From Halocynthiibacter sp. (lineage in GTDB: Bacteria > Pseudomonadota > Alphaproteobacteria > Rhodobacterales > Rhodobacteraceae): DNA of 64,000 bases. The stretch spans positions 3,955 to 67,954 of the forward strand of contig NZ_JBMYXF010000011.1 of the NCBI RefSeq assembly GCF_049608145.1, written 5' to 3'. Numbering within the stretch: the first letter of the stretch is position 1; each line of letters opens with the position of its first letter. A model generated the notes under the pieces. The model had not been told where the DNA came from, did not search any database, and saw only the letters and a list, made by a program, of their open reading frames with translations. Of this stretch, positions 1 to 64,000 are shown piece after piece. A program made the translations under genes and the position numbers.

Positions 1-161
1 CGGAAGGTCGGGATCAGGCGGCTTTGGATGAACATGATGCGGTTGTGACAGCCATCGAAGCGCGCGATTCCGAAGCCGCAGCACATGCTTTGAAATCCCA
101 TATTTCTAAGGCGTTTGAAACCCGTCTACGTCTGAATGCTGAAACTGAAGGCAACGGCTGA
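1..161 (+). CDS. 3' end of GntR-family regulator (FCD domain), partial
   Basis: Frame from nt 3 reads EGRDQAALDEHDAVVTAIEARDSEAAAHALKSHISKAFETRLR...*, a typical FCD motif EH..I..AI..RD...A...L..HI. Confidence 0.75.
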   Translation, partial: EGRDQAALDEHDAVVTAIEARDSEAAAHALKSHISKAFETRLRLNAETEGNG

Positions 162-2150
162 TCACCGGGTGTCGGTTGTTTCGGCAGGGATAAAATGGCC
201 GTGGCTGGTTTTGTCCCAATAGAAAGGTGAAACCACAAGTTCCCACAATCCCTTGTAAGATGCCAATGCGCCCAGGGGGAAATACAGCGGTAATGTCGGA
301 ACCCACCACCGTAGAAACCTGTGTTCTTTTGAAGAGACCGCAAAAATTGCGACCAGCATGGAAAGCAGCTCTGTCAGGATAAATAATGCGGCCATGGCGA
401 TGAAAGCGACGTCGGGCAATATGGCGTTTAACGGATGTGCGATGCCAAATGGAACCAGCCAAAGTGACCAGAGCAGTGGGGCCAGCACAAACTGGCTGAG
501 TGTGCAAAGAAACATGATCTGAAACCCCAGAAACCCGCGTGGTCCCAGTTGTTTGAGCAATAGGCGCGGATCACGCATATGCACAGCCCAGGTCGCGGCA
601 AAGCCTTTCAGCCAGCGCGAACGTTGTTTGATCCATGGAATAGCGCGGCAATTGGCTTCTTCCCGGGTCACAGTATGTATGATTTCCGCGCGATAGCCAT
701 GACGGGCCAGTCGTATGCCCAGATCGGCATCTTCGGTGACATTATGAGCATCCCATCGTCCCAGTTTTTCAAGGGCAGCCCGTCGAAAGAACAGGGTTGT
801 TCCCCCCAGAGGGATCGCAAACCCTAGGCGCATGATGCCAGGGAGAACCACACGAAACCAGGTGGCGTATTCGATGGTGAAACAACGGGAAAGCCAGTTG
901 GTTTTCGCATTGTAGTAATCCAGAACCCCTTGCAAACAAACGACTTCTGGGCCGCGTTCATGAAAGCGGCGGACGATCTTGTGGATCTGATCCGGATCAG
1001 GTTCATCTTCAGCATCATAGACGCCGATGATAGATCCGGTGCAGAAATCCATTGCGAAATTCAATGCGCGGGGTTTTGTACGCAACTGGCCTGCTGGTAC
1101 AATGACGGGGCGGATCCAGGCGGGCAGGGAGGCATTGTCTATGGCGTCGCGCGTGATGATGTCGTCTTCTTCCGCCACAAGGCAGATTTCCAGCAGTTCC
1201 CGTGGATAGTGCAGGCGGGCCAAGCGTTTCACGAGGGACCCGGTGATTTCGCTTTCCCGAAACAAGGGCACCAGTATGGAAACACGTGGCAGACGTGCGG
1301 GCAGGGTTGTTCTTGGCTCGAGGAGATCGCGTTGGGCCTTGGCCCGATTGTGTTTGTATTGTGCCAGACTTGCGGCCAGTTTTAAGCTGGTAAAAGCGCC
1401 AAGTGTGAGGATCGCCCAAAGAAACAACAGGCCGGTAACAAGTGCCGGGAACAGGGCCCCAATGGTCAGAAAACTGATGATTGTCAGGGCCGTTTTGCGC
1501 CCAAATATTCTGTTTTCCCAGGTGCGGCAGCTTTCCTTTGCTGTGACACATGTTTCTGCTTTTTCAACCAGTTCCGGCTGATGCAGGGATTGAATTGCGT
1601 CCAGAATGTCCCTGCGCCAGGCAAGCGCCATCGACAGGGGGCCAATGCCCCTGGGCAAAGCTTGTGTAACCTTGTGGAACTGATCCGGATTGCTGGTCAG
1701 AAGGATGATGTCTTTTCCAACCCTGCGCCAAGGCAGCACACCATGTTTCAGACAGAAATCTGCGCCAAATTGACGGATCAGGCGGGGATCAGGGGGCAGA
1801 TCGAGCGGATTGATATACTGACTGTTCCAGCGGGCCTCTTCGGCCCGTTGTAAATCATGTTGCCGGATCCAGCGTCGTGATAAAAGAATATCACCCAGAG
1901 AGCAGTCTTGCCTTGCTTGCATGGCTGTGGCGTCTAGCAGCCGTCTGGGATCCACAGAATTCTGATCCCGCAACACCTGTTCAAGTGGGGGCACGGTGTT
2001 TGGCTGTGCTTGCGGGATAAGCTGTGGTTGGGGATCGGTTTGTTGTGGATTGCGCAGTGATATCACACGTCCGGTTTCGGGGCGTGCCTGGGGGCGGGAC
2101 AGATCCGCATCATTGGATTGGCGTAAAAACGGAACAACAGGAGAGTTCAT
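162..2150 (-). CDS. GT2 glycosyltransferase with N-terminal MshEN/GspE-N-like domain
   Basis: GT2 motifs VSILVPLFRE, YDAED, TEDADLG, QRSRW; C-terminal TM helices; N-terminal SLGDILLSRRWI. Confidence 0.85.
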   Translation of the reverse strand: MNSPVVPFLRQSNDADLSRPQARPETGRVISLRNPQQTDPQPQLIPQAQPNTVPPLEQVLRDQNSVDPRRLLDATAMQARQDCSLGDILLSRRWIRQHDLQRAEEARWNSQYINPLDLPPDPRLIRQFGADFCLKHGVLPWRRVGKDIILLTSNPDQFHKVTQALPRGIGPLSMALAWRRDILDAIQSLHQPELVEKAETCVTAKESCRTWENRIFGRKTALTIISFLTIGALFPALVTGLLFLWAILTLGAFTSLKLAASLAQYKHNRAKAQRDLLEPRTTLPARLPRVSILVPLFRESEITGSLVKRLARLHYPRELLEICLVAEEDDIITRDAIDNASLPAWIRPVIVPAGQLRTKPRALNFAMDFCTGSIIGVYDAEDEPDPDQIHKIVRRFHERGPEVVCLQGVLDYYNAKTNWLSRCFTIEYATWFRVVLPGIMRLGFAIPLGGTTLFFRRAALEKLGRWDAHNVTEDADLGIRLARHGYRAEIIHTVTREEANCRAIPWIKQRSRWLKGFAATWAVHMRDPRLLLKQLGPRGFLGFQIMFLCTLSQFVLAPLLWSLWLVPFGIAHPLNAILPDVAFIAMAALFILTELLSMLVAIFAVSSKEHRFLRWWVPTLPLYFPLGALASYKGLWELVVSPFYWDKTSHGHFIPAETTDTR

Positions 2151-2306
2151 ATGGGCCACCTTCCGGGTAGTCCACACATGAGTGAAACAGGTTAACAGTG
2201 TGTTAACGCATGCAATTTTTATACAATTAGAGCTATATACACATAGTTACCCACAGGCCGAATGCGGTTTTGTGGATAACTATACGATTTCAGATGTGTT
2301 TTTCGT

Positions 2307-3476
2307 TCAGGCGCGGGCGGCCATTGCAGCTGCGAAACGATCAAACAAATGCATGGAGTCCATCGGTCCAGGGCTTGCTTCTGGGTGGTATTGAACCGAA
2401 TAAACCGGACGGTCTGCCATGCGGATCCCACAGTTTGACGCATCAAACAGGGAGACATGGGTTTCCACCACGCCTTCGGGCAGGCTTTGGCTGTCGACGG
2501 CAAAACCGTGGTTCATGGATGTGATTTCGACCTTGCCTGTGTCCAGATCCTTCACAGGGTGGTTCGCACCGTGGTGACCGTGGTTCATTTTGATGGTCTT
2601 GCCACCAAGCGCGAGGGCCAGCATCTGGTGACCAAGGCAAATCCCAAAGATCGGCAGTTCTGTTGTGTCAAGGATCTCGCGGATCATTGGCACGGCGTAT
2701 TCGCCTGTTGCGGCGGGGTCACCCGGGCCGTTTGACAGGAAAACACCATCAGGATTATGTGCCAGAACGTCTGCTGCCGTCGCGGTTGCGGGCAGAACGG
2801 TGACGTCACAACCGGCAGAGGCCAAGCAACGCAGAATGTTGCGTTTTGCGCCATAATCGAGGGCAACAACTTTATGTTTCGGGGCTTCCTGACGGGTGAA
2901 GCCTTCAGGCCATGCCCAGCGTTTCTCATCCCAGCTATAGCTTTGGGCGCAGGTCACTTCTTTCGCAAGGTCCAGACCTTCGAGGCCGGAAAAGGCTTTG
3001 GCCTTTGCAACCAGTGCTGCGGTGTCGAAATTGCCATCTGGATCATGGGCAAGGGCTGCGTGCGGTGCGCCTTGCTGACGGATCGCACGGGTCAGGCGAC
3101 GTGTATCAAGCCCCCCGATGCCGATGCGGCCACGTGTTTTCAGCCATTCTGTCAGCTCAGCTTCGGCGCGCCAGTTCGAAGATTGGGTCGGATCCCATTT
3201 CACAACCATACCGGCTGCGACGGGATCGGCCGTTTCATCATCTTCCGCGGTCACACCGGTGTTGCCGATGTGGGGGAAGGTGAAGGTCACGATCTGGCCC
3301 GCATAAGAGGGGTCTGTCATGATTTCTTGGTAACCGGTCATGGCGGTGTTGAAGCACAGCTCTGCAACGCAGTCCCCGGTTGCGCCAAATCCGTGGCCAT
3401 AGAAGATTGTACCATCTGCCAATGCAAGGCATGCGGTTGCTTTAACGGGTGCGGTAACGGGGGTTCCGGCGGACAT
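2307..3476 (-). CDS. carA: Carbamoyl-phosphate synthase small subunit
   Basis: FNTAMTGYQE, LSNGPGDP, GICLGHQ, VQYHPEASPGP. Confidence 0.98.
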   Translation of the reverse strand: MSAGTPVTAPVKATACLALADGTIFYGHGFGATGDCVAELCFNTAMTGYQEIMTDPSYAGQIVTFTFPHIGNTGVTAEDDETADPVAAGMVVKWDPTQSSNWRAEAELTEWLKTRGRIGIGGLDTRRLTRAIRQQGAPHAALAHDPDGNFDTAALVAKAKAFSGLEGLDLAKEVTCAQSYSWDEKRWAWPEGFTRQEAPKHKVVALDYGAKRNILRCLASAGCDVTVLPATATAADVLAHNPDGVFLSNGPGDPAATGEYAVPMIREILDTTELPIFGICLGHQMLALALGGKTIKMNHGHHGANHPVKDLDTGKVEITSMNHGFAVDSQSLPEGVVETHVSLFDASNCGIRMADRPVYSVQYHPEASPGPMDSMHLFDRFAAAMAARA

Positions 3477-3702
3477 GGGCGACTCTCCAGCTCAAACTCG
3501 CCGGAACCTAGGGGGAGGGAGGTGTCTGGTCAAGGCCTGCAACGGCCTATCGGGCGGATTTCTGTTGGTTTTTCGTTGCGGTGTGTATGTGGTTTCGTGA
3601 AATATGCAACATGGTTGTAACCTTGTGTGACTTTCGCTAGGGTCCGGGTTCGCAAATCTGCACGCAAGGCGCGTGCCCCTTTGGGATGAGGATACTGAAC
3701 AG

Positions 3703-4155
3703 ATGCGCAACCAGATTAATACCGCTTTGAAAGAGGCGATGAAAGCCAAGGACGCAGCACGCCTGTCGACCCTACGCCTGATCAATGCCGCGATCAAAGA
3801 TCGTGAGATTTCACAACGCGGCAAGGGGGAAGATGAAAACGTAACCGACGCGGATATTCTTGCTATTCTTGGCAAAATGGTCAAGCAACGCCAGGAAAGC
3901 GCGCGGGCCTATGAAGAAGGCGGGCGTCTTGAATTGGCTGAGAAAGAACTGTCAGAGATTACCGTGATCGAGGTTTTCCTGCCCAAGCAGCTTGATGCAG
4001 ATGAGGCCAGCGCAGCTGTAGAGGCTGCGATTGCCGAAGTCGGCGCAGAATCAATCCGTGATATGGGCAAAGTCATGGGGATCCTGAAAGGCAAATACAC
4101 CGGCCAAATGGATTTCGGCGCCGTTGGCCCGATGGTGAAAGACAAGCTGGGTTAA
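3703..4155 (+). CDS. GatB/YqeY domain protein
   Basis: LKEAMKAKD..RLSTLRLI, KQRQES...Y..GGR.ELAEKE, DMGKVMG. Confidence 0.92.
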   Translation: MRNQINTALKEAMKAKDAARLSTLRLINAAIKDREISQRGKGEDENVTDADILAILGKMVKQRQESARAYEEGGRLELAEKELSEITVIEVFLPKQLDADEASAAVEAAIAEVGAESIRDMGKVMGILKGKYTGQMDFGAVGPMVKDKLG

Positions 4156-4179
4156 ATAAGCCGGCATTAACCGATTTTG

Positions 4180-4210
4180 AAACCCGTCAGTTTTCTGGCG
4201 GGTTTTTCTT
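4180..4210 (+). terminator. Rho-independent terminator
   Basis: AAACCCGTCAG-tttt-CTGGCGGGTTT followed by T-rich tail. Confidence 0.7.
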
Positions 4211-4353
4211 TGGAAGATTGTGCATGAATATACATTGGCATTAGGTGTTGTAGCCGAATTTGATGATACAATAATTTTGGTTGAATTACGGCTGGAGAGA
4301 CCGGGTATCAAACTACTGCAGCTGTGCCTTATTACGGCGAAAGGTAGAGAAGA

Positions 4354-4635
4354 ATGACTAAAATTAGGCCACAAATATGGGGCTATGTTTTACTTGTCGG
4401 CAGTGCGGTGATGGGGATGAGCACGCCAGTTTATTCTAACAGTACAAAAGTTGACGTTTGTCAAAAGGTTGGTGAGGTTTTCGTTCAGCACCTAGGCGCG
4501 AATGAAAATATAGCACTTGCTCTTACTACAATGCGGATAGTCGGTTCGGTGGATGAAGCCGAGCGAGCTGCTGAGGTCTTTGAAATGGTGTCGGAGAATA
4601 CATCGTTATTAGTTAGCAACCTTGAGAAATATTGA
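4354..4635 (+). CDS. Small hypothetical secreted protein
   Basis: 93-aa ORF with signal-peptide-like N-terminus and purine-rich RBS. Confidence 0.4.
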   Translation: MTKIRPQIWGYVLLVGSAVMGMSTPVYSNSTKVDVCQKVGEVFVQHLGANENIALALTTMRIVGSVDEAERAAEVFEMVSENTSLLVSNLEKY

Positions 4636-4676
4636 GTCTTTGCAAGGATAATTAAAGCAGTTCTTATATCGTGATG

Positions 4677-5228
4677 TTACCGTGAAGTAGGGTTGGAGCC
4701 ATCTAATATTAGGCGTAATTCTGCAGCCAACTCCACCCGTTCTTCTTCTGTCAGAAATGCTGCCAGTTCGACCTCACGTGTGTTTTCGCCGCGCAGGGTA
4801 AGGTATTGCGGGACGGGGCCGGATGTTTTGTGCAGGGTGACGGTGATCCAGTAGGGATTGGCCTGCCATGTTTGCACGCGGCCTTTGGGATCACGCCGGG
4901 TGAGGGTGGCCAATTGGGGTGTGATCTCTAGCACTTCGGTTAATGTGCCGTCACGATAGCTGCGGGCAATGAACCACCAGATCAGGGCGATTGTGCCCAG
5001 TAAGAAGGGCAACATCACCCAAAGCGGGCCTTTGCCCAAAAGCGCAATCAGCGGCAGGAACAGCAGCGCGCAAGTCGCCCCCATAAAGCGCACAAAATCT
5101 TTCTTTTTCAGCGAACGATAGGGCCAGGCGGTTAGGGTGATCGGTTTGCCCGCATCTATATGCGCATGAAAAGGGGCCCCGGAATTAACCGGAGCCCCTG
5201 TATTCGTATCAGACCATTCATATGGCAT
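4677..5228 (-). CDS. DUF2244-family membrane protein
   Basis: WPYRSL, two TM segments, WQANPYW, ELAAFLTEEER; follows ctaD. Confidence 0.8.
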   Translation of the reverse strand: MPYEWSDTNTGAPVNSGAPFHAHIDAGKPITLTAWPYRSLKKKDFVRFMGATCALLFLPLIALLGKGPLWVMLPFLLGTIALIWWFIARSYRDGTLTEVLEITPQLATLTRRDPKGRVQTWQANPYWITVTLHKTSGPVPQYLTLRGENTREVELAAFLTEEERVELAAELRLILDGSNPTSR

Positions 5229-5260
5229 CTGTGGATATTTCCCTCAGATCAGTGTCCCAA

Positions 5261-6931
5261 TTAGTGAGAGTGACTGCGATCCCATTCTTCCTGCTTTGGC
5301 AGGATTTCGAATGTGTGCTCGGGCGGCGGGGATGGCAATGTCCATTCCAGCGTATCCGCATATTCGTTCCAATAGTTCGCTTTGGTTTCTTTCTTACCCC
5401 AGAGCAGTGAATAGAACATCACGCCGATGAAGAAGAGGAAGGATGCGAAGGACAGATATGCACCATAAGATGAGATTTCGTTCCAGTAAGCGAAAGCTTC
5501 TGGGTAGTCGATGTAACGACGTGGCATGCCCTGTCGACCCAAGAAGTGCTGTGGGAAGAAGGTCAGGTTGGCACCGACAAACATCATCCAGAAATGCAGT
5601 TTACCTGCCCATTCAGGATACTGACGGCCGGACATTTTACCGAAGTAAAAGTAGATGCCTGCGAAGATACAGAAGATCGCACCCAGCGACATAACATAGT
5701 GGAAGTGTGCAACCACATAGTAAGTGTCGTGATAGATACGGTCGATGCCTGCTTGGGACAGAACCACACCGGTTACACCACCAACGGTGAACAGGAAGAG
5801 GAAACCGAACGCCCAAAGCATAGGTGTTTTGAACTCAATCGAGCCGCCCCACATGGTCGCGATCCAAGAGAAGATCTTAACGCCAGTCGGCACCGCGATC
5901 ACCATGGTGGCCATCATAAAGTAGGACTGCTGCGACAGGGACATACCAACCGTATACATGTGGTGTGCCCAAACAACGAAGCCCAGAACGCCGATTGCGA
6001 TCAACGCCCAAACCATTGGCAGATACCCGAACACAGGCTTGCGCGCGAAAGTCGCAATCACGTGGCTGATGATACCAAAGCCAGGCAGAATGATGATGTA
6101 CACTTCTGGGTGACCAAAGAACCACAGGATGTGCTGGTACAAGATCGGATCACCACCGCCGCCAGGCTGGAAGAAGGATGTGCCGAAGTTGCGGTCCATC
6201 AAAAGCATGGTGATCGCGCCGGCCAGAACAGGCAGGGACAGAAGGATCAACCAAGCTGTGACAAAGATTGACCATGCAAACAGTGGAACCTTGAACATTG
6301 TCATGCCAGGGGCGCGCATGTTCAGGAAGGTTGTGATCATGTTGATCGCACCAAGGATAGATGACGCACCAGAGACGTGAACCGCGAAAATCGCGAGGTC
6401 CATGGAATAGCCGCCTTCAGATGTGGACAGTGGTGGGTACAGAACCCAACCCACACCAGACCCCAATTGGCTGTTGCCACCAGGGGACAGCAGGGATGCC
6501 ACACCAAGGGAAACACCGGCAATATACAGCCAGAAAGACAGGTTGTTCATCCGTGGGAACGCCATGTCAGGCGCGCCGATTTGCAATGGCATAAAGTAGT
6601 TACCAAAGCCGCCAAACAGCGCCGGAATAACCACGAAGAACATCATCAACACACCATGATAGGTGATCATAACGTTCCAAAGGTGACCGTTTGGTGTACA
6701 GACTTCGCCGGACGCGAAGAAACGTGCGCCTTCAAGACACATGTACTGAACACCTGGTTCCTGAAGTTCCATCCGCATGTAAACGGTGAAAATAACGGAA
6801 ATCAGACCGACCAACGCCGCAGCGATCAGGTACAGGATGCCGATGTCCTTGTGGTTTGTTGACATGAACCAACGGGTGATGAAATCACGCTCGTCATGGT
6901 GCTCGTCGCCGTGAATGGCTGCGTCTGCCAT
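5261..6931 (-). CDS. ctaD: aa3-type cytochrome c oxidase subunit I
   Basis: [34 protein letters not shown]; start MADAAIHG. Confidence 0.98.
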
Positions 6932-7199
6932 GCGGAGTCTCCCCAAAAATCTTCGTTGCAGCACGGACACCCGGCCCAAAAGCGGACAAAGTTCACCCGT
7001 GCATTTGAAACTGTCTTAGAGATAATCGTGCAGGGTCGCAACGATGCAGAGCGTCGCAATTGCGAATTTCATTGAAAAATATGCATGGCGGTGCCGGATT
7101 TCAACGCTTGGGCCGGGAAAGCCTGCCTGGGCAGGGGGTGTTGCGGGGCCTAGGCTTGTCTGGCAAAGGGCTGTCCGGATCAGTGATTCCGTCACCGCA

Positions 7200-7370
7200 T
7201 GTTTCGGGGGCGGGGGGCATTGGGAAGGAACCTGGAATGAAAACGCCCGGTTTACCCGTTCAAGGTTCCCTTAATGGTGGCCTTTCAATGGCTCTGGCAT
7301 TCTGATGCCTATCAGGCAGTAAAACACCCGCGCACAGATGTGATCCCGCCCAGCCTGTTTCAGGGCGATG
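7200..7370 (+). pseudogene. Possible DUF1330-like gene remnant
   Basis: Two frames joined read WEGTWNENARFTRSRFP / MVAFQWLWHSDAYQAVKHPRTD, resembling the DUF1330 C-terminus; broken at 7272-7276. Confidence 0.35.
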
Positions 7371-7421
7371 CACCGGGCTATATGTCCCGCCACCTTTTCG
7401 CGACTTGCGGGCCGCGTGATG

Positions 7422-9434
7422 TTACCGGATGCAAACCCATTGGCAGATATACCAATAGGGTGTCTGCCGGGCGGCGTCTGTTTCGGGAAAGCGTTTGTGC
7501 AACAGGCGAAAGGCAACCTGACCCAGAGGTCGCCCTTCCATATTCCCGGTTTTCATGCGTCTGGCTTGCCAAATGACATTGCGCAAATCTGCTGCAAGGG
7601 CTTCATCATTGGCCCATAAGCGATTGACGATGTTTGATGTTTTTCTTTGGGCGTTCAGGATGATTTCGTGTCCGATGCGGTTTGACAGGCCTGTTTCAGG
7701 GCCAAGACGGGAAATTTCATCCCAGGCGGCAAAACCTGAAATTCCCGCAGGGTTGTCTTCGATATCGGCCTGGTGATGCGGCAATAAACCTGTCGCAGGA
7801 CGTATGATTGCATATCCACGCTGTTGCTGACGGCGTTGCGGAGAATGTCGTAAAACCGGTGACTGTGTCAGCCAGCGATCCAAGTCGTTGCGCAATTCTT
7901 CCCCAATGCGCAGGGGCAGTGGCAGATCGGGTGTCGTGCGACGGTGAGCCCATGTTTCTGGGGACTGATTTCTTCCATACCAACCCTCCCATTGATGCCA
8001 AATACCCAGTCTCAAACTAGGATGGGGTAACAGTTGTGCGACTTGGGTAAGCTGCCATTCAAGGGGGGCACTGGACTGCAGGGGGGCAGTAAGTTGGAAT
8101 CTTTCGTCTTCTGACCAGAGCTCTGCCAGCCTTGGAATAAGATCTAGGGCTTCTTCATCACGTTTCAACGCATAAAGCCGCAGAAAGGCAACTTGGAGGA
8201 TGTTGCGTTGTTCACCTGGAAAATCTGTCCGGCTGGCACTGAAACGAACCAGATCATCAACAGATAGGACGTTCAGCAGGCGCCAAGTGGTTGAATGCAG
8301 CGGCACGCCGGCGTGTATATCGATCAGTTCCTGAATGTCGTTGGCCCGGTAGCTGCGCCCCGCATTCAGCCAGCTAGCAAATGAGGTTTCTGACCTTTCG
8401 TGGGGAAATCCCTGATTGGTGGCGAGGCTTTGCAAAGCCTGCAGGTTGCTTTCCGCGTTGTCCCCCCTGCGCGGGTTAGAAATAAGGTATTGCGCCTGGT
8501 GAACTGCCGCGATGTCGCGCATGTGATCTGGAAGAAGATCCATGTTTTTAGGCGTTTCCCCTGAATATGTTGACAATCGCAACTGCTCTAGTCTGGCGAT
8601 GGCCCAGGCCGTGTATTCATCCTCGCTGGCATTGCAGCTTTCAACGGCTTTCCCAAGGGTGTCTTGATGTTCTCTTAAGGCCGTAATCTGATGGGCGACG
8701 TCTTCGGAAACATGATCGCGCAGATAGTTGTAACCGGCCCGATTGACCCATGCCGCAACAAACCAGGTCAGTTGACCGTTGTCAGAAAACATCTGCAACG
8801 CGTGTCGCCAGACCCGGTGATTGGATGCCATAGAAGATGGCCCATGCCGTGACCGTATGTGCCAATCATTGTCAGAATGCACCGATGCATTCTGCACCGT
8901 CAGCAACCAGTTTAAAGCATCATCAAAGGCATAGCGCGCAATCACCCTTTCGACGGCCGACAAGCCTAGGGCATCCGGCGTCAGCCACCAGCCGGGCCAT
9001 GGTCCAGACGGCGACAGATTGTTCAGAATGATTTCGGGGTCCGTTTTCGTCGTTTCCGTGTCGCGCTGGAAATCCGGATCTGAAATTCGGGGCAGGTTGC
9101 GCATTAGGGCAAGGGAGGCCCCTTTTGCAGCGGACTGGCCGTATCTTGATAGATAGGCCGGATCTGTAAAGCTACGCTGATTTTGCCAGCCATGTGGTGC
9201 TGTCATGCCTGCGTCTGGCAATCCGGATAGAAGACGATAAATTTCAAGGCTGCCGCCGACGCTGCCATTGTAATACCCACCAGAGTATAATGTGCCATAG
9301 CGGCTGTAGGTTTGATCCAGCAGATGCTGTGCACGCTGGTATTGACCGTCACAGTGATCGGCAAAAGCTGCCGTGGCCAGGAAAGAAGATGTGGCTGTAA
9401 GAACCGCAATGTTTATAAAGAATTTTCGGATCAT
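7422..9434 (-). CDS. Large secreted hypothetical protein
   Basis: Signal peptide (..ATAAFA/DHC); long ORF; C-terminal LHKRFPETDAARQTPYWY. Confidence 0.7.
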   Translation of the reverse strand: MIRKFFINIAVLTATSSFLATAAFADHCDGQYQRAQHLLDQTYSRYGTLYSGGYYNGSVGGSLEIYRLLSGLPDAGMTAPHGWQNQRSFTDPAYLSRYGQSAAKGASLALMRNLPRISDPDFQRDTETTKTDPEIILNNLSPSGPWPGWWLTPDALGLSAVERVIARYAFDDALNWLLTVQNASVHSDNDWHIRSRHGPSSMASNHRVWRHALQMFSDNGQLTWFVAAWVNRAGYNYLRDHVSEDVAHQITALREHQDTLGKAVESCNASEDEYTAWAIARLEQLRLSTYSGETPKNMDLLPDHMRDIAAVHQAQYLISNPRRGDNAESNLQALQSLATNQGFPHERSETSFASWLNAGRSYRANDIQELIDIHAGVPLHSTTWRLLNVLSVDDLVRFSASRTDFPGEQRNILQVAFLRLYALKRDEEALDLIPRLAELWSEDERFQLTAPLQSSAPLEWQLTQVAQLLPHPSLRLGIWHQWEGWYGRNQSPETWAHRRTTPDLPLPLRIGEELRNDLDRWLTQSPVLRHSPQRRQQQRGYAIIRPATGLLPHHQADIEDNPAGISGFAAWDEISRLGPETGLSNRIGHEIILNAQRKTSNIVNRLWANDEALAADLRNVIWQARRMKTGNMEGRPLGQVAFRLLHKRFPETDAARQTPYWYICQWVCIR

Positions 9435-9480
9435 AGCTGTGCCATAAGAGCGCGGAATATTTTCGCAGTATGACATAGAA

Positions 9481-9502
9481 AACCCGGCCGTAAAGGCCGG
9501 GT
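9481..9502 (-). terminator. Terminator after cytochrome c2
   Basis: ACCCGGCC-gtaaa-GGCCGGGT hairpin with A-run on its left (U-tail on minus strand). Confidence 0.65.
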
Positions 9503-9528
9503 CCTGGATGTTGTTTCAGAAGGTCGCT

Positions 9529-10002
9529 TTATTCGCTTGGGGCGGCTTCTTCGGTTGCTTCGGCTTCTGTCTCAGCGTTTTCTGCTGGGGCAGGGCTGTG
9601 GCTGGCAAGGAAGGCGGCCAGATCTGCGCCGGCATCACCGAAACGTTGTGGGGCCATTGGGGACCGCAGGCTGTCGTCGCCATTCAGTTCACGCAGGAAG
9701 TTTGTCGGGTGTTCCGCATAGGTCAGGATGTTTTCCTGATCCCAGACCAAACCGGCTTCTGCAGCAGTTTTGATACCATCCGAATAACGGAAGCCTTCAA
9801 CAGAGGCCGCAGGTTGACCGATTACGCCATACAAGTTTGGCCCGGTACGCCCGCCACGGACGATGACATTATCGCCATCCGCAATGGCATGGCAGGATTT
9901 GCAGCGGTTAAAGGCGCGTTCACCTTTTGCAGCATCACCTTCAGCAAAAGCCGTCAGCGGGGCGAGGGCAAGAGCTGCCGTCAGAAAAATAGTGCGGTTC
10001 AT
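9529..10002 (-). CDS. Cytochrome c2 / c550 family
   Basis: Signal peptide, EGDAAKGE, CKSCH, TGPNLYGV. Confidence 0.93.
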   Translation of the reverse strand: MNRTIFLTAALALAPLTAFAEGDAAKGERAFNRCKSCHAIADGDNVIVRGGRTGPNLYGVIGQPAASVEGFRYSDGIKTAAEAGLVWDQENILTYAEHPTNFLRELNGDDSLRSPMAPQRFGDAGADLAAFLASHSPAPAENAETEAEATEEAAPSE

Positions 10003-10213
10003 GATTGCCTCTTCAGTAGTACATTACACGCGTTCCCGTTACTATATGGCAGCTCTTGTCGAAGTGTTACCGTGCTATTGTCGCAGGGCTACAGCTGGCG
10101 AATTATGGCCGTGGTGTTGCTCTTGCATGACACTTATGTAGTATTATTATACTCAGTTCGAGGTCGCGGGTATTCGAAGTAACAGGTTTTTATACGGTAC
10201 AGGAGAGAATTAG

Positions 10214-10921
10214 ATGAAATTGATAAAAGCTGCACTTGTCGTTGGCTGTGCATGCGTTGGAGGGACCACATCCCTAATGGCGCAGGAATTCACGGGCGCA
10301 GAAGTGTTTATTGGTGGATTGATCGAAGATGGAACCGGATTCAGCGAGGTGACCGATATTTATGGCGCTTCTGTTGAGCTCAGTTTCGGGCGCTTCGGAA
10401 TCCAAGGGGATGTGAGCAATCGAAATTTTGAGATCGGTGATAATATCCCATCTTGGGGCTTGCATGGGATTTATGCGGCTACAGATGAGTTGAAGCTGGG
10501 TTTGCACTATGGGGAAGAGACCTGGAGTGGTCAGCGTTATTCTAACATAGGTGCTGAGCTGGCGTGGGATCGCGGACCATGGGGGCTTGAAGCTTGGGTT
10601 ACACGAGATTCCGGGATTGATGTGGATTGGCTTTCTGTGGTGAGCGCGGCCAAGGCGACATATAGCTTCAATGAGGCCTTCTCGCTGCATGGGAAAATCG
10701 CGTTTTCAGGTGGTGATAATAATACCCGATATTATGGTGTCGGAGGAAGTTGGCAGCATGATTCAGGCCTATTTGTTCGGCTGGATGCTGGGCACTTTGA
10801 CTACTCAAGACGAAATAAAAGTGTAGATGTTTACGCGCTGCGGGTGGGCTATGAATTTGGTAACGGTGTCAGTTTCAATCACCGTAATTCCAATGAAAGC
10901 TTGTCTGGATACGGCAATTGA
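10214..10921 (+). CDS. Putative outer-membrane beta-barrel (porin-like) protein
   Basis: Signal peptide; alternating aromatic/Gly beta-strand pattern (LRVGYEF). Confidence 0.6.
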   Translation: MKLIKAALVVGCACVGGTTSLMAQEFTGAEVFIGGLIEDGTGFSEVTDIYGASVELSFGRFGIQGDVSNRNFEIGDNIPSWGLHGIYAATDELKLGLHYGEETWSGQRYSNIGAELAWDRGPWGLEAWVTRDSGIDVDWLSVVSAAKATYSFNEAFSLHGKIAFSGGDNNTRYYGVGGSWQHDSGLFVRLDAGHFDYSRRNKSVDVYALRVGYEFGNGVSFNHRNSNESLSGYGN

Positions 10922-10938
10922 TCCAAAGGGCAGGCGGC

Positions 10939-11598
10939 TTACTCCGCCTGCGTTTCAAATAGGTCCATAAAGCAACGTTTTAGGGCCACATCCACATCAT
11001 CCATCGTCACGGGGAGGCCAAGATCCACAAGGCTTGTAACGCCATGTTCCGTGATGCCACAGGGGACAATACCACTGAAATGCTCTAGGTCGGGTTCCAC
11101 ATTGATCGAAATTCCGTGAAAGCTGATCCATTTGCGCAGACGTACACCAATGGCTGCGATTTTGTCTTCTTGCAGTGCGCCTGTGACTGTCAGTGGTTTG
11201 TCATCTCGCTGCACCCAGACACCAACGCGCCCGTCGCGTTGTTCCCCTTTGACGTTGAATTCGGCAAGGGTTGCGATCACCCAATCCTCTAGCTGTTGAA
11301 CAAACTTACGCACATCGCGCCCACGTTTCGTCAGATCTAGCATAACATAGGCCACGCGTTGCCCCGGGCCATGATAGGTATATTGGCCACCACGCGGGCT
11401 GTCATACACGGGAAAGCGATCTGGATCGGTGAGATCATCGATATTGGCAGAGGTTCCAGCTGTATAAAGCGGGGGATGTTCCAGCAGCCAGATTGCCTCT
11501 TCGGCCTCACCTGCTGCAATTTGGGCAACCCGGTTTTCCATTTCCTGACAGGCGGTTTCATAATCCACCAGCCCGGAAGAAATAATCCATTCCACCAT
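10939..11598 (-). CDS. lipB: Lipoyl(octanoyl) transferase
   Basis: [41 protein letters not shown]. Confidence 0.97.
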
Positions 11599-11794
11599 GT
11601 CCTTGCCCCTTGTATCTGTCGCAAGGTCTTTTCTAACGGGCGAAAAGCAGAATGACCATGGGGGGAAATGGGGGAGGGGGTAGCATCATCTGAGCGTATC
11701 CCAGGCGCCAGAATTTTTTATATTCAGGTGTTTTTTCCTCTTCCCTTCCCGGTAAGGCCCAGCTATGAAGCGCGCACAGACTACCTGATCACGT

Positions 11795-11881
11795 GCGGTC
11801 GTGGCGGAATTGGTAGACGCGCAGCGTTGAGGTCGCTGTGGGGTAACACCCGTGGAGGTTCGAGTCCTCTCGACCGCACCA
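11795..11881 (+). tRNA. tRNA-Leu(GAG)
   Basis: Acceptor GCGGTCG/CGACCGC, anticodon arm CAGCG-TTGAGGT-CGCTG, long variable arm, GTTCGAGTC, CCA end. Confidence 0.97.
11868..11881 (+). repeat. attL core TCTCGACCGCACCA
   Basis: Identical to 57935-57948. Confidence 0.9.
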
Positions 11882-11956
11882 GAGTATCACTAAGAAACAC
11901 ACACTAAGCTATATTTTACTGTGTGTTTGCTAGGTTTTTCACCTTGGAACATATGC

Positions 11957-11971
11957 GAACACACATAGAAC
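11957..11971 (+). promoter_or_regulatory. GAAC-N7-GAAC box upstream of integrase (LexA box or Xis-binding repeats)
   Basis: GAAC-acacata-GAAC matches the alphaproteobacterial SOS box. Confidence 0.45.
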
Positions 11972-12041
11972 AATACGTGAAGTTGTGTTTCAATTACGAC
12001 TGAATTACGATTTACGATGACATCGTAATCAGGATTCTAGC

Positions 12042-13010
12042 GTGGCCACATTCAAAAAGCTTACATCGGGGAAGTGGCAAGCACAAATTGCGCGGGCTGG
12101 GGTTCGCCGTGCGAAGAGTTTCCCGACAAAATCAGCCGCCAAAGATTGGGCTGCTAGGCAAGAATATCAGATTTCAGAGGGAACTGACAGGCAGGTCGCG
12201 TCCGGTAGGCTTTGGGATTTGTTTGATCGATATGCACGGGAGGTGTCACCAAAGCGTAAAGGCGCAAGATGGGAAATCGTTCGTTTGGAGCGATTGAAGG
12301 GTGAGGATATTGCTAAAAATTCGTTGGCAGAATTGTCACCTCTGATCTTTTCTAAGTGGCGAGACATGCGGCTGGGTGAGGTTTCGCCGGGATCTGTGAT
12401 CCGGGAAATGAACTTGATGTCTGCGGTGCTAACTGTGGCTCGTAAGGAGTGGGGGTTGATTTCTGTCAATCCGCTTTCTGATGTGCGCAAGCCAGCCAAG
12501 CCGCGCCCGCGAGATCGCCTTTTGAAGCCCGGCGAATTGGATAAGTTGTTGGAGCAAGCTGGTTTTGATCTATCAAGGCAGATAGGTCGCGCCGTTCATG
12601 CGTTTCGTTTTGCAATAGAAACCGGAATGAGGGCTGGGGAAATATTGAGCCTGACCTCTGAATTGGTCGATCTTGAGAAGCGTGTGGCAACTTTGACCGA
12701 TACTAAAAACGGCACTGCGCGAAAGGTGCCTTTGTCGAATGCGGCTGTTGAGCTTTTGAAGTTACTCCCGGACGCTCCGACTTACTTTGATTTGTCGTCA
12801 GCGAACCTTGATGCGCTGTTTCGACGGGCGCGTGATAACGCCAAGATCGAAGGCCTTCGGTTTCATGATAGCCGCCATGAGGCGGTGACACGGTTATCTA
12901 GAAAACTCGATGTGTTAAGCCTTGCACGCATGATCGGCCACAAGGATATCAAGATGCTGCAGGTCTATTATAATGAGAGCGCAGAAGATATTGCGAAGCG
13001 CTTAGATTAA
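12042..13010 (+). CDS. int: Tyrosine recombinase / phage integrase
   Basis: ETGMRAGEI, TKNG, FHDSRHE, IGHKDIKMLQVYY catalytic set. Confidence 0.95.
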   Translation: MATFKKLTSGKWQAQIARAGVRRAKSFPTKSAAKDWAARQEYQISEGTDRQVASGRLWDLFDRYAREVSPKRKGARWEIVRLERLKGEDIAKNSLAELSPLIFSKWRDMRLGEVSPGSVIREMNLMSAVLTVARKEWGLISVNPLSDVRKPAKPRPRDRLLKPGELDKLLEQAGFDLSRQIGRAVHAFRFAIETGMRAGEILSLTSELVDLEKRVATLTDTKNGTARKVPLSNAAVELLKLLPDAPTYFDLSSANLDALFRRARDNAKIEGLRFHDSRHEAVTRLSRKLDVLSLARMIGHKDIKMLQVYYNESAEDIAKRLD

Positions 13011-13256
13011 GGCGCTTCGCGGAATCAGGATCTTGGATCCGGCACGTTGGCTGTCAATTTTCCCTTTGCTAACCCATTGCCGCACAGTGGCTTCTGTCAC
13101 GCGTTTAACCTTCGCAGCTTCTGCGACAGTCAAGAGATCGCTGCTGTGTTCGCCGGTTAATGTGTCGACTTTCTCAGATAGCTCTAAAATTTTTGCCAAA
13201 AGCGGAGCGTTGGCCGCCATGACGGCTTCTTTCATTTCGTCTTGAAATGCACTCAT
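13002..13256 (-). CDS. Excisionase-like HTH protein
   Basis: LLTVAEAAKVKRVTEATVRQWVSKGKI; convergent on int. Confidence 0.8.
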   Translation of the reverse strand: MSAFQDEMKEAVMAANAPLLAKILELSEKVDTLTGEHSSDLLTVAEAAKVKRVTEATVRQWVSKGKIDSQRAGSKILIPRSALI

Positions 13257-13495
13257 CTTAATAGCTCCATTTCGTCATTGCCTTGGTGCTGTTTTGGTTC
13301 GAGCCTTTTCTGATCGTCCCATGGTGTTGCGGGCATTGTAACCGCTGTTCCGCGTTGGTGCCGTGACACAGCTTGCATTGATGCAAGTGTCGCGCCGGGT
13401 TTGCGTGGCTCTCTTGGCGGTCTGAGCGTGTGTTGCTTGGGCGTTCCTGATATCCGGTTCATAGGGCCGTTGAAAAGAATTGGTTTGTCAGTCAT
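13253..13495 (-). CDS. Phage hypothetical protein, possibly truncated
   Basis: Overlap-coupled ORF beginning MTDKPILFNGPM. Confidence 0.45.
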   Translation of the reverse strand: MTDKPILFNGPMNRISGTPKQHTLRPPREPRKPGATLASMQAVSRHQRGTAVTMPATPWDDQKRLEPKQHQGNDEMELLR

Positions 13496-13697
13496 TGGGG
13501 GTGCCCTTGTCTATGATTTCAAGGCTGAAACGAAAAGGTTCTGTTACCTTGGTCAATATGGTGCGGGTTGTTTTGATTAGGACGCGGTGGCCGTCGCACT
13601 TGTTGCAGGGATTTTCGGCTGTCACGCCATCGAAATGACTTCGCGTCCTGTTAGCCCCGCTGCCCTTGCAGAGATCGCAAATGATATAGTCGTGCAT
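13488..13697 (-). CDS. Small zinc-finger protein
   Basis: CDLCKGSG...CNKCDG (DnaJ-like CxxCxGxG); RBS present. Confidence 0.65.
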   Translation of the reverse strand: MHDYIICDLCKGSGANRTRSHFDGVTAENPCNKCDGHRVLIKTTRTILTKVTEPFRFSLEIIDKGTPND

Positions 13698-13745
13698 GTT
13701 GCTTCCTCTGTTAAGCTTGTGGATGAGCGCGGGGCGATGGATTGC

Positions 13746-14282
13746 CTATGTGCTGGCCGGTTTTGAAATTTGTTGGCGCAGATCCTCTAGGTCAATGAAG
13801 TCATCTGCGCTGCGGCGTAACTGGTCTGAACAAAGGCTTCCGTTCTTAATGGTCGAGACCATGGTCACACGCGTGCCGCGCTCTTGCAGGGCCGTGATCA
13901 GAGGGGCAAAGTCAGCGTTGCCCGTTAGAATAACCACATGATCAAGGTGCTCAGCATGCTTAAGCGCATAGCAAGTCATCAAAACACTGGCATTTCCACG
14001 ATACTGGATCTCACCATCGCTGCCTGTGAAGCTTCGTGTTTGGATGGTTTGTACGTCGAAGCCATTGTACTGCAACCAATCAAACGTTTTGCGCTGGGGG
14101 TTGAACTCGTCAGGGTCGTGATCATTGACTGTTGCAAAGTATTGGACGCGATTTAGGCGACCTTTAGATGCGAATAGGTCTCGCAGGGCTTTGTAATCAA
14201 TCCGCAAATCCATAGCGCGTACAGTTTGATAAAGGCTGTAGCCGTCAATAAACAAGCCTATGCGTTCGGTGTTGTAAAACAT
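13746..14282 (-). CDS. NYN (LabA/DUF88) domain protein with degenerate active site
   Basis: MFYNTERIGLFIDG, DWLQYNGF, LDHVVILTGNADFAPLI..LQERGTRV, LRRSADDFIDL; RBS AAGGA. Confidence 0.85.
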   Translation of the reverse strand: MFYNTERIGLFIDGYSLYQTVRAMDLRIDYKALRDLFASKGRLNRVQYFATVNDHDPDEFNPQRKTFDWLQYNGFDVQTIQTRSFTGSDGEIQYRGNASVLMTCYALKHAEHLDHVVILTGNADFAPLITALQERGTRVTMVSTIKNGSLCSDQLRRSADDFIDLEDLRQQISKPAST

Positions 14283-14399
14283 ATCAATTCCTTGATTTAA
14301 AAGGGCAGGAGGCATGAACAGAAAGCTCTCTGCCAGTGGTCTGGAGGCCGGGAAAGTTTCCTCCTGGATGTGAGGGTTGGAATTCCGGATGGCACGGAT

Positions 14400-14453
14400 G
14401 TTTTGGTACATGTAAAATGTACTGTCAATAACTTTAGTACAAAATAAATGTAC
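14400..14453 (-). promoter_or_regulatory. Early leftward promoter PL with two repressor operators
   Basis: TTGACA on minus strand at 14423-14428; GTACA-N7-TGTAC at 14406-14422 and 14437-14453. Confidence 0.8.
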
Positions 14454-14611
14454 TTTTCGGATTTTCAGTTGATGAAGATCATAGGTGTTGCAGGAAATTA
14501 AAGTGCATTTACGGCGTGCTTTTTTGAAGCTTATAGGTTGGCCGTGAGTGCTTCATTTGATTGATCAAGGATGCTCACGCTACACAAAAATAGACATTAG
14601 GTGTTACAGGA

Positions 14612-15334
14612 ATGGCAAAATTAGTAGACTGTAAAATTTGCAGTAAAGAGGTTTCATCAAAGGCGAAAAACTGCCCTCATTGTGGGCAGAAATTACGATC
14701 AGGTGCCTTTGTTACAATCCTTAAATGGATAGGTATCATTTTGGTTGCTCTAACCGTATTGGGGCTCATTTTGCCCGATCCTGAGGAAGAAACTCAAGCC
14801 TCGCGGGCAATTGATACTCAAGATGTAATTGATGTGGAGCAGCTAGAGCCCGTTGGGGTGGAAGACATTAGGCCTCAATCTCAGATCGATATACTATTGG
14901 CTGTGGATGCTGCAAGATCTGCAGCTAGGCTGGCGGCAAATGATATGCAGAAGGGTGCGGCTTTGGCAGAAAGATCAGCCGCTTTTTGCAATGCCCTTCC
15001 TGGAGGTAAGCGGATTAGTGACTGGACGGGTGAGATTTATAGCATCTCGGCTAATGGTGATGGAAAGGGAGTCTTGGTTGTAACTGTCGGGGATGACGTT
15101 TGGGCTTCGACATGGAATAATGCGCTTTCCGACATTGGAACAAACTCCCTTATTGAGCCAGGGACCGATCTGTTTGCGTCTGTTAGCGCTATGTCTCCCG
15201 GGGATGCTGTGCGATTTTCAGGTGAGTTCTTTACTGACGCTGAGACATGTATGAGTATGCACAACCTCTTTTTTGACGGAAAAATTACCGATCCTGAGTT
15301 TGTATTTAGATTCTCATCAGTGGAAGCTCTCTAG
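14612..15334 (+). CDS. Zinc-ribbon membrane protein with periplasmic domain (moron)
   Basis: CKIC...CPHCG, one TM helix, C-terminal beta-rich domain; own terminator. Confidence 0.75.
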   Translation: MAKLVDCKICSKEVSSKAKNCPHCGQKLRSGAFVTILKWIGIILVALTVLGLILPDPEEETQASRAIDTQDVIDVEQLEPVGVEDIRPQSQIDILLAVDAARSAARLAANDMQKGAALAERSAAFCNALPGGKRISDWTGEIYSISANGDGKGVLVVTVGDDVWASTWNNALSDIGTNSLIEPGTDLFASVSAMSPGDAVRFSGEFFTDAETCMSMHNLFFDGKITDPEFVFRFSSVEAL

Positions 15335-15362
15335 TAAATACTTTAAATGATGCCTTTGTGTG

Positions 15363-15400
15363 GGTGGCGTACCGGTGAGTGGTACGCCGCCTCTTTTTTC
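15363..15400 (+). terminator. Rho-independent terminator
   Basis: GGTGGCGTACC-ggtgagt-GGTACGCCGCC followed by TCTTTTTTC. Confidence 0.8.
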
Positions 15401-15417
15401 TTTCTGCGCGCCTTGTT

Positions 15418-15432
15418 GTTCCCTGAATGTTC
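15418..15432 (+). promoter_or_regulatory. Putative LexA (SOS) box
   Basis: GTTC-cctgaat-GTTC, the alphaproteobacterial GTTC-N7-GTTC consensus. Confidence 0.55.
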
Positions 15433-15580
15433 CCATATGGATATCTTGCAAATCGAGAAAGCGGCTCGGCAATAGTCTTGAGCGCCTCGTCACCTATTCC
15501 GCAAGGCGGTATTAACTAGGGAATATTGGGGGCGGTAATGTACGCGATTGCAGTTTATTTCGTAAAATACGGCATTAATA

Positions 15581-15913
15581 TCAATTGGTTGTTTGATCCA
15601 GTTCATTGTGCACGTCTTGCAATTTTTCGAAGAGACGATCCTGGACATCCGAAGGCAGTTGAGAGAACTGACCGTAGATAAGAAAATTAAAATCGATCCT
15701 GTGTTCACGAAAAAAGTACATCATTAATGATCGTGATGGGAGGGACCTTGCCTTCTCTACGTTGTTGATGGCCGCTTTTTTGACACCTGCGTTGGCACCT
15801 ACATCTTCTTGGCTATTTCCTGTGTATAGGCGTGCCGCCTTTGCGCGAATTGAGGATGCTTTGGCATCTCCATTACCGGTTAAGGCGAGGCGTTCTTTTT
15901 CTGCATAATCCAT
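15581..15913 (-). CDS. CI-like XRE HTH repressor without peptidase domain
   Basis: RAKAARLYTGNSQEDVGANAGVKKAAINNVEKARSLPS; divergent from cro-like gene. Confidence 0.8.
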   Translation of the reverse strand: MDYAEKERLALTGNGDAKASSIRAKAARLYTGNSQEDVGANAGVKKAAINNVEKARSLPSRSLMMYFFREHRIDFNFLIYGQFSQLPSDVQDRLFEKLQDVHNELDQTTN

Positions 15914-15931
15914 ATCTAAAGACACCATATA

Positions 15932-15995
15932 GTACATAAAAAGTGAACATATCTATTTTGTACCGGTTGACAGTACATAATATATGTACCAACTT
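15932..15995 (+). promoter_or_regulatory. Early rightward promoter PR with operators
   Basis: TTGACA 15967-15972 followed by GTACA-N7-TGTAC 15973-15989; near match GTACA-N7-TGAAC 15932-15948. Confidence 0.8.
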
Positions 15996-16002
15996 GCGCA
16001 TC

Positions 16003-16254
16003 ATGACTGATGTTGGAAATATATGTAATAGAATTGGCCGCATAGCGTTGGCCGAGGGGCTTGGAGTTTCCAGGGCTTCTGTAACCAACGCCATTGCTGC
16101 AGATTGCTTCCCTGCGTCTTGGCGCGATGTCGTTGAGGAGCTCTGTGAGCCGCATGGCGTAAAAACGGACTGCCCAGAATTTAAGCGTTTGTTTGCAATG
16201 AAGCCTTCTAAACTTCACAACGGCATAGCACCTGCTTGCGTAGGTACGGCTTGA
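16003..16254 (+). CDS. Cro-like protein
   Basis: IGRIALAEGLGVSRASVTNA..FPASW; position after PR. Confidence 0.75.
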   Translation: MTDVGNICNRIGRIALAEGLGVSRASVTNAIAADCFPASWRDVVEELCEPHGVKTDCPEFKRLFAMKPSKLHNGIAPACVGTA

Positions 16255-16332
16255 TGTCTGATATCGTTCGTTCTGTTTCATGTTTTCACTATGCTGCTTC
16301 ACAGTGTTCCTGCATAGGAAACGGGGTTTCTG

Positions 16333-16791
16333 ATGCCTGACCTCCGCAAAATCTCACGCGCAAATATGAAATCCATCGTTGATTGGTTCGGCTGTTTTGA
16401 TGCGGTTGCGGAAACCATCAATGCCCGCTGGGGTGGTGGCGCAAGTAAAGGCACGATCAGCAAAAAGGCATCCGGCGTGCTGGATTGGACCGTGGCTGAT
16501 GTGATTGCGCTGGAGGATGCTTCTGGGCGCTTTCCTGTGACGCGTTTGATGCAGCGGCGGTTGGAAGGTCGCCTTGTGATGGCTGAGGGTTGTCTCGTGG
16601 CGCAGTCGGGGATCATCGCGAAGGAAAGCGGCGAGGCCATTTCGGCCATTCTTTCCGCAGAGCAATCAAGTTGCGCCAATGAAAAGGCGCAAGCAATCAC
16701 TGAAATTGACGAAGCTATGTTGGCTTTACAGCAAGCCCGAAACCGCTTGGAGGGGCCGGTAAATCTTGCGGCCCCCGGGAGCGATCAATGA
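16333..16791 (+). CDS. CII-like phage regulatory protein
   Basis: HTH-like SKGTISKK, IAKESGEAISA, EIDEA; position after cro. Confidence 0.6.
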   Translation: MPDLRKISRANMKSIVDWFGCFDAVAETINARWGGGASKGTISKKASGVLDWTVADVIALEDASGRFPVTRLMQRRLEGRLVMAEGCLVAQSGIIAKESGEAISAILSAEQSSCANEKAQAITEIDEAMLALQQARNRLEGPVNLAAPGSDQ

Positions 16792-16887
16792 TCAAGTCCG
16801 GTGATTATCCCATTCGTTGTGACGATGAAGAAGGCATCTTCAATAATGTTGAAGTCTTGCCGTTGGTAGATCTGATGGAGGGTTCCA

Positions 16888-17205
16888 ATGACTGATCCCC
16901 GCGCCGCATTTTTTTCCTTGGCTTCGACCTGTGCTTTGAAAGCTAAGGTCAGCAAGCTTTCGGTTCGGGATCGTCTGAAGCTTGCTGAAATGTCGATTGT
17001 TTCGATGCGCGATGAGGTCGAGTGCATGGAGGCGCTTTCTGATTTTATCGATCACGTGACCGATAATCCGGTTTCTGCGGCAGAGCGGTTCCAATCTGAT
17101 TTGGAGCATTTGTTTCCGAATGATGATCCGCGCCGACCAGAAAGGGTTCTGGACGAAATTGAGCAAGAGCGCCACGACTGGCAAGACCGGGCGGATCTGC
17201 AATGA
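16888..17205 (+). CDS. Phage hypothetical protein
   Basis: RBS GGAGGG; ends WQDRADLQ; ATGA-coupled to next gene. Confidence 0.65.
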   Translation: MTDPRAAFFSLASTCALKAKVSKLSVRDRLKLAEMSIVSMRDEVECMEALSDFIDHVTDNPVSAAERFQSDLEHLFPNDDPRRPERVLDEIEQERHDWQDRADLQ

Positions 17206-17393
17206 GCGGGGTTCGCCGCAACGGCGATGACGTTACCGTCACGTTGACAGCTGACCAGGCATTCACTTTGCGCGTGGCATTGAAGCCGGTGCGTGTTGGG
17301 GAAACCACAAGCACAGCGACACAAAAATTCCGAGACCGCCTTGATAAAGCCTTGGCACGTGCTCTTGGTGACAACTGGAAACGGGGGCGCTGA
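17202..17393 (+). CDS. Phage hypothetical protein
   Basis: Coupled to both neighbours by overlapping start/stop. Confidence 0.6.
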   Translation: MSGVRRNGDDVTVTLTADQAFTLRVALKPVRVGETTSTATQKFRDRLDKALARALGDNWKRGR

Positions 17394-18511
17394 TGGATTA
17401 TCAAGATGATCCGCGCCTGCTTGAGGTCAAGGCAATCCCAATGGTTGAGATGATCGACCGCTTGGGCATTGTTGGACTTAAATCTATGGGGCAAGAGCGC
17501 ATCGGGCCTTGTCCTTTGTGTGGTGGTCGTGACCGGTTCGCAATCAACATTCAATCAAGTGCTTTCTTGTGCCGGAAATGCGGGATTGCGGGCGGCGATC
17601 AAGTCGGCCTGGTGATGGCTGTTCTCGGTCTGGATTTCAAAGGGGCGCTGACTGCTATGTGCGGTAATGCGCCGGCTGAAATCGATCCGGCTGAAATGGA
17701 ACGTCGACGTGCGAAAGCTGCGGAAGCGGATCGCAAGCAGAAACAGCAGCAGGAAGATTATCGCCGCCGTTCTATTGAGGTTGCGCTTGGCACGTGGAAT
17801 TCAGCGGAAAACGGGCATGATGGCCTTGTCCCTGCCTATCTGGCTGCACGCGGCATCGATGTTGATGATTTGCCGATCGGTATGCCGGATGCGCTGCGCT
17901 TCATTGATGATCATCCATACGTCAAAAAGATCAACGGCAAGAATGAGGTCGTGCATCGCGGGCCTTGCATGATTGCGGGCATCTTAAACCCGCGTGACGA
18001 ATTAACCGCAGTTCATCAAACGTGGATCGATCCGCAAGCGCTGCATGGCAAGGCATCGATCACATGGCATGGTGAAGATATGCCCGCAAAGATGGTGCGC
18101 GGTTCTAAGAAGTCTGGCGCGATCCGCCTGTCTGAGCCGAAGGGCTTTGATACGCTGGTGATGGGCGAGGGGATTGAAACCACGCTGACCGCGATGCTGG
18201 CTGTTCCGTTTCCGGGGGCTGCTTATTGGGCGGGCGTGGACCTGGGCAATATGTCCGGAAAAATGCAGAAGATCAAAGGCCAGCGTTATTCCGGCCTGCC
18301 GGATATGGACGACCTTGATGCCTTTGTGCCGCCGCCCTGGGTGAAGCGCCTTTACTTCATCATGGACGGTGACAGCGAACCCAATATGACACATGCAAAA
18401 CTGATGTCTGGCTTGCTTCGAGCGATGACTGTTGTTCCCGGCCTGCGCGGTGGGATCGTCAAGGCCGGGCCGGGGGTTGATTTGAATGATATGCTGGTGG
18501 GGGCTGAATGA
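17393..18511 (+). CDS. P4 alpha-type zinc-finger/Toprim primase
   Basis: GPCPLCGGRDRF...CRKC, YLAARGI, MGEGIETTL, MDGD, GVDLND. Confidence 0.85.
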   Translation: MDYQDDPRLLEVKAIPMVEMIDRLGIVGLKSMGQERIGPCPLCGGRDRFAINIQSSAFLCRKCGIAGGDQVGLVMAVLGLDFKGALTAMCGNAPAEIDPAEMERRRAKAAEADRKQKQQQEDYRRRSIEVALGTWNSAENGHDGLVPAYLAARGIDVDDLPIGMPDALRFIDDHPYVKKINGKNEVVHRGPCMIAGILNPRDELTAVHQTWIDPQALHGKASITWHGEDMPAKMVRGSKKSGAIRLSEPKGFDTLVMGEGIETTLTAMLAVPFPGAAYWAGVDLGNMSGKMQKIKGQRYSGLPDMDDLDAFVPPPWVKRLYFIMDGDSEPNMTHAKLMSGLLRAMTVVPGLRGGIVKAGPGVDLNDMLVGAE

Positions 18512-18512
18512 C

Positions 18513-18818
18513 TTACATCCCCACAGCGGCGCGCAACATTTCATTTGCACGTGATTGCCAGCCTTTGCCGCTGTCTTTTAGTGCTTTGACTAAATCGGCA
18601 TCCAAGCGGATTGACACAGCCTGTTTTGGGTTGTCCAAAGCAGGGCGGCCCCGGCGCTTTATCTCAGCGCCAATCTTCGCGGCTAACTCGGGGCAAGCCT
18701 CCGAAAGCGGACGGGACAGGGACAGTTCTTCGTCTGTCAGTTCCGGGCTATCGGCGTTATCCCAATCTGCTTTTGTGTATCCGTGTTTTGCGGCATGTGC
18801 CGGGTCAAACTCTGGCAT
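18513..18818 (-). CDS. brnA: BrnA antitoxin
   Basis: DSPELTDEE, RRGRP..K.AVSIRLDADLV..LK.SGKGWQSRANEMLR. Confidence 0.92.
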   Translation of the reverse strand: MPEFDPAHAAKHGYTKADWDNADSPELTDEELSLSRPLSEACPELAAKIGAEIKRRGRPALDNPKQAVSIRLDADLVKALKDSGKGWQSRANEMLRAAVGM

Positions 18819-19065
18819 ATTCTTCCCTTTCCTTTTTGCTGGCGGGGCGCATGGAGATCACCGAGATGGCTTCTGTGCCCAGTTCAGCGAAGATGGCCAC
18901 GATGGTGCCATCGTCCAGCTTACCAATGGCAAACTTGCGATTGTCGCGGCTGTCACCAATATGTGCGGCCTCAAAGAATTCAAGCGTCAGATCAGCGAAG
19001 TCAAAGCCGTGCTTGGCTTTGTTCATCTGCCGTTTCGGCTCGTCCCATGTGATCAATGTTTCCAT
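18805..19065 (-). CDS. brnT: BrnT ribonuclease toxin
   Basis: WDEPKRQMNKAKHGFDF, ISMRPASKKER..Y. Confidence 0.92.
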   Translation of the reverse strand: METLITWDEPKRQMNKAKHGFDFADLTLEFFEAAHIGDSRDNRKFAIGKLDDGTIVAIFAELGTEAISVISMRPASKKEREEYARV

Positions 19066-19072
19066 ATATACT

Positions 19073-19120
19073 GTATATACATTAAATGCAGTACCTGCAA
19101 TAGCGTATATACATTAAATG
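19073..19120. promoter_or_regulatory. Probable brnTA operator: two 16-bp direct repeats
   Basis: GTATATACATTAAATG at 19073-19088 and 19105-19120, each containing palindrome GTATATAC. Confidence 0.7.
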
Positions 19121-19262
19121 GTGTCGTTCCGATATTGACTAATGCACTTGAAGCAGGCAATGTGACCGTGCAGCAGGGGAAATGCTCTGTTGTCGGGATT
19201 GGCGTCCTGTCTATACGTAGGTGCTCTGCTAGCCGCGCCGAAACTCGACGCGGCTTAAATTA

Positions 19263-19340
19263 TGGTCAGATGCGCAGGAGAACCCTCGGGTTCGCCGTTC
19301 CTACGGGCGGTAACGCCAATCCTGTGTCATCTGGCCACCA
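19263..19340 (+). ncRNA. c4-type (P1 C4 / P4 CI-like) antisense RNA
   Basis: Terminal stem TGGTCAGATG/CATCTGGCCA plus 3' CCA; internal TCCTACG and ACGCCAAT complementary to upstream and downstream target pairs. Confidence 0.85.
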
Positions 19341-19386
19341 GAGATTGGCGTCTCGGCGGTCGGTTAAATCCAACCGTAGGAGGCCT

Positions 19387-19599
19387 ATGATGCCTGCCAA
19401 TGATACCTATTTTGACCTATACACCACCCTTGACCTTAAGCTGAACGATATCGCCGGAACGGTTTCCGCGCTTGAAATCGTCACAGAAGAATTCGACGGT
19501 ATCCCGACGCGGGATCTCGAAACGCGCCGTTTGCGCGGCACGATCAGCGCCCTGACCAAAAGCCTCACCCTTCAAGTGAAGGAGGCGCAGAATGTCTGA
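19387..19599 (+). CDS. Small 70-aa c4-controlled protein (icd/kil position)
   Basis: AGGAGG RBS overlapping target a2; stop overlaps helicase start. Confidence 0.7.
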   Translation: MMPANDTYFDLYTTLDLKLNDIAGTVSALEIVTEEFDGIPTRDLETRRLRGTISALTKSLTLQVKEAQNV

Positions 19600-21469
19600 A
19601 GATGGCCTGAACAATGTGCGCAAGGCGTTTGAAAACCCAGAAATGGTTGAGCCTGTGGAAGGCTTGCTGCCACGACCAGAGGATGAACCGGAAGCAGGGC
19701 AGGGCGCAGGCGCACCACCCCACACCCCGGACTATGATGATATCGATCCATATGATTTTGTCCCTGAAATGGATGGGGCAAAACTGCCCTTGAATGATGT
19801 TGGCAATGGCCAGCGGTTTGCTTTGTATTGCGGCGAGAATGCCAAATATGTGCCGCGTGTCGGTTGGCATATCTGGGATGGTCGCCGCTGGAAGTTGGAC
19901 CCAGACGGCATCGAAGTGCGCCGCCTCGGTCAGACCATTCATGAACGCATTAACGCTGAAATCCCGTTTGTGCCGCTGAATGGTGGCGAGATGCGCAAGC
20001 AGCAGAAGCTTGAGAATATTCGAGAGCAGCTGAACGGTGAAATTGATGCTGAGCGCAAAAAAGAGCTGGAAGAAGAAAAGGCGTCTTTGACGTCTGATCT
20101 GTGGGGCAAGGGTTCCACCAGACAACGGCACCTGACATTCGCAAACTCATCCGGCAATAACGGCAAAATCAAATGCATGCTGGAAGAAACAGTCACCAGT
20201 CTGCACTGCCTTGTTGAGGATCTCGACGCGGACCCAATGACGGTGAACACGGAAAGCGGCTTGCTGCGGTTCTCGGTCGAAGTGGATGAACATGACGCGG
20301 CCTTTACGCCAGCTGGTCAGCCAGCGCCAAAGCGTGCGGGTGTTGTTGAGTTGCCGCATGAGCGCGAAGTGTCGATCGCTGGCAAGAACCGCCCGCAATA
20401 CATTACAAAAATGATGCCTGTGGAATATGACCCATCGGCCACCTGTCCGAAGTTTGACGCGTTTCTTGAACGCATCATGCCGGATAAGGAAGACCGCGAA
20501 TTTCTTGCGCGCTGGTTTGGGCTGTCCATGTCAGCACTGCCGATTCAAAAGTTCCTATATTGCTATGGCATGGGGGCAAACGGTAAGTCATTGCTGACCA
20601 ACCTGATGCGCCGCATGCTGGGCGATTACGCCACGATGGTGAAGATCGAAAGCCTGACGGGCAAGAACCGCAAATCTGGTTCTGATGCCACGCCTGATCT
20701 GTTTCGTTTGATTGGTGCCCGTGCGGCGCTGACCAATGAGCCGGAAGAGGGTGAGCGCCTGCAGGAACAGAAGGTCAAAGAGATGACTGGTGGCGATGAA
20801 ATGCTGGTGCGCACGCTGCATTCTGATTTCGTTGAATTCACGCCGTATTTCAAGCTGACCTTCACCGGCAACCATAAGCTGGATATCCGGGGCACGGATG
20901 ATGGTATCTGGCGGCGTCCGCTGCTGATGCCCTTTGATGTTCAGATCCCGGCGCATGAACGTGACGAGATGCTTGGCGACAAGCTGTTTGACGAAGAACG
21001 CAACGGAATCCTGAACTGGATGATTGCGGGTCTGAAGGACTATCTGGAAGGTGGGTTGCAAGAACCTGAGAAGGTTGTCCTGGCGACCGAAGAATATCGC
21101 AAAGACAGCGACCCGGTTGGTGATTTCCTTGCCACGGGTTGTGTGATGGATGGTCAAGGTGACTTCCTTCGCGCGCGTGACTTCGTGGATGCCTGTTATC
21201 TGTATTTGCTTGAAAACACGTCACATGCTTGGCAACCGGGAAACCTCCAGCGCAAATTGAAAGAGCGGGCGGGCAAATATATGCACCCGGCCAGCAGAAA
21301 GTCCTATACGCGACACAAGCGCAATGGGAACTGGGGATACACAGGCGTTCGATTGACTGCAGATATGCAGGCGCGCCTTGATGCGGCTCCGCGAGACCAA
21401 AAGGGTCTTCCGATGTTACGAAATGATGACGACGACGGGTCGTCGTCCAGCGGACACCACCCGTTGTGA
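19592..21469 (+). CDS. P4-family D5-type primase/helicase (SF3)
   Basis: D5_N motif NDVGNGQRF..WDGRRW, Walker A GMGANGKS, TGNHK, DDGIWRR. Confidence 0.92.
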   Translation: MSEDGLNNVRKAFENPEMVEPVEGLLPRPEDEPEAGQGAGAPPHTPDYDDIDPYDFVPEMDGAKLPLNDVGNGQRFALYCGENAKYVPRVGWHIWDGRRWKLDPDGIEVRRLGQTIHERINAEIPFVPLNGGEMRKQQKLENIREQLNGEIDAERKKELEEEKASLTSDLWGKGSTRQRHLTFANSSGNNGKIKCMLEETVTSLHCLVEDLDADPMTVNTESGLLRFSVEVDEHDAAFTPAGQPAPKRAGVVELPHEREVSIAGKNRPQYITKMMPVEYDPSATCPKFDAFLERIMPDKEDREFLARWFGLSMSALPIQKFLYCYGMGANGKSLLTNLMRRMLGDYATMVKIESLTGKNRKSGSDATPDLFRLIGARAALTNEPEEGERLQEQKVKEMTGGDEMLVRTLHSDFVEFTPYFKLTFTGNHKLDIRGTDDGIWRRPLLMPFDVQIPAHERDEMLGDKLFDEERNGILNWMIAGLKDYLEGGLQEPEKVVLATEEYRKDSDPVGDFLATGCVMDGQGDFLRARDFVDACYLYLLENTSHAWQPGNLQRKLKERAGKYMHPASRKSYTRHKRNGNWGYTGVRLTADMQARLDAAPRDQKGLPMLRNDDDDGSSSSGHHPL

Positions 21470-21539
21470 TGTGCCGGGCGGCATATTCAAGTCAAAGCGC
21501 CGCCCGCACCCCGCACCCCTACATTCTAATTCGATTGAT

Positions 21540-21865
21540 TTCGGGGCAGGTCTCAAAGTTCTGCCCCGTTTTGGGGCGTATCTTCAAGAATACTCCCTTA
21601 GAAAATTACACGTATTTACAATCGTTTGCGGTTGTTTTGGGGCGCTTGGGGCGCATAGGGCAGAACTTGGCGGGGTTCGCGCGTGCGTGTATCTTCCGGG
21701 GTCTGGGGGAAATAAGCCTCACGTGTAAGTCACATATTTGTGCCCTATGCGCCCCGCGCGCCCCGCCTTGCGTTTTTCTTGCGCGTTTTCAGATGGTTAC
21801 AACTTCGAATATGCCAGCATAGTTCTGCCCCGTTTTTCCGAGTTCTGCCCCAAGCGCCCCAACCT
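21540..21865. repeat. Iteron-like repeat cluster, candidate replication origin
   Basis: AGTTCTGCCCC at ~21557, 21821, 21841, inverted GGGCAGAACT 21658-21667; multiple GGGGCG/CGCCCC. Confidence 0.6.
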
Positions 21866-21935
21866 TCACAAACAACTTCTACATCTTGTTTAAAAAAACA
21901 ACGAAACAACAATATCTTGAATTGAGAGAGTAGCG

Positions 21936-22709
21936 ATGAAACAAAAAGCGGTAAGCCAAGCCTGTTGCACTGATAAAAAGGGGGTAAAGTTCCCAGCTCA
22001 TCTCTGTTGCCATGTTTGCCGCAAACGGGCGGCTAAGGTTGAACGGTTGCGCATAATCGCGGTTGGCACTGCGCCAGACACATGTAGTCAGGAATTGCCG
22101 GTCGCGCCGGGCCGTGGCGAGGTTGTTCCCTTTCGTGAAGTTCAGGTCTTGTCGAAGGGGGAGGGTGACTTTGAATTGTCGACCATGCCGTATCGCAGTG
22201 GCTGCCCTGGGCGCGCGCGTGATATCTTTGACGTCATGACCGAACAGGCCACACGGCGAAAGGGCGGCGTTGTCCCATTCACTGCAGCGCAAGTGGAAAT
22301 CGCCCGCGACTACCGGGATCTCTGCGAACGGATTGAGGGCTCTGGCATCAAGTGTTCCAGCACCTTTAGTGATCATATTGGTGGGCAAGGTAAGGTTGAT
22401 TTCATGGACGCCTATATGCGCGACACAGAACGCCTTGCTTTGTTTCGCGCGGCCATTGGTGAGGGTCTGGCAATGGAAACGAAGCGCCGGGTTGCGGCCA
22501 ATGTGGCGGGTATCAAGGTTGGCGACATTCAATTACGCGAGATTGGGCGCAAGATGATCACGTCCACTGTGCTTGTCGATATGGTGTGTATCGCAGAAAA
22601 GCCCCTCAGCGGCGTGTTAGAAGCCCATGGCTGGCGTGCGACCGGAAAAAACAGAATGACGCTTCGTGCGGCTCTCTGTGCCGCTCTAGGGCGCATGCAA
22701 GGGGTTTGA
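21936..22709 (+). CDS. Phage protein, candidate late-gene regulator
   Basis: C-terminal HTH-like LVDMVCIAEKPLSGVLEAHGW..LRAALCAAL; directly precedes late promoter; start uncertain. Confidence 0.6.
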   Translation: MKQKAVSQACCTDKKGVKFPAHLCCHVCRKRAAKVERLRIIAVGTAPDTCSQELPVAPGRGEVVPFREVQVLSKGEGDFELSTMPYRSGCPGRARDIFDVMTEQATRRKGGVVPFTAAQVEIARDYRDLCERIEGSGIKCSSTFSDHIGGQGKVDFMDAYMRDTERLALFRAAIGEGLAMETKRRVAANVAGIKVGDIQLREIGRKMITSTVLVDMVCIAEKPLSGVLEAHGWRATGKNRMTLRAALCAALGRMQGV

Positions 22710-22718
22710 GAAAGGGTG

Positions 22719-22802
22719 TTGACAGTTAGGACCACCGGATTTAACTGTATACCTATCATCACGAAATGCGCCCACGGGAAACCGGCGGGCGTTTTTGCTT
22801 TT
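22719..22802 (+). promoter_or_regulatory. Late promoter followed by terminator (pR'/tR'-like)
   Basis: TTGACA 22719; inverted repeat ACAGTTA-N13-TAACTGT; hairpin CGCCC..GGGCG followed by TTTTTGCTTTT. Confidence 0.6.
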
Positions 22803-22939
22803 GTAGATGTCAATTTGTCTGAAAAGAACTGCTTTGAGTGGATGGATCTAACCAATCCAACTGAGGAGGTGCGCCATGTATCGCGGGGTAATGCTCGCAG
22901 GGCAGGATCTGCCTGATAGCTTATGAAGCGAGGTGTTCA

Positions 22940-23509
22940 ATGTTCAAAGTTGGTGAGGTTGACGTCAAAGGCTTGAAGCAATTCGACAATTTGTTGGGGG
23001 CTTTGGGGGAGAAACCTGCCCGTGAAGTAATCAATAGGGCGTTAAATCGCACTGGGGATATGGCGCGCACGAAGGTTGTTCGGGAACTTTCCAAGCAAAC
23101 AGGCTTGCCGCAAAAGACCATCCGTAAAGCTGTGAAGGTCGATAGGTCGTCATGGCAAGATTTGGAGTATCGCCTGACGGCATCGGGCGGCAACGTGTCA
23201 CTGAAATACTTCAAAGCGCGCGAAACCCTGCGGGGCGTGACTGCCAATGTGCGTGGTAAGCGTGAATTGTTTGAAGGATCATTCATCAAGGGTGGTAGCT
23301 TTGATCGTGGCCGTGTCGTTGCGCAGGGATTGAATGGTCATGTCTTCCAACGCATCGGTGGTCGCACTGAATTAGAAAAGCTGAAGTCAGGTGTGTTCAT
23401 CCCAATCGAGATGGTTGAAGGCGCAACGGCCAAAGCTTTTGATGATGTGGTGTCGAACGTTCTGCCACGCCGCCTTGACCATGAAATCAACCGCCTGATC
23501 AAAGCATAA
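22940..23509 (+). CDS. Lambda gpZ-like phage protein
   Basis: RALNRTG..ART...RELS, HVFQRIG, RLDHEINRL. Confidence 0.7.
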   Translation: MFKVGEVDVKGLKQFDNLLGALGEKPAREVINRALNRTGDMARTKVVRELSKQTGLPQKTIRKAVKVDRSSWQDLEYRLTASGGNVSLKYFKARETLRGVTANVRGKRELFEGSFIKGGSFDRGRVVAQGLNGHVFQRIGGRTELEKLKSGVFIPIEMVEGATAKAFDDVVSNVLPRRLDHEINRLIKA

Positions 23510-23519
23510 ATGCTAAGTA

Positions 23520-23678
23520 AGCGGCCCCCAAAAACTTAGGGACCGTAGATCTATTCTGCCGCACGCGGGGCGTGAGCTGCCCGAGGGTTCGCCAGTCAGA
23601 CGGGTTTTGTGAAGCGTCAACAAACTGGGGGCGTGTCAACAACATCCTGTCAACAAACCTGTAAGGGTGGTGTCAACA
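23520..23678 (+). other. Candidate cos/packaging region
   Basis: GC-rich non-coding segment then four GTCAACA repeats (23616, 23635, 23649, 23672) before terS. Confidence 0.55.
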
Positions 23679-24364
23679 TGCAGCCTCAACTTCTGACAAA
23701 GGCAAAGTTTGCAGAGCATATGGGGGTTTCTCGATTTGCAGTCAGTAAATGGTTGGAGCGGGGAACGATTACTTCTGCGGCTTTGGTTGGGGAAGGACGC
23801 AAGGCTAAGATCAATGTTACTTTGGCCGTTGAGCAAGTGCGACAAAACCGAGATATCGGGCAGTCACTTGGGAATGGGATTGAAACGCGGACGTCGACCG
23901 AGGCGGTTGCGGATGAGAAGGCGGTGCCGACTGAGGTTCAACCTGATCTTTTGCCCGTTAAACCCGAGGCCGTGGCTGTTGAACCGCCCGCAGCCCCGAC
24001 ACAAAAGCAACCAAAGATTGATACCGTTGAAGACCAGCTGAAGCGCGCGCGGTTGGAAGAACAACACCGCAAGAACCGCATTGGTGCTTCTGAAGAAGCA
24101 CTCCAGCAGGGCTTGCTGATGTCGTCGGATGATGCGCGCGAACAAATGTCCCGTGTGGCGGGCATGATGTTGCAGATTTTTGAAGGTGCATTGACTGATT
24201 TTGCCGCGATCACCGCGTCACAGTTCAACGTGCCGCAACGCGATGTTTTGCATACGCTAAAGAATGAGTTTCGGAAGGTTCGCAAGGCCGCGACCCAAAA
24301 GGAACAGGCGCGGATCACGGAATTAGAGAAGGCCACGATGACCTCTGTAGAATTGGATGGGTGA
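23678..24364 (+). CDS. Terminase small subunit
   Basis: N-terminal wHTH TKAKFAEHMGVSRFAVSKW; coiled coil; precedes terL. Confidence 0.8.
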   Translation: MQPQLLTKAKFAEHMGVSRFAVSKWLERGTITSAALVGEGRKAKINVTLAVEQVRQNRDIGQSLGNGIETRTSTEAVADEKAVPTEVQPDLLPVKPEAVAVEPPAAPTQKQPKIDTVEDQLKRARLEEQHRKNRIGASEEALQQGLLMSSDDAREQMSRVAGMMLQIFEGALTDFAAITASQFNVPQRDVLHTLKNEFRKVRKAATQKEQARITELEKATMTSVELDG

Positions 24365-26316
24365 TGCTAGATATCGCAGTCACAAACGCGGAATGGATGC
24401 TGCATGACGTCTTGGCTGATGTGTTGGATCCACCGCCGCCAGTCGACTACCTGAAATGGGCAGAAGACAACATTGTGTTCTCGGAGCGTGAAAGCGAGTT
24501 TTCCGGCCCTTATAACCGTGAACGCTTTCGCTATTTCGACGAAATACTGAGGGCTCTGTCACCAGAGGATGCATGTCGCCTGATTTCACTGGCAAAATCC
24601 GCGCAGCTTGGTGGTACGGTGCTTGCGAACATCTTCACAGGTGGTTCCATGGAAATGGATCCCGGTGATATTCTCTATGTCCACCCGACTGAAGAGAACG
24701 CGCGGCGTTGGTCGAAGATGAAACTGTCGCCGATGTTGAAAGGCACGACGTCTCTTCGCAATATCTTTCCGATGAAAGCCCGCGATGGGCAGGATTCTGT
24801 AACCTATAAAGAGCGCCGCGATGGTCGCGGTGCCATTCTGATTTCTGGTGCGAACTCGCCCGCGTCACTTTCGCAGGTATCCATGAGCCGACAAGTTCAG
24901 GATGACCTTGCAAAATGGGATATGAACTCGGCTGGGGATCCTGAGAACCAAGCTGACAGCCGCAGCCAGGGCCGTGAGTTTGCCAAGATTTTCAAGATCT
25001 CGACGCCAATGGTTATTCCAGGCTGTCGCATCACTACAAACTTTGAGGCCGGGAGCCAAGAATACCCCTATGTTCCATGCCCGCATTGTGGGCACATGCA
25101 TGTGCTTGAATGGGAGAACATGTTCCAAAACTTGGATGAAGATCATCCAGAGAAAGCGCATTTTAATTGCCCTGAATGTGGGTGCGTAATTGAAGACCAC
25201 CACCGCGCCGAAATGATCCCATATGTTGAGTGGCGGGCGTCCAATCCAAAAATGAAGCGGTTCCACCGTTCGTTTTATCTGTGGTCTGCTTATTCGCCGT
25301 TGCAATCATTTGAGCGTATCGCGCGTTCTTGGCTGGCTGCCAAGGGCGATCCGCTGAAAGAACAGACATTTTGGAATGACGTTGTCGGTAAGGCTTATCG
25401 GATTCTTGGTGAATCTCCACCATGGGAGGATCTTCGGGACCGGGCATCTGAGGCCGATTATGATCACGGCACAATTCCAGCGGGCTATCCGTTGTTGACT
25501 TGTGGAGTGGATTGCCAAGGGGATCGTGTTGAATGGCAGGTGGTTGCCTGGGGGCCAAACAAGCGCCGGGCCGTGGTGGAATACGGCGTCTACAACGGGC
25601 ATATCTCCGATGAGATCTGCCAGTCAAACCTGAATGCATTGCTGAAACAAGGCTTTCGGAATGCTTATGGTCGCAAGATCAAGATTGATCTTCTGGCGAT
25701 AGATGGCAATGCCTACACCGAGGACGTTTGGGATTGGGCGCGCAAGCATCCAGCAGGTCGGGTGATCATGGTGCGCGGTGTGCATCCTGAAAGCGCGCCT
25801 TTGCTGGCGCAGGTGAAAAAAGAGCGCAACCGGCGCGGCAAGATTGTTCGCTATTCAAAGCGTTTTTACAACTTTGCATCTGCGGTCATGAAGATGGCTC
25901 TGTATCGCAATCTGAAGAAAGAGGATCCGCTAGAGCGTGGATTTATTGGCTTGCCGAGAGGTTTGGACGATGAGTTTTATCGCCAGATTACGGCGGAATC
26001 CCGGCAGGCTGTAAAAGCCAAGTCGGGGTTCACACGTTATCTTTGGGTGAAAGATCCTAGCCAGGCAAACGAAGGCTTGGACACGCATTTGCAGGCTGAA
26101 GCCGCAGCCACACGATTGGGGGTTCGCAGCCTCCCAGATGCGGAGTGGGAACGCTTAATGGCGGAACGTGAATGCCCGCCAGAAGATGTTCAGGCAGATT
26201 TTGACGATTTACTTTTGGCCACGCAGATCAATGTGGCGGCTGACGTACAAGATGAACCGCAGAATGATCCGGATGCTGAGAAGAAACGCATTCAGAACAA
26301 ATGGAGGAAGAGATAG
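24361..26316 (+). CDS. Terminase large subunit, gpA family
   Basis: KSAQLGGT, GANSPASL, ISTP, CPHC..CPEC, GVDCQ, NEGLD. Confidence 0.95.
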   Translation: MMLDIAVTNAEWMLHDVLADVLDPPPPVDYLKWAEDNIVFSERESEFSGPYNRERFRYFDEILRALSPEDACRLISLAKSAQLGGTVLANIFTGGSMEMDPGDILYVHPTEENARRWSKMKLSPMLKGTTSLRNIFPMKARDGQDSVTYKERRDGRGAILISGANSPASLSQVSMSRQVQDDLAKWDMNSAGDPENQADSRSQGREFAKIFKISTPMVIPGCRITTNFEAGSQEYPYVPCPHCGHMHVLEWENMFQNLDEDHPEKAHFNCPECGCVIEDHHRAEMIPYVEWRASNPKMKRFHRSFYLWSAYSPLQSFERIARSWLAAKGDPLKEQTFWNDVVGKAYRILGESPPWEDLRDRASEADYDHGTIPAGYPLLTCGVDCQGDRVEWQVVAWGPNKRRAVVEYGVYNGHISDEICQSNLNALLKQGFRNAYGRKIKIDLLAIDGNAYTEDVWDWARKHPAGRVIMVRGVHPESAPLLAQVKKERNRRGKIVRYSKRFYNFASAVMKMALYRNLKKEDPLERGFIGLPRGLDDEFYRQITAESRQAVKAKSGFTRYLWVKDPSQANEGLDTHLQAEAAATRLGVRSLPDAEWERLMAERECPPEDVQADFDDLLLATQINVAADVQDEPQNDPDAEKKRIQNKWRKR

Positions 26317-26318
26317 CT

Positions 26319-27902
26319 GTGACTGGCCTAATTCGACCTGATGGGACGCCATTGGTGGCATCCTCTGCTGCCAATCGCACGACAGCTCGCTATTTGCGGG
26401 ACACAAAAAGCGGCGCCATTGCATCTCGCGTTGCACCATTGACCAACAGCCGGGATGATATTCGCCGGGCATGGTCGCGCAGTGCGGGCCTTGCGATGGA
26501 TTTGATTCAGAACTCAGGTCGCCTGAAAGGGGCTTGTGATCAAGTCATTGCCGACACAGTTGGGGTTGGTCTTACATTGACGCCGGACCCTGATTTGACG
26601 GGCTTGGGTTATGATGATGCGGAAAAGGCTGCTTTCATCCGGTTGCTAAAACGCCGTTGGAAAGCTTATTGGCTCGACAAAAAAGAATGCGACATGCGCG
26701 GCAAACTAAATGGCCCGCAGATGGTTGATATTGCCCTGCGTTGGGACATTGCATTTGGGGAAGTCACAGGGGTTTTTGATTTCTTTGATGACGCTGATCG
26801 CAGCCATTACGGCATTACGACGGGCACAAAACTGTGCATGGTATCGCCGCAAAAACTGGTTCAGGAGACAAGCACGCATGACGGGTTGTTTCAGGGGGTC
26901 CGTCATGATGGCAAGGGCCGTCCGGTTTCTTATCGTTTTGAAACCAATTCAGATGGTGTGAAATCTAAGCGGGATTATGCAGCGTTTGATACCGATGGTC
27001 GGCCAATGGTTTTGCATGTCTTTGACCCGATGGATGCAGATGATGTGCGCGGGATCTCAAAGCTGGCACCAGCGTTTCGCAAGCATATCCAAGCGGAAAT
27101 GTTGGATGATGCAACGCTGCAAATGGCGCTGCTGCAAACGATTTTCGCCATTACGATCACCAGCGACACGCCAAGTGCGGACGCATATGAGGCGTTGGAG
27201 GTCTTAAAAGAGCAGGGCGATGATGGTGTCGCATTTGGTAAGGAATATCTGGGGTATTTGTCCGGCAGTTTGGGGGCCGCTGCTGACAGCCGGATTTCGG
27301 TTGGTGCTGATCCTCAGGTGTCTCATTTAGGACCAGGGGAAAAACTAGCCTTAGAAACCGCAAATGTGCCAGGCAAAGACTTCCTGCCATTCTCAAATAG
27401 CTTGGCGCGCGACATGGCGCGGACAATCGGTTGTTCCTACGGTGGCCTAACCATGGATTACACCGCCGCAACATATTCCAGTGTCCGGATGGAGAACTCA
27501 TCGATCTGGTCTGTTGTGATGCGTCGGCGTGAACGTACCGCGGCCCCGATTTGTCAGATGTCATATGAAAACTGGCTTGATGAAGAAATCGGCGAGGGGC
27601 GTATCCCGTTTAAAGGAGGCTATGGCGCGTTTCGTGCCAATCGTCGCCGTATCTGCTGCGCGTCATGGCAAGGGCCAGCCAAGCCCACGGCAGATGATTG
27701 GAAGGCTGCGCGGGCATCAAGTGAGCGTTTGGAAAACGGCACAAGTTCAATCGCGATTGAAACCGGGGATCTCGGCGTTGATAGCGATGCACTGTTTGAA
27801 GAACGTGAACGGGAGCACCTGCGTTATTTAAAGGCCGGAATGGATTCACCTTATGCGGCAAAGCCTGATCAGCAGGTTGTGCAAATGGAGGCCGTGGAAT
27901 GA
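26319..27902 (+). CDS. Portal protein, lambda family
   Basis: VRGIS.LAP, DY...TYSSVR, WQGP. Confidence 0.9.
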   Translation: MTGLIRPDGTPLVASSAANRTTARYLRDTKSGAIASRVAPLTNSRDDIRRAWSRSAGLAMDLIQNSGRLKGACDQVIADTVGVGLTLTPDPDLTGLGYDDAEKAAFIRLLKRRWKAYWLDKKECDMRGKLNGPQMVDIALRWDIAFGEVTGVFDFFDDADRSHYGITTGTKLCMVSPQKLVQETSTHDGLFQGVRHDGKGRPVSYRFETNSDGVKSKRDYAAFDTDGRPMVLHVFDPMDADDVRGISKLAPAFRKHIQAEMLDDATLQMALLQTIFAITITSDTPSADAYEALEVLKEQGDDGVAFGKEYLGYLSGSLGAAADSRISVGADPQVSHLGPGEKLALETANVPGKDFLPFSNSLARDMARTIGCSYGGLTMDYTAATYSSVRMENSSIWSVVMRRRERTAAPICQMSYENWLDEEIGEGRIPFKGGYGAFRANRRRICCASWQGPAKPTADDWKAARASSERLENGTSSIAIETGDLGVDSDALFEEREREHLRYLKAGMDSPYAAKPDQQVVQMEAVE

Positions 27903-28174
27903 CGATCACCAGTACGGTCAAAATTGGCACAGATCTGATTGATATTTCTAAGCCTTGCGATGTTGTGACGGCGTTGAAGAAAATGCAGTTGAAGCTGGCG
28001 GTTGGTGGTGTGCGCGAAACAGTGCGCATCGATGGTGAAGAAGTCACGTTCATGCGGGCAAATGATCGTCGCTTGGCTGCGTTGACTACACATTACGAAA
28101 GTGAATGCGCCCGGCAAGGTGGCGGCGCAAAGCGAACCCGTTACGCAAAACGCTTTAGAATAGGGAAGTGCTGA
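27899..28174 (+). CDS. gpW-like head-tail joining protein
   Basis: VRIDGEEVTF..AN...L; size and position. Confidence 0.6.
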   Translation: MTITSTVKIGTDLIDISKPCDVVTALKKMQLKLAVGGVRETVRIDGEEVTFMRANDRRLAALTTHYESECARQGGGAKRTRYAKRFRIGKC

Positions 28175-28931
28175 TGAAGACTCCTATCCAGCGCAAGATG
28201 TTCATACATAGTAAGAACAGTATTGCTAGATACGTCAAAGGGTTTGAATAAGCGTTGGTCCATGTGGCAATCTCGAAATTTGCGCGTGTAATAAGAACAA
28301 ATGACCTAATGGCGAAACATGTCGAAACGATGATGATCCTCATCAATAGGAATATCATTGATGAGATAAAACTCATAAACAAGGATATGGACGAAGCGTC
28401 GGTAATGTCCCTTATTTCCAAGCCGCCTAGCGAGTAAGCAAGACCTCTCGAATAAGGACTTAACAGCACAAAAGAAAGATAAACGGCCAGAAAACTGATA
28501 GCACAAAAAAGTAAATCCAAACTCAATTGAATTATTGGGTGGATATGGTGTGTAGGTCCAAAATAGATCGCTCGACTTATATATAAGTTTACGATCATTA
28601 GCGGGACTGAGCCCAAAATCAGAAAAACCAGAAATGGCGGATTTTCTAGGACACGGTACAGGAACCCTTTGCTAAAGAAATTTCCAACAGAAACGACAAC
28701 CAACGTGGTGAAGATAGAGAGTAAAAATACCTTCGACCATTTTATTTTGGTATCCTGAAAGAATATGCTCACCCAAATTGAAACTAAAGATTTTTCAAAT
28801 TGGGATGCGGAAACCTCGTGTAGGCCGAATACAAAATCTGCGATTTGAATTTTTGATTTTGGCGGCGCCATAGCATCAAGAACAGCAAACACACCAGCGA
28901 CTGAAAGAATGTAATAGATTTCGTTGAACAT
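28155..28931 (-). CDS. AT-rich multi-pass membrane protein (moron)
   Basis: 258-aa hydrophobic ORF opposite to the head operon; RBS AAGG. Confidence 0.7.
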   Translation of the reverse strand: MFNEIYYILSVAGVFAVLDAMAPPKSKIQIADFVFGLHEVSASQFEKSLVSIWVSIFFQDTKIKWSKVFLLSIFTTLVVVSVGNFFSKGFLYRVLENPPFLVFLILGSVPLMIVNLYISRAIYFGPTHHIHPIIQLSLDLLFCAISFLAVYLSFVLLSPYSRGLAYSLGGLEIRDITDASSISLFMSFISSMIFLLMRIIIVSTCFAIRSFVLITRANFEIATWTNAYSNPLTYLAILFLLCMNILRWIGVFISTSLF

Positions 28932-28976
28932 ACAGCTTGTTAAGCCTTCTTTCAGTTCAAATCAATCTTGGAGACA

Positions 28977-30035
28977 ATGATGACCATTTTAGTGGATGGC
29001 GAACTCGTGCTTTACGGGTTCGTTGGTGAGAACTATTGGGGCGACGGCTTTACGGCTGGTGACGTCATCGATGCGCTGGCTGAACTGGGGCGGGATGCGG
29101 ATGTTACCGTCCGGATCAATTCTGGCGGTGGTTATACCGACGATGGGATCGCCATCTATAATTCGCTGTTAGCGCATAAAGGCAAGGTCTCCATTGTCAT
29201 TGATGCAATGGCTGCATCTTCGGCGTCCATCATTGCGATGGCCGGTGACAGCATTTCAATGCGGGCTGGGGCGATGATGATGATCCATGATCCGGCTGGC
29301 AGCACTTGGGGCAATGCAGAGAAGCACGAAAAGTCAGTTGAACAGTTGAACAAACTGGCTGGGCTGATGGCTGAAATCTATTCAGAGCAATCTGGTGAAG
29401 ACGTCGCATCGATCCGTGAAGATATGAAGGCGGAATTGTGGATGTCAGGTGAAGAAGCGGTTGAGCGGGGCTTTGCCACGGATGCTGTCGACGCGAAATC
29501 ATCAAAAGTGACGGCCTTTGATTTTCGTCAATACGCCCATGCCCCGCAGAAACTTGTCGCGATGGCCAAAAAGCAAAACTGGTCCCTCAAACCAAAAGCA
29601 CAAAAAGCGGCATCCGCGGCCAAAAACCAACCCAAACATAAGGAGAAATCCACTATGAAAGTAAAACCCGGAACAGGGGAACCAGCTACCGAGCAAACAA
29701 CGGCGGCAACGGTATCCTCTGACGATGTGAAGGCCCGGATTAAGGCCATCACGGGAGATGATGCAGCGCAGGGCTTTGATGGTCTTGCCAAGCATTTGGC
29801 CTTTGACACTGACATGCCGGCAGATGAAGCGATCATGGCTTTGAAAGCCGCCGCATTGGATGCGCCAGCAGCTGCAGGCGAAGAACCTGCCGATCCTAAG
29901 GGATATCAGGCGCGCCGCTCTGCTGCCGCTGATTTGGCACAGCCCGGTGGCGGTGCCCCGGCACCAAAGAAAGCCACCGCAACCATCGATATGGCAAGCA
30001 TTTACGGCGCTCGCGTCGCCAAGAAAGAGGTTTGA
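28977..30035 (+). CDS. ClpP-type head maturation protease with scaffold-like tail
   Basis: RINSGGG, MAASSASII, MMIHDP, ELWMSGEEAVERGFA. Confidence 0.92.
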   Translation: MMTILVDGELVLYGFVGENYWGDGFTAGDVIDALAELGRDADVTVRINSGGGYTDDGIAIYNSLLAHKGKVSIVIDAMAASSASIIAMAGDSISMRAGAMMMIHDPAGSTWGNAEKHEKSVEQLNKLAGLMAEIYSEQSGEDVASIREDMKAELWMSGEEAVERGFATDAVDAKSSKVTAFDFRQYAHAPQKLVAMAKKQNWSLKPKAQKAASAAKNQPKHKEKSTMKVKPGTGEPATEQTTAATVSSDDVKARIKAITGDDAAQGFDGLAKHLAFDTDMPADEAIMALKAAALDAPAAAGEEPADPKGYQARRSAAADLAQPGGGAPAPKKATATIDMASIYGARVAKKEV

Positions 30036-30037
30036 CA

Positions 30038-30421
30038 ATGTCGCATAAGGTATTGAAAACACGTGCCCTTGCGTTCCTTCTGTCGGAAGGTTCGGGCCAG
30101 ATTTCACGCAACAGTGTGACCATTCCCGCAGGAACCGGGAAAGTTGGCGCAGGTACGCCAATCGGCGAGTTGACTGCAACAGCGGGCCATTTTGTTCCTT
30201 CACCAAATGCTTTGGTGGCGGGGATTGAAGGTGCCGAAGTGGCCACCGCCATTCTCGGATATTCCGTGGATGCCACGGACGCCGATGTCGAGGTCGTAGC
30301 GATTGACCGTGACGCCGAAGTCAAATTGCCAATGCTGACGTTTGAAGCGTCAGTTGATGATCAAGCCAAAATTGACGCCAAGATTGCCCAGCTTAACGCT
30401 GTTGGCATCCGCGCGCGCTAA
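30038..30421 (+). CDS. Head decoration protein
   Basis: FLLSE..G.ISR, RDAEV, L..VGIRAR. Confidence 0.8.
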   Translation: MSHKVLKTRALAFLLSEGSGQISRNSVTIPAGTGKVGAGTPIGELTATAGHFVPSPNALVAGIEGAEVATAILGYSVDATDADVEVVAIDRDAEVKLPMLTFEASVDDQAKIDAKIAQLNAVGIRAR

Positions 30422-30433
30422 GGGAGAGTTCCT

Positions 30434-31426
30434 ATGGAAGAAGAATTCGACATTGTAACGCTGACGGCGTCTGTGAATAACCAACCCTTTGTGCCCGGTC
30501 AGATGGGCGCGCTTGGGATTTTTGATGAAGAAGGTGTGCCAACAACTTCCGTGAAGGTGGAAGAACTGGATGGCAAACTGGATATCATCGAGCCAACGGC
30601 GCGTGGTGGTCCTGGACAAACCATCGATGATGAAGATCGTAAAAGCCGCACATTTGAAGTTGACCACTTCGAGATCAATGACTCTGTGAATGCGGATGAG
30701 GTCCAAGGCGTTCGTATGTTTGGCACTGATGGTGACCTTGAGGTCATGGAAAACCGGATTGACGGTAAATTGAAACGCCATGCGCGTTCAATGGATGTCA
30801 CTTTGGAACACCAACGTGTTGGCGCTGCAAAAGGCATCATTTTGTCGGGCAAAGGCAAGATTTTGCACAACCTGTATGATGAATTTGGCATCGCTGTTCC
30901 TGCGCCCATCGTGCTGGGTTTGGGCAGCCAGGTGTCAGGGATTGCAAGCAAGATTAAAGGCGACGTGGTCTTTGCCATCGAAGATACCCTGGATGCGTCT
31001 TATGGCCATATTCACTCTATGTGTGGGCGTGACTTCCATGCGGCTCTTTGGGATCAGAAAGAGGTTCGCGAAACCTACCTTGCTGACAATGAAGGTCACC
31101 GGTTGCGCGATGGGGCCCCGGATATCTTCACCATCGGCCATGTCACCTTTGAGCGTTTTCGCACAGGTCGACGTGCCAAGGCTGCAAACGCAAATGGCGC
31201 ATTCATTGCCGATAATGAAGCACGGGCATTTCCCGTTGGTGTGCCTGATCTGTTTATCACGCGCTTTGCGCCGGGTGACTGGAATGGCTTGCCAAACACT
31301 GTGGGCCTGCCGCGTTATTCGCGTATGAAGGCAAAATACAACGACAAAGGTTATCATCTGGACAGTCAGATGAACGCGATTTCGCTTTGTACGCAGCCCG
31401 GCGTTTTGCGCAAACTGATAATCTAA
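30434..31426 (+). CDS. Major capsid protein, lambda E family
   Basis: LGIF.EEGV.TT, TLEHQRVGA.KG, NTVGLPRY, SQMNAISLCTQP. Confidence 0.92.
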   Translation: MEEEFDIVTLTASVNNQPFVPGQMGALGIFDEEGVPTTSVKVEELDGKLDIIEPTARGGPGQTIDDEDRKSRTFEVDHFEINDSVNADEVQGVRMFGTDGDLEVMENRIDGKLKRHARSMDVTLEHQRVGAAKGIILSGKGKILHNLYDEFGIAVPAPIVLGLGSQVSGIASKIKGDVVFAIEDTLDASYGHIHSMCGRDFHAALWDQKEVRETYLADNEGHRLRDGAPDIFTIGHVTFERFRTGRRAKAANANGAFIADNEARAFPVGVPDLFITRFAPGDWNGLPNTVGLPRYSRMKAKYNDKGYHLDSQMNAISLCTQPGVLRKLII

Positions 31427-31452
31427 ACAGATTTATTGAACTGACCAAACTC

Positions 31453-31481
31453 AGGCCCGGTGCAAATGCGCCGGGCTTTTG
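31453..31481 (+). terminator. Terminator after capsid gene
   Basis: GGCCCGGTGC-aaat-GCGCCGGGCT then TTT. Confidence 0.7.
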
Positions 31482-31535
31482 GTTGAATCCTCATGCGGGT
31501 TTCGCATTGGCATTCAACCGCAACAGGAGACAATC

Positions 31536-31916
31536 ATGGCAAATGTGAAAAAGAAATGGGTGGCTTTCAAAAGCGCTGCGATCATCCCGGCTGAGATGGC
31601 TGGCGAAGATGAGGATATGAAGGTTCAGATCGGTAAGCCAGTTCATGTTCCGGCTTTCTATGCTGACAGCGTCGTTCAAGATCGCATCGCGGATTATTGT
31701 GACGCGCCGAAAAAGAAAGCCGCCGCGAAGAAACCTGATGCGCCGACGGCTGATGAGATCGCAGCTGCAGAATTGGTTGATCTGATTGCCGCTGCACAAT
31801 TGACTGTGACAGAGGCTCAGACGTTGTTTGATGATGCTGAGGGCGTTGAGGCGATTGAAGCAGCGGAGCTTGAACTCACGGCGGCAAAAGATGCCTTGGC
31901 TGAACTGCAAGCCTGA
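31536..31916 (+). CDS. Phage protein (FI-like position)
   Basis: RBS AGGAGA; Ala/Glu-rich C-terminus. Confidence 0.65.
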   Translation: MANVKKKWVAFKSAAIIPAEMAGEDEDMKVQIGKPVHVPAFYADSVVQDRIADYCDAPKKKAAAKKPDAPTADEIAAAELVDLIAAAQLTVTEAQTLFDDAEGVEAIEAAELELTAAKDALAELQA

Positions 31917-32284
31917 TGGATAAATCCCTGCGTGATGAGTTGAGGGAGGAAGTGGATGATGTTTGGGCAGAACTGCTGGAACATCTTCCGCTTGCATCGG
32001 GTTTGACGGATCCTGATCGGCCAAAAGTGCAATTTGCCGCGGTTATTCGAACGGGTGATCGAGATCCGGAAAAGATGAACTTCGGGCGGGGAAGCAGTGC
32101 GAAGTCAGGGATCATGGCTGCGGGGGGATATCTGCGCGTTGATCGGGTGACCTATCCAGATTTGAAGTTACGCAAGGGTGACAAGCTTATTGCGTTAGAT
32201 CGTGAGGGTGAGCCTGTTTTTGAAATCCTATCAGTTGATGATCGTTCGCATCTTCGCCTGATCTGTGAACTGGGAGATGCTTGA
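31916..32284 (+). CDS. Putative head-tail connector
   Basis: Coupled ORF; size and position. Confidence 0.6.
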   Translation: MDKSLRDELREEVDDVWAELLEHLPLASGLTDPDRPKVQFAAVIRTGDRDPEKMNFGRGSSAKSGIMAAGGYLRVDRVTYPDLKLRKGDKLIALDREGEPVFEILSVDDRSHLRLICELGDA

Positions 32285-33057
32285 TGTCATTGGCTTTGAT
32301 GGCCCTGCGCATAGCAGCGGTTGAAGCGCTTAAAGCGGGTGGAACTTTGGTTGGTGACAACGTGTTGGACAGCCAGATTTCTGCTATTGATCTGACGGCT
32401 GATGGTGCGTTGCGTTCTGATCAGGAACGTCCGTTTATCGCGGTGTATTCCGATGCGGCGAAAGCCGTTGATCTGGGCAGTACTGGGTTGCGTGCAAACG
32501 GTCGGGTTGAGTTGATTTTCAACTGCGGTGTGTCCCTGACAATGGGCGAAACGAACAAAGCAACCGGTGAAACTGAAATCATTCAGGGCATTCCTGCGAC
32601 AGATGCCCAATTTGAGGCCGTCCTTGATGTGGTTGGGTGCCAAATTTGTCGAACTTTGACGGATTCGGATAATCCCTGGGCGCAGGTCTTTGGTGGCCTT
32701 TGCATGTTGATTTCTAAAGACGTGGTGCGCTCAAGCAATGCGTCTCAGAATGTACGCCTTGCTTGTGGCCAGGTGAAACTGACGGTTGAAGCCTATGCCG
32801 ATCCACCTTTGGGGCAGGTGTTTGCAGCGGACAGTTCTTGGCAGCGTCTTATGGATCTGATGGCTGCGCAGAATATGAAGCAGTTGGACCTTTTCCAATT
32901 GCTCTTGGGTCAACCAAATGGGGCGCAAGGTCCGAATTATGAAGCTTTAACAGGCATGACGACACGGGATGCTCAGTCGCTGACGTTATATCCGCATGCG
33001 GGTGTCACGGCAGGCACGCCAATTGCGCCGCCCACACTCGTGGTGGACCGAAGCTGA
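32284..33057 (+). CDS. Putative tail completion protein
   Basis: VLDS, PFIAVYSD; position before baseplate genes. Confidence 0.6.
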   Translation: MSLALMALRIAAVEALKAGGTLVGDNVLDSQISAIDLTADGALRSDQERPFIAVYSDAAKAVDLGSTGLRANGRVELIFNCGVSLTMGETNKATGETEIIQGIPATDAQFEAVLDVVGCQICRTLTDSDNPWAQVFGGLCMLISKDVVRSSNASQNVRLACGQVKLTVEAYADPPLGQVFAADSSWQRLMDLMAAQNMKQLDLFQLLLGQPNGAQGPNYEALTGMTTRDAQSLTLYPHAGVTAGTPIAPPTLVVDRS

Positions 33058-33527
33058 TGGGGGTGGCGGAAACCATTGATGACCTACGGCGGCGAATATC
33101 GGACCTAGAGCGCCGCATCGGATCTCAAAGCCGAACCGGGGTGATCGCTGATGTTGATGCGGAAAATGGGTTGGCTCGCGTGCGGTTAACCGATGGCGCG
33201 GAACCCATGCTTACGGGCTGGATACCATGGGTTGAAGCATCGGCAGGGGCGAATAAAACGCATAACCCGCCGTCAACTGGGCAACAGGTAGAGATCACAT
33301 CTGAAAGTGGTGATCTTCATGATGCAAGCATTCAGGGGAGTTTGAACTCTGATGCGAATGGCCGTCCGTCCAGTGCGGGAGATGAGTTCGTTTTGCTTTC
33401 GGTGGGGGCGGCTAAAATTTCAGTGACTGCTGGTGGTGACACACTGTCGATAAGTGTTGGTGCGAGTAGCCTCGTGATGACGGCTGCATCTGTAACGGTG
33501 TCTTCACCGCGCGTGGATCTGAACTGA
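33057..33527 (+). CDS. Baseplate spike gpV
   Basis: RTGVIADVD..GLARV..TGWIPW..AG...NPPSTGQQV. Confidence 0.88.
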   Translation: MGVAETIDDLRRRISDLERRIGSQSRTGVIADVDAENGLARVRLTDGAEPMLTGWIPWVEASAGANKTHNPPSTGQQVEITSESGDLHDASIQGSLNSDANGRPSSAGDEFVLLSVGAAKISVTAGGDTLSISVGASSLVMTAASVTVSSPRVDLN

Positions 33528-33820
33528 TGCCCGCTGTTACGCGCATGGGCGACAGTTGCACAGGCCATGGCTGTTGGCCGCCTCGTGCAAGCGTTTCAGG
33601 CAGTCCAAACGTCTATGTCAATTCGATCCCTGTGCATCGCGAAGGCGATGGTTGGGGGGCGCATACCTGTCCTGCAATTCCAGAAACGCATGCTGGCGTG
33701 TTGGGGGCAGGTTCAGGAACTGTCTACGTGAATGGCAAACAAATTGGTCGAATTGGTGACCCGGTGAGCTGTGGGTCATCTGTGGCCAGCGCCTCCAGCG
33801 ATGTGTTCGCGGGGGGCTAA
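33527..33820 (+). CDS. PAAR-domain spike tip
   Basis: MPAVTRMGD..TGH, GSPNVYVN, RIGDPVSCG. Confidence 0.9.
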   Translation: MPAVTRMGDSCTGHGCWPPRASVSGSPNVYVNSIPVHREGDGWGAHTCPAIPETHAGVLGAGSGTVYVNGKQIGRIGDPVSCGSSVASASSDVFAGG

Positions 33821-33840
33821 TAATCTGAAAGGGAAATACC

Positions 33841-34083
33841 ATGACTGCAAAAGTGAAAAGCTATGAAGTGACTGAAACACGTTTTATCGAGGGGCAACAC
33901 CGCAAGGTTGGTGATCCTGTTCAGATGACTGAGCGCGCCGCAAAATATTATCTGGCCCCCTACGGCACGGGTTTGAAAATTCCCGGGCCGCGCAAAGAGA
34001 AAGTTGGCGGGTTGGATGATCCGATGGTCAAAAAACCGACCGAACACGCGACGGGAAAAGCCGTGGGAAAGCCAGGTAAGTAA
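33841..34083 (+). CDS. Small phage tail-region protein
   Basis: MTERAAKYYLAPYG; RBS. Confidence 0.6.
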   Translation: MTAKVKSYEVTETRFIEGQHRKVGDPVQMTERAAKYYLAPYGTGLKIPGPRKEKVGGLDDPMVKKPTEHATGKAVGKPGK

Positions 34084-34472
34084 TGGACCTTAATCACCAT
34101 ACGGGGGCTGTGATCGATGGTTGGGCGCATGTTGCCCAAAGCATTGAAACCATTCTGGTAACGCGCCTGAATACGCGCGTTTTTATGCGCCAGTTCGGGT
34201 CTGATGTTCCCAATATGGTGGATATGCCCATGAATGATGCCAACATCATCGCGCTTTACGTTTCTGTTGCAGAAGCGATTGACCGGTGGGAGCCGCGCTT
34301 TGAGTTAACAGACGTTGCGCTTTCAGCGGGTGCTGACGGCATTATGAGCCTGCAACTAACCGGTAGTTATCTGCCGAATGCCCATCTTGGCGACAGCACT
34401 GTTGTAAGTGGTGAAACACAGATTATTCGAGTGCAAGGCACTCGGGTGGATAATTGGAGCCTTGCCGCATGA
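34083..34472 (+). CDS. Baseplate wedge gpW/gp25
   Basis: HVAQSI..IL.T...TRV.MRQFGS, RWEPR. Confidence 0.9.
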   Translation: MDLNHHTGAVIDGWAHVAQSIETILVTRLNTRVFMRQFGSDVPNMVDMPMNDANIIALYVSVAEAIDRWEPRFELTDVALSAGADGIMSLQLTGSYLPNAHLGDSTVVSGETQIIRVQGTRVDNWSLAA

Positions 34473-35425
34473 GCCGTTTTTCAGCCCTCGATCTTTCAAC
34501 TTTGCCGGATGTATCATCAATCACATCGCTTGATTTTGATGCGATCTTGGAAGCACGTCTGGTCGAGTTAGAAGCGCAACTTTCGCAGGTCTTTGATGCC
34601 CCCAAAGTTGCTGATGTGATGGGGCTGGCGCGTAACATTGCAGCCAGTCCAATGCGATATCTGAATGAAGCAGCGGCGGCGCGCGAACTATACCTGTCAA
34701 ATCAGATCAACGCGGCCATAAAATCAGTGTTTCTTTCAACGGCCCGTGGCACAGATCTTGATCAAATTGGTGCAAACCGGGGTGTTTTGCGCAAAGTAAT
34801 AGATGACACTGACCCCGATAACATCATCATGGAACGGGATGAAACGTTTAGGGCGCGGATCCAATTGGTCGTTGAATCATATTCACCACACGGCACAGAG
34901 GGATCCTATGTTTATTGGGCATTGGATGCGGATGATCGTGTTTCTGATGTCGCAGTCTATGGTCCGGATCATAATTTAATCCCTGCAATACCGCCTGCAG
35001 AACCCAAAATGGTTGTCCTATCGTCGGTCGGGAATGGCACTGCGGATGCGGGGCTTTTACAGGCTGTATTTGACAATTGTACTGTTGATAAGCGCCGCCC
35101 GGTTGCTGACAAATTGACCGTGATTTCGGCCACTCCTGTGTCATATGAAATCGAGGCCGTTTTATATGTTTCATCATCGGCTTCGATGGACGCGGTTTTG
35201 TTGCAAGCCGAAGCTTCAGCCAATGCTTTCGTTGATAATCGCCAGCGCATTGGGCGAAAACTATATCGGACATCCCTGGCGGCAGCTCTCAGTGTGGATG
35301 GTGTCAAAGATGTGGTGATTACAAAGCCAGTGATGGATATCGATATTGGTCCTTTTGAGGCGCCATATCTGACATCGATGTCGGTCATCGCGCAAGCAGC
35401 CCCTGGGGGATGGCGTGATGTTTGA
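34469..35425 (+). CDS. Baseplate J/gp47
   Basis: LDFDAIL, ARGTDLDQIG, G..GSY.YWAL, RPVAD. Confidence 0.9.
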   Translation: MSRFSALDLSTLPDVSSITSLDFDAILEARLVELEAQLSQVFDAPKVADVMGLARNIAASPMRYLNEAAAARELYLSNQINAAIKSVFLSTARGTDLDQIGANRGVLRKVIDDTDPDNIIMERDETFRARIQLVVESYSPHGTEGSYVYWALDADDRVSDVAVYGPDHNLIPAIPPAEPKMVVLSSVGNGTADAGLLQAVFDNCTVDKRRPVADKLTVISATPVSYEIEAVLYVSSSASMDAVLLQAEASANAFVDNRQRIGRKLYRTSLAAALSVDGVKDVVITKPVMDIDIGPFEAPYLTSMSVIAQAAPGGWRDV

Positions 35426-36068
35426 TCGGTCGCAATCCTTACTGCCAAAGACGGCCACGGATATCGCGAAGGCATTGGATATCTTGGAAGAACGCTTGTT
35501 TGAGCTGCCTGTTGCCTCGATCTCAAAGGATCCAAGGAAGGTCTCTGAGGCGCTTCTTGAGCACTTGGCTTGGGAAAACTCAGTTGATGCTTGGGGGGCT
35601 GACTGGCCGCTTGAGGTGCGCCAGAATGTTGTTCAAGCATCTTCGGAAGTGCATCGCTTTAAGGGAACACCTTATGCGATCAAGCTTTCCTTGGCCGCAG
35701 TCGGGGTCACCGCAGAAATCGTTGAATGGTGGCAACCGGCTGGTTCTGGTGTGCGTGGCACGTTTTTGGTGCGTGCAATTTTGGACGCACCTTTATCGCC
35801 TTGGCAGTTGGATTTTATCACCGGGGGGCTGGCGGTCTCCAATGTTCATGCGGTCATTCGAGGCAATGCTCCGGTTTCGCGCGGCTGGACTATCAATGCC
35901 GTTGTCAGTGCAGAAAGCCCGGTGTTTATAGGCGCTTTCCCCTCAACACATATTTTTGCGGATGCCAGTCCGCTTATTCCAGCAGCTCCTGCGCTTTCTG
36001 CGGGGCGTTACGTCGTTGTTCATCCATCCACTCAAATACACGCCGATACTGGTGTGTCAGTTCTTTAA
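35418..36068 (+). CDS. P2 gpI-like tail protein
   Basis: LL.HLAWE.SVD.W, HRFKGT, EWWQ. Confidence 0.9.
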   Translation: MFDRSQSLLPKTATDIAKALDILEERLFELPVASISKDPRKVSEALLEHLAWENSVDAWGADWPLEVRQNVVQASSEVHRFKGTPYAIKLSLAAVGVTAEIVEWWQPAGSGVRGTFLVRAILDAPLSPWQLDFITGGLAVSNVHAVIRGNAPVSRGWTINAVVSAESPVFIGAFPSTHIFADASPLIPAAPALSAGRYVVVHPSTQIHADTGVSVL

Positions 36069-36077
36069 GAGGCAAAA

Positions 36078-37955
36078 ATGAGTTATGCAATTTTGACCGA
36101 TATCGGTCGCAATAAAGAAGCCCTGGCGCTGGCAGGCGGCGCGGCTTTGAATATCACAGATATCGCATGGGGGGATGGGGATCGTTTTCCTGCAGGGCCT
36201 GAGTTGACGCTCTTGAGTGAGCAGGGGCGTAAGCCAGTGCAACTTCAAGGCCAGTCTCCCAACAGCCCCAATATCGCGTTCTTTGAAATTCTGCTGGCTG
36301 AACCCGAAGGGCCGTATACAATCCGCGAGGCCGGTCTGTTTGATGCAGATGGTGATATGATCGCTATCGCGCGTTATGATCCTGCTGTGCCAAAGGCTGT
36401 GAATACAAATGCAGTGACTTTGCGTCTAAGTGTTTTGTTTTCGGACCTTCAAAATATCGTTTTGACCGTGAGCTCAAGTTCACTTCTTGTACCTGCATCG
36501 CGTGTGGTTACGGCAGGAGCTGGCTTAACGGGTGGCGGTGATCTTGTTTCTGATATCACACTGGCTGCTGACATTGCGACGCAGGCCCAAGCGCAAGCCG
36601 GAGCCAGCAACACGAAACTTATGACCCCTCTGCGGTCTAAGAATTTGTTTGATACACTTATTGCACAGCAACCCGCCCAAGTGGTTGTGGCGACGCAAGC
36701 CGAGGCGCTTGCGGGGACCAACAACACCAAGATGATGACGCCATTGCGGTCTAAAAGCCTGATTGATACCGTGGTCGCCGCTGTCATTGATAGTGCACCG
36801 GGGGCGTTGGATACTTTGAATGAATTGGCGGCGGCGCTGGGGGATGATCCGAACTTTGCCGCAACCATCACCGGGCAGATCGCAGCGCTTTCCACCCAAG
36901 TGAATGCTGCGGGCGTGCCAATTGGTCAGATCGCGGGGTTCCATGCTGATACAGCCCCACCGGGTTGGCTGATCTGTGATGGCGCGGCTGTAACAACCGC
37001 ATATCCCGAATTGCGCACCCATCTTTTGGCGCAAGCTGGTGTTGTGACCGATGTCAGTGGTGATCCGCTTTTGCCGGATTATCGCGGTGAATTCATGCGG
37101 GGTTTAGATACTGGGCGTGGCGTGGATGTGGGGCGTGTGCTGGGATCAGCACAGGCGGATGAATTTAAAGCGCACAGTCACACTTTGGATGGTGAATGGA
37201 CCGACCAAAGTGGGAGTAATGGTGTCGTTCATACGGGGCAGTCAAGGTCCGACGGTAGCGTCACAAATAACACTGGCGGATCAGAAACCCGCCCGCGCAA
37301 CATCGCGGCCCTTATCTGCATGAAAGCCGCCGATCAGCCCTTGAGTTCTGGCACAGGCGGCACCGGGGGCGCTTCGCCCGTTATCGCCACTTTGCTTGAG
37401 GCGCAGGCTGGAACCAATAACACCAAGATGATGACCCCTTTGCGGGTTGCTCAGTATCTTGCGGCCAACCCATCGGGAACAGGGGGATCGACTGGATCAA
37501 CCCAGATGATGCATGTGCGTGACGAAAAACCATCGGGCACCAACGGTGGCAATGCGATCGCGCAGGTGAACACTATCCGAGACCTGAACACGGTGGTGGC
37601 AAACAACATTCCCGGCGCATCTCTTTTGGCGAACACGATCACATTGCCAGAGGGCACCTATGACATTCGCGCCCGTGCGCCCGCAACGCGGGTGTTTGGT
37701 CATAAAGCTCATTTGTTCAACGCCACCGATAATGTTGTCGCGTTGGAGGGATCCAATGCATTTTCAGTCGATGCGGCGGCAAATTTAAATTTCCAAACGG
37801 ACAGTATCGTTGAGGGCCGCCTGGTTGTGCCATCGGGTGGCCGTGATTTTACGTTGCGCCACTACACGCGAAATACCTCCGCAAACAGTTTCGGCCTGAC
37901 AGTCCCCGGTTCGGGCATTGAAGTCTATTCAAGTGTTTCAATATGGAAGGTGTGA
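36078..37955 (+). CDS. Tail fibre protein with tail-collar domain
   Basis: gpH-like N-terminus (IREAGLFDADG), LDTLNELAAALGDDPNFA, PPGWLICDG, PDYRGEFMRG, ETRPRNIA. Confidence 0.92.
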   Translation: MSYAILTDIGRNKEALALAGGAALNITDIAWGDGDRFPAGPELTLLSEQGRKPVQLQGQSPNSPNIAFFEILLAEPEGPYTIREAGLFDADGDMIAIARYDPAVPKAVNTNAVTLRLSVLFSDLQNIVLTVSSSSLLVPASRVVTAGAGLTGGGDLVSDITLAADIATQAQAQAGASNTKLMTPLRSKNLFDTLIAQQPAQVVVATQAEALAGTNNTKMMTPLRSKSLIDTVVAAVIDSAPGALDTLNELAAALGDDPNFAATITGQIAALSTQVNAAGVPIGQIAGFHADTAPPGWLICDGAAVTTAYPELRTHLLAQAGVVTDVSGDPLLPDYRGEFMRGLDTGRGVDVGRVLGSAQADEFKAHSHTLDGEWTDQSGSNGVVHTGQSRSDGSVTNNTGGSETRPRNIAALICMKAADQPLSSGTGGTGGASPVIATLLEAQAGTNNTKMMTPLRVAQYLAANPSGTGGSTGSTQMMHVRDEKPSGTNGGNAIAQVNTIRDLNTVVANNIPGASLLANTITLPEGTYDIRARAPATRVFGHKAHLFNATDNVVALEGSNAFSVDAAANLNFQTDSIVEGRLVVPSGGRDFTLRHYTRNTSANSFGLTVPGSGIEVYSSVSIWKV

Positions 37956-37957
37956 AC

Positions 37958-38503
37958 ATGAACGTCTCAAAGCTTGAGAACGGCACTGTGGTGCAAACAT
38001 GGCGCGACGTGGAAACGACAGATGAGTTTCGCGTCAAATACGGCCTCTATGGCGCTGAATATAGCGCAACGCCTGAGGGTGTTGGGCCGGGTCATGTTGT
38101 GAATGATAAGGGGGAATATTCGATCCCAGCCGTTAAAGTGACCCCTGAGCAGATTACAGAAGAACGCAATCGGCGCATCACGGCAGGTTTTAAGTTTGAG
38201 GGCCATATCTTCCAGGCTGACCCTGAAAGCCTTGCCAATATCACAGGTGCTGCGACCGCTGCCATCGGGGCATTGGTGGCGGGGCAGTCAGGTGAAGACG
38301 TGAATTGGATCGATCCCAAAGCGCCTTTCGTTTGGCTGGCCTCTGACAATACGCAAGTGCCTATGTCGCCACTGACAGTTGTGGCATTTGGCAACGCAGC
38401 AATGGCCCATAAATCACGTCACATTCACGCGGCACGGGTGCTGAAAGACATGTCCCCAATTCCGCAGAGCTTCGCGGATGATAAATATTGGGGCGGTGCA
38501 TAA
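37958..38503 (+). CDS. DUF4376-like tail fibre assembly protein
   Basis: ERNRRITAGF.FEG..FQAD..S..NI, W.ASDN..VPM. Confidence 0.75.
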   Translation: MNVSKLENGTVVQTWRDVETTDEFRVKYGLYGAEYSATPEGVGPGHVVNDKGEYSIPAVKVTPEQITEERNRRITAGFKFEGHIFQADPESLANITGAATAAIGALVAGQSGEDVNWIDPKAPFVWLASDNTQVPMSPLTVVAFGNAAMAHKSRHIHAARVLKDMSPIPQSFADDKYWGGA

Positions 38504-38646
38504 GGCGCATGTTTTCAACGGGTGAACAGCGCAGTTGACTTGATCACGCGGCCATTCACCGAACCACTTTAATTCACTCATATGGCGGCTTCGCAATATC
38601 TCCCCGGCCAGCGTGCCGGGTTTTCTTATGTCCAAAGGAGAGACCA

Positions 38647-39825
38647 ATGGCTAATCTCAGCTTTCACCACGGCACGCGACTGTCGGAATCTAATGAAACA
38701 CCTGTTCTTGTGCAAGTCGCGCAAACGGCGGTCGTGGGCTTGTTGGGGACGGCACCAGATGCCGATCCAATTAAGTTTCCGTTGAACACCCCGGTGCTTT
38801 TGAAAGGCACGCCCACGGATGCTGAGGGGATTGGTGATGCCGGCACGTTGAAGGACGCCATCGATGATGTGTTTGACCAGGTTGGGGCTTACACCATTGT
38901 TATTCGCGTTGAAGAAGGCGTGGATCTTGCGGCGACCATGTCCAATCTTGTTGGTGACTCCACGGCTCGCACGGGTGTGCATGCGCTTCTGAAATGCGAA
39001 CCGATGTTGGGCATCAAGCCACGTTTGATTGCGGCCCCTGGCTTCACATCGGGTGACGGTTTGGTGGCAAATCCGGTGGTTGCAGAATTGGTCGGTGTAT
39101 TGGACGCCTTGCGCGCTGTGGCGTTCGTTGATGGGCCAGATACAGATGATGCGACTGCAATCCTGTATCGTCAGCTGATCGGTTCACAGCGGGTCTATGT
39201 TGTGGATCCAAAGGTTTTGGTTTGGGACACGACCACTGATGCCTATGTTGGTCGCCCTGCATCTGCGCGGTTTGCTGGTGTGCAGGCGCGTGTTGATAAG
39301 GCATTGGGCTTTTGGCATTCACTGTCGAACAGGCCAATCAATGGCATTGGCGGTGTATCGCGGCCTGTCACCTATGGCACGCATTCAAACTACCTGAATG
39401 AAAACCATGTGAATACGGTCCTCAATACCGGAGAGAGCTTTATTACTTGGGGCAATCGGGGGGCGACGGGGGATGACCTTTGGGTATTCCTTGCTGTTCG
39501 GCGCACGGCTGACTTTATCAATGAGGCCATTGAAAAAGCCTATATGGAGTTTGTCGATAAGCCATTCTCTGCGGCAAACCTTAAATTGATGATTGAATCG
39601 GGCAATTCCGCAATGCGGACATTTGTGGCCGAAGGGGCTATCCTTGGTGGCAAGGTTTGGTTGAATGATGACCTTAATTCTCCAATTCAACTGGCTTCTG
39701 GCCGTATTATGCTGTCGCTTGATTTTGAACCGCCTGCACCGATGGAAGACATCCGTTTCATCGCGCATCGCAATATCGAATATTATCTGGAACTGACAAA
39801 AACTGCGCTGAAGGGCGCGGCTTAG
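38647..39825 (+). CDS. Tail sheath (P2 FI-like)
   Basis: FHHG, GLLGTAPDAD..FPLNTPV, PRLIAAPG, SLSN, WGNR, VRRTAD. Confidence 0.95.
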   Translation: MANLSFHHGTRLSESNETPVLVQVAQTAVVGLLGTAPDADPIKFPLNTPVLLKGTPTDAEGIGDAGTLKDAIDDVFDQVGAYTIVIRVEEGVDLAATMSNLVGDSTARTGVHALLKCEPMLGIKPRLIAAPGFTSGDGLVANPVVAELVGVLDALRAVAFVDGPDTDDATAILYRQLIGSQRVYVVDPKVLVWDTTTDAYVGRPASARFAGVQARVDKALGFWHSLSNRPINGIGGVSRPVTYGTHSNYLNENHVNTVLNTGESFITWGNRGATGDDLWVFLAVRRTADFINEAIEKAYMEFVDKPFSAANLKLMIESGNSAMRTFVAEGAILGGKVWLNDDLNSPIQLASGRIMLSLDFEPPAPMEDIRFIAHRNIEYYLELTKTALKGAA

Positions 39826-39922
39826 GTCAAGTTCCTTTGAGTTCTATTCCAGTGAAATAATGCAGGCGCCTATCTAGGGCGCTTGCCTGTTGCTGCGAAA
39901 GCGGCCTTCTAGGAGACATACA

Positions 39923-40429
39923 ATGAAATCTACTCCAGCCTATATTTTGCGCAATTGCGTTATTTGGGTGAATAACGATGTTAAGGCCGGGCAGATGTCC
40001 GAAGTTGGCATCCCCGCGTTCAAAGTTAAAACTGAGGGCGTTCGCAATGCAGGCATGGTGCGTGAACGCCAACTCGCAATGGGATATGAAACTGACGACC
40101 TCAAGTTCAAGCTTACAGGGTTTGACCCAGACACAATCGTAGAAGTAACCGGGAAACCCGGATCGGATAAGCCATTCATGGTGACCGGTGCGCTTGTGGA
40201 TGAGGACGGGGTGACCAATAACGCGACGCTGTATTTGCGTGGCTTTATGAAATCCTTCGCCGGGGGAACGTGGAAGCCGGGGGACAAGGCTGAGGCTGAG
40301 TTCGAATTTGTCTGGAATTACTTCAAGTTTCAGATCGGCCAACGTGATCTGATTGAAGCCGATGATTTTGACGTCAGCATCGATGGTGTCAGTCAAACCG
40401 GCGACATCCGTTCTGCGCTATTGCTGTAA
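39923..40429 (+). CDS. Tail tube (P2 FII-like)
   Basis: R.AGM, GTWKPGDK, IDGV.Q..IRSAL. Confidence 0.9.
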   Translation: MKSTPAYILRNCVIWVNNDVKAGQMSEVGIPAFKVKTEGVRNAGMVRERQLAMGYETDDLKFKLTGFDPDTIVEVTGKPGSDKPFMVTGALVDEDGVTNNATLYLRGFMKSFAGGTWKPGDKAEAEFEFVWNYFKFQIGQRDLIEADDFDVSIDGVSQTGDIRSALLL

Positions 40430-40435
40430 GGGAGA

Positions 40436-40801
40436 ATGAAAATGGAATTCCCAATTGAAGTCACCCTGAAACGCCCAGTTAAGCTCGGCGATGAGACGCA
40501 TTCGATCTTGTTGTTTGATGAACCAGACCTTGATGCGCAACTCGCTTACGCTGAACTGGAGGCGAGTTTTGCAAAACCTCCGACCGTCATTGATGCGGGG
40601 CGGGTGACCCGGTTCTGGATTGCGCGCCTAGCGGATGTTTCTGACAAGGTCGTCGGTAAGATCAAGGGCAGCGATCTTGATGTGATCAATGAAGTCCTTG
40701 AAAAGGTGTTAGGTTTTGCATCGGGTGCTGATGAGGATGGCATATCAGATGATCCAATCTCGGGGGACGAGCCTTCGGGAAACGAACCCCCGGCAAAGTA
40801 G
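40436..40801 (+). CDS. Tail assembly chaperone gpE; -1 frameshift extension to 40950
   Basis: VTLKRPV, between tube and tape measure; slippery G GGA AAC at 40777-40783. Confidence 0.85.
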   Translation: MKMEFPIEVTLKRPVKLGDETHSILLFDEPDLDAQLAYAELEASFAKPPTVIDAGRVTRFWIARLADVSDKVVGKIKGSDLDVINEVLEKVLGFASGADEDGISDDPISGDEPSGNEPPAK

Positions 40802-40952
40802 CAGAAGATCTGCGCTTTGCCGCTGGTTTTGTGGCGTCGGTATTTTCGACGCCACTGCCACAAGTTCTGGCGATGAAGATTTCCAGCTTTAAGAAGTGGT
40901 ATGCAGCTGCACAAAAAGTGTTCGATGCAACCCGTCTGAAGTTTGAATAGGC

Positions 40953-41171
40953 TTAGTCGTCAGACAGCGGTTGCTGAAAGCTATTAAGTGCGCCCGGTTG
41001 GATCGATCCATCCGGGCCGTTTTCATCTGTGAAGGCGCGATACAGGGTGACAAGCAGCAATGCAAAGGCTCCAGCGCCCCATATGCCCCCCGCATAAACC
41101 CCAAGCGGGATTGTCGCACCAATAGCGGCGGCAATCATCAAAACAGCAAAAAACATCGCAAAAATATCCAT
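40953..41171 (-). CDS. Small two-TM membrane protein (moron)
   Basis: 72-aa hydrophobic ORF antisense within tail operon. Confidence 0.6.
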   Translation of the reverse strand: MDIFAMFFAVLMIAAAIGATIPLGVYAGGIWGAGAFALLLVTLYRAFTDENGPDGSIQPGALNSFQQPLSDD

Positions 41172-41219
41172 GCCTTTAATCTAGGCATTTTTTGACAAAA
41201 ACTCAAGGCGGGCAACACA

Positions 41220-44030
41220 ATGGCTGGCAAGCGGATCACGACTGAACTTCGAATTAAAGCAGTCGACGAATATTCAGAAAAAATCCGGAATATGTCGGGT
41301 GTTACGGGTCGCTTTGCAGCCAAGGTGCGTGCGGAAATGGGGCGACTGCAGGATTTGCGTGGCCCTTTGCGCCTGATTGAAGACTTTAAATCTGCGCAAT
41401 CCACATTCAGTCAGTCCGAGGCTGCAGTGCGGAAGTCACGCCAGCGCCTAAAAGAGCTGCGCGCGGAAATAAATGCGACCGAAAATCCAACCAAGAAGAT
41501 GACGCAAGAGTTCGATCGTGCGCAACGCGCTGACGAGAGAATGCGTCGCACTCACGAGCGAAACAAAACGGAATTATCAGCGCTGCAGGGCAAGTTGCGC
41601 TCTGCGGGTATCAATACTGGGGATCTCGCAGGGGAACAGCGCCGTCTGAGCAACGATCTGGATCGAGCCAGCGGCGCTTTTGCGCGCCAAACGCAGCGCA
41701 TGGAACGCCTGAAGACCATGCAGGATCGCTTAACTGCGGGTCGTGCGCGTATGGATCGCACCTTGGCGCGCTCTGCAAACCTTAGCTTTGTTGGCAATGC
41801 CGCGATGGCAACCGGGCGGCGTATCATCTCAGGCCTTTCGGCTCCGATCATGCAAGCGGTTGAATTTGAATCCGCGATGTCAGATGTGCGCAAAGTCGTG
41901 GACTTTGAAAGTCCTGAAGCGTTCAAAACCATGTCTGAGGATATTTTGCAGCTGTCGACACGGATCCCAATTGCTGCAACGGGTCTCGCTGAAATTGTTG
42001 CTGCAGGTGGGCAATCCGGCGTGGCTCAAGATGAACTGACCCGCTTTGCTGAAATGGCTGCAAAAATTGGCGTGGCTTTTGATATATCCGCGGGGCAATC
42101 GGGTGAATCGATGGCCCGCATAAAAACGGCTATGGATCTGGATCTGGACCAAACTGGATCGCTGTTTGATGCAATGAACCATCTGTCAAACAACTCTGCA
42201 GCGCGGGCCGACCAGACGTTGGACTTTCTAAACCGCGCAGGTGCCGACGGTGCAAACTTTGGGTTCGATAGTACGGAAACACTCGCGATTGGTGCGGCGA
42301 TGATCGCGGCAGGTGCCGGGGCGGATACGGCAGGAACATCATTTCGCAATATGGGGCGGGCGCTGACAAAAGGTGAAAGCGCGACCAACCGTCAATCTGC
42401 GGCTTACACAAAACTGGGCCTTGATGCAGGTGCGGTGGCACGCAGTATGCAGGAGGACGCTGTGGGCACCACAATGGATGTGTTGCAGCGCCTCAATCAG
42501 CTTCCGGATCATCTGCGGGCCTCTACGATGTCAGACCTGTTTGGTGATGAGGCGCGTGAGCTGACCAAACTATTGAACAACATGGAACTCATGCCTGAGA
42601 TGTTGGGCATGGTTGCGGATGAGACGCAATACCTTGGAAGCTCAGAGGCTGAATATGCTGAGAGATCGAAAACCACGGCGAATAATATGCAGTTGGCGCG
42701 CAATCAAATGACACGATTGGGGGTGAGTGTTGGTGAGGTGGTTTTGCCCGCTCTCAATGAATTGCTGACAAAGTCTCAGGTGTTTATTGATAAGATGGTG
42801 ATCTGGACGAAGGAGCACCCAAAGCTCACGAAATGGTTGGTTATCGGTGGCCTTGCCCTTGGGGCCATGGCTGTCGCCGGTGGCGTTTTGTTGACCGTGG
42901 CTGCGGGGCTTATTGGCACTCTGGCCGTTTTGCGGTTTGGGTTGGTTGGCCTTGGTGCGCGTGCAATGTTTGCTGGCGGTGGGGTTTCTAACTTGACCGG
43001 ACGATTTGGGCGGCTTGGACGAATGCGCCGTTTTAGGTTGGCACGACTGATTACTCCTCTACGTTGGGGCGCAAGTTTAATTCCTGCAATTAACTGGGGA
43101 TCTATGTTTGGCCGCTTGGGGCGGTTTGGCATGAATGCATCGGGCTGGGGGCGGTTGATTACACCGCTCAAATGGTTGGGCCGTGGGGCCTTGCGGTTTA
43201 TCCCTGTTATTGGTTGGGCAATTTTTGCTGCAGAGATTGGATACTTTGCTTGGAATTCCATCATCAAACCGCTTGGCTGGGATAAATACCTCAGCCGCGA
43301 CGGCCTTGTTGAAGGGCTCAATGGTTTGACGCCGGGGTTTGAGTGGGGATGGATTATTGATCAGATCCGCTGGACTGTGTTCTTGCCCGCTACGGCTTTG
43401 ATGTCCGCTTGGAAAGTTCTTCGCGGGGAAGCGACATGGCGCGATATCATTGAGGATATTCCTTGGATGAGTTGGTTCAACTTTGAATGGATCGATCTTT
43501 TACCTTCATGGGATTGGTCCGCAATTATACCCGATTTTAATCTTGGGGGTATGTTCGCCGCAGTGCCGGGCGCTGCTTCTGAAGTGCCAGGTGGGGCGGC
43601 TCCCTTTCAACGTGGCGCTGACAGAGGCTATGGAGGGGAGCGTGCATTGGGTGGTCCTGTTGCTGCAGGGCGGCCCTATCTCGTGAATGAAAATACACCA
43701 CGTTCTGAGATATTTGTGCCGTCAACATCGGGTGGGATTTTGAATGTCGCCCAGGCGCAAAGTGTTATGCGCAAATCTCTACAGGGTGGTGGCCGTATTC
43801 GAGCGGCTGGTCTTGCTGCACTTACATCTTCGGCACTTGCGGGGTCGGCTGCGGCGATGCCCTCTGGCGGGGCACCAGTCGGTCAATCCACCACAACGCG
43901 CGTGGAAATTGGCAGCATTCAGATCACGGCACCCTCAGGCGTTTCTGATCCTGAAGGGTTGGTCAATCTTTTGGAGGCGCGATTGGGAGACCGTATCTCG
44001 GCGACCCTTGCTGCAAGCTTTTCTGATTAA
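41220..44030 (+). CDS. Tail tape measure protein (TP901 family)
   Basis: FESAMSDVRKVVDF, N.LSNN, LFG.EA, TTAN; Trp-periodic C-terminal half. Confidence 0.95.
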   Translation: MAGKRITTELRIKAVDEYSEKIRNMSGVTGRFAAKVRAEMGRLQDLRGPLRLIEDFKSAQSTFSQSEAAVRKSRQRLKELRAEINATENPTKKMTQEFDRAQRADERMRRTHERNKTELSALQGKLRSAGINTGDLAGEQRRLSNDLDRASGAFARQTQRMERLKTMQDRLTAGRARMDRTLARSANLSFVGNAAMATGRRIISGLSAPIMQAVEFESAMSDVRKVVDFESPEAFKTMSEDILQLSTRIPIAATGLAEIVAAGGQSGVAQDELTRFAEMAAKIGVAFDISAGQSGESMARIKTAMDLDLDQTGSLFDAMNHLSNNSAARADQTLDFLNRAGADGANFGFDSTETLAIGAAMIAAGAGADTAGTSFRNMGRALTKGESATNRQSAAYTKLGLDAGAVARSMQEDAVGTTMDVLQRLNQLPDHLRASTMSDLFGDEARELTKLLNNMELMPEMLGMVADETQYLGSSEAEYAERSKTTANNMQLARNQMTRLGVSVGEVVLPALNELLTKSQVFIDKMVIWTKEHPKLTKWLVIGGLALGAMAVAGGVLLTVAAGLIGTLAVLRFGLVGLGARAMFAGGGVSNLTGRFGRLGRMRRFRLARLITPLRWGASLIPAINWGSMFGRLGRFGMNASGWGRLITPLKWLGRGALRFIPVIGWAIFAAEIGYFAWNSIIKPLGWDKYLSRDGLVEGLNGLTPGFEWGWIIDQIRWTVFLPATALMSAWKVLRGEATWRDIIEDIPWMSWFNFEWIDLLPSWDWSAIIPDFNLGGMFAAVPGAASEVPGGAAPFQRGADRGYGGERALGGPVAAGRPYLVNENTPRSEIFVPSTSGGILNVAQAQSVMRKSLQGGGRIRAAGLAALTSSALAGSAAAMPSGGAPVGQSTTTRVEIGSIQITAPSGVSDPEGLVNLLEARLGDRISATLAASFSD

Positions 44031-44041
44031 GGAGACATCAT

Positions 44042-44464
44042 ATGTCTGGACCCGTCACCATGGCCCTTGGGCCGTTTATGTTTAAGTCACATGGCTTTAG
44101 CTACACAGATGTCAGTCGGAAGCTGGATACGACCTGGGCGGAACTTGAAACCGTAGGTGGCCTGAACGCGCTGCAATGGACTGGCCCGCGTTCTGAAACC
44201 ATCACCATCAACGGGGTTTTGTTCCCCGCTGAATGGGGTGGGGCTGGAACTTTGGAAGGGGTGCGCCTGGCCGCGAAAAACGGGTTTCCGCTAATATTCG
44301 TGAGTTTAGGCGGAAAGGTATTTGGTAATCATGCCATCCAAACCGTTGATGAAGACCGCACGGTACATGATCGCCATGGTGCGCCAAGGCGGAATGCCTA
44401 TTCGATTGGATTGAAACGCATGGGGTCGGGGTTTTCTTTACGCTCTCTCTTGGGAGGGATGTGA
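44042..44464 (+). CDS. P2 gpU-like tail protein
   Basis: MALGPF.F, LQWTGP..ETITINGVLFP. Confidence 0.9.
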   Translation: MSGPVTMALGPFMFKSHGFSYTDVSRKLDTTWAELETVGGLNALQWTGPRSETITINGVLFPAEWGGAGTLEGVRLAAKNGFPLIFVSLGGKVFGNHAIQTVDEDRTVHDRHGAPRRNAYSIGLKRMGSGFSLRSLLGGM

Positions 44465-44673
44465 TGTCGTCCACATATATCACCAAAGAAAATGATGCTT
44501 TGGATTTGATTTGCGCCCGCCATTATGGTCGCCAGGCTGGTGCCGTTGAAAGGGTTCTGGAGGCAAACCCGGATATTACGCCCATTGCACATCGCCCACC
44601 TGCTGGTGTGCGAATTACACTGCCAGACGTTGTTCTGAATAAATCCAAGGGGGCGGTGAAACTATGGGACTAA
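44464..44673 (+). CDS. P2 gpX-like tail protein
   Basis: D.LDLICARHYG...VERVLEANP..LWD. Confidence 0.9.
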   Translation: MSSTYITKENDALDLICARHYGRQAGAVERVLEANPDITPIAHRPPAGVRITLPDVVLNKSKGAVKLWD

Positions 44674-45686
44674 TTACGCATCCAAAGATTCATGTTGATA
44701 TCGATGGTGTGCCTGTATCGGGGTTGTTTTTCAAACGTCTGATAAGCCTTGAAATCATTGACCGCGAGGGCATCCGTTCAGACACGTTGCGATTGGTGTT
44801 TAACGATGCTGCACCGCATTTTGACAGTCCGCGCCGAGGAGCCGTTGCCAATGTGACGATCCAACCAAATGACGGGGGTGGCGGGTTTGTTGGATCCTAT
44901 GTGATCGATAGCGTGGATTACAATTGCCACCCTTACACGATCTCTGTTGGCGGGCATTCTGCAGACCTACGCTCTGAAATGAAGACGCAAAGATCGAGGC
45001 ATTGGGATGATCGATCGGTCAAAGACATCGTGTCGGAAATCGCGGGTGCCTATGATCTGGAGGTCAAGATATCAGATGTTGTGTCGTCTCATGTCTACAA
45101 ATGGATTGGCCAGCAAGATGAATCCGATCTTCAGTTTTTGGAACGCTTGGCCAAGCGCCATGGGGCTTTGTTCACGATAAAGAATGGTGCGCTGCTTTGG
45201 CTGGAACGTGGAGTAGGTAAGACTGCAGATGGGGTCGAGGTGCCCGCTGCTGTCATCGTGTTTGAGGCAATTATCGCGGACAGTTGTCGGACGTCTGAAA
45301 CTGATGTGGATCGGTTTGGCAAGGTGAAGGCATTCTATCAGGATCGGGCAGGGGCCAAACGCCAAGAGGTTGTCGTTGACGGTGATCCAGACGCCAGCGG
45401 TGAACATGTCATTCGCGAAGCCTTCGGAACGAAAGCAGAGGCGCTGGCTGGGGCGCAAGCCTTTGCGCGTGAAATGTTGCGTGGCCTCGTGAACACCACA
45501 TGTACGATCTCAGGTCGGCCAGGTTTGATGGCGGGACAGCCTCTCTCTTATCTTGGGGTGCGACCGGGGATTGACGGAAAGCAGTTCATTTTGGGCATGG
45601 TGAAACACAATTTCTCCAAATCAAGTGGGCTTCAAACCTCCTTTAAGGGGACGTTGAAAGCCACAAAGCTGAAAGTGAAAAACTGA
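44664..45686 (+). CDS. Late control D / baseplate hub
   Basis: RLISL...D..G..SD.L, Q.DESDLQFL.RLA. Confidence 0.9.
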   Translation: MGLITHPKIHVDIDGVPVSGLFFKRLISLEIIDREGIRSDTLRLVFNDAAPHFDSPRRGAVANVTIQPNDGGGGFVGSYVIDSVDYNCHPYTISVGGHSADLRSEMKTQRSRHWDDRSVKDIVSEIAGAYDLEVKISDVVSSHVYKWIGQQDESDLQFLERLAKRHGALFTIKNGALLWLERGVGKTADGVEVPAAVIVFEAIIADSCRTSETDVDRFGKVKAFYQDRAGAKRQEVVVDGDPDASGEHVIREAFGTKAEALAGAQAFAREMLRGLVNTTCTISGRPGLMAGQPLSYLGVRPGIDGKQFILGMVKHNFSKSSGLQTSFKGTLKATKLKVKN

Positions 45687-45821
45687 AAGCGGCGGAATAG
45701 TTGAATGTTGGAAGGCGGGCAATTGTGTGGCGTTCCCAATCGTCGGAAGTTGGATGCAGGGACAGGCTCTGACGCATCCCGATGTACGAAATTATTACAA
45801 AAGTAAAAAGGAAGTAATGCT

Positions 45822-46244
45822 GTGAACCCGTCACCTCCACCAACATATATAAATGAATTGATGGTTCTTCTGATGTCAGCACTTGGCTTGCAACATTATG
45901 CGCCTGAGCTGTTCTTGGGTGGCCTCGCAATGGCCTTGGCGGGTGCGTTTGCAGCATCTCGTGTGCTTGAAACCGGCATGGTTCAACGGGCAAAACCTCT
46001 AAGCTTCCTCGGCACATTTTCGACAGGCCTGTTTGTGTCGGTCATGGCTGCTGCGGCCGCTGATGTATGGATGCCTGAAGCCCCCTTGGTGTTGATCATG
46101 GGCGTGTCGGGCTTGGTGTCGTCGTTTGTGTTGCCGCTTATCTTGAAGGTGGCGTCTCGGCTGAGTTCGCGCGCGGACGCAATCACAGATCGCGGGCTGG
46201 ATAGGATTTTGCCTGCAAAGGGTAAGAATAAGCCCAAAGATTAA
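45822..46244 (+). CDS. Putative holin-like membrane protein
   Basis: About three TM helices, basic C-terminus, first gene of lysis cassette. Confidence 0.6.
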   Translation: MNPSPPPTYINELMVLLMSALGLQHYAPELFLGGLAMALAGAFAASRVLETGMVQRAKPLSFLGTFSTGLFVSVMAAAAADVWMPEAPLVLIMGVSGLVSSFVLPLILKVASRLSSRADAITDRGLDRILPAKGKNKPKD

Positions 46245-46341
46245 AGCTGACTTTGCCCATCTTCTGAAAATACCCACCCGCTTTCGAGCGGTTTTTTTGT
46301 GCCCGAATGGTCGGGCGCTGTTTCATATGAAAGGACTATCA

Positions 46342-47139
46342 ATGTTTAAACTTGTTGAAAACTGGCGAGAAATCGCATGGCGTTCACATTCAATGTGGGG
46401 GTTCTACCTGACGGGTGCGTTCCTGCTGCTGCCTGAACTCATCTTCTATGGCTTTGGGGTCGATACCAACCCGCGCCTTTGGTGGTTTGCGGCGCTGTTT
46501 GCGTGGCTTTACGGGATGTTTGGGCGGCTTCTGACACAGGCGAAAGTTGATCGCACCACGACGCGCAGCCCGGTTCCTGTGGCCCTGATCGCAGCGGTCC
46601 TTGTTGGGGCGCTGATGTTTGGTGATTGGCGTGGCGGTGATACTCCGCTTGCAGGGCCTGACGTTGTCGAGTTGGTGGATGATGATGCGGATCAATTCTT
46701 GGCGGTCGCGGTGCCCTTTGTTGGTCGTTGGGAAGGGCTGCGTTTGGTGGCTTACCAAGACATCGTTGGGGTCTGGACGGTTTGCTATGGTGAAACCAAA
46801 GGCGTGCAGCCGGGGGATCAATATAGCCAGGCTGAATGTGACGCGATGTTGGCCGTTCAACTGATGGCCTATCGCGATGGGCTGCATGAATATCTGACGT
46901 CCGAGACGATCTCGCAGCGATTGCCGGTGCATCGTGATGTCGCGTTTACCAGTCTTGCTTATAATGTTGGCAAGGCTGGGGCGGGGCGCAGCACCGCTGT
47001 GCGCCGCCTGAACGCGTCTGACATCGCTGGGGCGTGCGAAGCGCTGACCTGGTGGAATAAGGCTGGTCAGCGTGTCGTGCGCGGTCTTGTTATGCGCCGG
47101 GCGGATGAACATGGTTTCTGCATGCGGGGGCTGGCGTGA
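46342..47139 (+). CDS. GH24 lysozyme with N-terminal holin-like TM domain
   Basis: WEGLRLVAYQDIVGVWTVCYGET (E-D-T triad), SLAYNVG, GLVMRRADE. Confidence 0.9.
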   Translation: MFKLVENWREIAWRSHSMWGFYLTGAFLLLPELIFYGFGVDTNPRLWWFAALFAWLYGMFGRLLTQAKVDRTTTRSPVPVALIAAVLVGALMFGDWRGGDTPLAGPDVVELVDDDADQFLAVAVPFVGRWEGLRLVAYQDIVGVWTVCYGETKGVQPGDQYSQAECDAMLAVQLMAYRDGLHEYLTSETISQRLPVHRDVAFTSLAYNVGKAGAGRSTAVRRLNASDIAGACEALTWWNKAGQRVVRGLVMRRADEHGFCMRGLA

Positions 47140-47537
47140 TGTCCGGTATCATCGCGTTCATGATCAAGATCGGGTTCGGTGGCATGGTCGACAAAGCCAT
47201 TGGCCACATGGAACGCCGGGCAGAACTGGCAAACGACAGTGACCGTTTGCGCGCAGAGACTGCCGTCGAGTTCGCGCGCCAGGCCGTCCAAGAAACGCAA
47301 ATCATGGCGGATTACAACAAAGCCAAACTGTCATTCCCGTGGTTCTGGATCCTTGCAGCGATGTTCATCGTGCCGCTGGCGCTCTGGTGGGCGGCGGTCA
47401 TTCTGGACAGTGTGTTTGGGTTCGCCTGGAATGTGGCGAACCTGCCGACGCCGCAAATGCAGCTATGGGCTGGCGACATGATCAAATGGTTGTTCTACGT
47501 CGGATCGGGTGTCGGTGCGATCAAGGCGTTCCGATAA
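47139..47537 (+). CDS. Membrane protein, putative holin/lysis accessory
   Basis: Coiled segment plus TM helices; coupled to lysozyme. Confidence 0.6.
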   Translation: MSGIIAFMIKIGFGGMVDKAIGHMERRAELANDSDRLRAETAVEFARQAVQETQIMADYNKAKLSFPWFWILAAMFIVPLALWWAAVILDSVFGFAWNVANLPTPQMQLWAGDMIKWLFYVGSGVGAIKAFR

Positions 47538-47629
47538 TAATCTCTGCAGGTGGGGGATCTTCTTCAGGTCTACGTCATTTTTTCCCTTTCAAAATGTTCA
47601 GGTTTACTGAGTAAATCTTGGTTTACGAC

Positions 47630-47658
47630 TTGAGTGATAGGGCCAACGGCCCTATATT
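47630..47658 (+). promoter_or_regulatory. Sigma70 promoter with palindromic operator
   Basis: TTGAGT-17-TATATT enclosing ATAGGGCC-aac-GGCCCTAT (47637-47655). Confidence 0.7.
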
Positions 47659-47701
47659 GAGTGTACAGGGCAACGAAGCCCGCCACGGAAAAGGATTTAA
47701 A

Positions 47702-47899
47702 ATGTCATTCATCAAAACGACCCCCGGAAAAGCCTGCAAGATTGTTTCAATACTGAACGCAGAATGGGTGCAGAAACCCCACTCCTTAGTAAAAGAAGCT
47801 TATGCACTAGACGGCACAATAATTGCCTATACTGATGTAAGCGGTTGGTTCACTGCTAACGCTTACGCCGATGTCGACACATCCGGTGTGGAGGCATAA
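47702..47899 (+). CDS. Small hypothetical protein
   Basis: RBS AAGGA; first gene of three-gene unit. Confidence 0.6.
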   Translation: MSFIKTTPGKACKIVSILNAEWVQKPHSLVKEAYALDGTIIAYTDVSGWFTANAYADVDTSGVEA

Positions 47900-47901
47900 G
47901 C

Positions 47902-48099
47902 ATGGATATTCTGTACGTGATAGCCCCTTGGGGTAGTAATTTGGTAGAATATGCAGAGCGTATTGAGGGGGCGATTGCTCTGGTGTGTTGCATACGCCCA
48001 TCACCATGTGGTCGCTTTATTGTTGTCGCCACTACTGATAGAGCACAGGCTATTCGGTTTCTTGAAGAAGACGGCTTTGATCGTGAGGATGTTTTATAA
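47902..48099 (+). CDS. Small hypothetical protein
   Basis: RBS GGAGG; coupled to HTH gene. Confidence 0.55.
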   Translation: MDILYVIAPWGSNLVEYAERIEGAIALVCCIRPSPCGRFIVVATTDRAQAIRFLEEDGFDREDVL

Positions 48100-48311
48100 T
48101 GAACAATATTGAGTTCAAAAAACTGCGCCAAAAGCTCGGCCTAACCTTGGCTGAGCTTGGTTCAATACTAGATACTGATCCACGTACAATTCGAAAGTGG
48201 GAAGCCGATGGTGCAGCCAGCACGTCGCGTGACCCTAATCCAATTGCTTGCCGGGTTCTGGAATGGCTCCGAGATGGATACCGTCCGTCACAGTGGCCCG
48301 ACGGTAAATAA
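48099..48311 (+). CDS. XRE-family HTH protein
   Basis: FKKLRQKLGLTLAELGSILDTDPRTIRKWE. Confidence 0.85.
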   Translation: MNNIEFKKLRQKLGLTLAELGSILDTDPRTIRKWEADGAASTSRDPNPIACRVLEWLRDGYRPSQWPDGK

Positions 48312-48592
48312 TAAACAGTTCGCCTGTCATTTAGATTGATCCGGTCGTATCGGTTCAGGCTGCGTTGCGGCCTGTCACGCTGAGTGTGGCACGCCACTAT
48401 GTGGTTAAATGTGAAACCCCATCCGAAAAATAGAAATAAATCCATCTTCGCCCTATATAGGGGCGGGGGTAAGCAGTGCTGAAACACTGCATACCATGCA
48501 GCATGCGTTAACAAAGCTGCATCGACGTCCGCTAAGATATCGCCGCCCGACACTCGCGAGTGTGTCAGCGGCTTAATCTGGAATCATCCAAA

Positions 48593-49405
48593 ATGACAAT
48601 GGAAAAAGTGCGCGCTGCCGCACCAGTCGCCCCGTGGTTGGGCGGCAAGAAAACTTTGCATCGTACTCTCATTGAGCGGATCGATGTAATCCCACATAAA
48701 ACATACATTGAACCATTCGTCGGAATGGGTGGTGTATTTCTGCGCCGTTCTTGGCGTCCGCGTCTTGAGGTTGCCAATGACCTCAACGGTGAAATCATCA
48801 ATCTATTCCGCATCTTGCAGCGTCATTATCCGCAGCTCATGGAAGTTATGCGGTTTCAGATTGCGTCACGGCGTGAATTTGATCGCCTACGATCTGTGGA
48901 TCCAGCAACCTTGACGGACCTCGAGCGCGCTGCGCGTTTCCTGTATCTGCAGCGACTGGCCTTTGGTGGTCAGGTGAATGGGGTTTTTGGTGTTGCACCA
49001 ACAAGTGGGCCACGTTTTAGCCTGTCTCGTTTGGAACCGATTCTTGATGCTGCACATGAGCGCCTTGAGGGTGTTGTGTTCGAGACCCTTGATTGGTCGG
49101 CATTGGTGGATCGTTATGACAGTCCTGAATCCTTATTCTATCTGGATCCGCCTTACTTTGGTGGTGAAAGTGATTATGGCAAAGGCATGTTTGGTCGTGA
49201 TCAATTTGCAAAAATGGCAGAACAACTTGCAAGCCTAAAAGGGGCATTTCTTCTCTCGATCAACGACACACCTGAGATCAGAGAAGTGTTCTCAGCATTT
49301 CAGTTTGACGAAGTGCGCCTGAAATATTCAGTAGCTCAGGCTGGCGCAACAGATGCCTGCGAGCTGATTATTTCAAACCGCGAGATCAAGACGGGCTTGC
49401 TGTAG
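48593..49405 (+). CDS. DNA adenine methyltransferase, D12 class
   Basis: PWLGGK, YIEPFVGMGGV, NDLNG, FYLDPPY. Confidence 0.93.
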   Translation: MTMEKVRAAAPVAPWLGGKKTLHRTLIERIDVIPHKTYIEPFVGMGGVFLRRSWRPRLEVANDLNGEIINLFRILQRHYPQLMEVMRFQIASRREFDRLRSVDPATLTDLERAARFLYLQRLAFGGQVNGVFGVAPTSGPRFSLSRLEPILDAAHERLEGVVFETLDWSALVDRYDSPESLFYLDPPYFGGESDYGKGMFGRDQFAKMAEQLASLKGAFLLSINDTPEIREVFSAFQFDEVRLKYSVAQAGATDACELIISNREIKTGLL

Positions 49406-49459
49406 CAAAAACATGCCCTTTCCCGGCGATACATCGGGCGGGAAGGGCGTTCGCAGCAA

Positions 49460-49672
49460 CATGTTCGGAGGGAGCGCTATGGGCAGATAGTGTACTTTGC
49501 AAAGTCGCACCATCGGCCCATTGCTGCCTTTCACCACCACCCCAAGATGCTGCGGTGCGGCCCGTCATTGCGGCCATTCGTGCATCGCGCAGCATTATTT
49601 CGGCTTGAAACGTCGGTGAGTGGACAAACCGGCCTTTCCACATTAGTTTCTGGAGGTCTGCTTTGGGCTTTT
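49460..49672. repeat. Cluster 1 of degenerate palindromic repeats
   Basis: Several imperfect hairpins; ends in GTCTGCTTTGGGCTTTT (49656-49672), identical to 57812-57828. Confidence 0.55.
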
Positions 49673-49674
49673 GT

Positions 49675-50196
49675 TCAGTGAGGTGATCGCCCTGTTGCTA
49701 TCATGAGATGGTGCTGTTGGTGGTGCGCACCGATTGTCATCAGCCCAAAGAAACCCAATCCCAGCACCTGGTTCAACTCTTCTTCTGAACCAGTCTGAAC
49801 CAGCATCGATGCACCGCCTTCCATTTCCCCAGCAGTGACGGCCCAATCCGATGACCCCTGCAACATCGGGCTGTGTGCCAACACCATGCGCCTGATCGAT
49901 GCTGCAACCACCTGATCGCCAGTGACCACGAACGTCGCACTCATTCCATCGACTGTTCGTTCAACCGACGCCCTAGTCGTCACGTTGTCCATATCCACGA
50001 GATGATCACGCAGTGCTTTGATATCGACCTGCGCCCAGTTCGTTTCGGGATTGTCACGCAGCAGTGTGACGATCTCGGCAATCGCAGCGAACTGGGATTG
50101 ACCTGTTTCGCTAGGTGATCCTGACGCATGCGCATGTTGTGCCATGGCATTGGTTGCGACGAACATCATCGCTGCTGATAAAAGACCTAGTTTCAT
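49675..50196 (-). CDS. Secreted His-rich hypothetical protein of the copper cluster
   Basis: Signal peptide, GQSQFAAI.EIV, LRDHLVDMD, GAHHQQHH. Confidence 0.75.
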   Translation of the reverse strand: MKLGLLSAAMMFVATNAMAQHAHASGSPSETGQSQFAAIAEIVTLLRDNPETNWAQVDIKALRDHLVDMDNVTTRASVERTVDGMSATFVVTGDQVVAASIRRMVLAHSPMLQGSSDWAVTAGEMEGGASMLVQTGSEEELNQVLGLGFFGLMTIGAHHQQHHLMIATGRSPH

Positions 50197-50246
50197 TGAA
50201 CACTCCTATTTCTTGATCACCCTAGCCAATTTCAAACTTATCACTT

Positions 50247-50260
50247 ATGATTTGGATCAT
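50247..50260. promoter_or_regulatory. Crp/Fnr-type binding site
   Basis: ATGAT-ttgg-ATCAT between the divergent genes. Confidence 0.55.
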
Positions 50261-50827
50261 ATGTTTTCTGATCCCTTTTCCCATCTACCCGCCGATGCAC
50301 GTCGCACATTAGACATGCGAAAAGGTGACGTGCTGTTTCGCCAGAACCAAACCACATCGGGGCTTTACCGTGTTGTATCTGGATGCGTGACACTGCAACG
50401 AACTGGGCTGGGGGGCGATACCTTGACCCTGCACAGGGCAGTGTCGGGCGGGTTTTTCGCGGAGGCATCAGTCTTCTCGGCGACTTACCACTGTGATGCG
50501 GTATGCACCGAAGCTGGAAATGTCATGAAGATCGCAAAGGCGGATGTCGTTGCAACGATGCAATCCAATCCTGCGTTCTCCGAAGGTTTCACAAGGTTGC
50601 TTGCTGTTCAGGTTCAACAGTACCGCGCACATATCGAGTTGCTGGCAATCCCGTCAGCCAAAGAACGCATACTGGCGGCTGTTAAGGCAGGCTACTTCGA
50701 TGCAACGGTCACCGAGTTGGCGACCCGCATCAATCTTAGCCATGAAGCTTGTTATCGCGCATTGCGGGGACTGTGTGACGACGGTCGCATGATCCGTGTT
50801 TGTCGTGGAAAATATACGCTGTCATAG
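50261..50827 (+). CDS. Crp/Fnr-family regulator
   Basis: KGDVLFRQ, FFAEASVF, C-terminal HTH LSHEACYRAL. Confidence 0.88.
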   Translation: MFSDPFSHLPADARRTLDMRKGDVLFRQNQTTSGLYRVVSGCVTLQRTGLGGDTLTLHRAVSGGFFAEASVFSATYHCDAVCTEAGNVMKIAKADVVATMQSNPAFSEGFTRLLAVQVQQYRAHIELLAIPSAKERILAAVKAGYFDATVTELATRINLSHEACYRALRGLCDDGRMIRVCRGKYTLS

Positions 50828-50855
50828 CGTCCAGTGCTTTTCGGGTAGTTGTCCA

Positions 50856-51281
50856 TCAGTGTGGTGGGGTCCTGCTGGCTTGGACTTCGCGTTCCCGTTC
50901 AGACCAAGTTGATCTGATGTAGGCGAGGATATCCCATATCTCATCATCGGTGAGTGTTTCACCAAATGCGGGCATTCCGCTGTTGAAACCAGTGACACCC
51001 CTGACCTCTAATGCAGCAGCGCCACCGAGCTTGGTGTATTCGAACAGCAGTTCATCATCGTGATGCCACGTGTGGCCCGTCCCATCATGTGGCGGTGCTG
51101 GAAGCACACCATCGGCGTCAGAGGATTGCCAGTTCGGTTGCCCCTCAAGGTTTGCCCCGTGGCATGATGCGCAGTTGCCTGCATACAGGCTTTGTCCCGC
51201 AACAATGTCGCGGTGTTCCCAGTTGTGATCAGCAGCGGCTGTGGAGGCCAAAGACAGCAGGATTGGGATCAGCCACCTCAT
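50856..51281 (-). CDS. Cytochrome c (CorC-like)
   Basis: [24 protein letters not shown]. Confidence 0.88.
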
Positions 51282-52588
51282 GCCACATTCACCCAAGTGC
51301 GCATCCCTCCCACAGCGTGGCTGAGCATGTGACAGTGCAGCAGCCAACGACCAGGGTTGTCGAAGACACAGATGACATCGCGGCTTTCACCTGCGTTCAC
51401 CAAAGTTGTGTCGCGCAGATCGCCCAAAGCTCCGTTCTCTTCAACCTCGTAGAAGTGGTGACCGTGCAGGTGGATGCCGTGCGGGAACGAGGTGTCGTTT
51501 ACAAACGTGATCCGCACAGTCTCGCCATTTTGGAATGATCCGAATGGGTCGCCTTGTAGGTCCGAGACGTTGTTGAAGGCCCAAATATTGTCACCGCCGT
51601 GGCGACCACTCATTGCACCGCCCATCATCGTCAGAGTGAGATGTTGCGTGGGTTCTTCTGGTGTTGGCAGGTTGGGCGGTGACAGAGCCATGATCGCTCC
51701 AGCCTGCCTATCCGTATTGATGCCACTCACAGCGAGATCAGCCAATCGATATGGTCCCTGACGGCTCAGCATATCAAATCCTACAGGCCCCGTGATATCT
51801 ACGATCAGGTCTGCCCGTTGTGCAGGTGCGAGGGTAAGTTCTGTCATAGGACGTGGCTCGGAAAGGGCCATCCCATCCAAGGCCACGACCGATCCAGCGA
51901 CGCCACTAACCTCAACGGGGAAGATACGGTTGGTTGCGGCGTTGATCAGCCGAAACCTAACCCGATCCCCAGTCTTCACCTGATCTTGGGACAGGAAGGC
52001 ACGGGCGAAATTCCCCATGTAACCGCCATGGGCGACACTGTGCATGTCGGTAAACTCATCGGACAGGCTGCCATCTTCCTGCATCTGCCAATCCGCCATC
52101 AACACGGTGATGTCGTGATCAACATCTGGGGGCGTTTCATCCTCAACAATCAACGGACCCATCATGCCACGCGCGACTTGTTCATGAGAAATGTAATGCG
52201 AATGATACCAATAGGTGCCTTCGTCTGGCGGGATAAAGCTGTAGGTTTTGGTGTCGGAAGGTTCGATCAACTCTTGCGTCAACATCGGCACCCCATCCAT
52301 CTGGTTTTCCAACCTGATGCCGTGCCAATGCACTGCGGTGCCTTCCTCAAGACCGTTCTCGACATCGATGTTCACCCGTTCACCGCGCCGCACACGCAGT
52401 TCTGGCCCTGGCATCGACCCGTTGAAGCCCAGCATAGAGGTTACACCATCCCCCAGCGGTAGGATTTGCTGCGTCACCGTTTCGGCCTTCAACCGCAACG
52501 TATCTTGGGCTGCGAATGTGGGCATTGGTAATATCGCTGTGGCTGAGACGGTAGCCAAGAAGTGTCGTCTGTTCATGTGGTGCCTCAT
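51278..52588 (-). CDS. Tat-exported multicopper oxidase
   Basis: [30 protein letters not shown]. Confidence 0.95.
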
Positions 52589-53436
52589 GTTGGCAAAGTT
52601 AGGTTTGTTGTGAGAACAGCGGTCGTTCCCAGCACGGCAAGGATAACCAGCCATTCGACTGAAATGGACTTGGAAAGATGGCCTGCGGCGGCTGGATCGC
52701 CCGCACGAAGCGCAGGTATGAACCGAAGTTTATTGGCAGCAGCCAATCCAAGCAGCAGACCAACCAAAAGCACCTTTATGATCAAAGCCTGCCCGTATCC
52801 TGTGCTAATGAGCGCGGAGAACGAACCGACCAACTCGTACCCCATATAGCCACCCAAGATGATCAGCACTGGGACAGTGACAGTGGCAACAACACCAAAT
52901 CGATACCCCACATCTGCAGCCGAAGCATAGGTGTTGGAAGATGATGCCAAGCGTTTCAGTGGCGTAAGAACACCAATCCACAGCGCAACGGCCAACAAGT
53001 GTAACATCAAAGCGATGTCTAGCAGTGTCGTGTCACGGCTAGAGATGTGGCCCACGTGATCGAATGACCAGATCGCGATGACACCACCCAATACCGAGAC
53101 CCAAGTTCCAACGCGGCCCATGAACAGGCCAGCGATCAACAGACCAAGACCCACCAAACGTAACAGTAATGCGGTACCGACAGGTGTCGTCCATAGCAGG
53201 CCAAGCATCTCAGGATCAGTCATGCCACTGACATCGCCCGTCAGATTGGCTCCGCGCAGTGAAAAGGCGAGGATCGTTGCAATCAACCCCAGAACAGCGA
53301 ATGCCACGGCCAGACCTCGTGTGCGATCCAGCCGAAACATTAACGTTGCCATCACCGTGCCAGCCGCAGTCATCACGCCAAGATAGAGAGCGAATTTTGT
53401 GGCGATGGCCGCCAGACCGAACAGATCAGGCATCAT
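52585..53436 (-). CDS. copD: CopD-family copper membrane protein
   Basis: GH, HLLAVALWIG, YG.AL..K, LAAANKLRF.P. Confidence 0.85.
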   Translation of the reverse strand: MMPDLFGLAAIATKFALYLGVMTAAGTVMATLMFRLDRTRGLAVAFAVLGLIATILAFSLRGANLTGDVSGMTDPEMLGLLWTTPVGTALLLRLVGLGLLIAGLFMGRVGTWVSVLGGVIAIWSFDHVGHISSRDTTLLDIALMLHLLAVALWIGVLTPLKRLASSSNTYASAADVGYRFGVVATVTVPVLIILGGYMGYELVGSFSALISTGYGQALIIKVLLVGLLLGLAAANKLRFIPALRAGDPAAAGHLSKSISVEWLVILAVLGTTAVLTTNLTLPT

Positions 53437-53789
53437 TCTTCGACGGTAAAGCTGAAGGTGCCATTCAAGGCATGGCCATCTGCACCAAGCCCACGCCATT
53501 CAACGACGTACACACCCGCTCCCATGTCATGCATCGGCAACGTAAACTCCTGCGTGAACGCTGTTTGTTCGCCAAGGTCCATGTCCATGCTGTGCGTGTC
53601 GGCATGTGTGATAGCAACCCGCGTCAAACGAATGTCACCTTTGAAGTCCATCAAGACTTCGGTCGGCATCTCCGTGACAGTGGCCTCATTGGTAGGTGTC
53701 GTTGTATCGAGGGGAGAGTGCGCCATTGCGCCCGTTGCCCAAATCCCGATCATGCCTGCGAGTAGAATAGTCTTCATTGCGGTTTCCAA
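53433..53789 (-). CDS. copC: CopC-family periplasmic copper protein
   Basis: AMA/HSPL...P, WRGLGADGH...G.FSF. Confidence 0.88.
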   Translation of the reverse strand: METAMKTILLAGMIGIWATGAMAHSPLDTTTPTNEATVTEMPTEVLMDFKGDIRLTRVAITHADTHSMDMDLGEQTAFTQEFTLPMHDMGAGVYVVEWRGLGADGHALNGTFSFTVEE

Positions 53790-53804
53790 TTTTGTGACTG
53801 GAGA

Positions 53805-54239
53805 TCAGTTGATCCCGTTGGCACGTTGCAGTTCGCGAATATAGGCGATGATCATGGTGACATCGCCCCGTGTTACACCCTCAACGGGGGGCATGTCACC
53901 AAACGGCCAGTGGTGGCCCCGAACGCCCAACTCAGCAGCCCGTTGGAACGCTTCATCGCCGTGGTGGCTGGGTTCATAAATGATGTGGACCAATGGCGGT
54001 GCTACGCCATCTTGACCCGCTGCATTCGCACCGTGGCAAGCAGCACACTTGGCCTCATATCCAAGCTGCCCGATCTGGGCGTTCGGTGACAGGGTTTCGG
54101 GCAACAGCACATTGGCGAGTCCCCCATTCTCCCTACTGATAGCGGTGTCAGAAGCGGCGGTTTGTGGCGCTGAGGGCCACAACACGTAGCCTACGCCACC
54201 CGCAACCAAAATTGCGGCAATTGCGATAGTCGATTTCAT
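53805..54239 (-). CDS. Cytochrome c
   Basis: CAACHG, YEPSHHGD, HHWPFGDMP. Confidence 0.88.
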   Translation of the reverse strand: MKSTIAIAAILVAGGVGYVLWPSAPQTAASDTAISRENGGLANVLLPETLSPNAQIGQLGYEAKCAACHGANAAGQDGVAPPLVHIIYEPSHHGDEAFQRAAELGVRGHHWPFGDMPPVEGVTRGDVTMIIAYIRELQRANGIN

Positions 54240-54270
54240 TGAATGTACTAATCCTCACGTCTTTTGGATA

Positions 54271-54301
54271 TCTTTAATCCTTCCTGTAGGTGGAGGGTCA
54301 A
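54271..54301 (-). promoter_or_regulatory. CueR-type promoter
   Basis: Minus strand TTGACC, 19-bp spacer with CCCTCC-N7-GGAAGG, then TAAAGA. Confidence 0.75.
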
Positions 54302-54309
54302 ACGATTTA

Positions 54310-55062
54310 TTATCGCAGCGTCGTGAGCATCCAGAGCGCCATACCGACCATCATCAGGTTCTCCGTCAGTGACACGAAACCCAATGGAACCTTACTGTCA
54401 CCACCGACACAGGCGCACTTTAGGTCGCGTTTGTCGATGTAGACCGCCTTGAACACACTGATCGCGCCAATGCTGGCGACAAACAACGCTGCTGGTGCAG
54501 ACAACCACGTGAGAACCCCGGCCATCATAAGCAGACCTGCCCCAGTCTCAACGAACGGATAGACATATCCGTAGCGAACCCACCGTTGGGCCAGCAGGTC
54601 GTAGTTCAGGAACATCGTGGCGAACCGTTCTACGTCTTGCAGTTTTTGCAGACCCAACAGCACCATGGATATCGAGATAAACCATTCAACTGTCCGTCCC
54701 GTGAATGCGGCACCTAACGCCAACCAAGTCACAGCTATGGCCATCAACAAAGCGACCGCGAACAATGCGATGACAGGCTTATAGGTCGTGGCATCCTTGG
54801 ACTTGGTGGCTTTTCCTAGATGTACGCTCAGGTCATCGAAACCACCGATGCGTTCTTCACCAATGAACGTCTGTGGCGTCGTCTTCACATCATGCTCGGC
54901 TTTGAACGCATCAACCTCGCCACGGCTGGTGAGGTGGCGATCATCCACTTGAAAGCCCTGACGTTCTAACAGGTCTTTCGATTTCAACCCGTATGGACAC
55001 ATGTGGTCGGTCATCAGCATCCGATAGAGGGTGGCAGTTTTGGCGGCGGTATCCTTGGGCAT
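54310..55062 (-). CDS. Glutaredoxin-MauE/DoxX fusion membrane protein
   Basis: CPYG, TTPQTFI, YDLLA, CACVGG, ENLMM. Confidence 0.88.
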   Translation of the reverse strand: MPKDTAAKTATLYRMLMTDHMCPYGLKSKDLLERQGFQVDDRHLTSRGEVDAFKAEHDVKTTPQTFIGEERIGGFDDLSVHLGKATKSKDATTYKPVIALFAVALLMAIAVTWLALGAAFTGRTVEWFISISMVLLGLQKLQDVERFATMFLNYDLLAQRWVRYGYVYPFVETGAGLLMMAGVLTWLSAPAALFVASIGAISVFKAVYIDKRDLKCACVGGDSKVPLGFVSLTENLMMVGMALWMLTTLR

Positions 55063-55128
55063 GTATCAAATCCTTATGCAGGTGCAGGCATCCATCAAAA
55101 ATGGCACCCTTGAAACTCATTCATCATC

Positions 55129-55159
55129 AACCTAGTCTCTCCAGCAACTGGAAGGTCAA
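55129..55159 (-). promoter_or_regulatory. CueR-type promoter
   Basis: Minus strand TTGACC-ttccagttgctggagagac(19)-TAGGTT. Confidence 0.8.
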
Positions 55160-55170
55160 GGGTAAGTTCT

Positions 55171-55554
55171 ATGAATATCTCTGCGGCATCAAAGGCGGCG
55201 GGCCTTCCCGTCAAAACCGTGCGCTACTACGCCGACATCAAGTTGGTCGAAGCACCGTCGCGATCAGAGGCGGGATACCGCACCTATAACGATGTGGCCG
55301 TTCGCAAACTGGTGTTCGTCAGACGATCACGTGCGTTCGGGTTTAGCATCGAAGGATGCCGCGAACTTCTGAGCCTGTATCAAGATCAGGACCGCACTAG
55401 CTCGGAAGTGAAACGTATCGCGTCCAAGCGACTGGAGGAGATCGAAGAGAAGCAGCGGGAGCTTCAGTCTCTGCATGATGAGTTGGCGCATCTGGTGACA
55501 TCCTGTCGTGGTGACCACATGCCTGACTGTCCAATCATCGATTACCTTGGTTGA
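55171..55554 (+). CDS. cueR: Cu(I)-responsive MerR regulator
   Basis: GLPVKTVRYY, GYRTY, GFSIE, CRGDHMPDCPII. Confidence 0.92.
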   Translation: MNISAASKAAGLPVKTVRYYADIKLVEAPSRSEAGYRTYNDVAVRKLVFVRRSRAFGFSIEGCRELLSLYQDQDRTSSEVKRIASKRLEEIEEKQRELQSLHDELAHLVTSCRGDHMPDCPIIDYLG

Positions 55555-55559
55555 AGTTC

Positions 55560-56050
55560 GAATTTCCGCGTAGCCGACATTCACTGCGCTACAGAAAAAA
55601 CGGGAGTCTGGGCTCGAACTTGCCGTTAGCTGCACTTTGCACCGATGGCCGCTTTGGCGCAGCCTCTGACTGTGCAAATGTCACTTTCTGCCCATTCCTG
55701 ACTTCGGGGTGATGCGCAGCACGGCTGCCGAGCAGGATTGGCCTGTGAATGTCCGCATTCATCATTTTGACGGCGCACCTTCGCAATCGCAGAAAACATC
55801 TGCAATCCACTTGGCGCAGCGAAAGGCAACGACTGCTTCGGGCTGGGTGCTGCCGTTAGACGTGCTTTGCACCAGGTTCGACTCTGGGCCGGTTCTAACT
55901 GACAGCGTACAAATTGGATTGCCTTTAAACTTCGATAAGTGAGCGTGATACCAATGCACCGTGTCTAAGCAGTATTTCCAAAGGCAGAGTGACTGTTGAG
56001 TAGACGGAGTGATGTTTCTCTGGAGTTGCGCCAATGGCTGCTTTTGGGTG
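55560..56050. repeat. Cluster 2 of degenerate palindromic repeats
   Basis: AACGGGAGT..ACTTGCCGTT, AACGACTGC..GCTGCCGTT; GCCGTTAG-N5-CTTTGCACC at 55622 and 55852. Confidence 0.55.
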
Positions 56051-56139
56051 TCTAGAATACTCAAAATCGGACCAAAATGCGGTGCTTCCAAATATCGACT
56101 TTCAAGCAGGATGCGCTACACTAGAAGTGATTCAAACAA

Positions 56140-57399
56140 ATGCATACGGTCAATTTTGGAGATACCCCCATGGTAGATTTTAATCAATTTTCAGACAGTC
56201 TTGCTCAGTTCCAGGAGGAGTTCTCAACAGAACTCATGGATTTGGAATGGGTCGCGGTTGAGCTGCATGTGGGTTTGGACACCACAAGTCCAGAGATCGT
56301 TGTTAAGCTCGCTGGCAACAAGGATTCGATACCAAGTTCGTTGCGTTCTGGATCGGTTTTCGAACATGAAGGTCGAAGTTACTCTATCCGAATGATGGCC
56401 GGCAGAGAAATCGTTGCTCAGGTTAAAGCGGGAACTGCTGCACGGCCTGAGGGAGCTCCATATTATGGGACGTACGGAGCCCCTATAGTGATAAATGGGG
56501 TGTACGTCGCAATATCAAATTGGCATGTTTTCTGCAAGAATGGGAACAGATCGAAAATCGGAGATAGAATACAGATTGACGGAAAAACGATCGCATCTCT
56601 GTATGATTTCGAACCGGTAAACGAGTTTGGAAACAACGAGTATGACATTGCATTCGCAGAGTTCGACGACCCTGATGATATTGAAGCTAGATTTCGGGAA
56701 TGCTCAAATGGTTCACGTCTTCGATTTCCGCGGCGACTAGCCTGGAGTGTTGAGTTCGGCAAGGCGCATTATACCGTCGGTGCTCGCTCCCCAGTTTGCG
56801 GTCATGGAAAATTACTGGGTGTTGCAAATATCCGAGTGAAATACGGAAATGGCCGGGTAATCCCCTTCTCAAATCAACTAATGTTCTCAAAAATGTCCGA
56901 TCGAGGCGATAGTGGCTCAATTGTTGTTGACGAGGAGCGGCATGAAGCTGTCGGTCTGATTTTTGCCGGTGACGACGAATCTAGTTACGCAAACTTTCTA
57001 CCCGGCTACCCAGGTTTTTTGACAAGGGGCAGCATAGATCTAGGGCAATCGGCGTCTTTGATGAGCTTTTCGCATCAACCGGTGATGCGAAAGGATGAAG
57101 TTCTATTTGGCGGAAACAATTCTATCTCGATGGATATGCCTTTTGAGAAGGATGGAGGAGTGCCGTCAATTGATAGAGAATCCTTTCCTCGAGAACTGAT
57201 TGACCCAAAAAAGAGATTGAAACTTTTTAACATAGATGGAAGTAAGCAAATTCGGGTTATTGACGCCCAAGGGAGTTGGGTCAAGGCTCAGATATTCGGC
57301 CGACGCGACCACCGACCTGGTCATGGCATAGAATACTATCTTGCTGCCACTGGCTTTTTTAACGTCAATGCACCAACCCGATTGTTCTATTTAGTTTAG
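56140..57399 (+). CDS. Trypsin-like serine protease (Nal1-like)
   Basis: Triad motifs ISNWHVF, YDIAFA, RGDSGS; AVGLIFAG. Confidence 0.8.
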   Translation: MHTVNFGDTPMVDFNQFSDSLAQFQEEFSTELMDLEWVAVELHVGLDTTSPEIVVKLAGNKDSIPSSLRSGSVFEHEGRSYSIRMMAGREIVAQVKAGTAARPEGAPYYGTYGAPIVINGVYVAISNWHVFCKNGNRSKIGDRIQIDGKTIASLYDFEPVNEFGNNEYDIAFAEFDDPDDIEARFRECSNGSRLRFPRRLAWSVEFGKAHYTVGARSPVCGHGKLLGVANIRVKYGNGRVIPFSNQLMFSKMSDRGDSGSIVVDEERHEAVGLIFAGDDESSYANFLPGYPGFLTRGSIDLGQSASLMSFSHQPVMRKDEVLFGGNNSISMDMPFEKDGGVPSIDRESFPRELIDPKKRLKLFNIDGSKQIRVIDAQGSWVKAQIFGRRDHRPGHGIEYYLAATGFFNVNAPTRLFYLV

Positions 57400-57450
57400 T
57401 GCTCCCTATGCCCGCCCTAAAGCAAAAAGAGTATAGTTTGGATAGGTCTA

Positions 57451-57828
57451 AAAGTTGGCTCCACCGCGAGCCAACTTTCGTCCAGTGTAAAAAAAAACAG
57501 ATCAGTTGTGTTGTGACATAATCGGCACCTTTGACACCGGGTTCACTTCGTCTAAAATCACTGAGTGCTCTTGCCCTACAAAACTTTTGCAGCCCTCCGT
57601 TTCTCTTTAACAAGGTTTTGACGACTGTTCGAAAACCGGACATTCGTTCCAAAAGCAGTGTGACGCAAGAGGGGCTCAGAGCCCCCTTGCAGCAATGCAA
57701 TGAATTTCTTGCTTTAATGCGTATGTGAATGTCGGCTTTCGACTTTGAGGTTTTGATCGGTTCGCGCCTGCGGAGAAAATCCGGTTTCTGCCCGACGTGC
57801 AGATCGATCATGTCTGCTTTGGGCTTTT
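57451..57828. repeat. Cluster 3 of degenerate palindromic repeats
   Basis: AAAGTTGGCTC-caccgc-GAGCCAACTTT (57451-57478), ACCGGACATTC, GAATGTCGGCTTT, GTCTGCTTTGGGCTTTT. Confidence 0.5.
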
Positions 57829-57934
57829 AGCGCGGCTTTTGTTGTGCCTTAGATTATGGATTTGCAATACATGTGTTACGATATTTTTACGAACTTATGT
57901 TTTAGTAATCTGATAAATAGTATAAAAAGGTGCA

Positions 57935-57948
57935 TCTCGACCGCACCA
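57935..57948 (+). repeat. attR core TCTCGACCGCACCA
   Basis: Duplicate of tRNA-Leu 3' end. Confidence 0.9.
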
Positions 57949-58408
57949 TTTCACATTATGATGTGAAGTTCGCTGAAAATTCAAAAATTACAGACACTTG
58001 AGAAGCTCGATAGTTGTTTTATCGGTCATAGGCCAGTGGCCTTGCAAAGGCCGTTTTCTGGATGGCTTTCTTCACAATTAGGGATCCATTTTCATATTTG
58101 TTCCAACCATGCGATCGACAGGTGCATTCTGCTGTTTATCGGAGGGGATCCGCCGCCTTTACGGTGGAAAACCTTTTTCAAAAAAGCCTGAAAACCGCGG
58201 CCCCTGTTGAGGCGGATTAGCAGATATAGCTTTCGGCTGTGTCCCAGGGCTTTGATATTGGGATAACCATGAATTTTTCGTGTTTATAAATGGTGCCAGG
58301 CAAAACCCCGCTCTGCGCATCTGTGAACACAAACTGTTTACTGCCACCGAATTGATCTCGTGGCATGATCATATCAAGTTTACTCCGAACTTATAAAGGA
58401 TCACAGTT

Positions 58409-58981
58409 ATGAAATCTCTTCTTCTCGCGGCGACTATGCTGACCGCAGCCACCGCCGCATCGGCAGAAGCCGTAAAATACGATCTGGATGCGTCGCACAG
58501 CCAGATCCTCTTCTCATATAACCACCTTGGTTTCTCTACGACTTGGGGCATGTTCTCGGGTTTTGAAGGTGAAATTATGTTTGATGAGGCCGACCCAAGC
58601 GCGTCTTCCGTGTCTGTGTCCATGCCGCTTGCCTCAATGTTCACGGGTTGGGAAGCACGTTTTGCGCATTTCATGGCGGAAGATTTCTTTAATGCGCAGG
58701 GTGACGAAATTGTCTCTTTCACATCCACTGGGATTGAGCTGACAGGCGAAACCACCGCAAACATCACCGGTGATCTGACCCTGAATGGCGTGACCAAATC
58801 TGTGGTTCTGGATGCGGTCCTGAACCAGGCCGCAACCAATCCGATGGCGCAGAAACCATGGCTGGGCTTCGACGCAACCGCCACTGTGTTGCGGTCTGAC
58901 TTTGGCGTTGGCAACTTTGCTCCGCATGTATCAGACGAAGTCGCGATCCAGATCTCTATCGAAGCGGGGCAGGCTGAATAA
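58409..58981 (+). CDS. YceI-family periplasmic protein
   Basis: YDLDASHSQ..F...HLGFS, GDLTLNGVTK.V, RSDFG. Confidence 0.93.
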   Translation: MKSLLLAATMLTAATAASAEAVKYDLDASHSQILFSYNHLGFSTTWGMFSGFEGEIMFDEADPSASSVSVSMPLASMFTGWEARFAHFMAEDFFNAQGDEIVSFTSTGIELTGETTANITGDLTLNGVTKSVVLDAVLNQAATNPMAQKPWLGFDATATVLRSDFGVGNFAPHVSDEVAIQISIEAGQAE

Positions 58982-59002
58982 TCAGGCCTGACTATGCTGA
59001 AG

Positions 59003-59030
59003 AAAGCCCTGCCTGTCTGGCGGGGCTTTT
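59003..59030 (+). terminator. Rho-independent terminator
   Basis: AAAGCCCTGCC-tgtct-GGCGGGGCTTTT. Confidence 0.75.
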
Positions 59031-59174
59031 GTGTTCTGAACTGGGTTTCAGGTTTTGCCACCCTTTAATTTATTGATTTCGAATGTAATTTATCGATCGG
59101 TGGCGTTTTAACCGAAAAATCACACGAATCACGCCAGACTTCCCCGGTAAATATTTTCCGTGCCGGAGTCAGAT

Positions 59175-60089
59175 ATGAAATTGCACCGCCTTGCCCCTGT
59201 TTTTATGGCTTTACTGGCAGCAGCGCCCCTGCAAGCCCAGGAAGAAACACCAAATCATGTGTTTCAATCTGCGGACATGATCCATCAGGAGCTTCTTTTG
59301 CTGAACGAAGCCAATTTTTCAGAGGCCCCGACACAGCAATTGCCCCGTATCCAGGCCTTGCCTCGACATGTCTTTCAGCGCGCGCGCATTATCTGGGCCA
59401 AGGTGCAGTTGCTTCGATTTATGAATGGGCTGCCAACGCGGTCGATTGATCCGCTGCCGGTGCGCGATGTACAGCCTGCGGATGTGAAGGGCATTGTTGA
59501 TAGCATTTTGGCCGATATCCGGGAACTGCGACCGGCCTATTCCATCACACAAGATGTGGCGGAAACAACGCTTCCACAGGGGAAAACACCGACTGATGTT
59601 CTTGCACATCTGGCGATGATAGATCGTGAAATCGATGCACTGGGCGTTCCTGGAATTGTACCAAATGATGTCTATCAGGTTGCGGCGACATTGGTGCGTG
59701 ATCTTGAAACAGTAACCGAACACATGGATGTCTCTGTAGATCTGAATGCGATTGAACCTGTCCTGGGCAAAAGCCCAGCAGATGCCTACAATAATGCATA
59801 TGCATTGCTTGCCGATTTACAAGCGCTTTCAACGGCCGATCAGCGCTTCAGCGTCACCGGGGGGATCGAACCTCCGCAGCAGAAAAGCAGTGATATCACA
59901 CCATCTGATGTGATTTTTCTTCTTGGTCGCGGGCTGGCTGATGTTGGGGCTGTTAAATACGCAACCGGTGTCACGACTGTCACAGTGGATGTGCCTCTTG
60001 AGGGGGGGAAAACCCCTTCTGATGTCTTTCATGTGATTGAACAGGCCAGAGGTCTGGTTGCGGCACTCTCTGCCAGCAGCAACGGTTGA
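59175..60089 (+). CDS. Secreted helical-repeat hypothetical protein
   Basis: Signal peptide; eight P-x-(D/H)-(V/A) helix repeats. Confidence 0.75.
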
Positions 60090-60105
60090 TCAGGAGAGTA
60101 TCCAA

Positions 60106-62268
60106 ATGTCTGATGTATCTGTTGAAAAACTGAATGAAACGGGCACGAAGGCCTCCGTCCTGGAAGGGAAATCTAGCCGTTTCTCGATGCGACTTGGTGG
60201 TAAAATTCTGAGCTTGGTTCTGATCCCGGTGGTTTTCCTGAGTCTTGTGAACGCTTATACAATTCTTTCATCGTCTCAAAGGTTGGAAAACACGTTTTCC
60301 CATATGGATGAAACGTTGGAATACAACCGCAGACTGACCATAGCCAGCGGCAATATGACTGACGGATTACTCAAAATTAACAGCTCTGTTTCCGGTCTGG
60401 ATGAAACCCGCCGGGCAAATATCCAGCGCCATAGCTATGATCCACAGAGCGAAATCGGGCGTAGAAATGAAGTGCGAGATGCGATCAATGCATATTTCAC
60501 CAGTATTATCCGATTTAGTGCAATCGTTGAACAGGAAGGATTACATTCAACCGAACTGGATCGTGGCCTGCATTATCTGATACGGTCCGGCGCGACGCTG
60601 GGACGATTGAATGCCCTTTATACAACAGCCAACAGTCGGACCCTGCGATTGATCCGGGACGGTGATTTCGAGGCCGCCCGCAACAACTACAATTTTGAAG
60701 AACGTGCGCGGCTGGGGTCTATTCAGAAGCTTGTCAACGCCACAAGTCATCATTTTACCGAAGTGACCAATATGATTGCGACATTGGTTGCAGATGCTGA
60801 ACATCAGACGGCAGTAGATGCTGCTGCCCTTCAGCGGAAAGTGCTGACTTATTCTTTTGCTGGGTTGGCGGCGTTAACTTTGGTAATACTGGCTTCTGCG
60901 ACCTTATTTGCGCGGCGTAATATCATTAACCCAATTCGGCTGATACCTGGTGAAATTCTGAATTCGGACGCAAAAGCTAAAACAAGTTCCGGTGCGGGAA
61001 TTGGTTCGTCGCGTAACGATGAAATCGGTGACGTTCTAACGGCTGTGGAAACGATGCGCCGCAGGACACTTGAAAAGCGTGCGCAGGAAGAACAGAAAAA
61101 CGCTGAACGCGATGCAAAAATACGAGAACAGCAAAAAAACAGACGCCTTGCTGCCGAAGCAGAAGAAAAACGTCGCGAACAGGAAGAAGCGGAAGCCAAA
61201 CGCCTAGAAGATGACAAATTGCGGCAGCAAGAGATGCTGGCCCAGGCCGAAAGTAAGCGCAATCTGGAAGAGCAGGCCGAAGTGGTTCGTGCCCTGGCTC
61301 GGGGGTTAAGTGCATTGTCTGAAGGCAACCTGTCAGATCTGATTGATACGGAACTTGCGGGGGAATACGACCAGCTGAGAAAAGACTTTAACGCCGCTGC
61401 CGAAAGCCTGTCTCTGGCCATATCGCAGATTCAGGATGGATCCGTTCGCATTCGCGCCGATGTCAATCAAATCGCTGCAGCATCAGATGATCTTGCCCGT
61501 CGCACGGAAATGCAGGCCGCAACCCTTGAAGAAACCGCAGCGGCGCTGGACCAGGTTACAGCATCTGTGCGCTCAACCGCAGATGGGGCCGGAAATGTCA
61601 GTAAAATTGTGGATACTGCACAGGAAAATGCAAAAATCAGTGGCCAGACGGTTCAGCGCACGGTCGAAGCAATGGATAAAATAAACACGTCCTCTTCCGA
61701 AATTCAGAAAATTATCACAGTCATTGATGACATCTCTTTCCAGACAAATTTGCTGGCCCTGAATGCGGGGGTTGAAGCGGCCCGTGCAGGACCTGCGGGG
61801 CGGGGGTTTGCGGTTGTCGCAAGCGAGGTGCGCGCATTGGCCCAGAGATCATCAGCTGCCGCCGCTGAGATTGGCGCACTGATTTCTAACAGCGGAACGC
61901 AGGTGCGTGATGGGGTGGAAATGGTTGAAGAGGTGCAGAAATCACTGAAAGAAATTGTCACATCGGTGCAGGAGGTCGCAACACATGTCACGGAGATGTC
62001 AGCCTCAAGCGTTGAACAGGCGACAGGGCTTGCGGAGATTAACACTGCGATAAATAATCTAGATGGTGTAACACAGAAAAACGCCGCAATGTTTGAAGAA
62101 ACCAATGCAACCACACAAAGCCTGATGCAGGAATGCGAAGTGTTGTCAGGGGCTGTATCCCGATTTTCGCTGATTCAGGATGAAACCGATTTGGCAGCGG
62201 AAGGCAGTTTTACTTCGGTGCGCGGGGTCGAGGATAGATCATCAGACGCAACTGAGACAGCGGCCTGA
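60106..62268 (+). CDS. Methyl-accepting chemotaxis protein
   Basis: Two TMs, HAMP (RNDEIG), [36 protein letters not shown]. Confidence 0.95.
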
Positions 62269-62307
62269 TGATCCTTGGGATGATTGTATGGACTTTAGAT
62301 CTGGGGG

Positions 62308-63507
62308 TTATCCAGGTTCTGCTATGAGGTTGATTTTGACATGCACAGGAAATGCCAGAGAGCTTTCATCGGGCATGTCCGGTCCAATTTGGTAGTCCAG
62401 ACGCATCAGGTCAAAACTGGCGGTCATTTCAGCTTCTCCATCTGAAAGGACAAGGTCAAAGTCAAAACGCAGCGGTTGTGTGACGCCTTTGAGGGTGAAT
62501 GCGCCATCTGCGATATAGCCGTCATCGGAGTGTATAATATCCCCTATAAACCGCGCTGTCGGAAACTGGGATGCGTTGAAAAAATCCGCGTCCATGGCCT
62601 GATCTGTAACAGATCCAAGTGTCAGGGAAGAAATTGCGATTTCAACATCGACATTCCCGGCAACAGGCAGAGTGCGATCATCGGTAAAGTTAATGCTTGC
62701 ATTCCAATCTGCAAAACGACCGGTGACCGCTGATCCAAACTGCGTCACTGAGATTTCAAGGCTGCCTTCACGCACTGTCCAATTCCCACTGGTTTCGGCC
62801 AATTCAGGTGCTTCAAGTTCAACGCTGTGAGCGTTCAGTGCTGGCAAATAAAATACAGCACCGCCAACAGGCAGAGCAACGGCCCAGACTAAAAGAGCAG
62901 CATAAAGAGGGGACTTACTGTGTTGTATGATTGCGCTGCCCCCCTCGGCCCGCCCCAACATACGTTTCAGGACGATATCTTTGTCAACAAAGTGATGTTT
63001 CAGTGCGCCTGCGATATGCAGCAAAATAGAAAAGGCCAGAACCCGTTCAAATGTTTTGTGCAAAGCAGAGAATAGAACTGCAGTGTCTTCGGATTTTTCG
63101 ACAAAGGGCAGGTTTTGTCCGAACGGCCAGAATATTGGGGCGAAACCCGTTGTGGCCGCATGATGGATCCAGCCCGTCAGCGGCACCAGCACCAGTGAGC
63201 CGTACAAAAGCCAGTGAATCATTTCGGCGACAAAGGTTTCGAGTTTGCGATCAGGATGCAATGGGGCTGGTTTTGGCTGGGTCAGCGCCCATAGAATACG
63301 GGCAAGGGCCAGGAAGAATGCCAAAACGCCTAGGGTTTTGTGTATTTGAAACAGAAAGGCTTTTCGTGTCAAAAGTTCGGGCGTATCAAACGCCATGCCA
63401 TCCGCGATGATGCCCAGTGGGATCAGCGTGATGATACAAAATGCGACGCTCCAGTGGAAGAACCTGGCAACAGACCCAAAGCCTGTAGTGGTGTTTTTTG
63501 TGGACAT
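62308..63507 (-). CDS. Cytochrome b561-YceI fusion
   Basis: RFFHW, HKTLG, IHWLLY, LHIAGALKHH; C-terminal YceI domain. Confidence 0.92.
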   Translation of the reverse strand: MSTKNTTTGFGSVARFFHWSVAFCIITLIPLGIIADGMAFDTPELLTRKAFLFQIHKTLGVLAFFLALARILWALTQPKPAPLHPDRKLETFVAEMIHWLLYGSLVLVPLTGWIHHAATTGFAPIFWPFGQNLPFVEKSEDTAVLFSALHKTFERVLAFSILLHIAGALKHHFVDKDIVLKRMLGRAEGGSAIIQHSKSPLYAALLVWAVALPVGGAVFYLPALNAHSVELEAPELAETSGNWTVREGSLEISVTQFGSAVTGRFADWNASINFTDDRTLPVAGNVDVEIAISSLTLGSVTDQAMDADFFNASQFPTARFIGDIIHSDDGYIADGAFTLKGVTQPLRFDFDLVLSDGEAEMTASFDLMRLDYQIGPDMPDESSLAFPVHVKINLIAEPG

Positions 63508-63830
63508 GAGGGTACTCCTGACAAGGTAGTTTAACATGAACCGAATAGAGCCAACCGGCAAGGCTGGCTATTTGCGCCTGCGCGCGAAGATTGTGCATAA
63601 TTGCGGAAAGTGTCGGGGGTGCTTCCGAATAGGGCGGTCCTATACCTGCATCAGAAACGTAGTGGCTGGAGCACATTTTTTAATGGGATGCGGTAGGGGT
63701 TCTGATCTGTCTGGTGAATGGTTCGAGATAAAGACAATGCATCCTAGATGCGGCAATTTCCTCTAAACCATTGCGACAGGGCGCAGGGCAGGGTATCCCG
63801 ACGTTAAGGTAACAAAACGAGGGGCGTAAT

Positions 63831-64000
63831 ATGCGTGCATTTGTATTTCCAGGGCAGGGTGCTCAGACCATTGGGATGGGTAAAGCTCTGGCAGAGGCTT
63901 ATCCGGCCGCGAAAGCCATTTTTGACGAGGTGGATGACGCGCTGGGCGAAAAACTGTCGGATCTGATCTGGGAAGGCGATGCGGAAACGCTGACGCTGAC
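63831..64000 (+). CDS. fabD: Malonyl-CoA:ACP transacylase, 5' part
   Basis: MRAFVFPGQGAQTIGMGKAL. Confidence 0.93.
   Translation, partial: MRAFVFPGQGAQTIGMGKALAEAYPAAKAIFDEVDDALGEKLSDLIWEGDAETLTL

Follow-up and report, generated by a model that had tools for sequence, protein, structure and literature searches.

The prophage of a Halocynthiibacter sp. carries, in what appears to be its early-left position, a gene for a NYN-domain protein that is likely catalytically dead. This gene belongs to a clade, carried by temperate phages, of housekeeping NYN copies that have been stripped catalytically; the clade is real and under selection, and it is apparently undescribed. The window analyzed is the whole 64,000-nucleotide stretch of contig that contains the prophage. 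An earlier note on these letters had proposed a dead LabA/DUF88 nuclease made as an early phage product, and its claims are taken up below where the results bear on them.

An intact NYN gene in the prophage

The open reading frame starts with an ATG at 14282 and encodes 178 aa with no internal stop. Translation thereby bears out the intact, full-length NYN protein of the earlier note, and the three motifs quoted there are all present. The protein belongs to the NYN domain family: in the comparison with the Pfam model that the note had suggested, residues 7-166 matched the whole domain (PF01936, profile positions 1-145 of 145) with 91.6 bits at a cut-off of 24.2. None of the PHROG families matched it.

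The deposited form of the gene is longer (221 aa from an ATG at 14411). We rejected that start because its ATG sits inside an operator (Table 1). The homologue on contig L141 (see below) begins at the equivalent of 14282, with a similar AAGGAA ahead. The 5' leader of the window gene has an ordinary fold (z 0.31). On a contig of another sample, a close allele diverges from the window at 14334, 52 bases upstream of the ATG, and the gene is therefore also found behind a different upstream region.

Table 1. Coordinates of features in the window
Feature	Position	Strand	Remarks
Probable prophage extent	11868..57948	.	tRNA-Leu 3' end repeated over 14 bp, at 11868-11881 and 57935-57948
Tyrosine integrase	12042..13010	+	Pfam
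Genes downstream of NYN in the same leftward unit	13002..13697	-	small CXXC protein, 80-aa ORF, excisionase-like HTH_17
NYN gene (LabA/DUF88, PF01936), putative pseudo-nuclease	13746..14282	-	178 aa; Pfam match, alignment, model
Codon for Asn122	13917..13919	-	replaces host Asp120; S/T-x-D, MARF1 D272 position
Codon for Tyr105	13968..13970	-	replaces host Asp103, variable in hosts
Codon for Ser99	13986..13988	-	replaces host Asp97; helix 3 start, MARF1 D246 position
Codon for Ser16	14235..14237	-	replaces the DxxN Asn
Codon for Asp13	14244..14246	-	retained; MARF1 D178 position
AAGGAA, ribosome-binding-site-like	14288..14293	-	also before the L141 homologue
Putative leftward early promoter	14400..14428	-	TTGACA; 17-bp spacer is the operator; weak -10
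Operator 1, GTACA-N7-TGTAC	14406..14422	.	
Operator 2	14437..14453	.	
240-aa zinc-ribbon gene between cI and the left operators	14612..15334	+	followed by a terminator-like site, 15362-15392
cI-like HTH repressor	15581..15937	-	HTH matches weak and under the cut-off
Two matching operators between the cI-like and cro-like genes	15932..15989	.	15932-15948 and 15973-15989

Placement in the prophage early-left region

A tRNA-Leu gene lies at 11795-11881, and a 14-bp copy of its end at 57935 marks the probable right end of the prophage. Head, contractile tail and lysis genes lie between the two 14-bp repeats. The prophage also holds a BrnT/BrnA toxin-antitoxin pair (18513-19065, minus strand) that sits between the primase and helicase genes and runs opposite to them. 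The zinc-ribbon gene encodes a hydrophobic stretch, has low-GC surroundings and a terminator-like site of its own, and is a moron-like candidate.

The site GTACA-N7-TGTAC, with at most one mismatch, occurs four times in the 64 kb (0.55 expected), and 0 of 100 shuffles reached four. One pair of these operators is upstream of the NYN gene, and the other separates the cI-like from the cro-like gene. Each pair has a TTGACA immediately adjoining one of its operators, and the leftward and rightward promoter regions are related as an inverted repeat (I1, 88% over 26 nt). From these operators and the TTGACA abutting them at both sites, we infer that the NYN gene is the first ORF of a repressor-controlled leftward unit reaching the excisionase gene. 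It lies downstream of operators shared with the cI-cro region and upstream of xis and int, as expected of a lambdoid early-left gene and as claimed earlier. The operator-guarded PL promoter of the same claim stands in part. Its operators exceed expectation, as given above, but a sigma-70 consensus scan of the window called neither TTGACA site as a promoter, so "PL" here denotes a reading of the layout and not a full consensus.

Fold and catalytic positions

The predicted structure of the protein (pLDDT 94.5) has the NYN variant of the PIN fold. The nearest solved structure was 2QIP (Z 21.5, rmsd 2.5, 156 residues aligned). The mouse MARF1 NYN domain matched with Z 16.3 (rmsd 2.8, 142 aligned), the next chain after these two reached Z 9.7, and Foldseek agreed. 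In MARF1, aspartates at the ends of strands 1, 2 and 4 and at the start of helix 3 are each needed for cleavage, and a single alanine at the helix-3-start or the S-x-D aspartate abolished it each time (PMC6217404, accessible text). We mapped the catalytic positions by structural position and spacing against this eukaryotic enzyme, at 16% identity and not by residue-level alignment, for which only 2QIP matched.

In the model, helix 3 begins with S99, and N122 comes after strand 4, two positions past T120, in the manner of S270-x-D272. Of the features of an active NYN, the helix-3-start aspartate is replaced by Ser99 and the S/T-x-D aspartate by Asn122. By structural position, the two lost aspartates would match positions that MARF1 needs for cleavage. 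The DxxN motif at the end of strand 1 keeps D13, with Ser in place of N16. Compensating acidic residues, named in the earlier note as grounds for giving up its reading, were not gained in helix 3 or in the TGNADF loop: helix 3 has no acid before E111, and the acidic residues left are D13, D54, D124 and D153. The protein is thus rated likely to be catalytically dead, and because those four residues remain we do not put it more strongly.

Comparison with the chromosomal NYN gene

A genome search with the window protein returned two NYN-like genes in total. One is the prophage copy. The other (G000:C1; 42-43% identity) holds the locus between ispH and folK/rpoZ, gene names that we assigned by reading the ORFs. 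The likeness to an alphaproteobacterial housekeeping NYN protein, drawn in the earlier note, can therefore now be tied to an actual host gene aligned at 42% identity. The family's host gene was present in 392 of the 401 Rhodobacteraceae genomes searched.

Pairwise alignment gave the host-to-window substitutions N16>S, D97>S99, E99>L101, D103>Y105 and D120>N122, with D13 and D124 retained. The alignment recovered all four replacements that had been read from the letters (N>S, D>S, D>Y, D>N) and added E99>L101, which had been missed. D103 proved a weak example: 13 of 145 host-locus genes have Asn there, which makes the site uninformative. The window protein contains 20 Lys and Arg residues versus 26 in the host protein.

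Purifying selection on the phage copies

Among 1.84 billion cluster representatives searched, one close relative came up (contig L141, 71% identity), which has S16, S99, N105 and N122. Its gene order matches that of the window: NYN is followed by the small CXXC gene, and excisionase and integrase come next, with a dnaB-like gene ahead of them. The extra gene between NYN and excisionase (L141:872-2362) is a full-length, host-like dnaB.

Between the window and L141, pS was 0.705 and pN 0.171; dN/dS came to about 0.09, dS being nearly saturated. Comparison with a close variant from a different sample gave 11 synonymous and 8 non-synonymous differences (binomial p 0.0013). The dN/dS was 0-0.22 in 15 other phage pairs and 0.008-0.031 in the three measurable host pairs. 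These ratios indicate purifying selection on the phage copies that is looser than on the host genes. The check proposed earlier, for dN/dS below 1 together with conserved loss of aspartates, thus came out in favor of the proposal, the losses being common to the window and L141. The opposing possibility, intact homologs and a drifting copy here, fails for this lineage, and sequence comparison indicates that the window gene did not lose its acids by drift. An open frame and purifying selection, despite lost residues at catalytic positions, is the sequence pattern of a pseudo-enzyme.

Across 17 non-redundant phage copies, D29, Y48, D66, N71, G72, Q131, G134 and S141 are invariant as in hosts, and so are L154, R155 and R156 (the LRR motif), D159 and F161; D120 is kept in three copies and G121 in two. 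D13 was invariant in 55/55 sequences picked as degenerate. Judged from this pattern, selection keeps the fold and residues away from the lost aspartates.

Phage, plasmid and chromosomal relatives

Single-sequence searches gave no match among viral contigs and one weak 31% match among GenBank phages. Relatives emerged only with alignments, by which the scans collected 52, 17 and 19 viral loci in overlapping sets. A scan of a genome collection, in which the 80 matches listed were all host genes, provided a control set that is blind to prophage copies. Classification by neighbors started from 240 genes, or 210 after duplicates and hits under 140 aa had been dropped. The host-locus class comprised 146 genes beside ispH, folK or rpoZ; with the fragment L076 left out, 144 of the 145 full-length genes keep D13, D97, D120 and D122.

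None of the 21 copies beside temperate-phage markers keeps all four aspartates (host numbering), in a class that depended on the markers chosen from Rhodobacteraceae-type temperate phages. The class consists of the window copy, one genome prophage, one metagenome contig and 18 viral contigs. D120 was lost in 18 copies (17 Asn, 1 Ser) and D97 in three. Different branches lost different aspartates (D120N/S, D97A/S/N/E/R), the clade uses both Asn codons at position 120, and the Ser99 codon differs synonymously between the window and L141. Related temperate phages share the early-left placement; the order at most of the 21 loci is cII-cro-cI-(f3)-NYN-...-xis-int, where NYN is usually not first. 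Such a prophage copy was found in 1 of 400 family genomes, among the second matches opened.

Two further genes recur at the phage loci, neither of them beside the window gene. The f3 family (L082:7164-7553 and 15 other loci, 120-150 aa) lies between cI and NYN and gave no match in Pfam, NCBIfam or PADLOC. A GapR-like nucleoid-protein gene follows shortly after the degenerate NYN at L082:8543-8962 and in five other phages, so that in six distinct phages the NYN operon holds a second host-like gene.

Of 2702 representatives, the best 150 included 148 that could be aligned; 89 of these were missing one or more of the four aspartates, a share that is inflated by the degenerate query and by 50% clustering and was counted without genomic context. 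Viral copies outside the temperate class were intact in 21 of 38 cases and not in 17. An integrase search covering 48 of 56 records (eight temperate loci were left out) identified L095, L110 and L113 as proviruses outside the temperate class, with an intact four-Asp NYN in the early region. Their NYN genes lie among RecT/RecD-like, recombination and helicase early genes. Nine phages of about 50 kb (L101, L114-L116, L119, L122, L129, L131 and L139) also have an intact NYN, with no integrase match and with primase-helicase and uracil-DNA glycosylase genes close to it, and the jumbo-size records L102, L105 and L107 have an intact NYN too. By their sequences, these phage NYNs look active, and they seem to be a separate finding not yet described.

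Of the plasmid copies opened, 3/6 were intact and 3/6 were not. Degenerate paralogues outside phages were seen as second chromosomal or plasmid copies (L072, L078, L245, L246, L247), and the aspartates lost differ among them. In genome G020, the chromosomal NYN gene at ispH-folK carries D120N, and two genus relatives keep the Asp; this one case could be an error, relaxation or escape. The strain is a lysogen whose chromosomal and prophage copies (L033:7738-8298, minus strand, and L032:7494-8039, plus strand) both have D120N.

Origin of the phage clade

A careful tree was built from 45 of the 100 rows of a quick tree, with L120 and near-copies left out. Its 16 temperate-phage copies form one clade (97/88) placed among the family host genes. 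The 21 phage copies are not independent losses, because they are largely one clade. The intact proviral copies L095, L110 and L113 form a separate clade. A constraint that keeps the family host genes monophyletic was not rejected by an AU test (p-AU 0.142). The tree favors capture from inside Rhodobacteraceae, and a host-to-phage direction is likely. The window lineage has a long branch (0.93), and on the tree its gene is an old, long-branched member of the clade rather than one recently copied from the chromosome of its own host.

Discussion

We tentatively prefer, at somewhat less than even confidence, the explanation that the protein is a host-derived pseudo-nuclease that competes or pairs with the host NYN protein and dampens it. 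This look-alike account is the simplest, because the host counterpart is near-universal and the gene is placed early. Judging by the lambda-like layout, the gene would be repressed in the lysogen and made at once on induction or infection. By analogy with MARF1, its product would not cleave and would present a dead look-alike of the host protein. It might pair with the host nuclease, or occupy its RNA or protein target, and host activity would be lowered. The simplest benefit to the phage would be longer-lived phage transcripts. Since nearly all family genomes searched have the NYN gene, every host would offer the target.

A parallel in principle is known from Caenorhabditis elegans, where NYN-1, a selected degenerate NYN-type paralogue, pairs with the active RDE-8 and inhibits it (10.64898/2026.09.04.749402, part of the text). 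Those proteins belong to the Regnase family (RNase_Zc3h12a/PRORP PIN group), are eukaryotic and are encoded in the same genome, whereas the window paralogue is viral and its pairing hypothetical. The intact copies in three proviruses, 21/38 other viral loci and 3/6 plasmids count against an inhibitor: mobile elements also profit from apparently active copies, and a model of pure inhibition would not lead one to expect this. Further points against it are the D120N of the G020 host gene, the descent of the phage losses from one clade, and the retention of D13, D54, D124 and D153. Poisoning of an oligomer, as the earlier note had suggested, lacks structural support in the NYN family because the human MARF1 NYN domain is a monomer in solution (PMC6294520, accessible text). 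A broader statement seems plausible to us, though short of probable: Rhodobacteraceae temperate phages may have made the host NYN into an early-left dominant-negative or retargeting pseudo-enzyme, with other alphaproteobacterial phages carrying the active form.

Next in line, with perhaps half the credence given to dampening of the host NYN, the protein could be a non-catalytic RNA- or protein-binding factor independent of host NYN, for example one that shields or chaperones early phage RNA or binds a partner recognized by intact and dead copies alike. This best explains the sharing, since intact and degenerate copies both lie in early operons, as if selection acted on a binding surface. The basic residues R45, R136, R155 and R156 are kept, and both the long window branch and the changes at the host-invariant surface motifs Y58-S59, T77-K78 and R90-K91 are consistent with it. 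However, the protein has no RNA-binding accessory domain and fewer Lys and Arg than its host counterpart, and MARF1 cleavage required the LOTUS domain of that enzyme (PMC6217404, accessible text).

It is unlikely that the substitutions merely tune a weak or altered nuclease acting through D13, D54, D124 and D153. D13 is always and D122 mostly kept, most relatives have only the conservative D120N, which one host chromosome (G020) tolerates, and the catalytic map leans on a eukaryotic enzyme of 16% identity. Yet in the window protein D97 and D120 are both gone and helix 3 has no acid before E111, and the branches lose different aspartates, each single loss of which abolished MARF1 cleavage (PMC6217404, as above).

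We give slightly less credit still to a protein that pairs with the host NYN and redirects or licenses it, for host RNA shut-off or in the lysis-lysogeny choice. NYN-1 inhibits RDE-8 yet also links it to an activating scaffold (10.64898/2026.09.04.749402, part of the text), and the intact phage copies suggest that phages can want NYN activity. No partner gene is common to all loci, however: f3 (16 loci) and the GapR-like gene (six phages) are both missing beside the window gene.

It appears improbable that the protein serves as a decoy, either against defense systems that contain NYN or against a sensor guarding the host NYN. Early-left operons often hold counter-defense genes, and the protein matches the PADLOC models PDLC01154 (E 7e-19) and HEC-09 (E 7e-5). 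The host housekeeping gene scores better on the same models, which makes the match generic; these are half-profile or weak matches that share the NYN domain, and HEC-09 keeps three Asp. The genome search with the window protein found only the two NYN-like genes described, and HEC-09, the single NYN defense candidate tried in 10.1101/2024.01.29.577857, protected against no phage tested there. The suggestion that the protein counters NYN-based defense is weakened accordingly, as the protein goes with the housekeeping gene and not with defense NYNs. That the gene is a decaying passenger is largely refuted and hardly credible. In its favor, dN/dS runs several-fold higher (0.04-0.22) than in host genes (0.008-0.031), and 1/400 family genomes had such a prophage copy among the second matches opened. 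Against it, window and L141 have an open frame and share their replaced residues across near-saturated synonymous divergence.

Among known systems, the alphaproteobacterial housekeeping NYN (NYN.COG1432/LabA-DUF88, at ispH-folK-rpoZ) is like the window protein in fold, length, 42% identity, D13 and D122, the N-terminal MFY start and the C-terminal LRRxADxF motif. The window copy differs in being phage-borne behind repressor operators, in its shorter tail and in lacking N16, D97, E99, D103 and D120. The Blr5067 cluster is an example of an uncharacterized housekeeping member, and the role of a Bradyrhizobium member is called undetermined in the accessible part of PMC4287336. For the LabA/DUF88 cluster, the portion of PMC5499597 available assigns no function, counts 1-5 acidic residues and one dsDNA-virus member, and describes no phage pseudo-enzyme. 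The same portion places cyanobacterial LabA/LalA in this cluster, a paralogue pair that affects gene expression; unlike the window gene, these are chromosomal circadian regulators. MARF1 NYN (5YAA, 6FDL) and Vibrio VPA0982 (2QIP) resemble the window protein in structure and in the layout of DxxN, helix-3 Asp and S-x-D. MARF1, though, is an active RNase with four required aspartates and RNA-binding domains, whereas the window protein lacks two of the matched aspartates and any accessory domain. In the full-text literature, which leaves most subscription papers outside, we found no phage NYN pseudo-nuclease and no function for the host gene.

LabA/DUF88 NYN proteins are among the commonest predicted bacterial RNases without an assigned substrate. 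By keeping a stripped copy under purifying selection, a phage lineage points to the host NYN, or to its binding target, as something that matters in infection. The copy is also a probe at hand: when expressed, it should reproduce the effect of a knockout or capture the target. If the dampening explanation is true, a pseudo-enzyme built from the host's own nuclease gene would add a phage tactic for which the literature searched held no NYN example. The phage protein would be a natural inhibitor that reveals the substrate of the host NYN, and the housekeeping NYN would be an unrecognized host factor limiting or shaping infection by phages.

What the first reader, a model, noticed from the sequence alone, without database searches (positions are those of the whole stretch)
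49460..57830. Cargo organised as cassettes bounded by clusters of degenerate palindromic repeats, with no transposase or integron integrase
Seen: three non-coding clusters (49460-49672, 55560-56050, 57451-57828) of related imperfect hairpins of the form AAyGnCnGCTTyGGGC..GCnGnCrTT. The copper block begins right after a left half-unit (GTCTGCTTTGGGCT, 49656) and ends just before a right half-unit (GCGTAGCCGACATTC, ~55568). The protease gene follows another left half (AATGGCTGCTTTTGGGT, 56033-56049). A 17-bp exact repeat GTCTGCTTTGGGCTTTT occurs at 49656 and 57812, and GCCGTTAG-N5-CTTTGCACC at 55622 and 55852. Inference: genes are inserted at or near the centre of these palindromes by a recombinase acting in trans, forming an integron-like cassette platform at the prophage end. 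The units are degenerate, so the boundaries are approximate.
Basis: partly seen in the sequence, partly recalled or inferred. Interest (0 to 1): 0.7.

Follow-up and report, generated by a model that had tools for sequence, protein, structure and literature searches.

The report
Swappable copper cassette between recombinase sites
At the end of a prophage in a marine bacterium, a 6-kb copper-resistance gene block is bounded by short DNA sites where related DNA breaks off exactly; the sites belong to the same family as the repeats around a swappable gene of E. coli phage P2, and a tiny, little-studied recombinase encoded elsewhere likely does the swapping.

Summary
The repeats are real, and cargo changes at them. 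They are 30-bp sites (12-6-12: two degenerate arms around a 6-bp core), not hairpins: the arms do not covary. A zero-mismatch copy in another study's metagenome starts and stops in these cores with other flanks, as do copies in other roseobacter genomes. A sister prophage carries different cargo there. The protease gene is a second cassette. A matrix trained on Rhodobacteraceae sites picks the annotated P2 Z/fun inverted repeat. A ~210-aa catalytic-domain-only tyrosine recombinase is bracketed by these sites at fixed distances in Rhodobacteraceae, and by the P2-type sites in E. coli. It is the likely enzyme, acting in trans; this is inferred, not assayed. The system works like Acinetobacter dif modules and fails integron tests. 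I found no paper linking enzyme and sites. This scan reported the same system in at least eight other genomes.

The parts
11795..11881 (+). tRNA-Leu, the prophage's integration target (attL side); phage integrase follows at 12042-13010
48593..49405 (+). dam-type adenine methyltransferase, last conserved prophage gene before the variable region
   Evidence: 93% nucleotide identity to the prophage in G002 runs to 49447 and stops
49469..49498 (+). Site S1, core GGGCAG at 49481-49486
   Evidence: matrix score 18.9; same site follows dam in L021
49502..49531 (-). Site S2, core at 49514-49519; left end of a gene-less linker module
   Evidence: 40 of the 51 family-wide matches that begin at query positions 90-130 begin at 49513 or 49514
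49514..49625 (.). Gene-less linker module of about 112 bp between S2 and S3
   Evidence: cluster 1 matches 86 of 300 family genomes, mostly through this module
49608..49637 (.). Site S3, core at 49620-49625 (GCGGAC type): true left end of the copper cassette
   Evidence: identical copies begin at 49622 in runs X10, X14, X15, X18, X19; identity to 5 other genomes 25-38 of 40 inside, 8-13 of 40 outside
49653..49671 (+).
   Evidence: same arm 10-12 bases from that stop codon in 7 site-bounded relatives
49675..55554 (.). Copper cargo, nine genes: unknown protein, Crp-type regulator, cytochrome c, multicopper oxidase, CopD, CopC, cytochrome c, glutaredoxin-MauE, CueR-type MerR regulator
   Evidence: Pfam; the first gene has no Pfam, NCBIfam, PADLOC or PHROG hit
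55552..55581 (-).
   Evidence: kept in L092, L099, L105, L106
55598..55627 (.). Site S4, core GGGCTC at 55610-55615: true right end of the copper cassette
   Evidence: identical copies end at 55615 (X10, X14, X15, X19) or 55618 (X18, X19) and go on into other arms; same break in 4 genomes
55628..55985 (.). Chain of gene-less linker modules with sites at 55676-55705, 55828-55857 and weaker ones at 55644 and 55874
   Evidence: pieces recur separately in G000 and G001-G003
55986..56015 (.). Degenerate site S9, core near 55998-56003: left end of the protease cassette
   Evidence: alignment to the homologue in G321 starts at 55997; one relative only
56033..56049 (+).
   Evidence: same arm at the same place in L269
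56170..57399 (+). Trypsin-like serine protease gene, 409 aa (His119, Asp159, Ser248 in GDSGS), low GC
   Evidence: found in 1 of 400 other family genomes
57660..57689 (.). Degenerate site S10, core GGGCTC at 57672-57677: likely right end of the protease cassette
   Evidence: alignment to L269 runs to 57693 and has a site here; one relative only
57776..57838 (+). Two further sites (57776-57805, 57809-57838); the second holds the second copy of the 17-mer
57935..57948 (+). attR core: 14-bp copy of the tRNA-Leu 3' end (11868-11881)

Best explanation
The repeats are 30-bp double-stranded sites (two degenerate 12-bp arms around a 6-bp core) at whose cores gene modules are joined, and they are likely recombined by a family of ~210-aa tyrosine recombinases that lack the usual core-binding domain and would act here in trans. 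Shown: modules end at the cores; a given module end keeps its core type while the arm and DNA beyond it change; both cassettes here have a GCGGAC-type core on the left and a GGGCTC core on the right; the recombinase gene is itself a module between such sites. Inferred: recombination needs matching cores, as for Cre/lox and XerCD/pdif. A single cassette has two different cores, so it cannot simply loop out; it would move in two steps (join at one core, resolve at the other) or leave together with a neighbouring linker between two like cores. New genes would be captured at weak chance matches near gene ends, which would leave the inner half-sites. The stretch between dam and attR is a landing pad that the phage then carries between hosts.
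For: Breakpoints: 0-mismatch copper block 49622-55615 in run X10 (three overlapping contig pieces) with foreign flanks that are themselves arms; same ends in X14/X15 (probably one data set), X18, X19. Five other genomes break at the left core and four at the right core. The sister prophage in G002 keeps dam and cluster 1 but holds three other genes. Geometry: in 169 pairs of sites sharing only one flank, identity is 0.90-0.95 at positions 13-18 and 0.42 at position 19; 19,630 unrelated pairs give 0.34-0.92 at 13-18. Successive sites are spaced 46 bp (24 times) or 33 bp (11 times) among 99 close pairs. No arm covariation. Enzyme: a site over 15 bits lies within 300 bases of 19 of 43 homologues, against 35 of 2,786 G000 ORFs, 2 of 26 other tyrosine recombinases and 2 of 24 IS110 genes. 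In 29 close homologues a GGGCTC-type core sits 139-142 bases upstream in 19, and its reverse form 74-78 bases downstream in 18. R61, K89, H158, R161, H184, Y193 are invariant with XerD. In E. coli and Pantoea the gene is bracketed by the two P2 repeat types. Enzyme and linker module co-occur: 49 of 86 against 60 of 214 genomes, odds ratio 3.4. G000 has a homologue at C18:7-405 with a site behind it.
Against: No recombination was assayed. The enzyme could be one more passenger: it lay within 3 kb of a strong site in only 2 of 89 loci, IS110 in 5. 24 of 43 homologues had no site over 15 bits, including all 9 plasmid copies from outside Rhodobacteraceae (the two enterobacterial ones scored 14.4 and 10.6; Vibrio, Pseudoalteromonas, Methylomonas, Cupriavidus and Rhizobium copies scored under 7). 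37 of 86 genomes with the module had no enzyme hit, and kin and genome size are not controlled. The G000 copy is cut by a contig end, so its integrity is unknown. No excision joint or empty site was listed in 8 laid runs, all contigs, with cut tables. 23 of the 30 closest copper blocks are not site-bounded (classes assigned partly by eye). The 169 pairs are not independent, and the matrix was trained on the same loci.
Confidence: 0.7

Rival explanations
1. The sites are real crossover points but are worked by a host enzyme (XerC/XerD or another conserved tyrosine recombinase), as for Acinetobacter dif modules; the small recombinase is only one more cassette.
For: 6-bp core and trans action are Xer-like. 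G000 has two XerC/D-like genes. Many site-bearing genomes gave no hit to the small enzyme.
Against: The arm motif shows no likeness to XerC/XerD arms as I recall them (not tested against a dif model). The small gene keeps sites at fixed distances from Rhodobacteraceae to enterobacteria, with site type following the lineage, which ordinary cargo such as the copper block does not do.
Confidence: 0.1
2. The sites are the ends of an IS-sized autonomous element that carries only the small recombinase. Clusters are scars of its repeated insertion and loss, and cargo moves only as a passenger between nearby copies, not as a cassette in its own right.
For: The recombinase unit is about 0.7-0.85 kb with fixed ends; 736 of 5,426 E. 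coli genomes hold most of it. Gene-less linker modules look like scars.
Against: The copper block has both ends exchanged at cores with no recombinase gene beside it in the window and in most site-bounded relatives (L094 is the exception). Cassette ends have a regular inner half-site and fixed core polarity.
Confidence: 0.1
3. Cargo is swapped by homologous recombination (RecA or phage-encoded) between conserved repeat clusters; no dedicated enzyme exists.
For: Clusters are mosaics of shared 50-180-bp modules at 75-90% identity, enough for relaxed phage recombinases.
Against: Homology stops at a base-precise position, the edge of the 6-bp core, and the DNA outside is unrelated (8-13 of 40 identical; profile). 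Crossovers by homology would scatter along the modules.
Confidence: 0.06
4. The repeats are MITE or IS ends, or single-stranded hairpin targets of an HUH or IS110-type enzyme.
For: IS110 genes were the commonest mobile neighbours (5 of 89 loci); G000 has one Y1 transposase.
Against: No arm covariation and no folding advantage (-3.2 against -3.3 kcal/mol). No duplication outside the cassette. Only 2 of 24 IS110 genes have a site nearby. No Rfam match in the region. ISfinder could not be searched.
Confidence: 0.04

Closest known systems
Inverted repeats of the P2 Z/fun locus (Nilsson et al. 2004, PMID 12949155; not held in the library; cited through PMC8987985, passages read; GenBank AJ512676, AJ512682, AJ512683, AJ512685 annotate 'left' and 'right inverted repeat')
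   Same: Same site family: a matrix trained only on Rhodobacteraceae scores the P2 left repeat 21.6 bits, the best hit in 10 kb of P2, with 0 null hits over 20 bits. P2-like phages lose homology at these sites: 28 of 45 listed rows end in or just past the left site, 24 of 45 begin at or just before the right site. Two different cores bound the cargo. The review states that the repeats enable site-specific exchange of fun.
   Different: Here an alphaproteobacterial prophage, multi-gene metal-resistance cargo, chains of gene-less linkers and inner half-sites. The passages I read name no enzyme; the 2004 paper itself I could not read. The P2 right repeat scored only 9.2 bits.
dif modules (pdif, XerC/XerD) of Acinetobacter plasmids (PMC13141974, abstract and passages read)
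   Same: Modules bounded by tyrosine-recombinase sites with a 6-bp spacer; empty modules; enzyme in trans; single modules replaced while the left spacers match one another and the right spacers match one another; movement by cointegrate formation and resolution.
   Different: Arms are a different, much more degenerate motif, not separate C and D boxes; sites come in clusters with 33- and 46-bp spacing; chromosomal islands and prophages, not one plasmid family; the candidate enzyme is a mobile catalytic-domain-only protein.
Integrons and CALINs (defining features recalled)
   Same: Arrays of unrelated accessory genes between repeats, stop codons close to the sites, enzyme often absent.
   Different: No IntI, no attC R''/R' pair around any of 236 site hits, no hairpin covariation, cassettes in mixed orientation and up to nine genes long.
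Described tyrosine-recombinase subgroups (PMC8138268, passages read; PMC3414803, passages read)
   Same: Catalytic residues of the superfamily are intact; best NCBIfam hits are XerC/XerA models, far below cut-off.
   Different: About 100 N-terminal residues of XerD have no counterpart. The passages I read describe no subgroup of this size tied to such sites; their supplements were not read and may list these proteins. FimB/FimE-type invertases are of similar size (weak hit).

Membership tests
Integron / CALIN | IntI integrase in the genome or beside the array | tested here: not met
   0 of 7 matches over the TIGR02249 cut-off in G000; assembly 89% complete
Integron / CALIN | attC sites with RYYYAAC...GTTRRRY ends (motif recalled) | tested here: not met
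   0 of 236 site hits have such a pair around them
Integron / CALIN | Sites fold as single-stranded hairpins, so arms covary | tested here: not met
   4.71 against 4.69 of 12 paired positions in 214 sites
dif modules (pdif/XerCD) | 6-bp spacer kept between recombining partners | tested here: met
   identity 0.90-0.95 at positions 13-18, 0.42 at 19; cores kept at both copper-cassette ends
dif modules (pdif/XerCD) | Arms are XerC and XerD binding sites | tested here: inconclusive
   the arm matrix does not resemble the dif arms as I recall them; no dif model was run
dif modules (pdif/XerCD) | Recombination catalysed by host XerC and XerD | not testable with these tools
   needs mutants
P2 Z/fun inverted-repeat family | Sequence kinship of the site | tested here: met
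   21.6 bits for the P2 left repeat with a matrix that never saw it; 9.2 bits for the right repeat
P2 Z/fun inverted-repeat family | Unrelated cargo replaced between two sites in related phages | tested here: met
   window against L021 and L022; P2-like phages
MITE / IS ends | Target-site duplication and a cognate transposase | tested here: not met
   no duplication outside the copper cassette; 2 of 24 IS110 genes near a site; no transposase family hit in the region; ISfinder not available
REP/RAYT (HUH) systems | Conserved hairpin repeats clustered around a Y1 transposase | tested here: not met
   no covariation; the one Y1 gene of G000 is on C83, where no site over 15 bits was listed
Tyrosine recombinase (candidate enzyme) | R-K-H-R-H-Y catalytic set | tested here: met
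   invariant in 10 aligned sequences including the XerD-like protein of G000
Tyrosine recombinase (candidate enzyme) | Acts on these sites | not testable with these tools
   association only

The most novel reading that the evidence does not exclude
Proteobacteria share an old, undescribed cassette-exchange system, independent of integrons and Xer. A mobile, catalytic-domain-only tyrosine recombinase swaps modules between degenerate lox-like sites by core matching (natural recombinase-mediated cassette exchange) and captures new genes at gene ends. It stocks prophage ends and islands with defence and metal-resistance genes from roseobacters to E. coli, and it is the missing enzyme of the P2 Z/fun hotspot.
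Probability: 0.55. Interest if true: 0.85.

Novelty: new variant of a known kind. Interest (0 to 1): 0.72.

Why it matters
It turns a 20-year-old proposal (site-specific exchange at the P2 Z/fun repeats, with no enzyme named in the passages I could read) into a direct test, with a named 200-210-aa candidate and defined 30-bp substrates. Two papers on P2 and P4 defence hotspots (PMC9122126, PMC13586616; term searches of the main text) contain none of the words palindrom-, inverted or integron, so the mechanism appears unexploited there. Alphaproteobacteria are reported to be nearly free of integrons (recalled, not checked here); this would be their way of swapping cassettes, seen here moving a nine-gene copper block without one mismatch between hosts. 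A 210-residue recombinase with core-specific sites would also be a compact tool for cassette exchange.

Tried and rejected
A strict palindrome pattern found only 2 true units among 21 hits in G000: the units are too degenerate for it. Cluster 2 and the copper block had no match in 72,556 plasmids. The first cargo gene had no relative in viral contigs; a 25-base pattern of the left end found nothing in JGI metagenomes. The protein atlas did not answer twice. The window's phage integrase found no other recombinase in G000 by phmmer and is not the candidate: it and 5 relatives have no sites in their flanks. An 8.16-kb unit bounded by the 17-mer: no joint listed in 8 laid runs, not supported. Runs X18-X20 were chosen as possible empty versions; they held only the copper block or pieces of it. 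X17 and X20 listed no loose end at the cores. A tree of the first cargo gene (30 of 71 loci plus the window) does not group the site-bounded copies (L106 is sister to a copy in another context, 100/99), but 13 of 28 branches are open and no one-clade test was run, so single versus repeated capture is undecided. The C8 paralogue in G000 (37%, whole) has no sites beside it. Literature: 10 full-text searches listed no paper that, by title or abstract start, describes these sites with this enzyme; most subscription papers are outside the library, and no supplements were read.
Full report
Setting. The window holds a prophage inserted in tRNA-Leu (11795-11881), with an integrase at 12042-13010, head and tail genes and a 14-bp attR core at 57935-57948. 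Between dam (ends 49405) and attR lie a nine-gene copper block (49675-55554) and a 409-aa ORF (56170-57399) with a trypsin-like catalytic triad, separated by three non-coding clusters. The genome is a Rhodobacteraceae/Roseobacteraceae-type assembly by its relatives, 89% complete.

The observation. Related sequence lies on C2, C16, C22, C37, C38, C42, C50 and C58 of the same genome. I trained a 30-position matrix on cluster regions (52 sites; refined to 214). The left arm consensus is AAnG(G/T)CnG(C/G)(T/A). In G000 the first matrix gives 12 hits over 20 bits, several of them training sites, against 0 in a 1.6-Mb Markov control. The fair test is a matrix built without this genome: 7 hits in the 1,419 non-coding bases, 0.03 in shuffles, 1 in the rest of the window. 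The two arms of a site pair no better than arms dealt at random, so these are double-stranded dyads and not hairpins.

Where cargo changes. (1) A prophage in a same-genus genome (L021) is 93% identical through dam up to 49447, keeps a related cluster 1, and then carries three other genes; L022 has another gene behind dam. (2) I laid 8 of 24 listed runs. X10, from another study, holds 49622-55615 with 0 differences, in three overlapping contig pieces, and both ends run on into other DNA that begins with an arm. The left end recurs in X14, X15, X18 and X19; the right end at 55615 in X14, X15, X19 and at 55618 in X18, X19. X14 and X15 look like one data set, so this is about four studies. 49622 is inside the core 49620-49625, whose second base differs in the window; 55615 is the last base of the core 55610-55615. 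(3) Of 71 genome loci with the first cargo gene I classed the 30 closest: 7 site-bounded, 9 behind tRNA-Tyr, 6 in a third shared context, 8 other (partly by eye). In 5 site-bounded ones tested at the left end, identity to the window is 25-38 of 40 inside the core and 8-13 of 40 outside; 4 tested at the right end break after the same core. (4) The protease gene has one relative among 400 family genomes; alignment begins at 55997 and runs to 57693, both at degenerate sites.

Geometry. Among 213 sites with flanks, 169 pairs share one flank only. Their identity is 0.64 at position 12, 0.90-0.95 at 13-18 and 0.42 at 19; unrelated pairs give 0.34-0.92 at 13-18. Most module-end families keep one or two core types, and junctions join ends of like core; three families were mixed. 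Across 300 family genomes, 86 match cluster 1, and 40 of the 51 matches starting near S2 start at its spacer edge. A 6-bp overlap between protein-binding arms is the layout of Cre/lox (PMC6379469, passage) and of pdif (PMC13141974, passages). Both cassettes here have different left and right cores, so simple looping out is not expected; the dif-module paper describes the same situation and a cointegrate route.

Known relatives. The first matrix picks the P2 repeat left of fun(Z) as best hit in 10 kb (21.6 bits; the right repeat 9.2). GenBank records of P2-EC phages annotate these as left and right inverted repeat, and P2-like phages lose homology there. A review states that these repeats enable site-specific exchange of fun, citing Nilsson et al. 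2004 (PMC8987985, passages); I could not read that paper.

The enzyme. An unbiased look at ORFs within 3 kb of strong sites in 89 loci found five tyrosine recombinases; two, about 115 bases from a site, were small and related. This family is in 109 of 300 family genomes, 404 plasmids from many Proteobacteria, 736 of 5,426 E. coli genomes at 80% cover or more and 3 of 50,697 phages. It keeps the catalytic set and lacks about 100 N-terminal residues of XerD. A site over 15 bits is within 300 bases of 19 of 43 homologues (2 of them in the training set), 35 of 2,786 G000 ORFs, 2 of 26 other tyrosine recombinases and 2 of 24 IS110 genes. Among 29 close homologues the core sits at a fixed distance upstream in 19 and downstream in 18, and it is the GGGCTC core that also ends both cassettes in this window. 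In E. coli and Pantoea plasmids the gene lies between the two P2 repeat types (21 of 23, 16 of 17 and 16 of 17 identical bases). G000 has a copy cut by the start of C18, with a site behind it. Against: most sites have no enzyme beside them, 24 of 43 homologues miss the threshold, distant plasmid copies show no site with this matrix, and the co-occurrence (odds ratio 3.4) is not corrected for kinship.

Mechanism. Shown: module ends at 6-bp cores, core retention, no hairpin covariation, a site-bounded recombinase gene. Inferred: core-matched double-stranded recombination by this enzyme in trans, two-step cassette replacement, and capture at weak sites near stop codons. Capture is suggested by the copper block occurring elsewhere between two copies of the tRNA-Tyr 3' end without sites (L091, L096, L100, L101) and by the arm lying 10-12 bases from the stop codon in site-bounded copies; the tree does not give the order of events.

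Novelty. The site family is in print for P2, and the way of working is that of dif modules. It fails the integron tests. Ten searches of the paper library listed nothing on these sites with this enzyme. After I had reached the enzyme, a look-up showed that this scan had described the same system in at least eight other genomes (unchecked AI notes, not counted as evidence), and two earlier notes had tied P2-like prophage repeats to cargo ends but were later marked in doubt. This locus adds a zero-mismatch multi-gene cassette in several contexts, base-level core mapping, and a sequence link from alphaproteobacterial sites to the P2 repeats and their candidate enzyme. Verdict: a new variant of a known kind, interest 0.72.

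Noticed in passing
L091, L096, L100, L101 (also L089, L102, L103, L108, L110 at the left end): The same copper block sits directly behind tRNA-Tyr; in four loci a second copy of the tRNA 3' end follows cueR, 5.7-6.2 kb away, with no tyrosine recombinase found between them: a non-autonomous tRNA island.
   Followed up: partly
window 57951-58046, run X4: The same prophage end (0 differences from 47500 to 57951) occurs in another study, in a host whose DNA beyond attR differs at 63 of about 955 bases and which has a further 15.4-kb insert directly behind attR.
   Followed up: no
L021:3800-6870: A sister prophage (dam 93% identical) ends at tRNA-Met instead of tRNA-Leu, carries a CDP-alcohol phosphatidyltransferase-like, a cytidylyltransferase-like and a 2OG-Fe(II) oxygenase-like gene (named by eye from translations), and has a decayed second copy of the dam 3' end near its att.
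   Followed up: partly
L047, L051, L056, L057, L071, L021, L022: Site-like sequence follows dam within about 250 bases in 7 of the 31 other dam loci printed (by eye): the dam end looks like a general landing pad in these phages.
   Followed up: partly
G000 C38:787-5419; C18:7-1960; C50:19102-19200; C16:59896; C4:3841: Other site clusters separate a nuclease, a GntR regulator, a SoFic-like Fic gene and unknown ORFs (C38); a PD-T7-1-like defence gene lies between the small recombinase and a site near tniQ (C18); sites follow a cytosine methyltransferase (C50), gyrB (C16) and guaB (C4).
   Followed up: partly
G000 C8:75370-76002: A whole 210-aa paralogue of the small recombinase (35-37% identical, catalytic set intact) with no sites in its flanks, next to a resolvase-domain ORF.
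   Followed up: partly
window 49675-50196 (-): A 173-aa protein with a His-rich end and no family hit in four libraries, found in 71 genome loci, nearly all alphaproteobacterial, and beside the copper genes in most Rhodobacteraceae loci examined.
   Followed up: partly
window 19258-19342 (+): C4 antisense RNA (RF01695, 58.7 bits) inside the prophage replication region.
   Followed up: no
window 13746-14411, 14612-15334, 28155-28931: Further likely accessory genes of the prophage: a NYN-domain nuclease and two ORFs in low-GC stretches without family hits; no site over 12 bits flanks them with the refined matrix.
   Followed up: partly
window 57451-57479: An 11-6-11 near-perfect palindrome behind the protease gene, kept in L269; it may be a terminator or a further site.
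   Followed up: no
L094:2400-3300: Here a shortened copper cassette is joined directly, at its GGGCTC-type end, to the recombinase module.
   Followed up: yes
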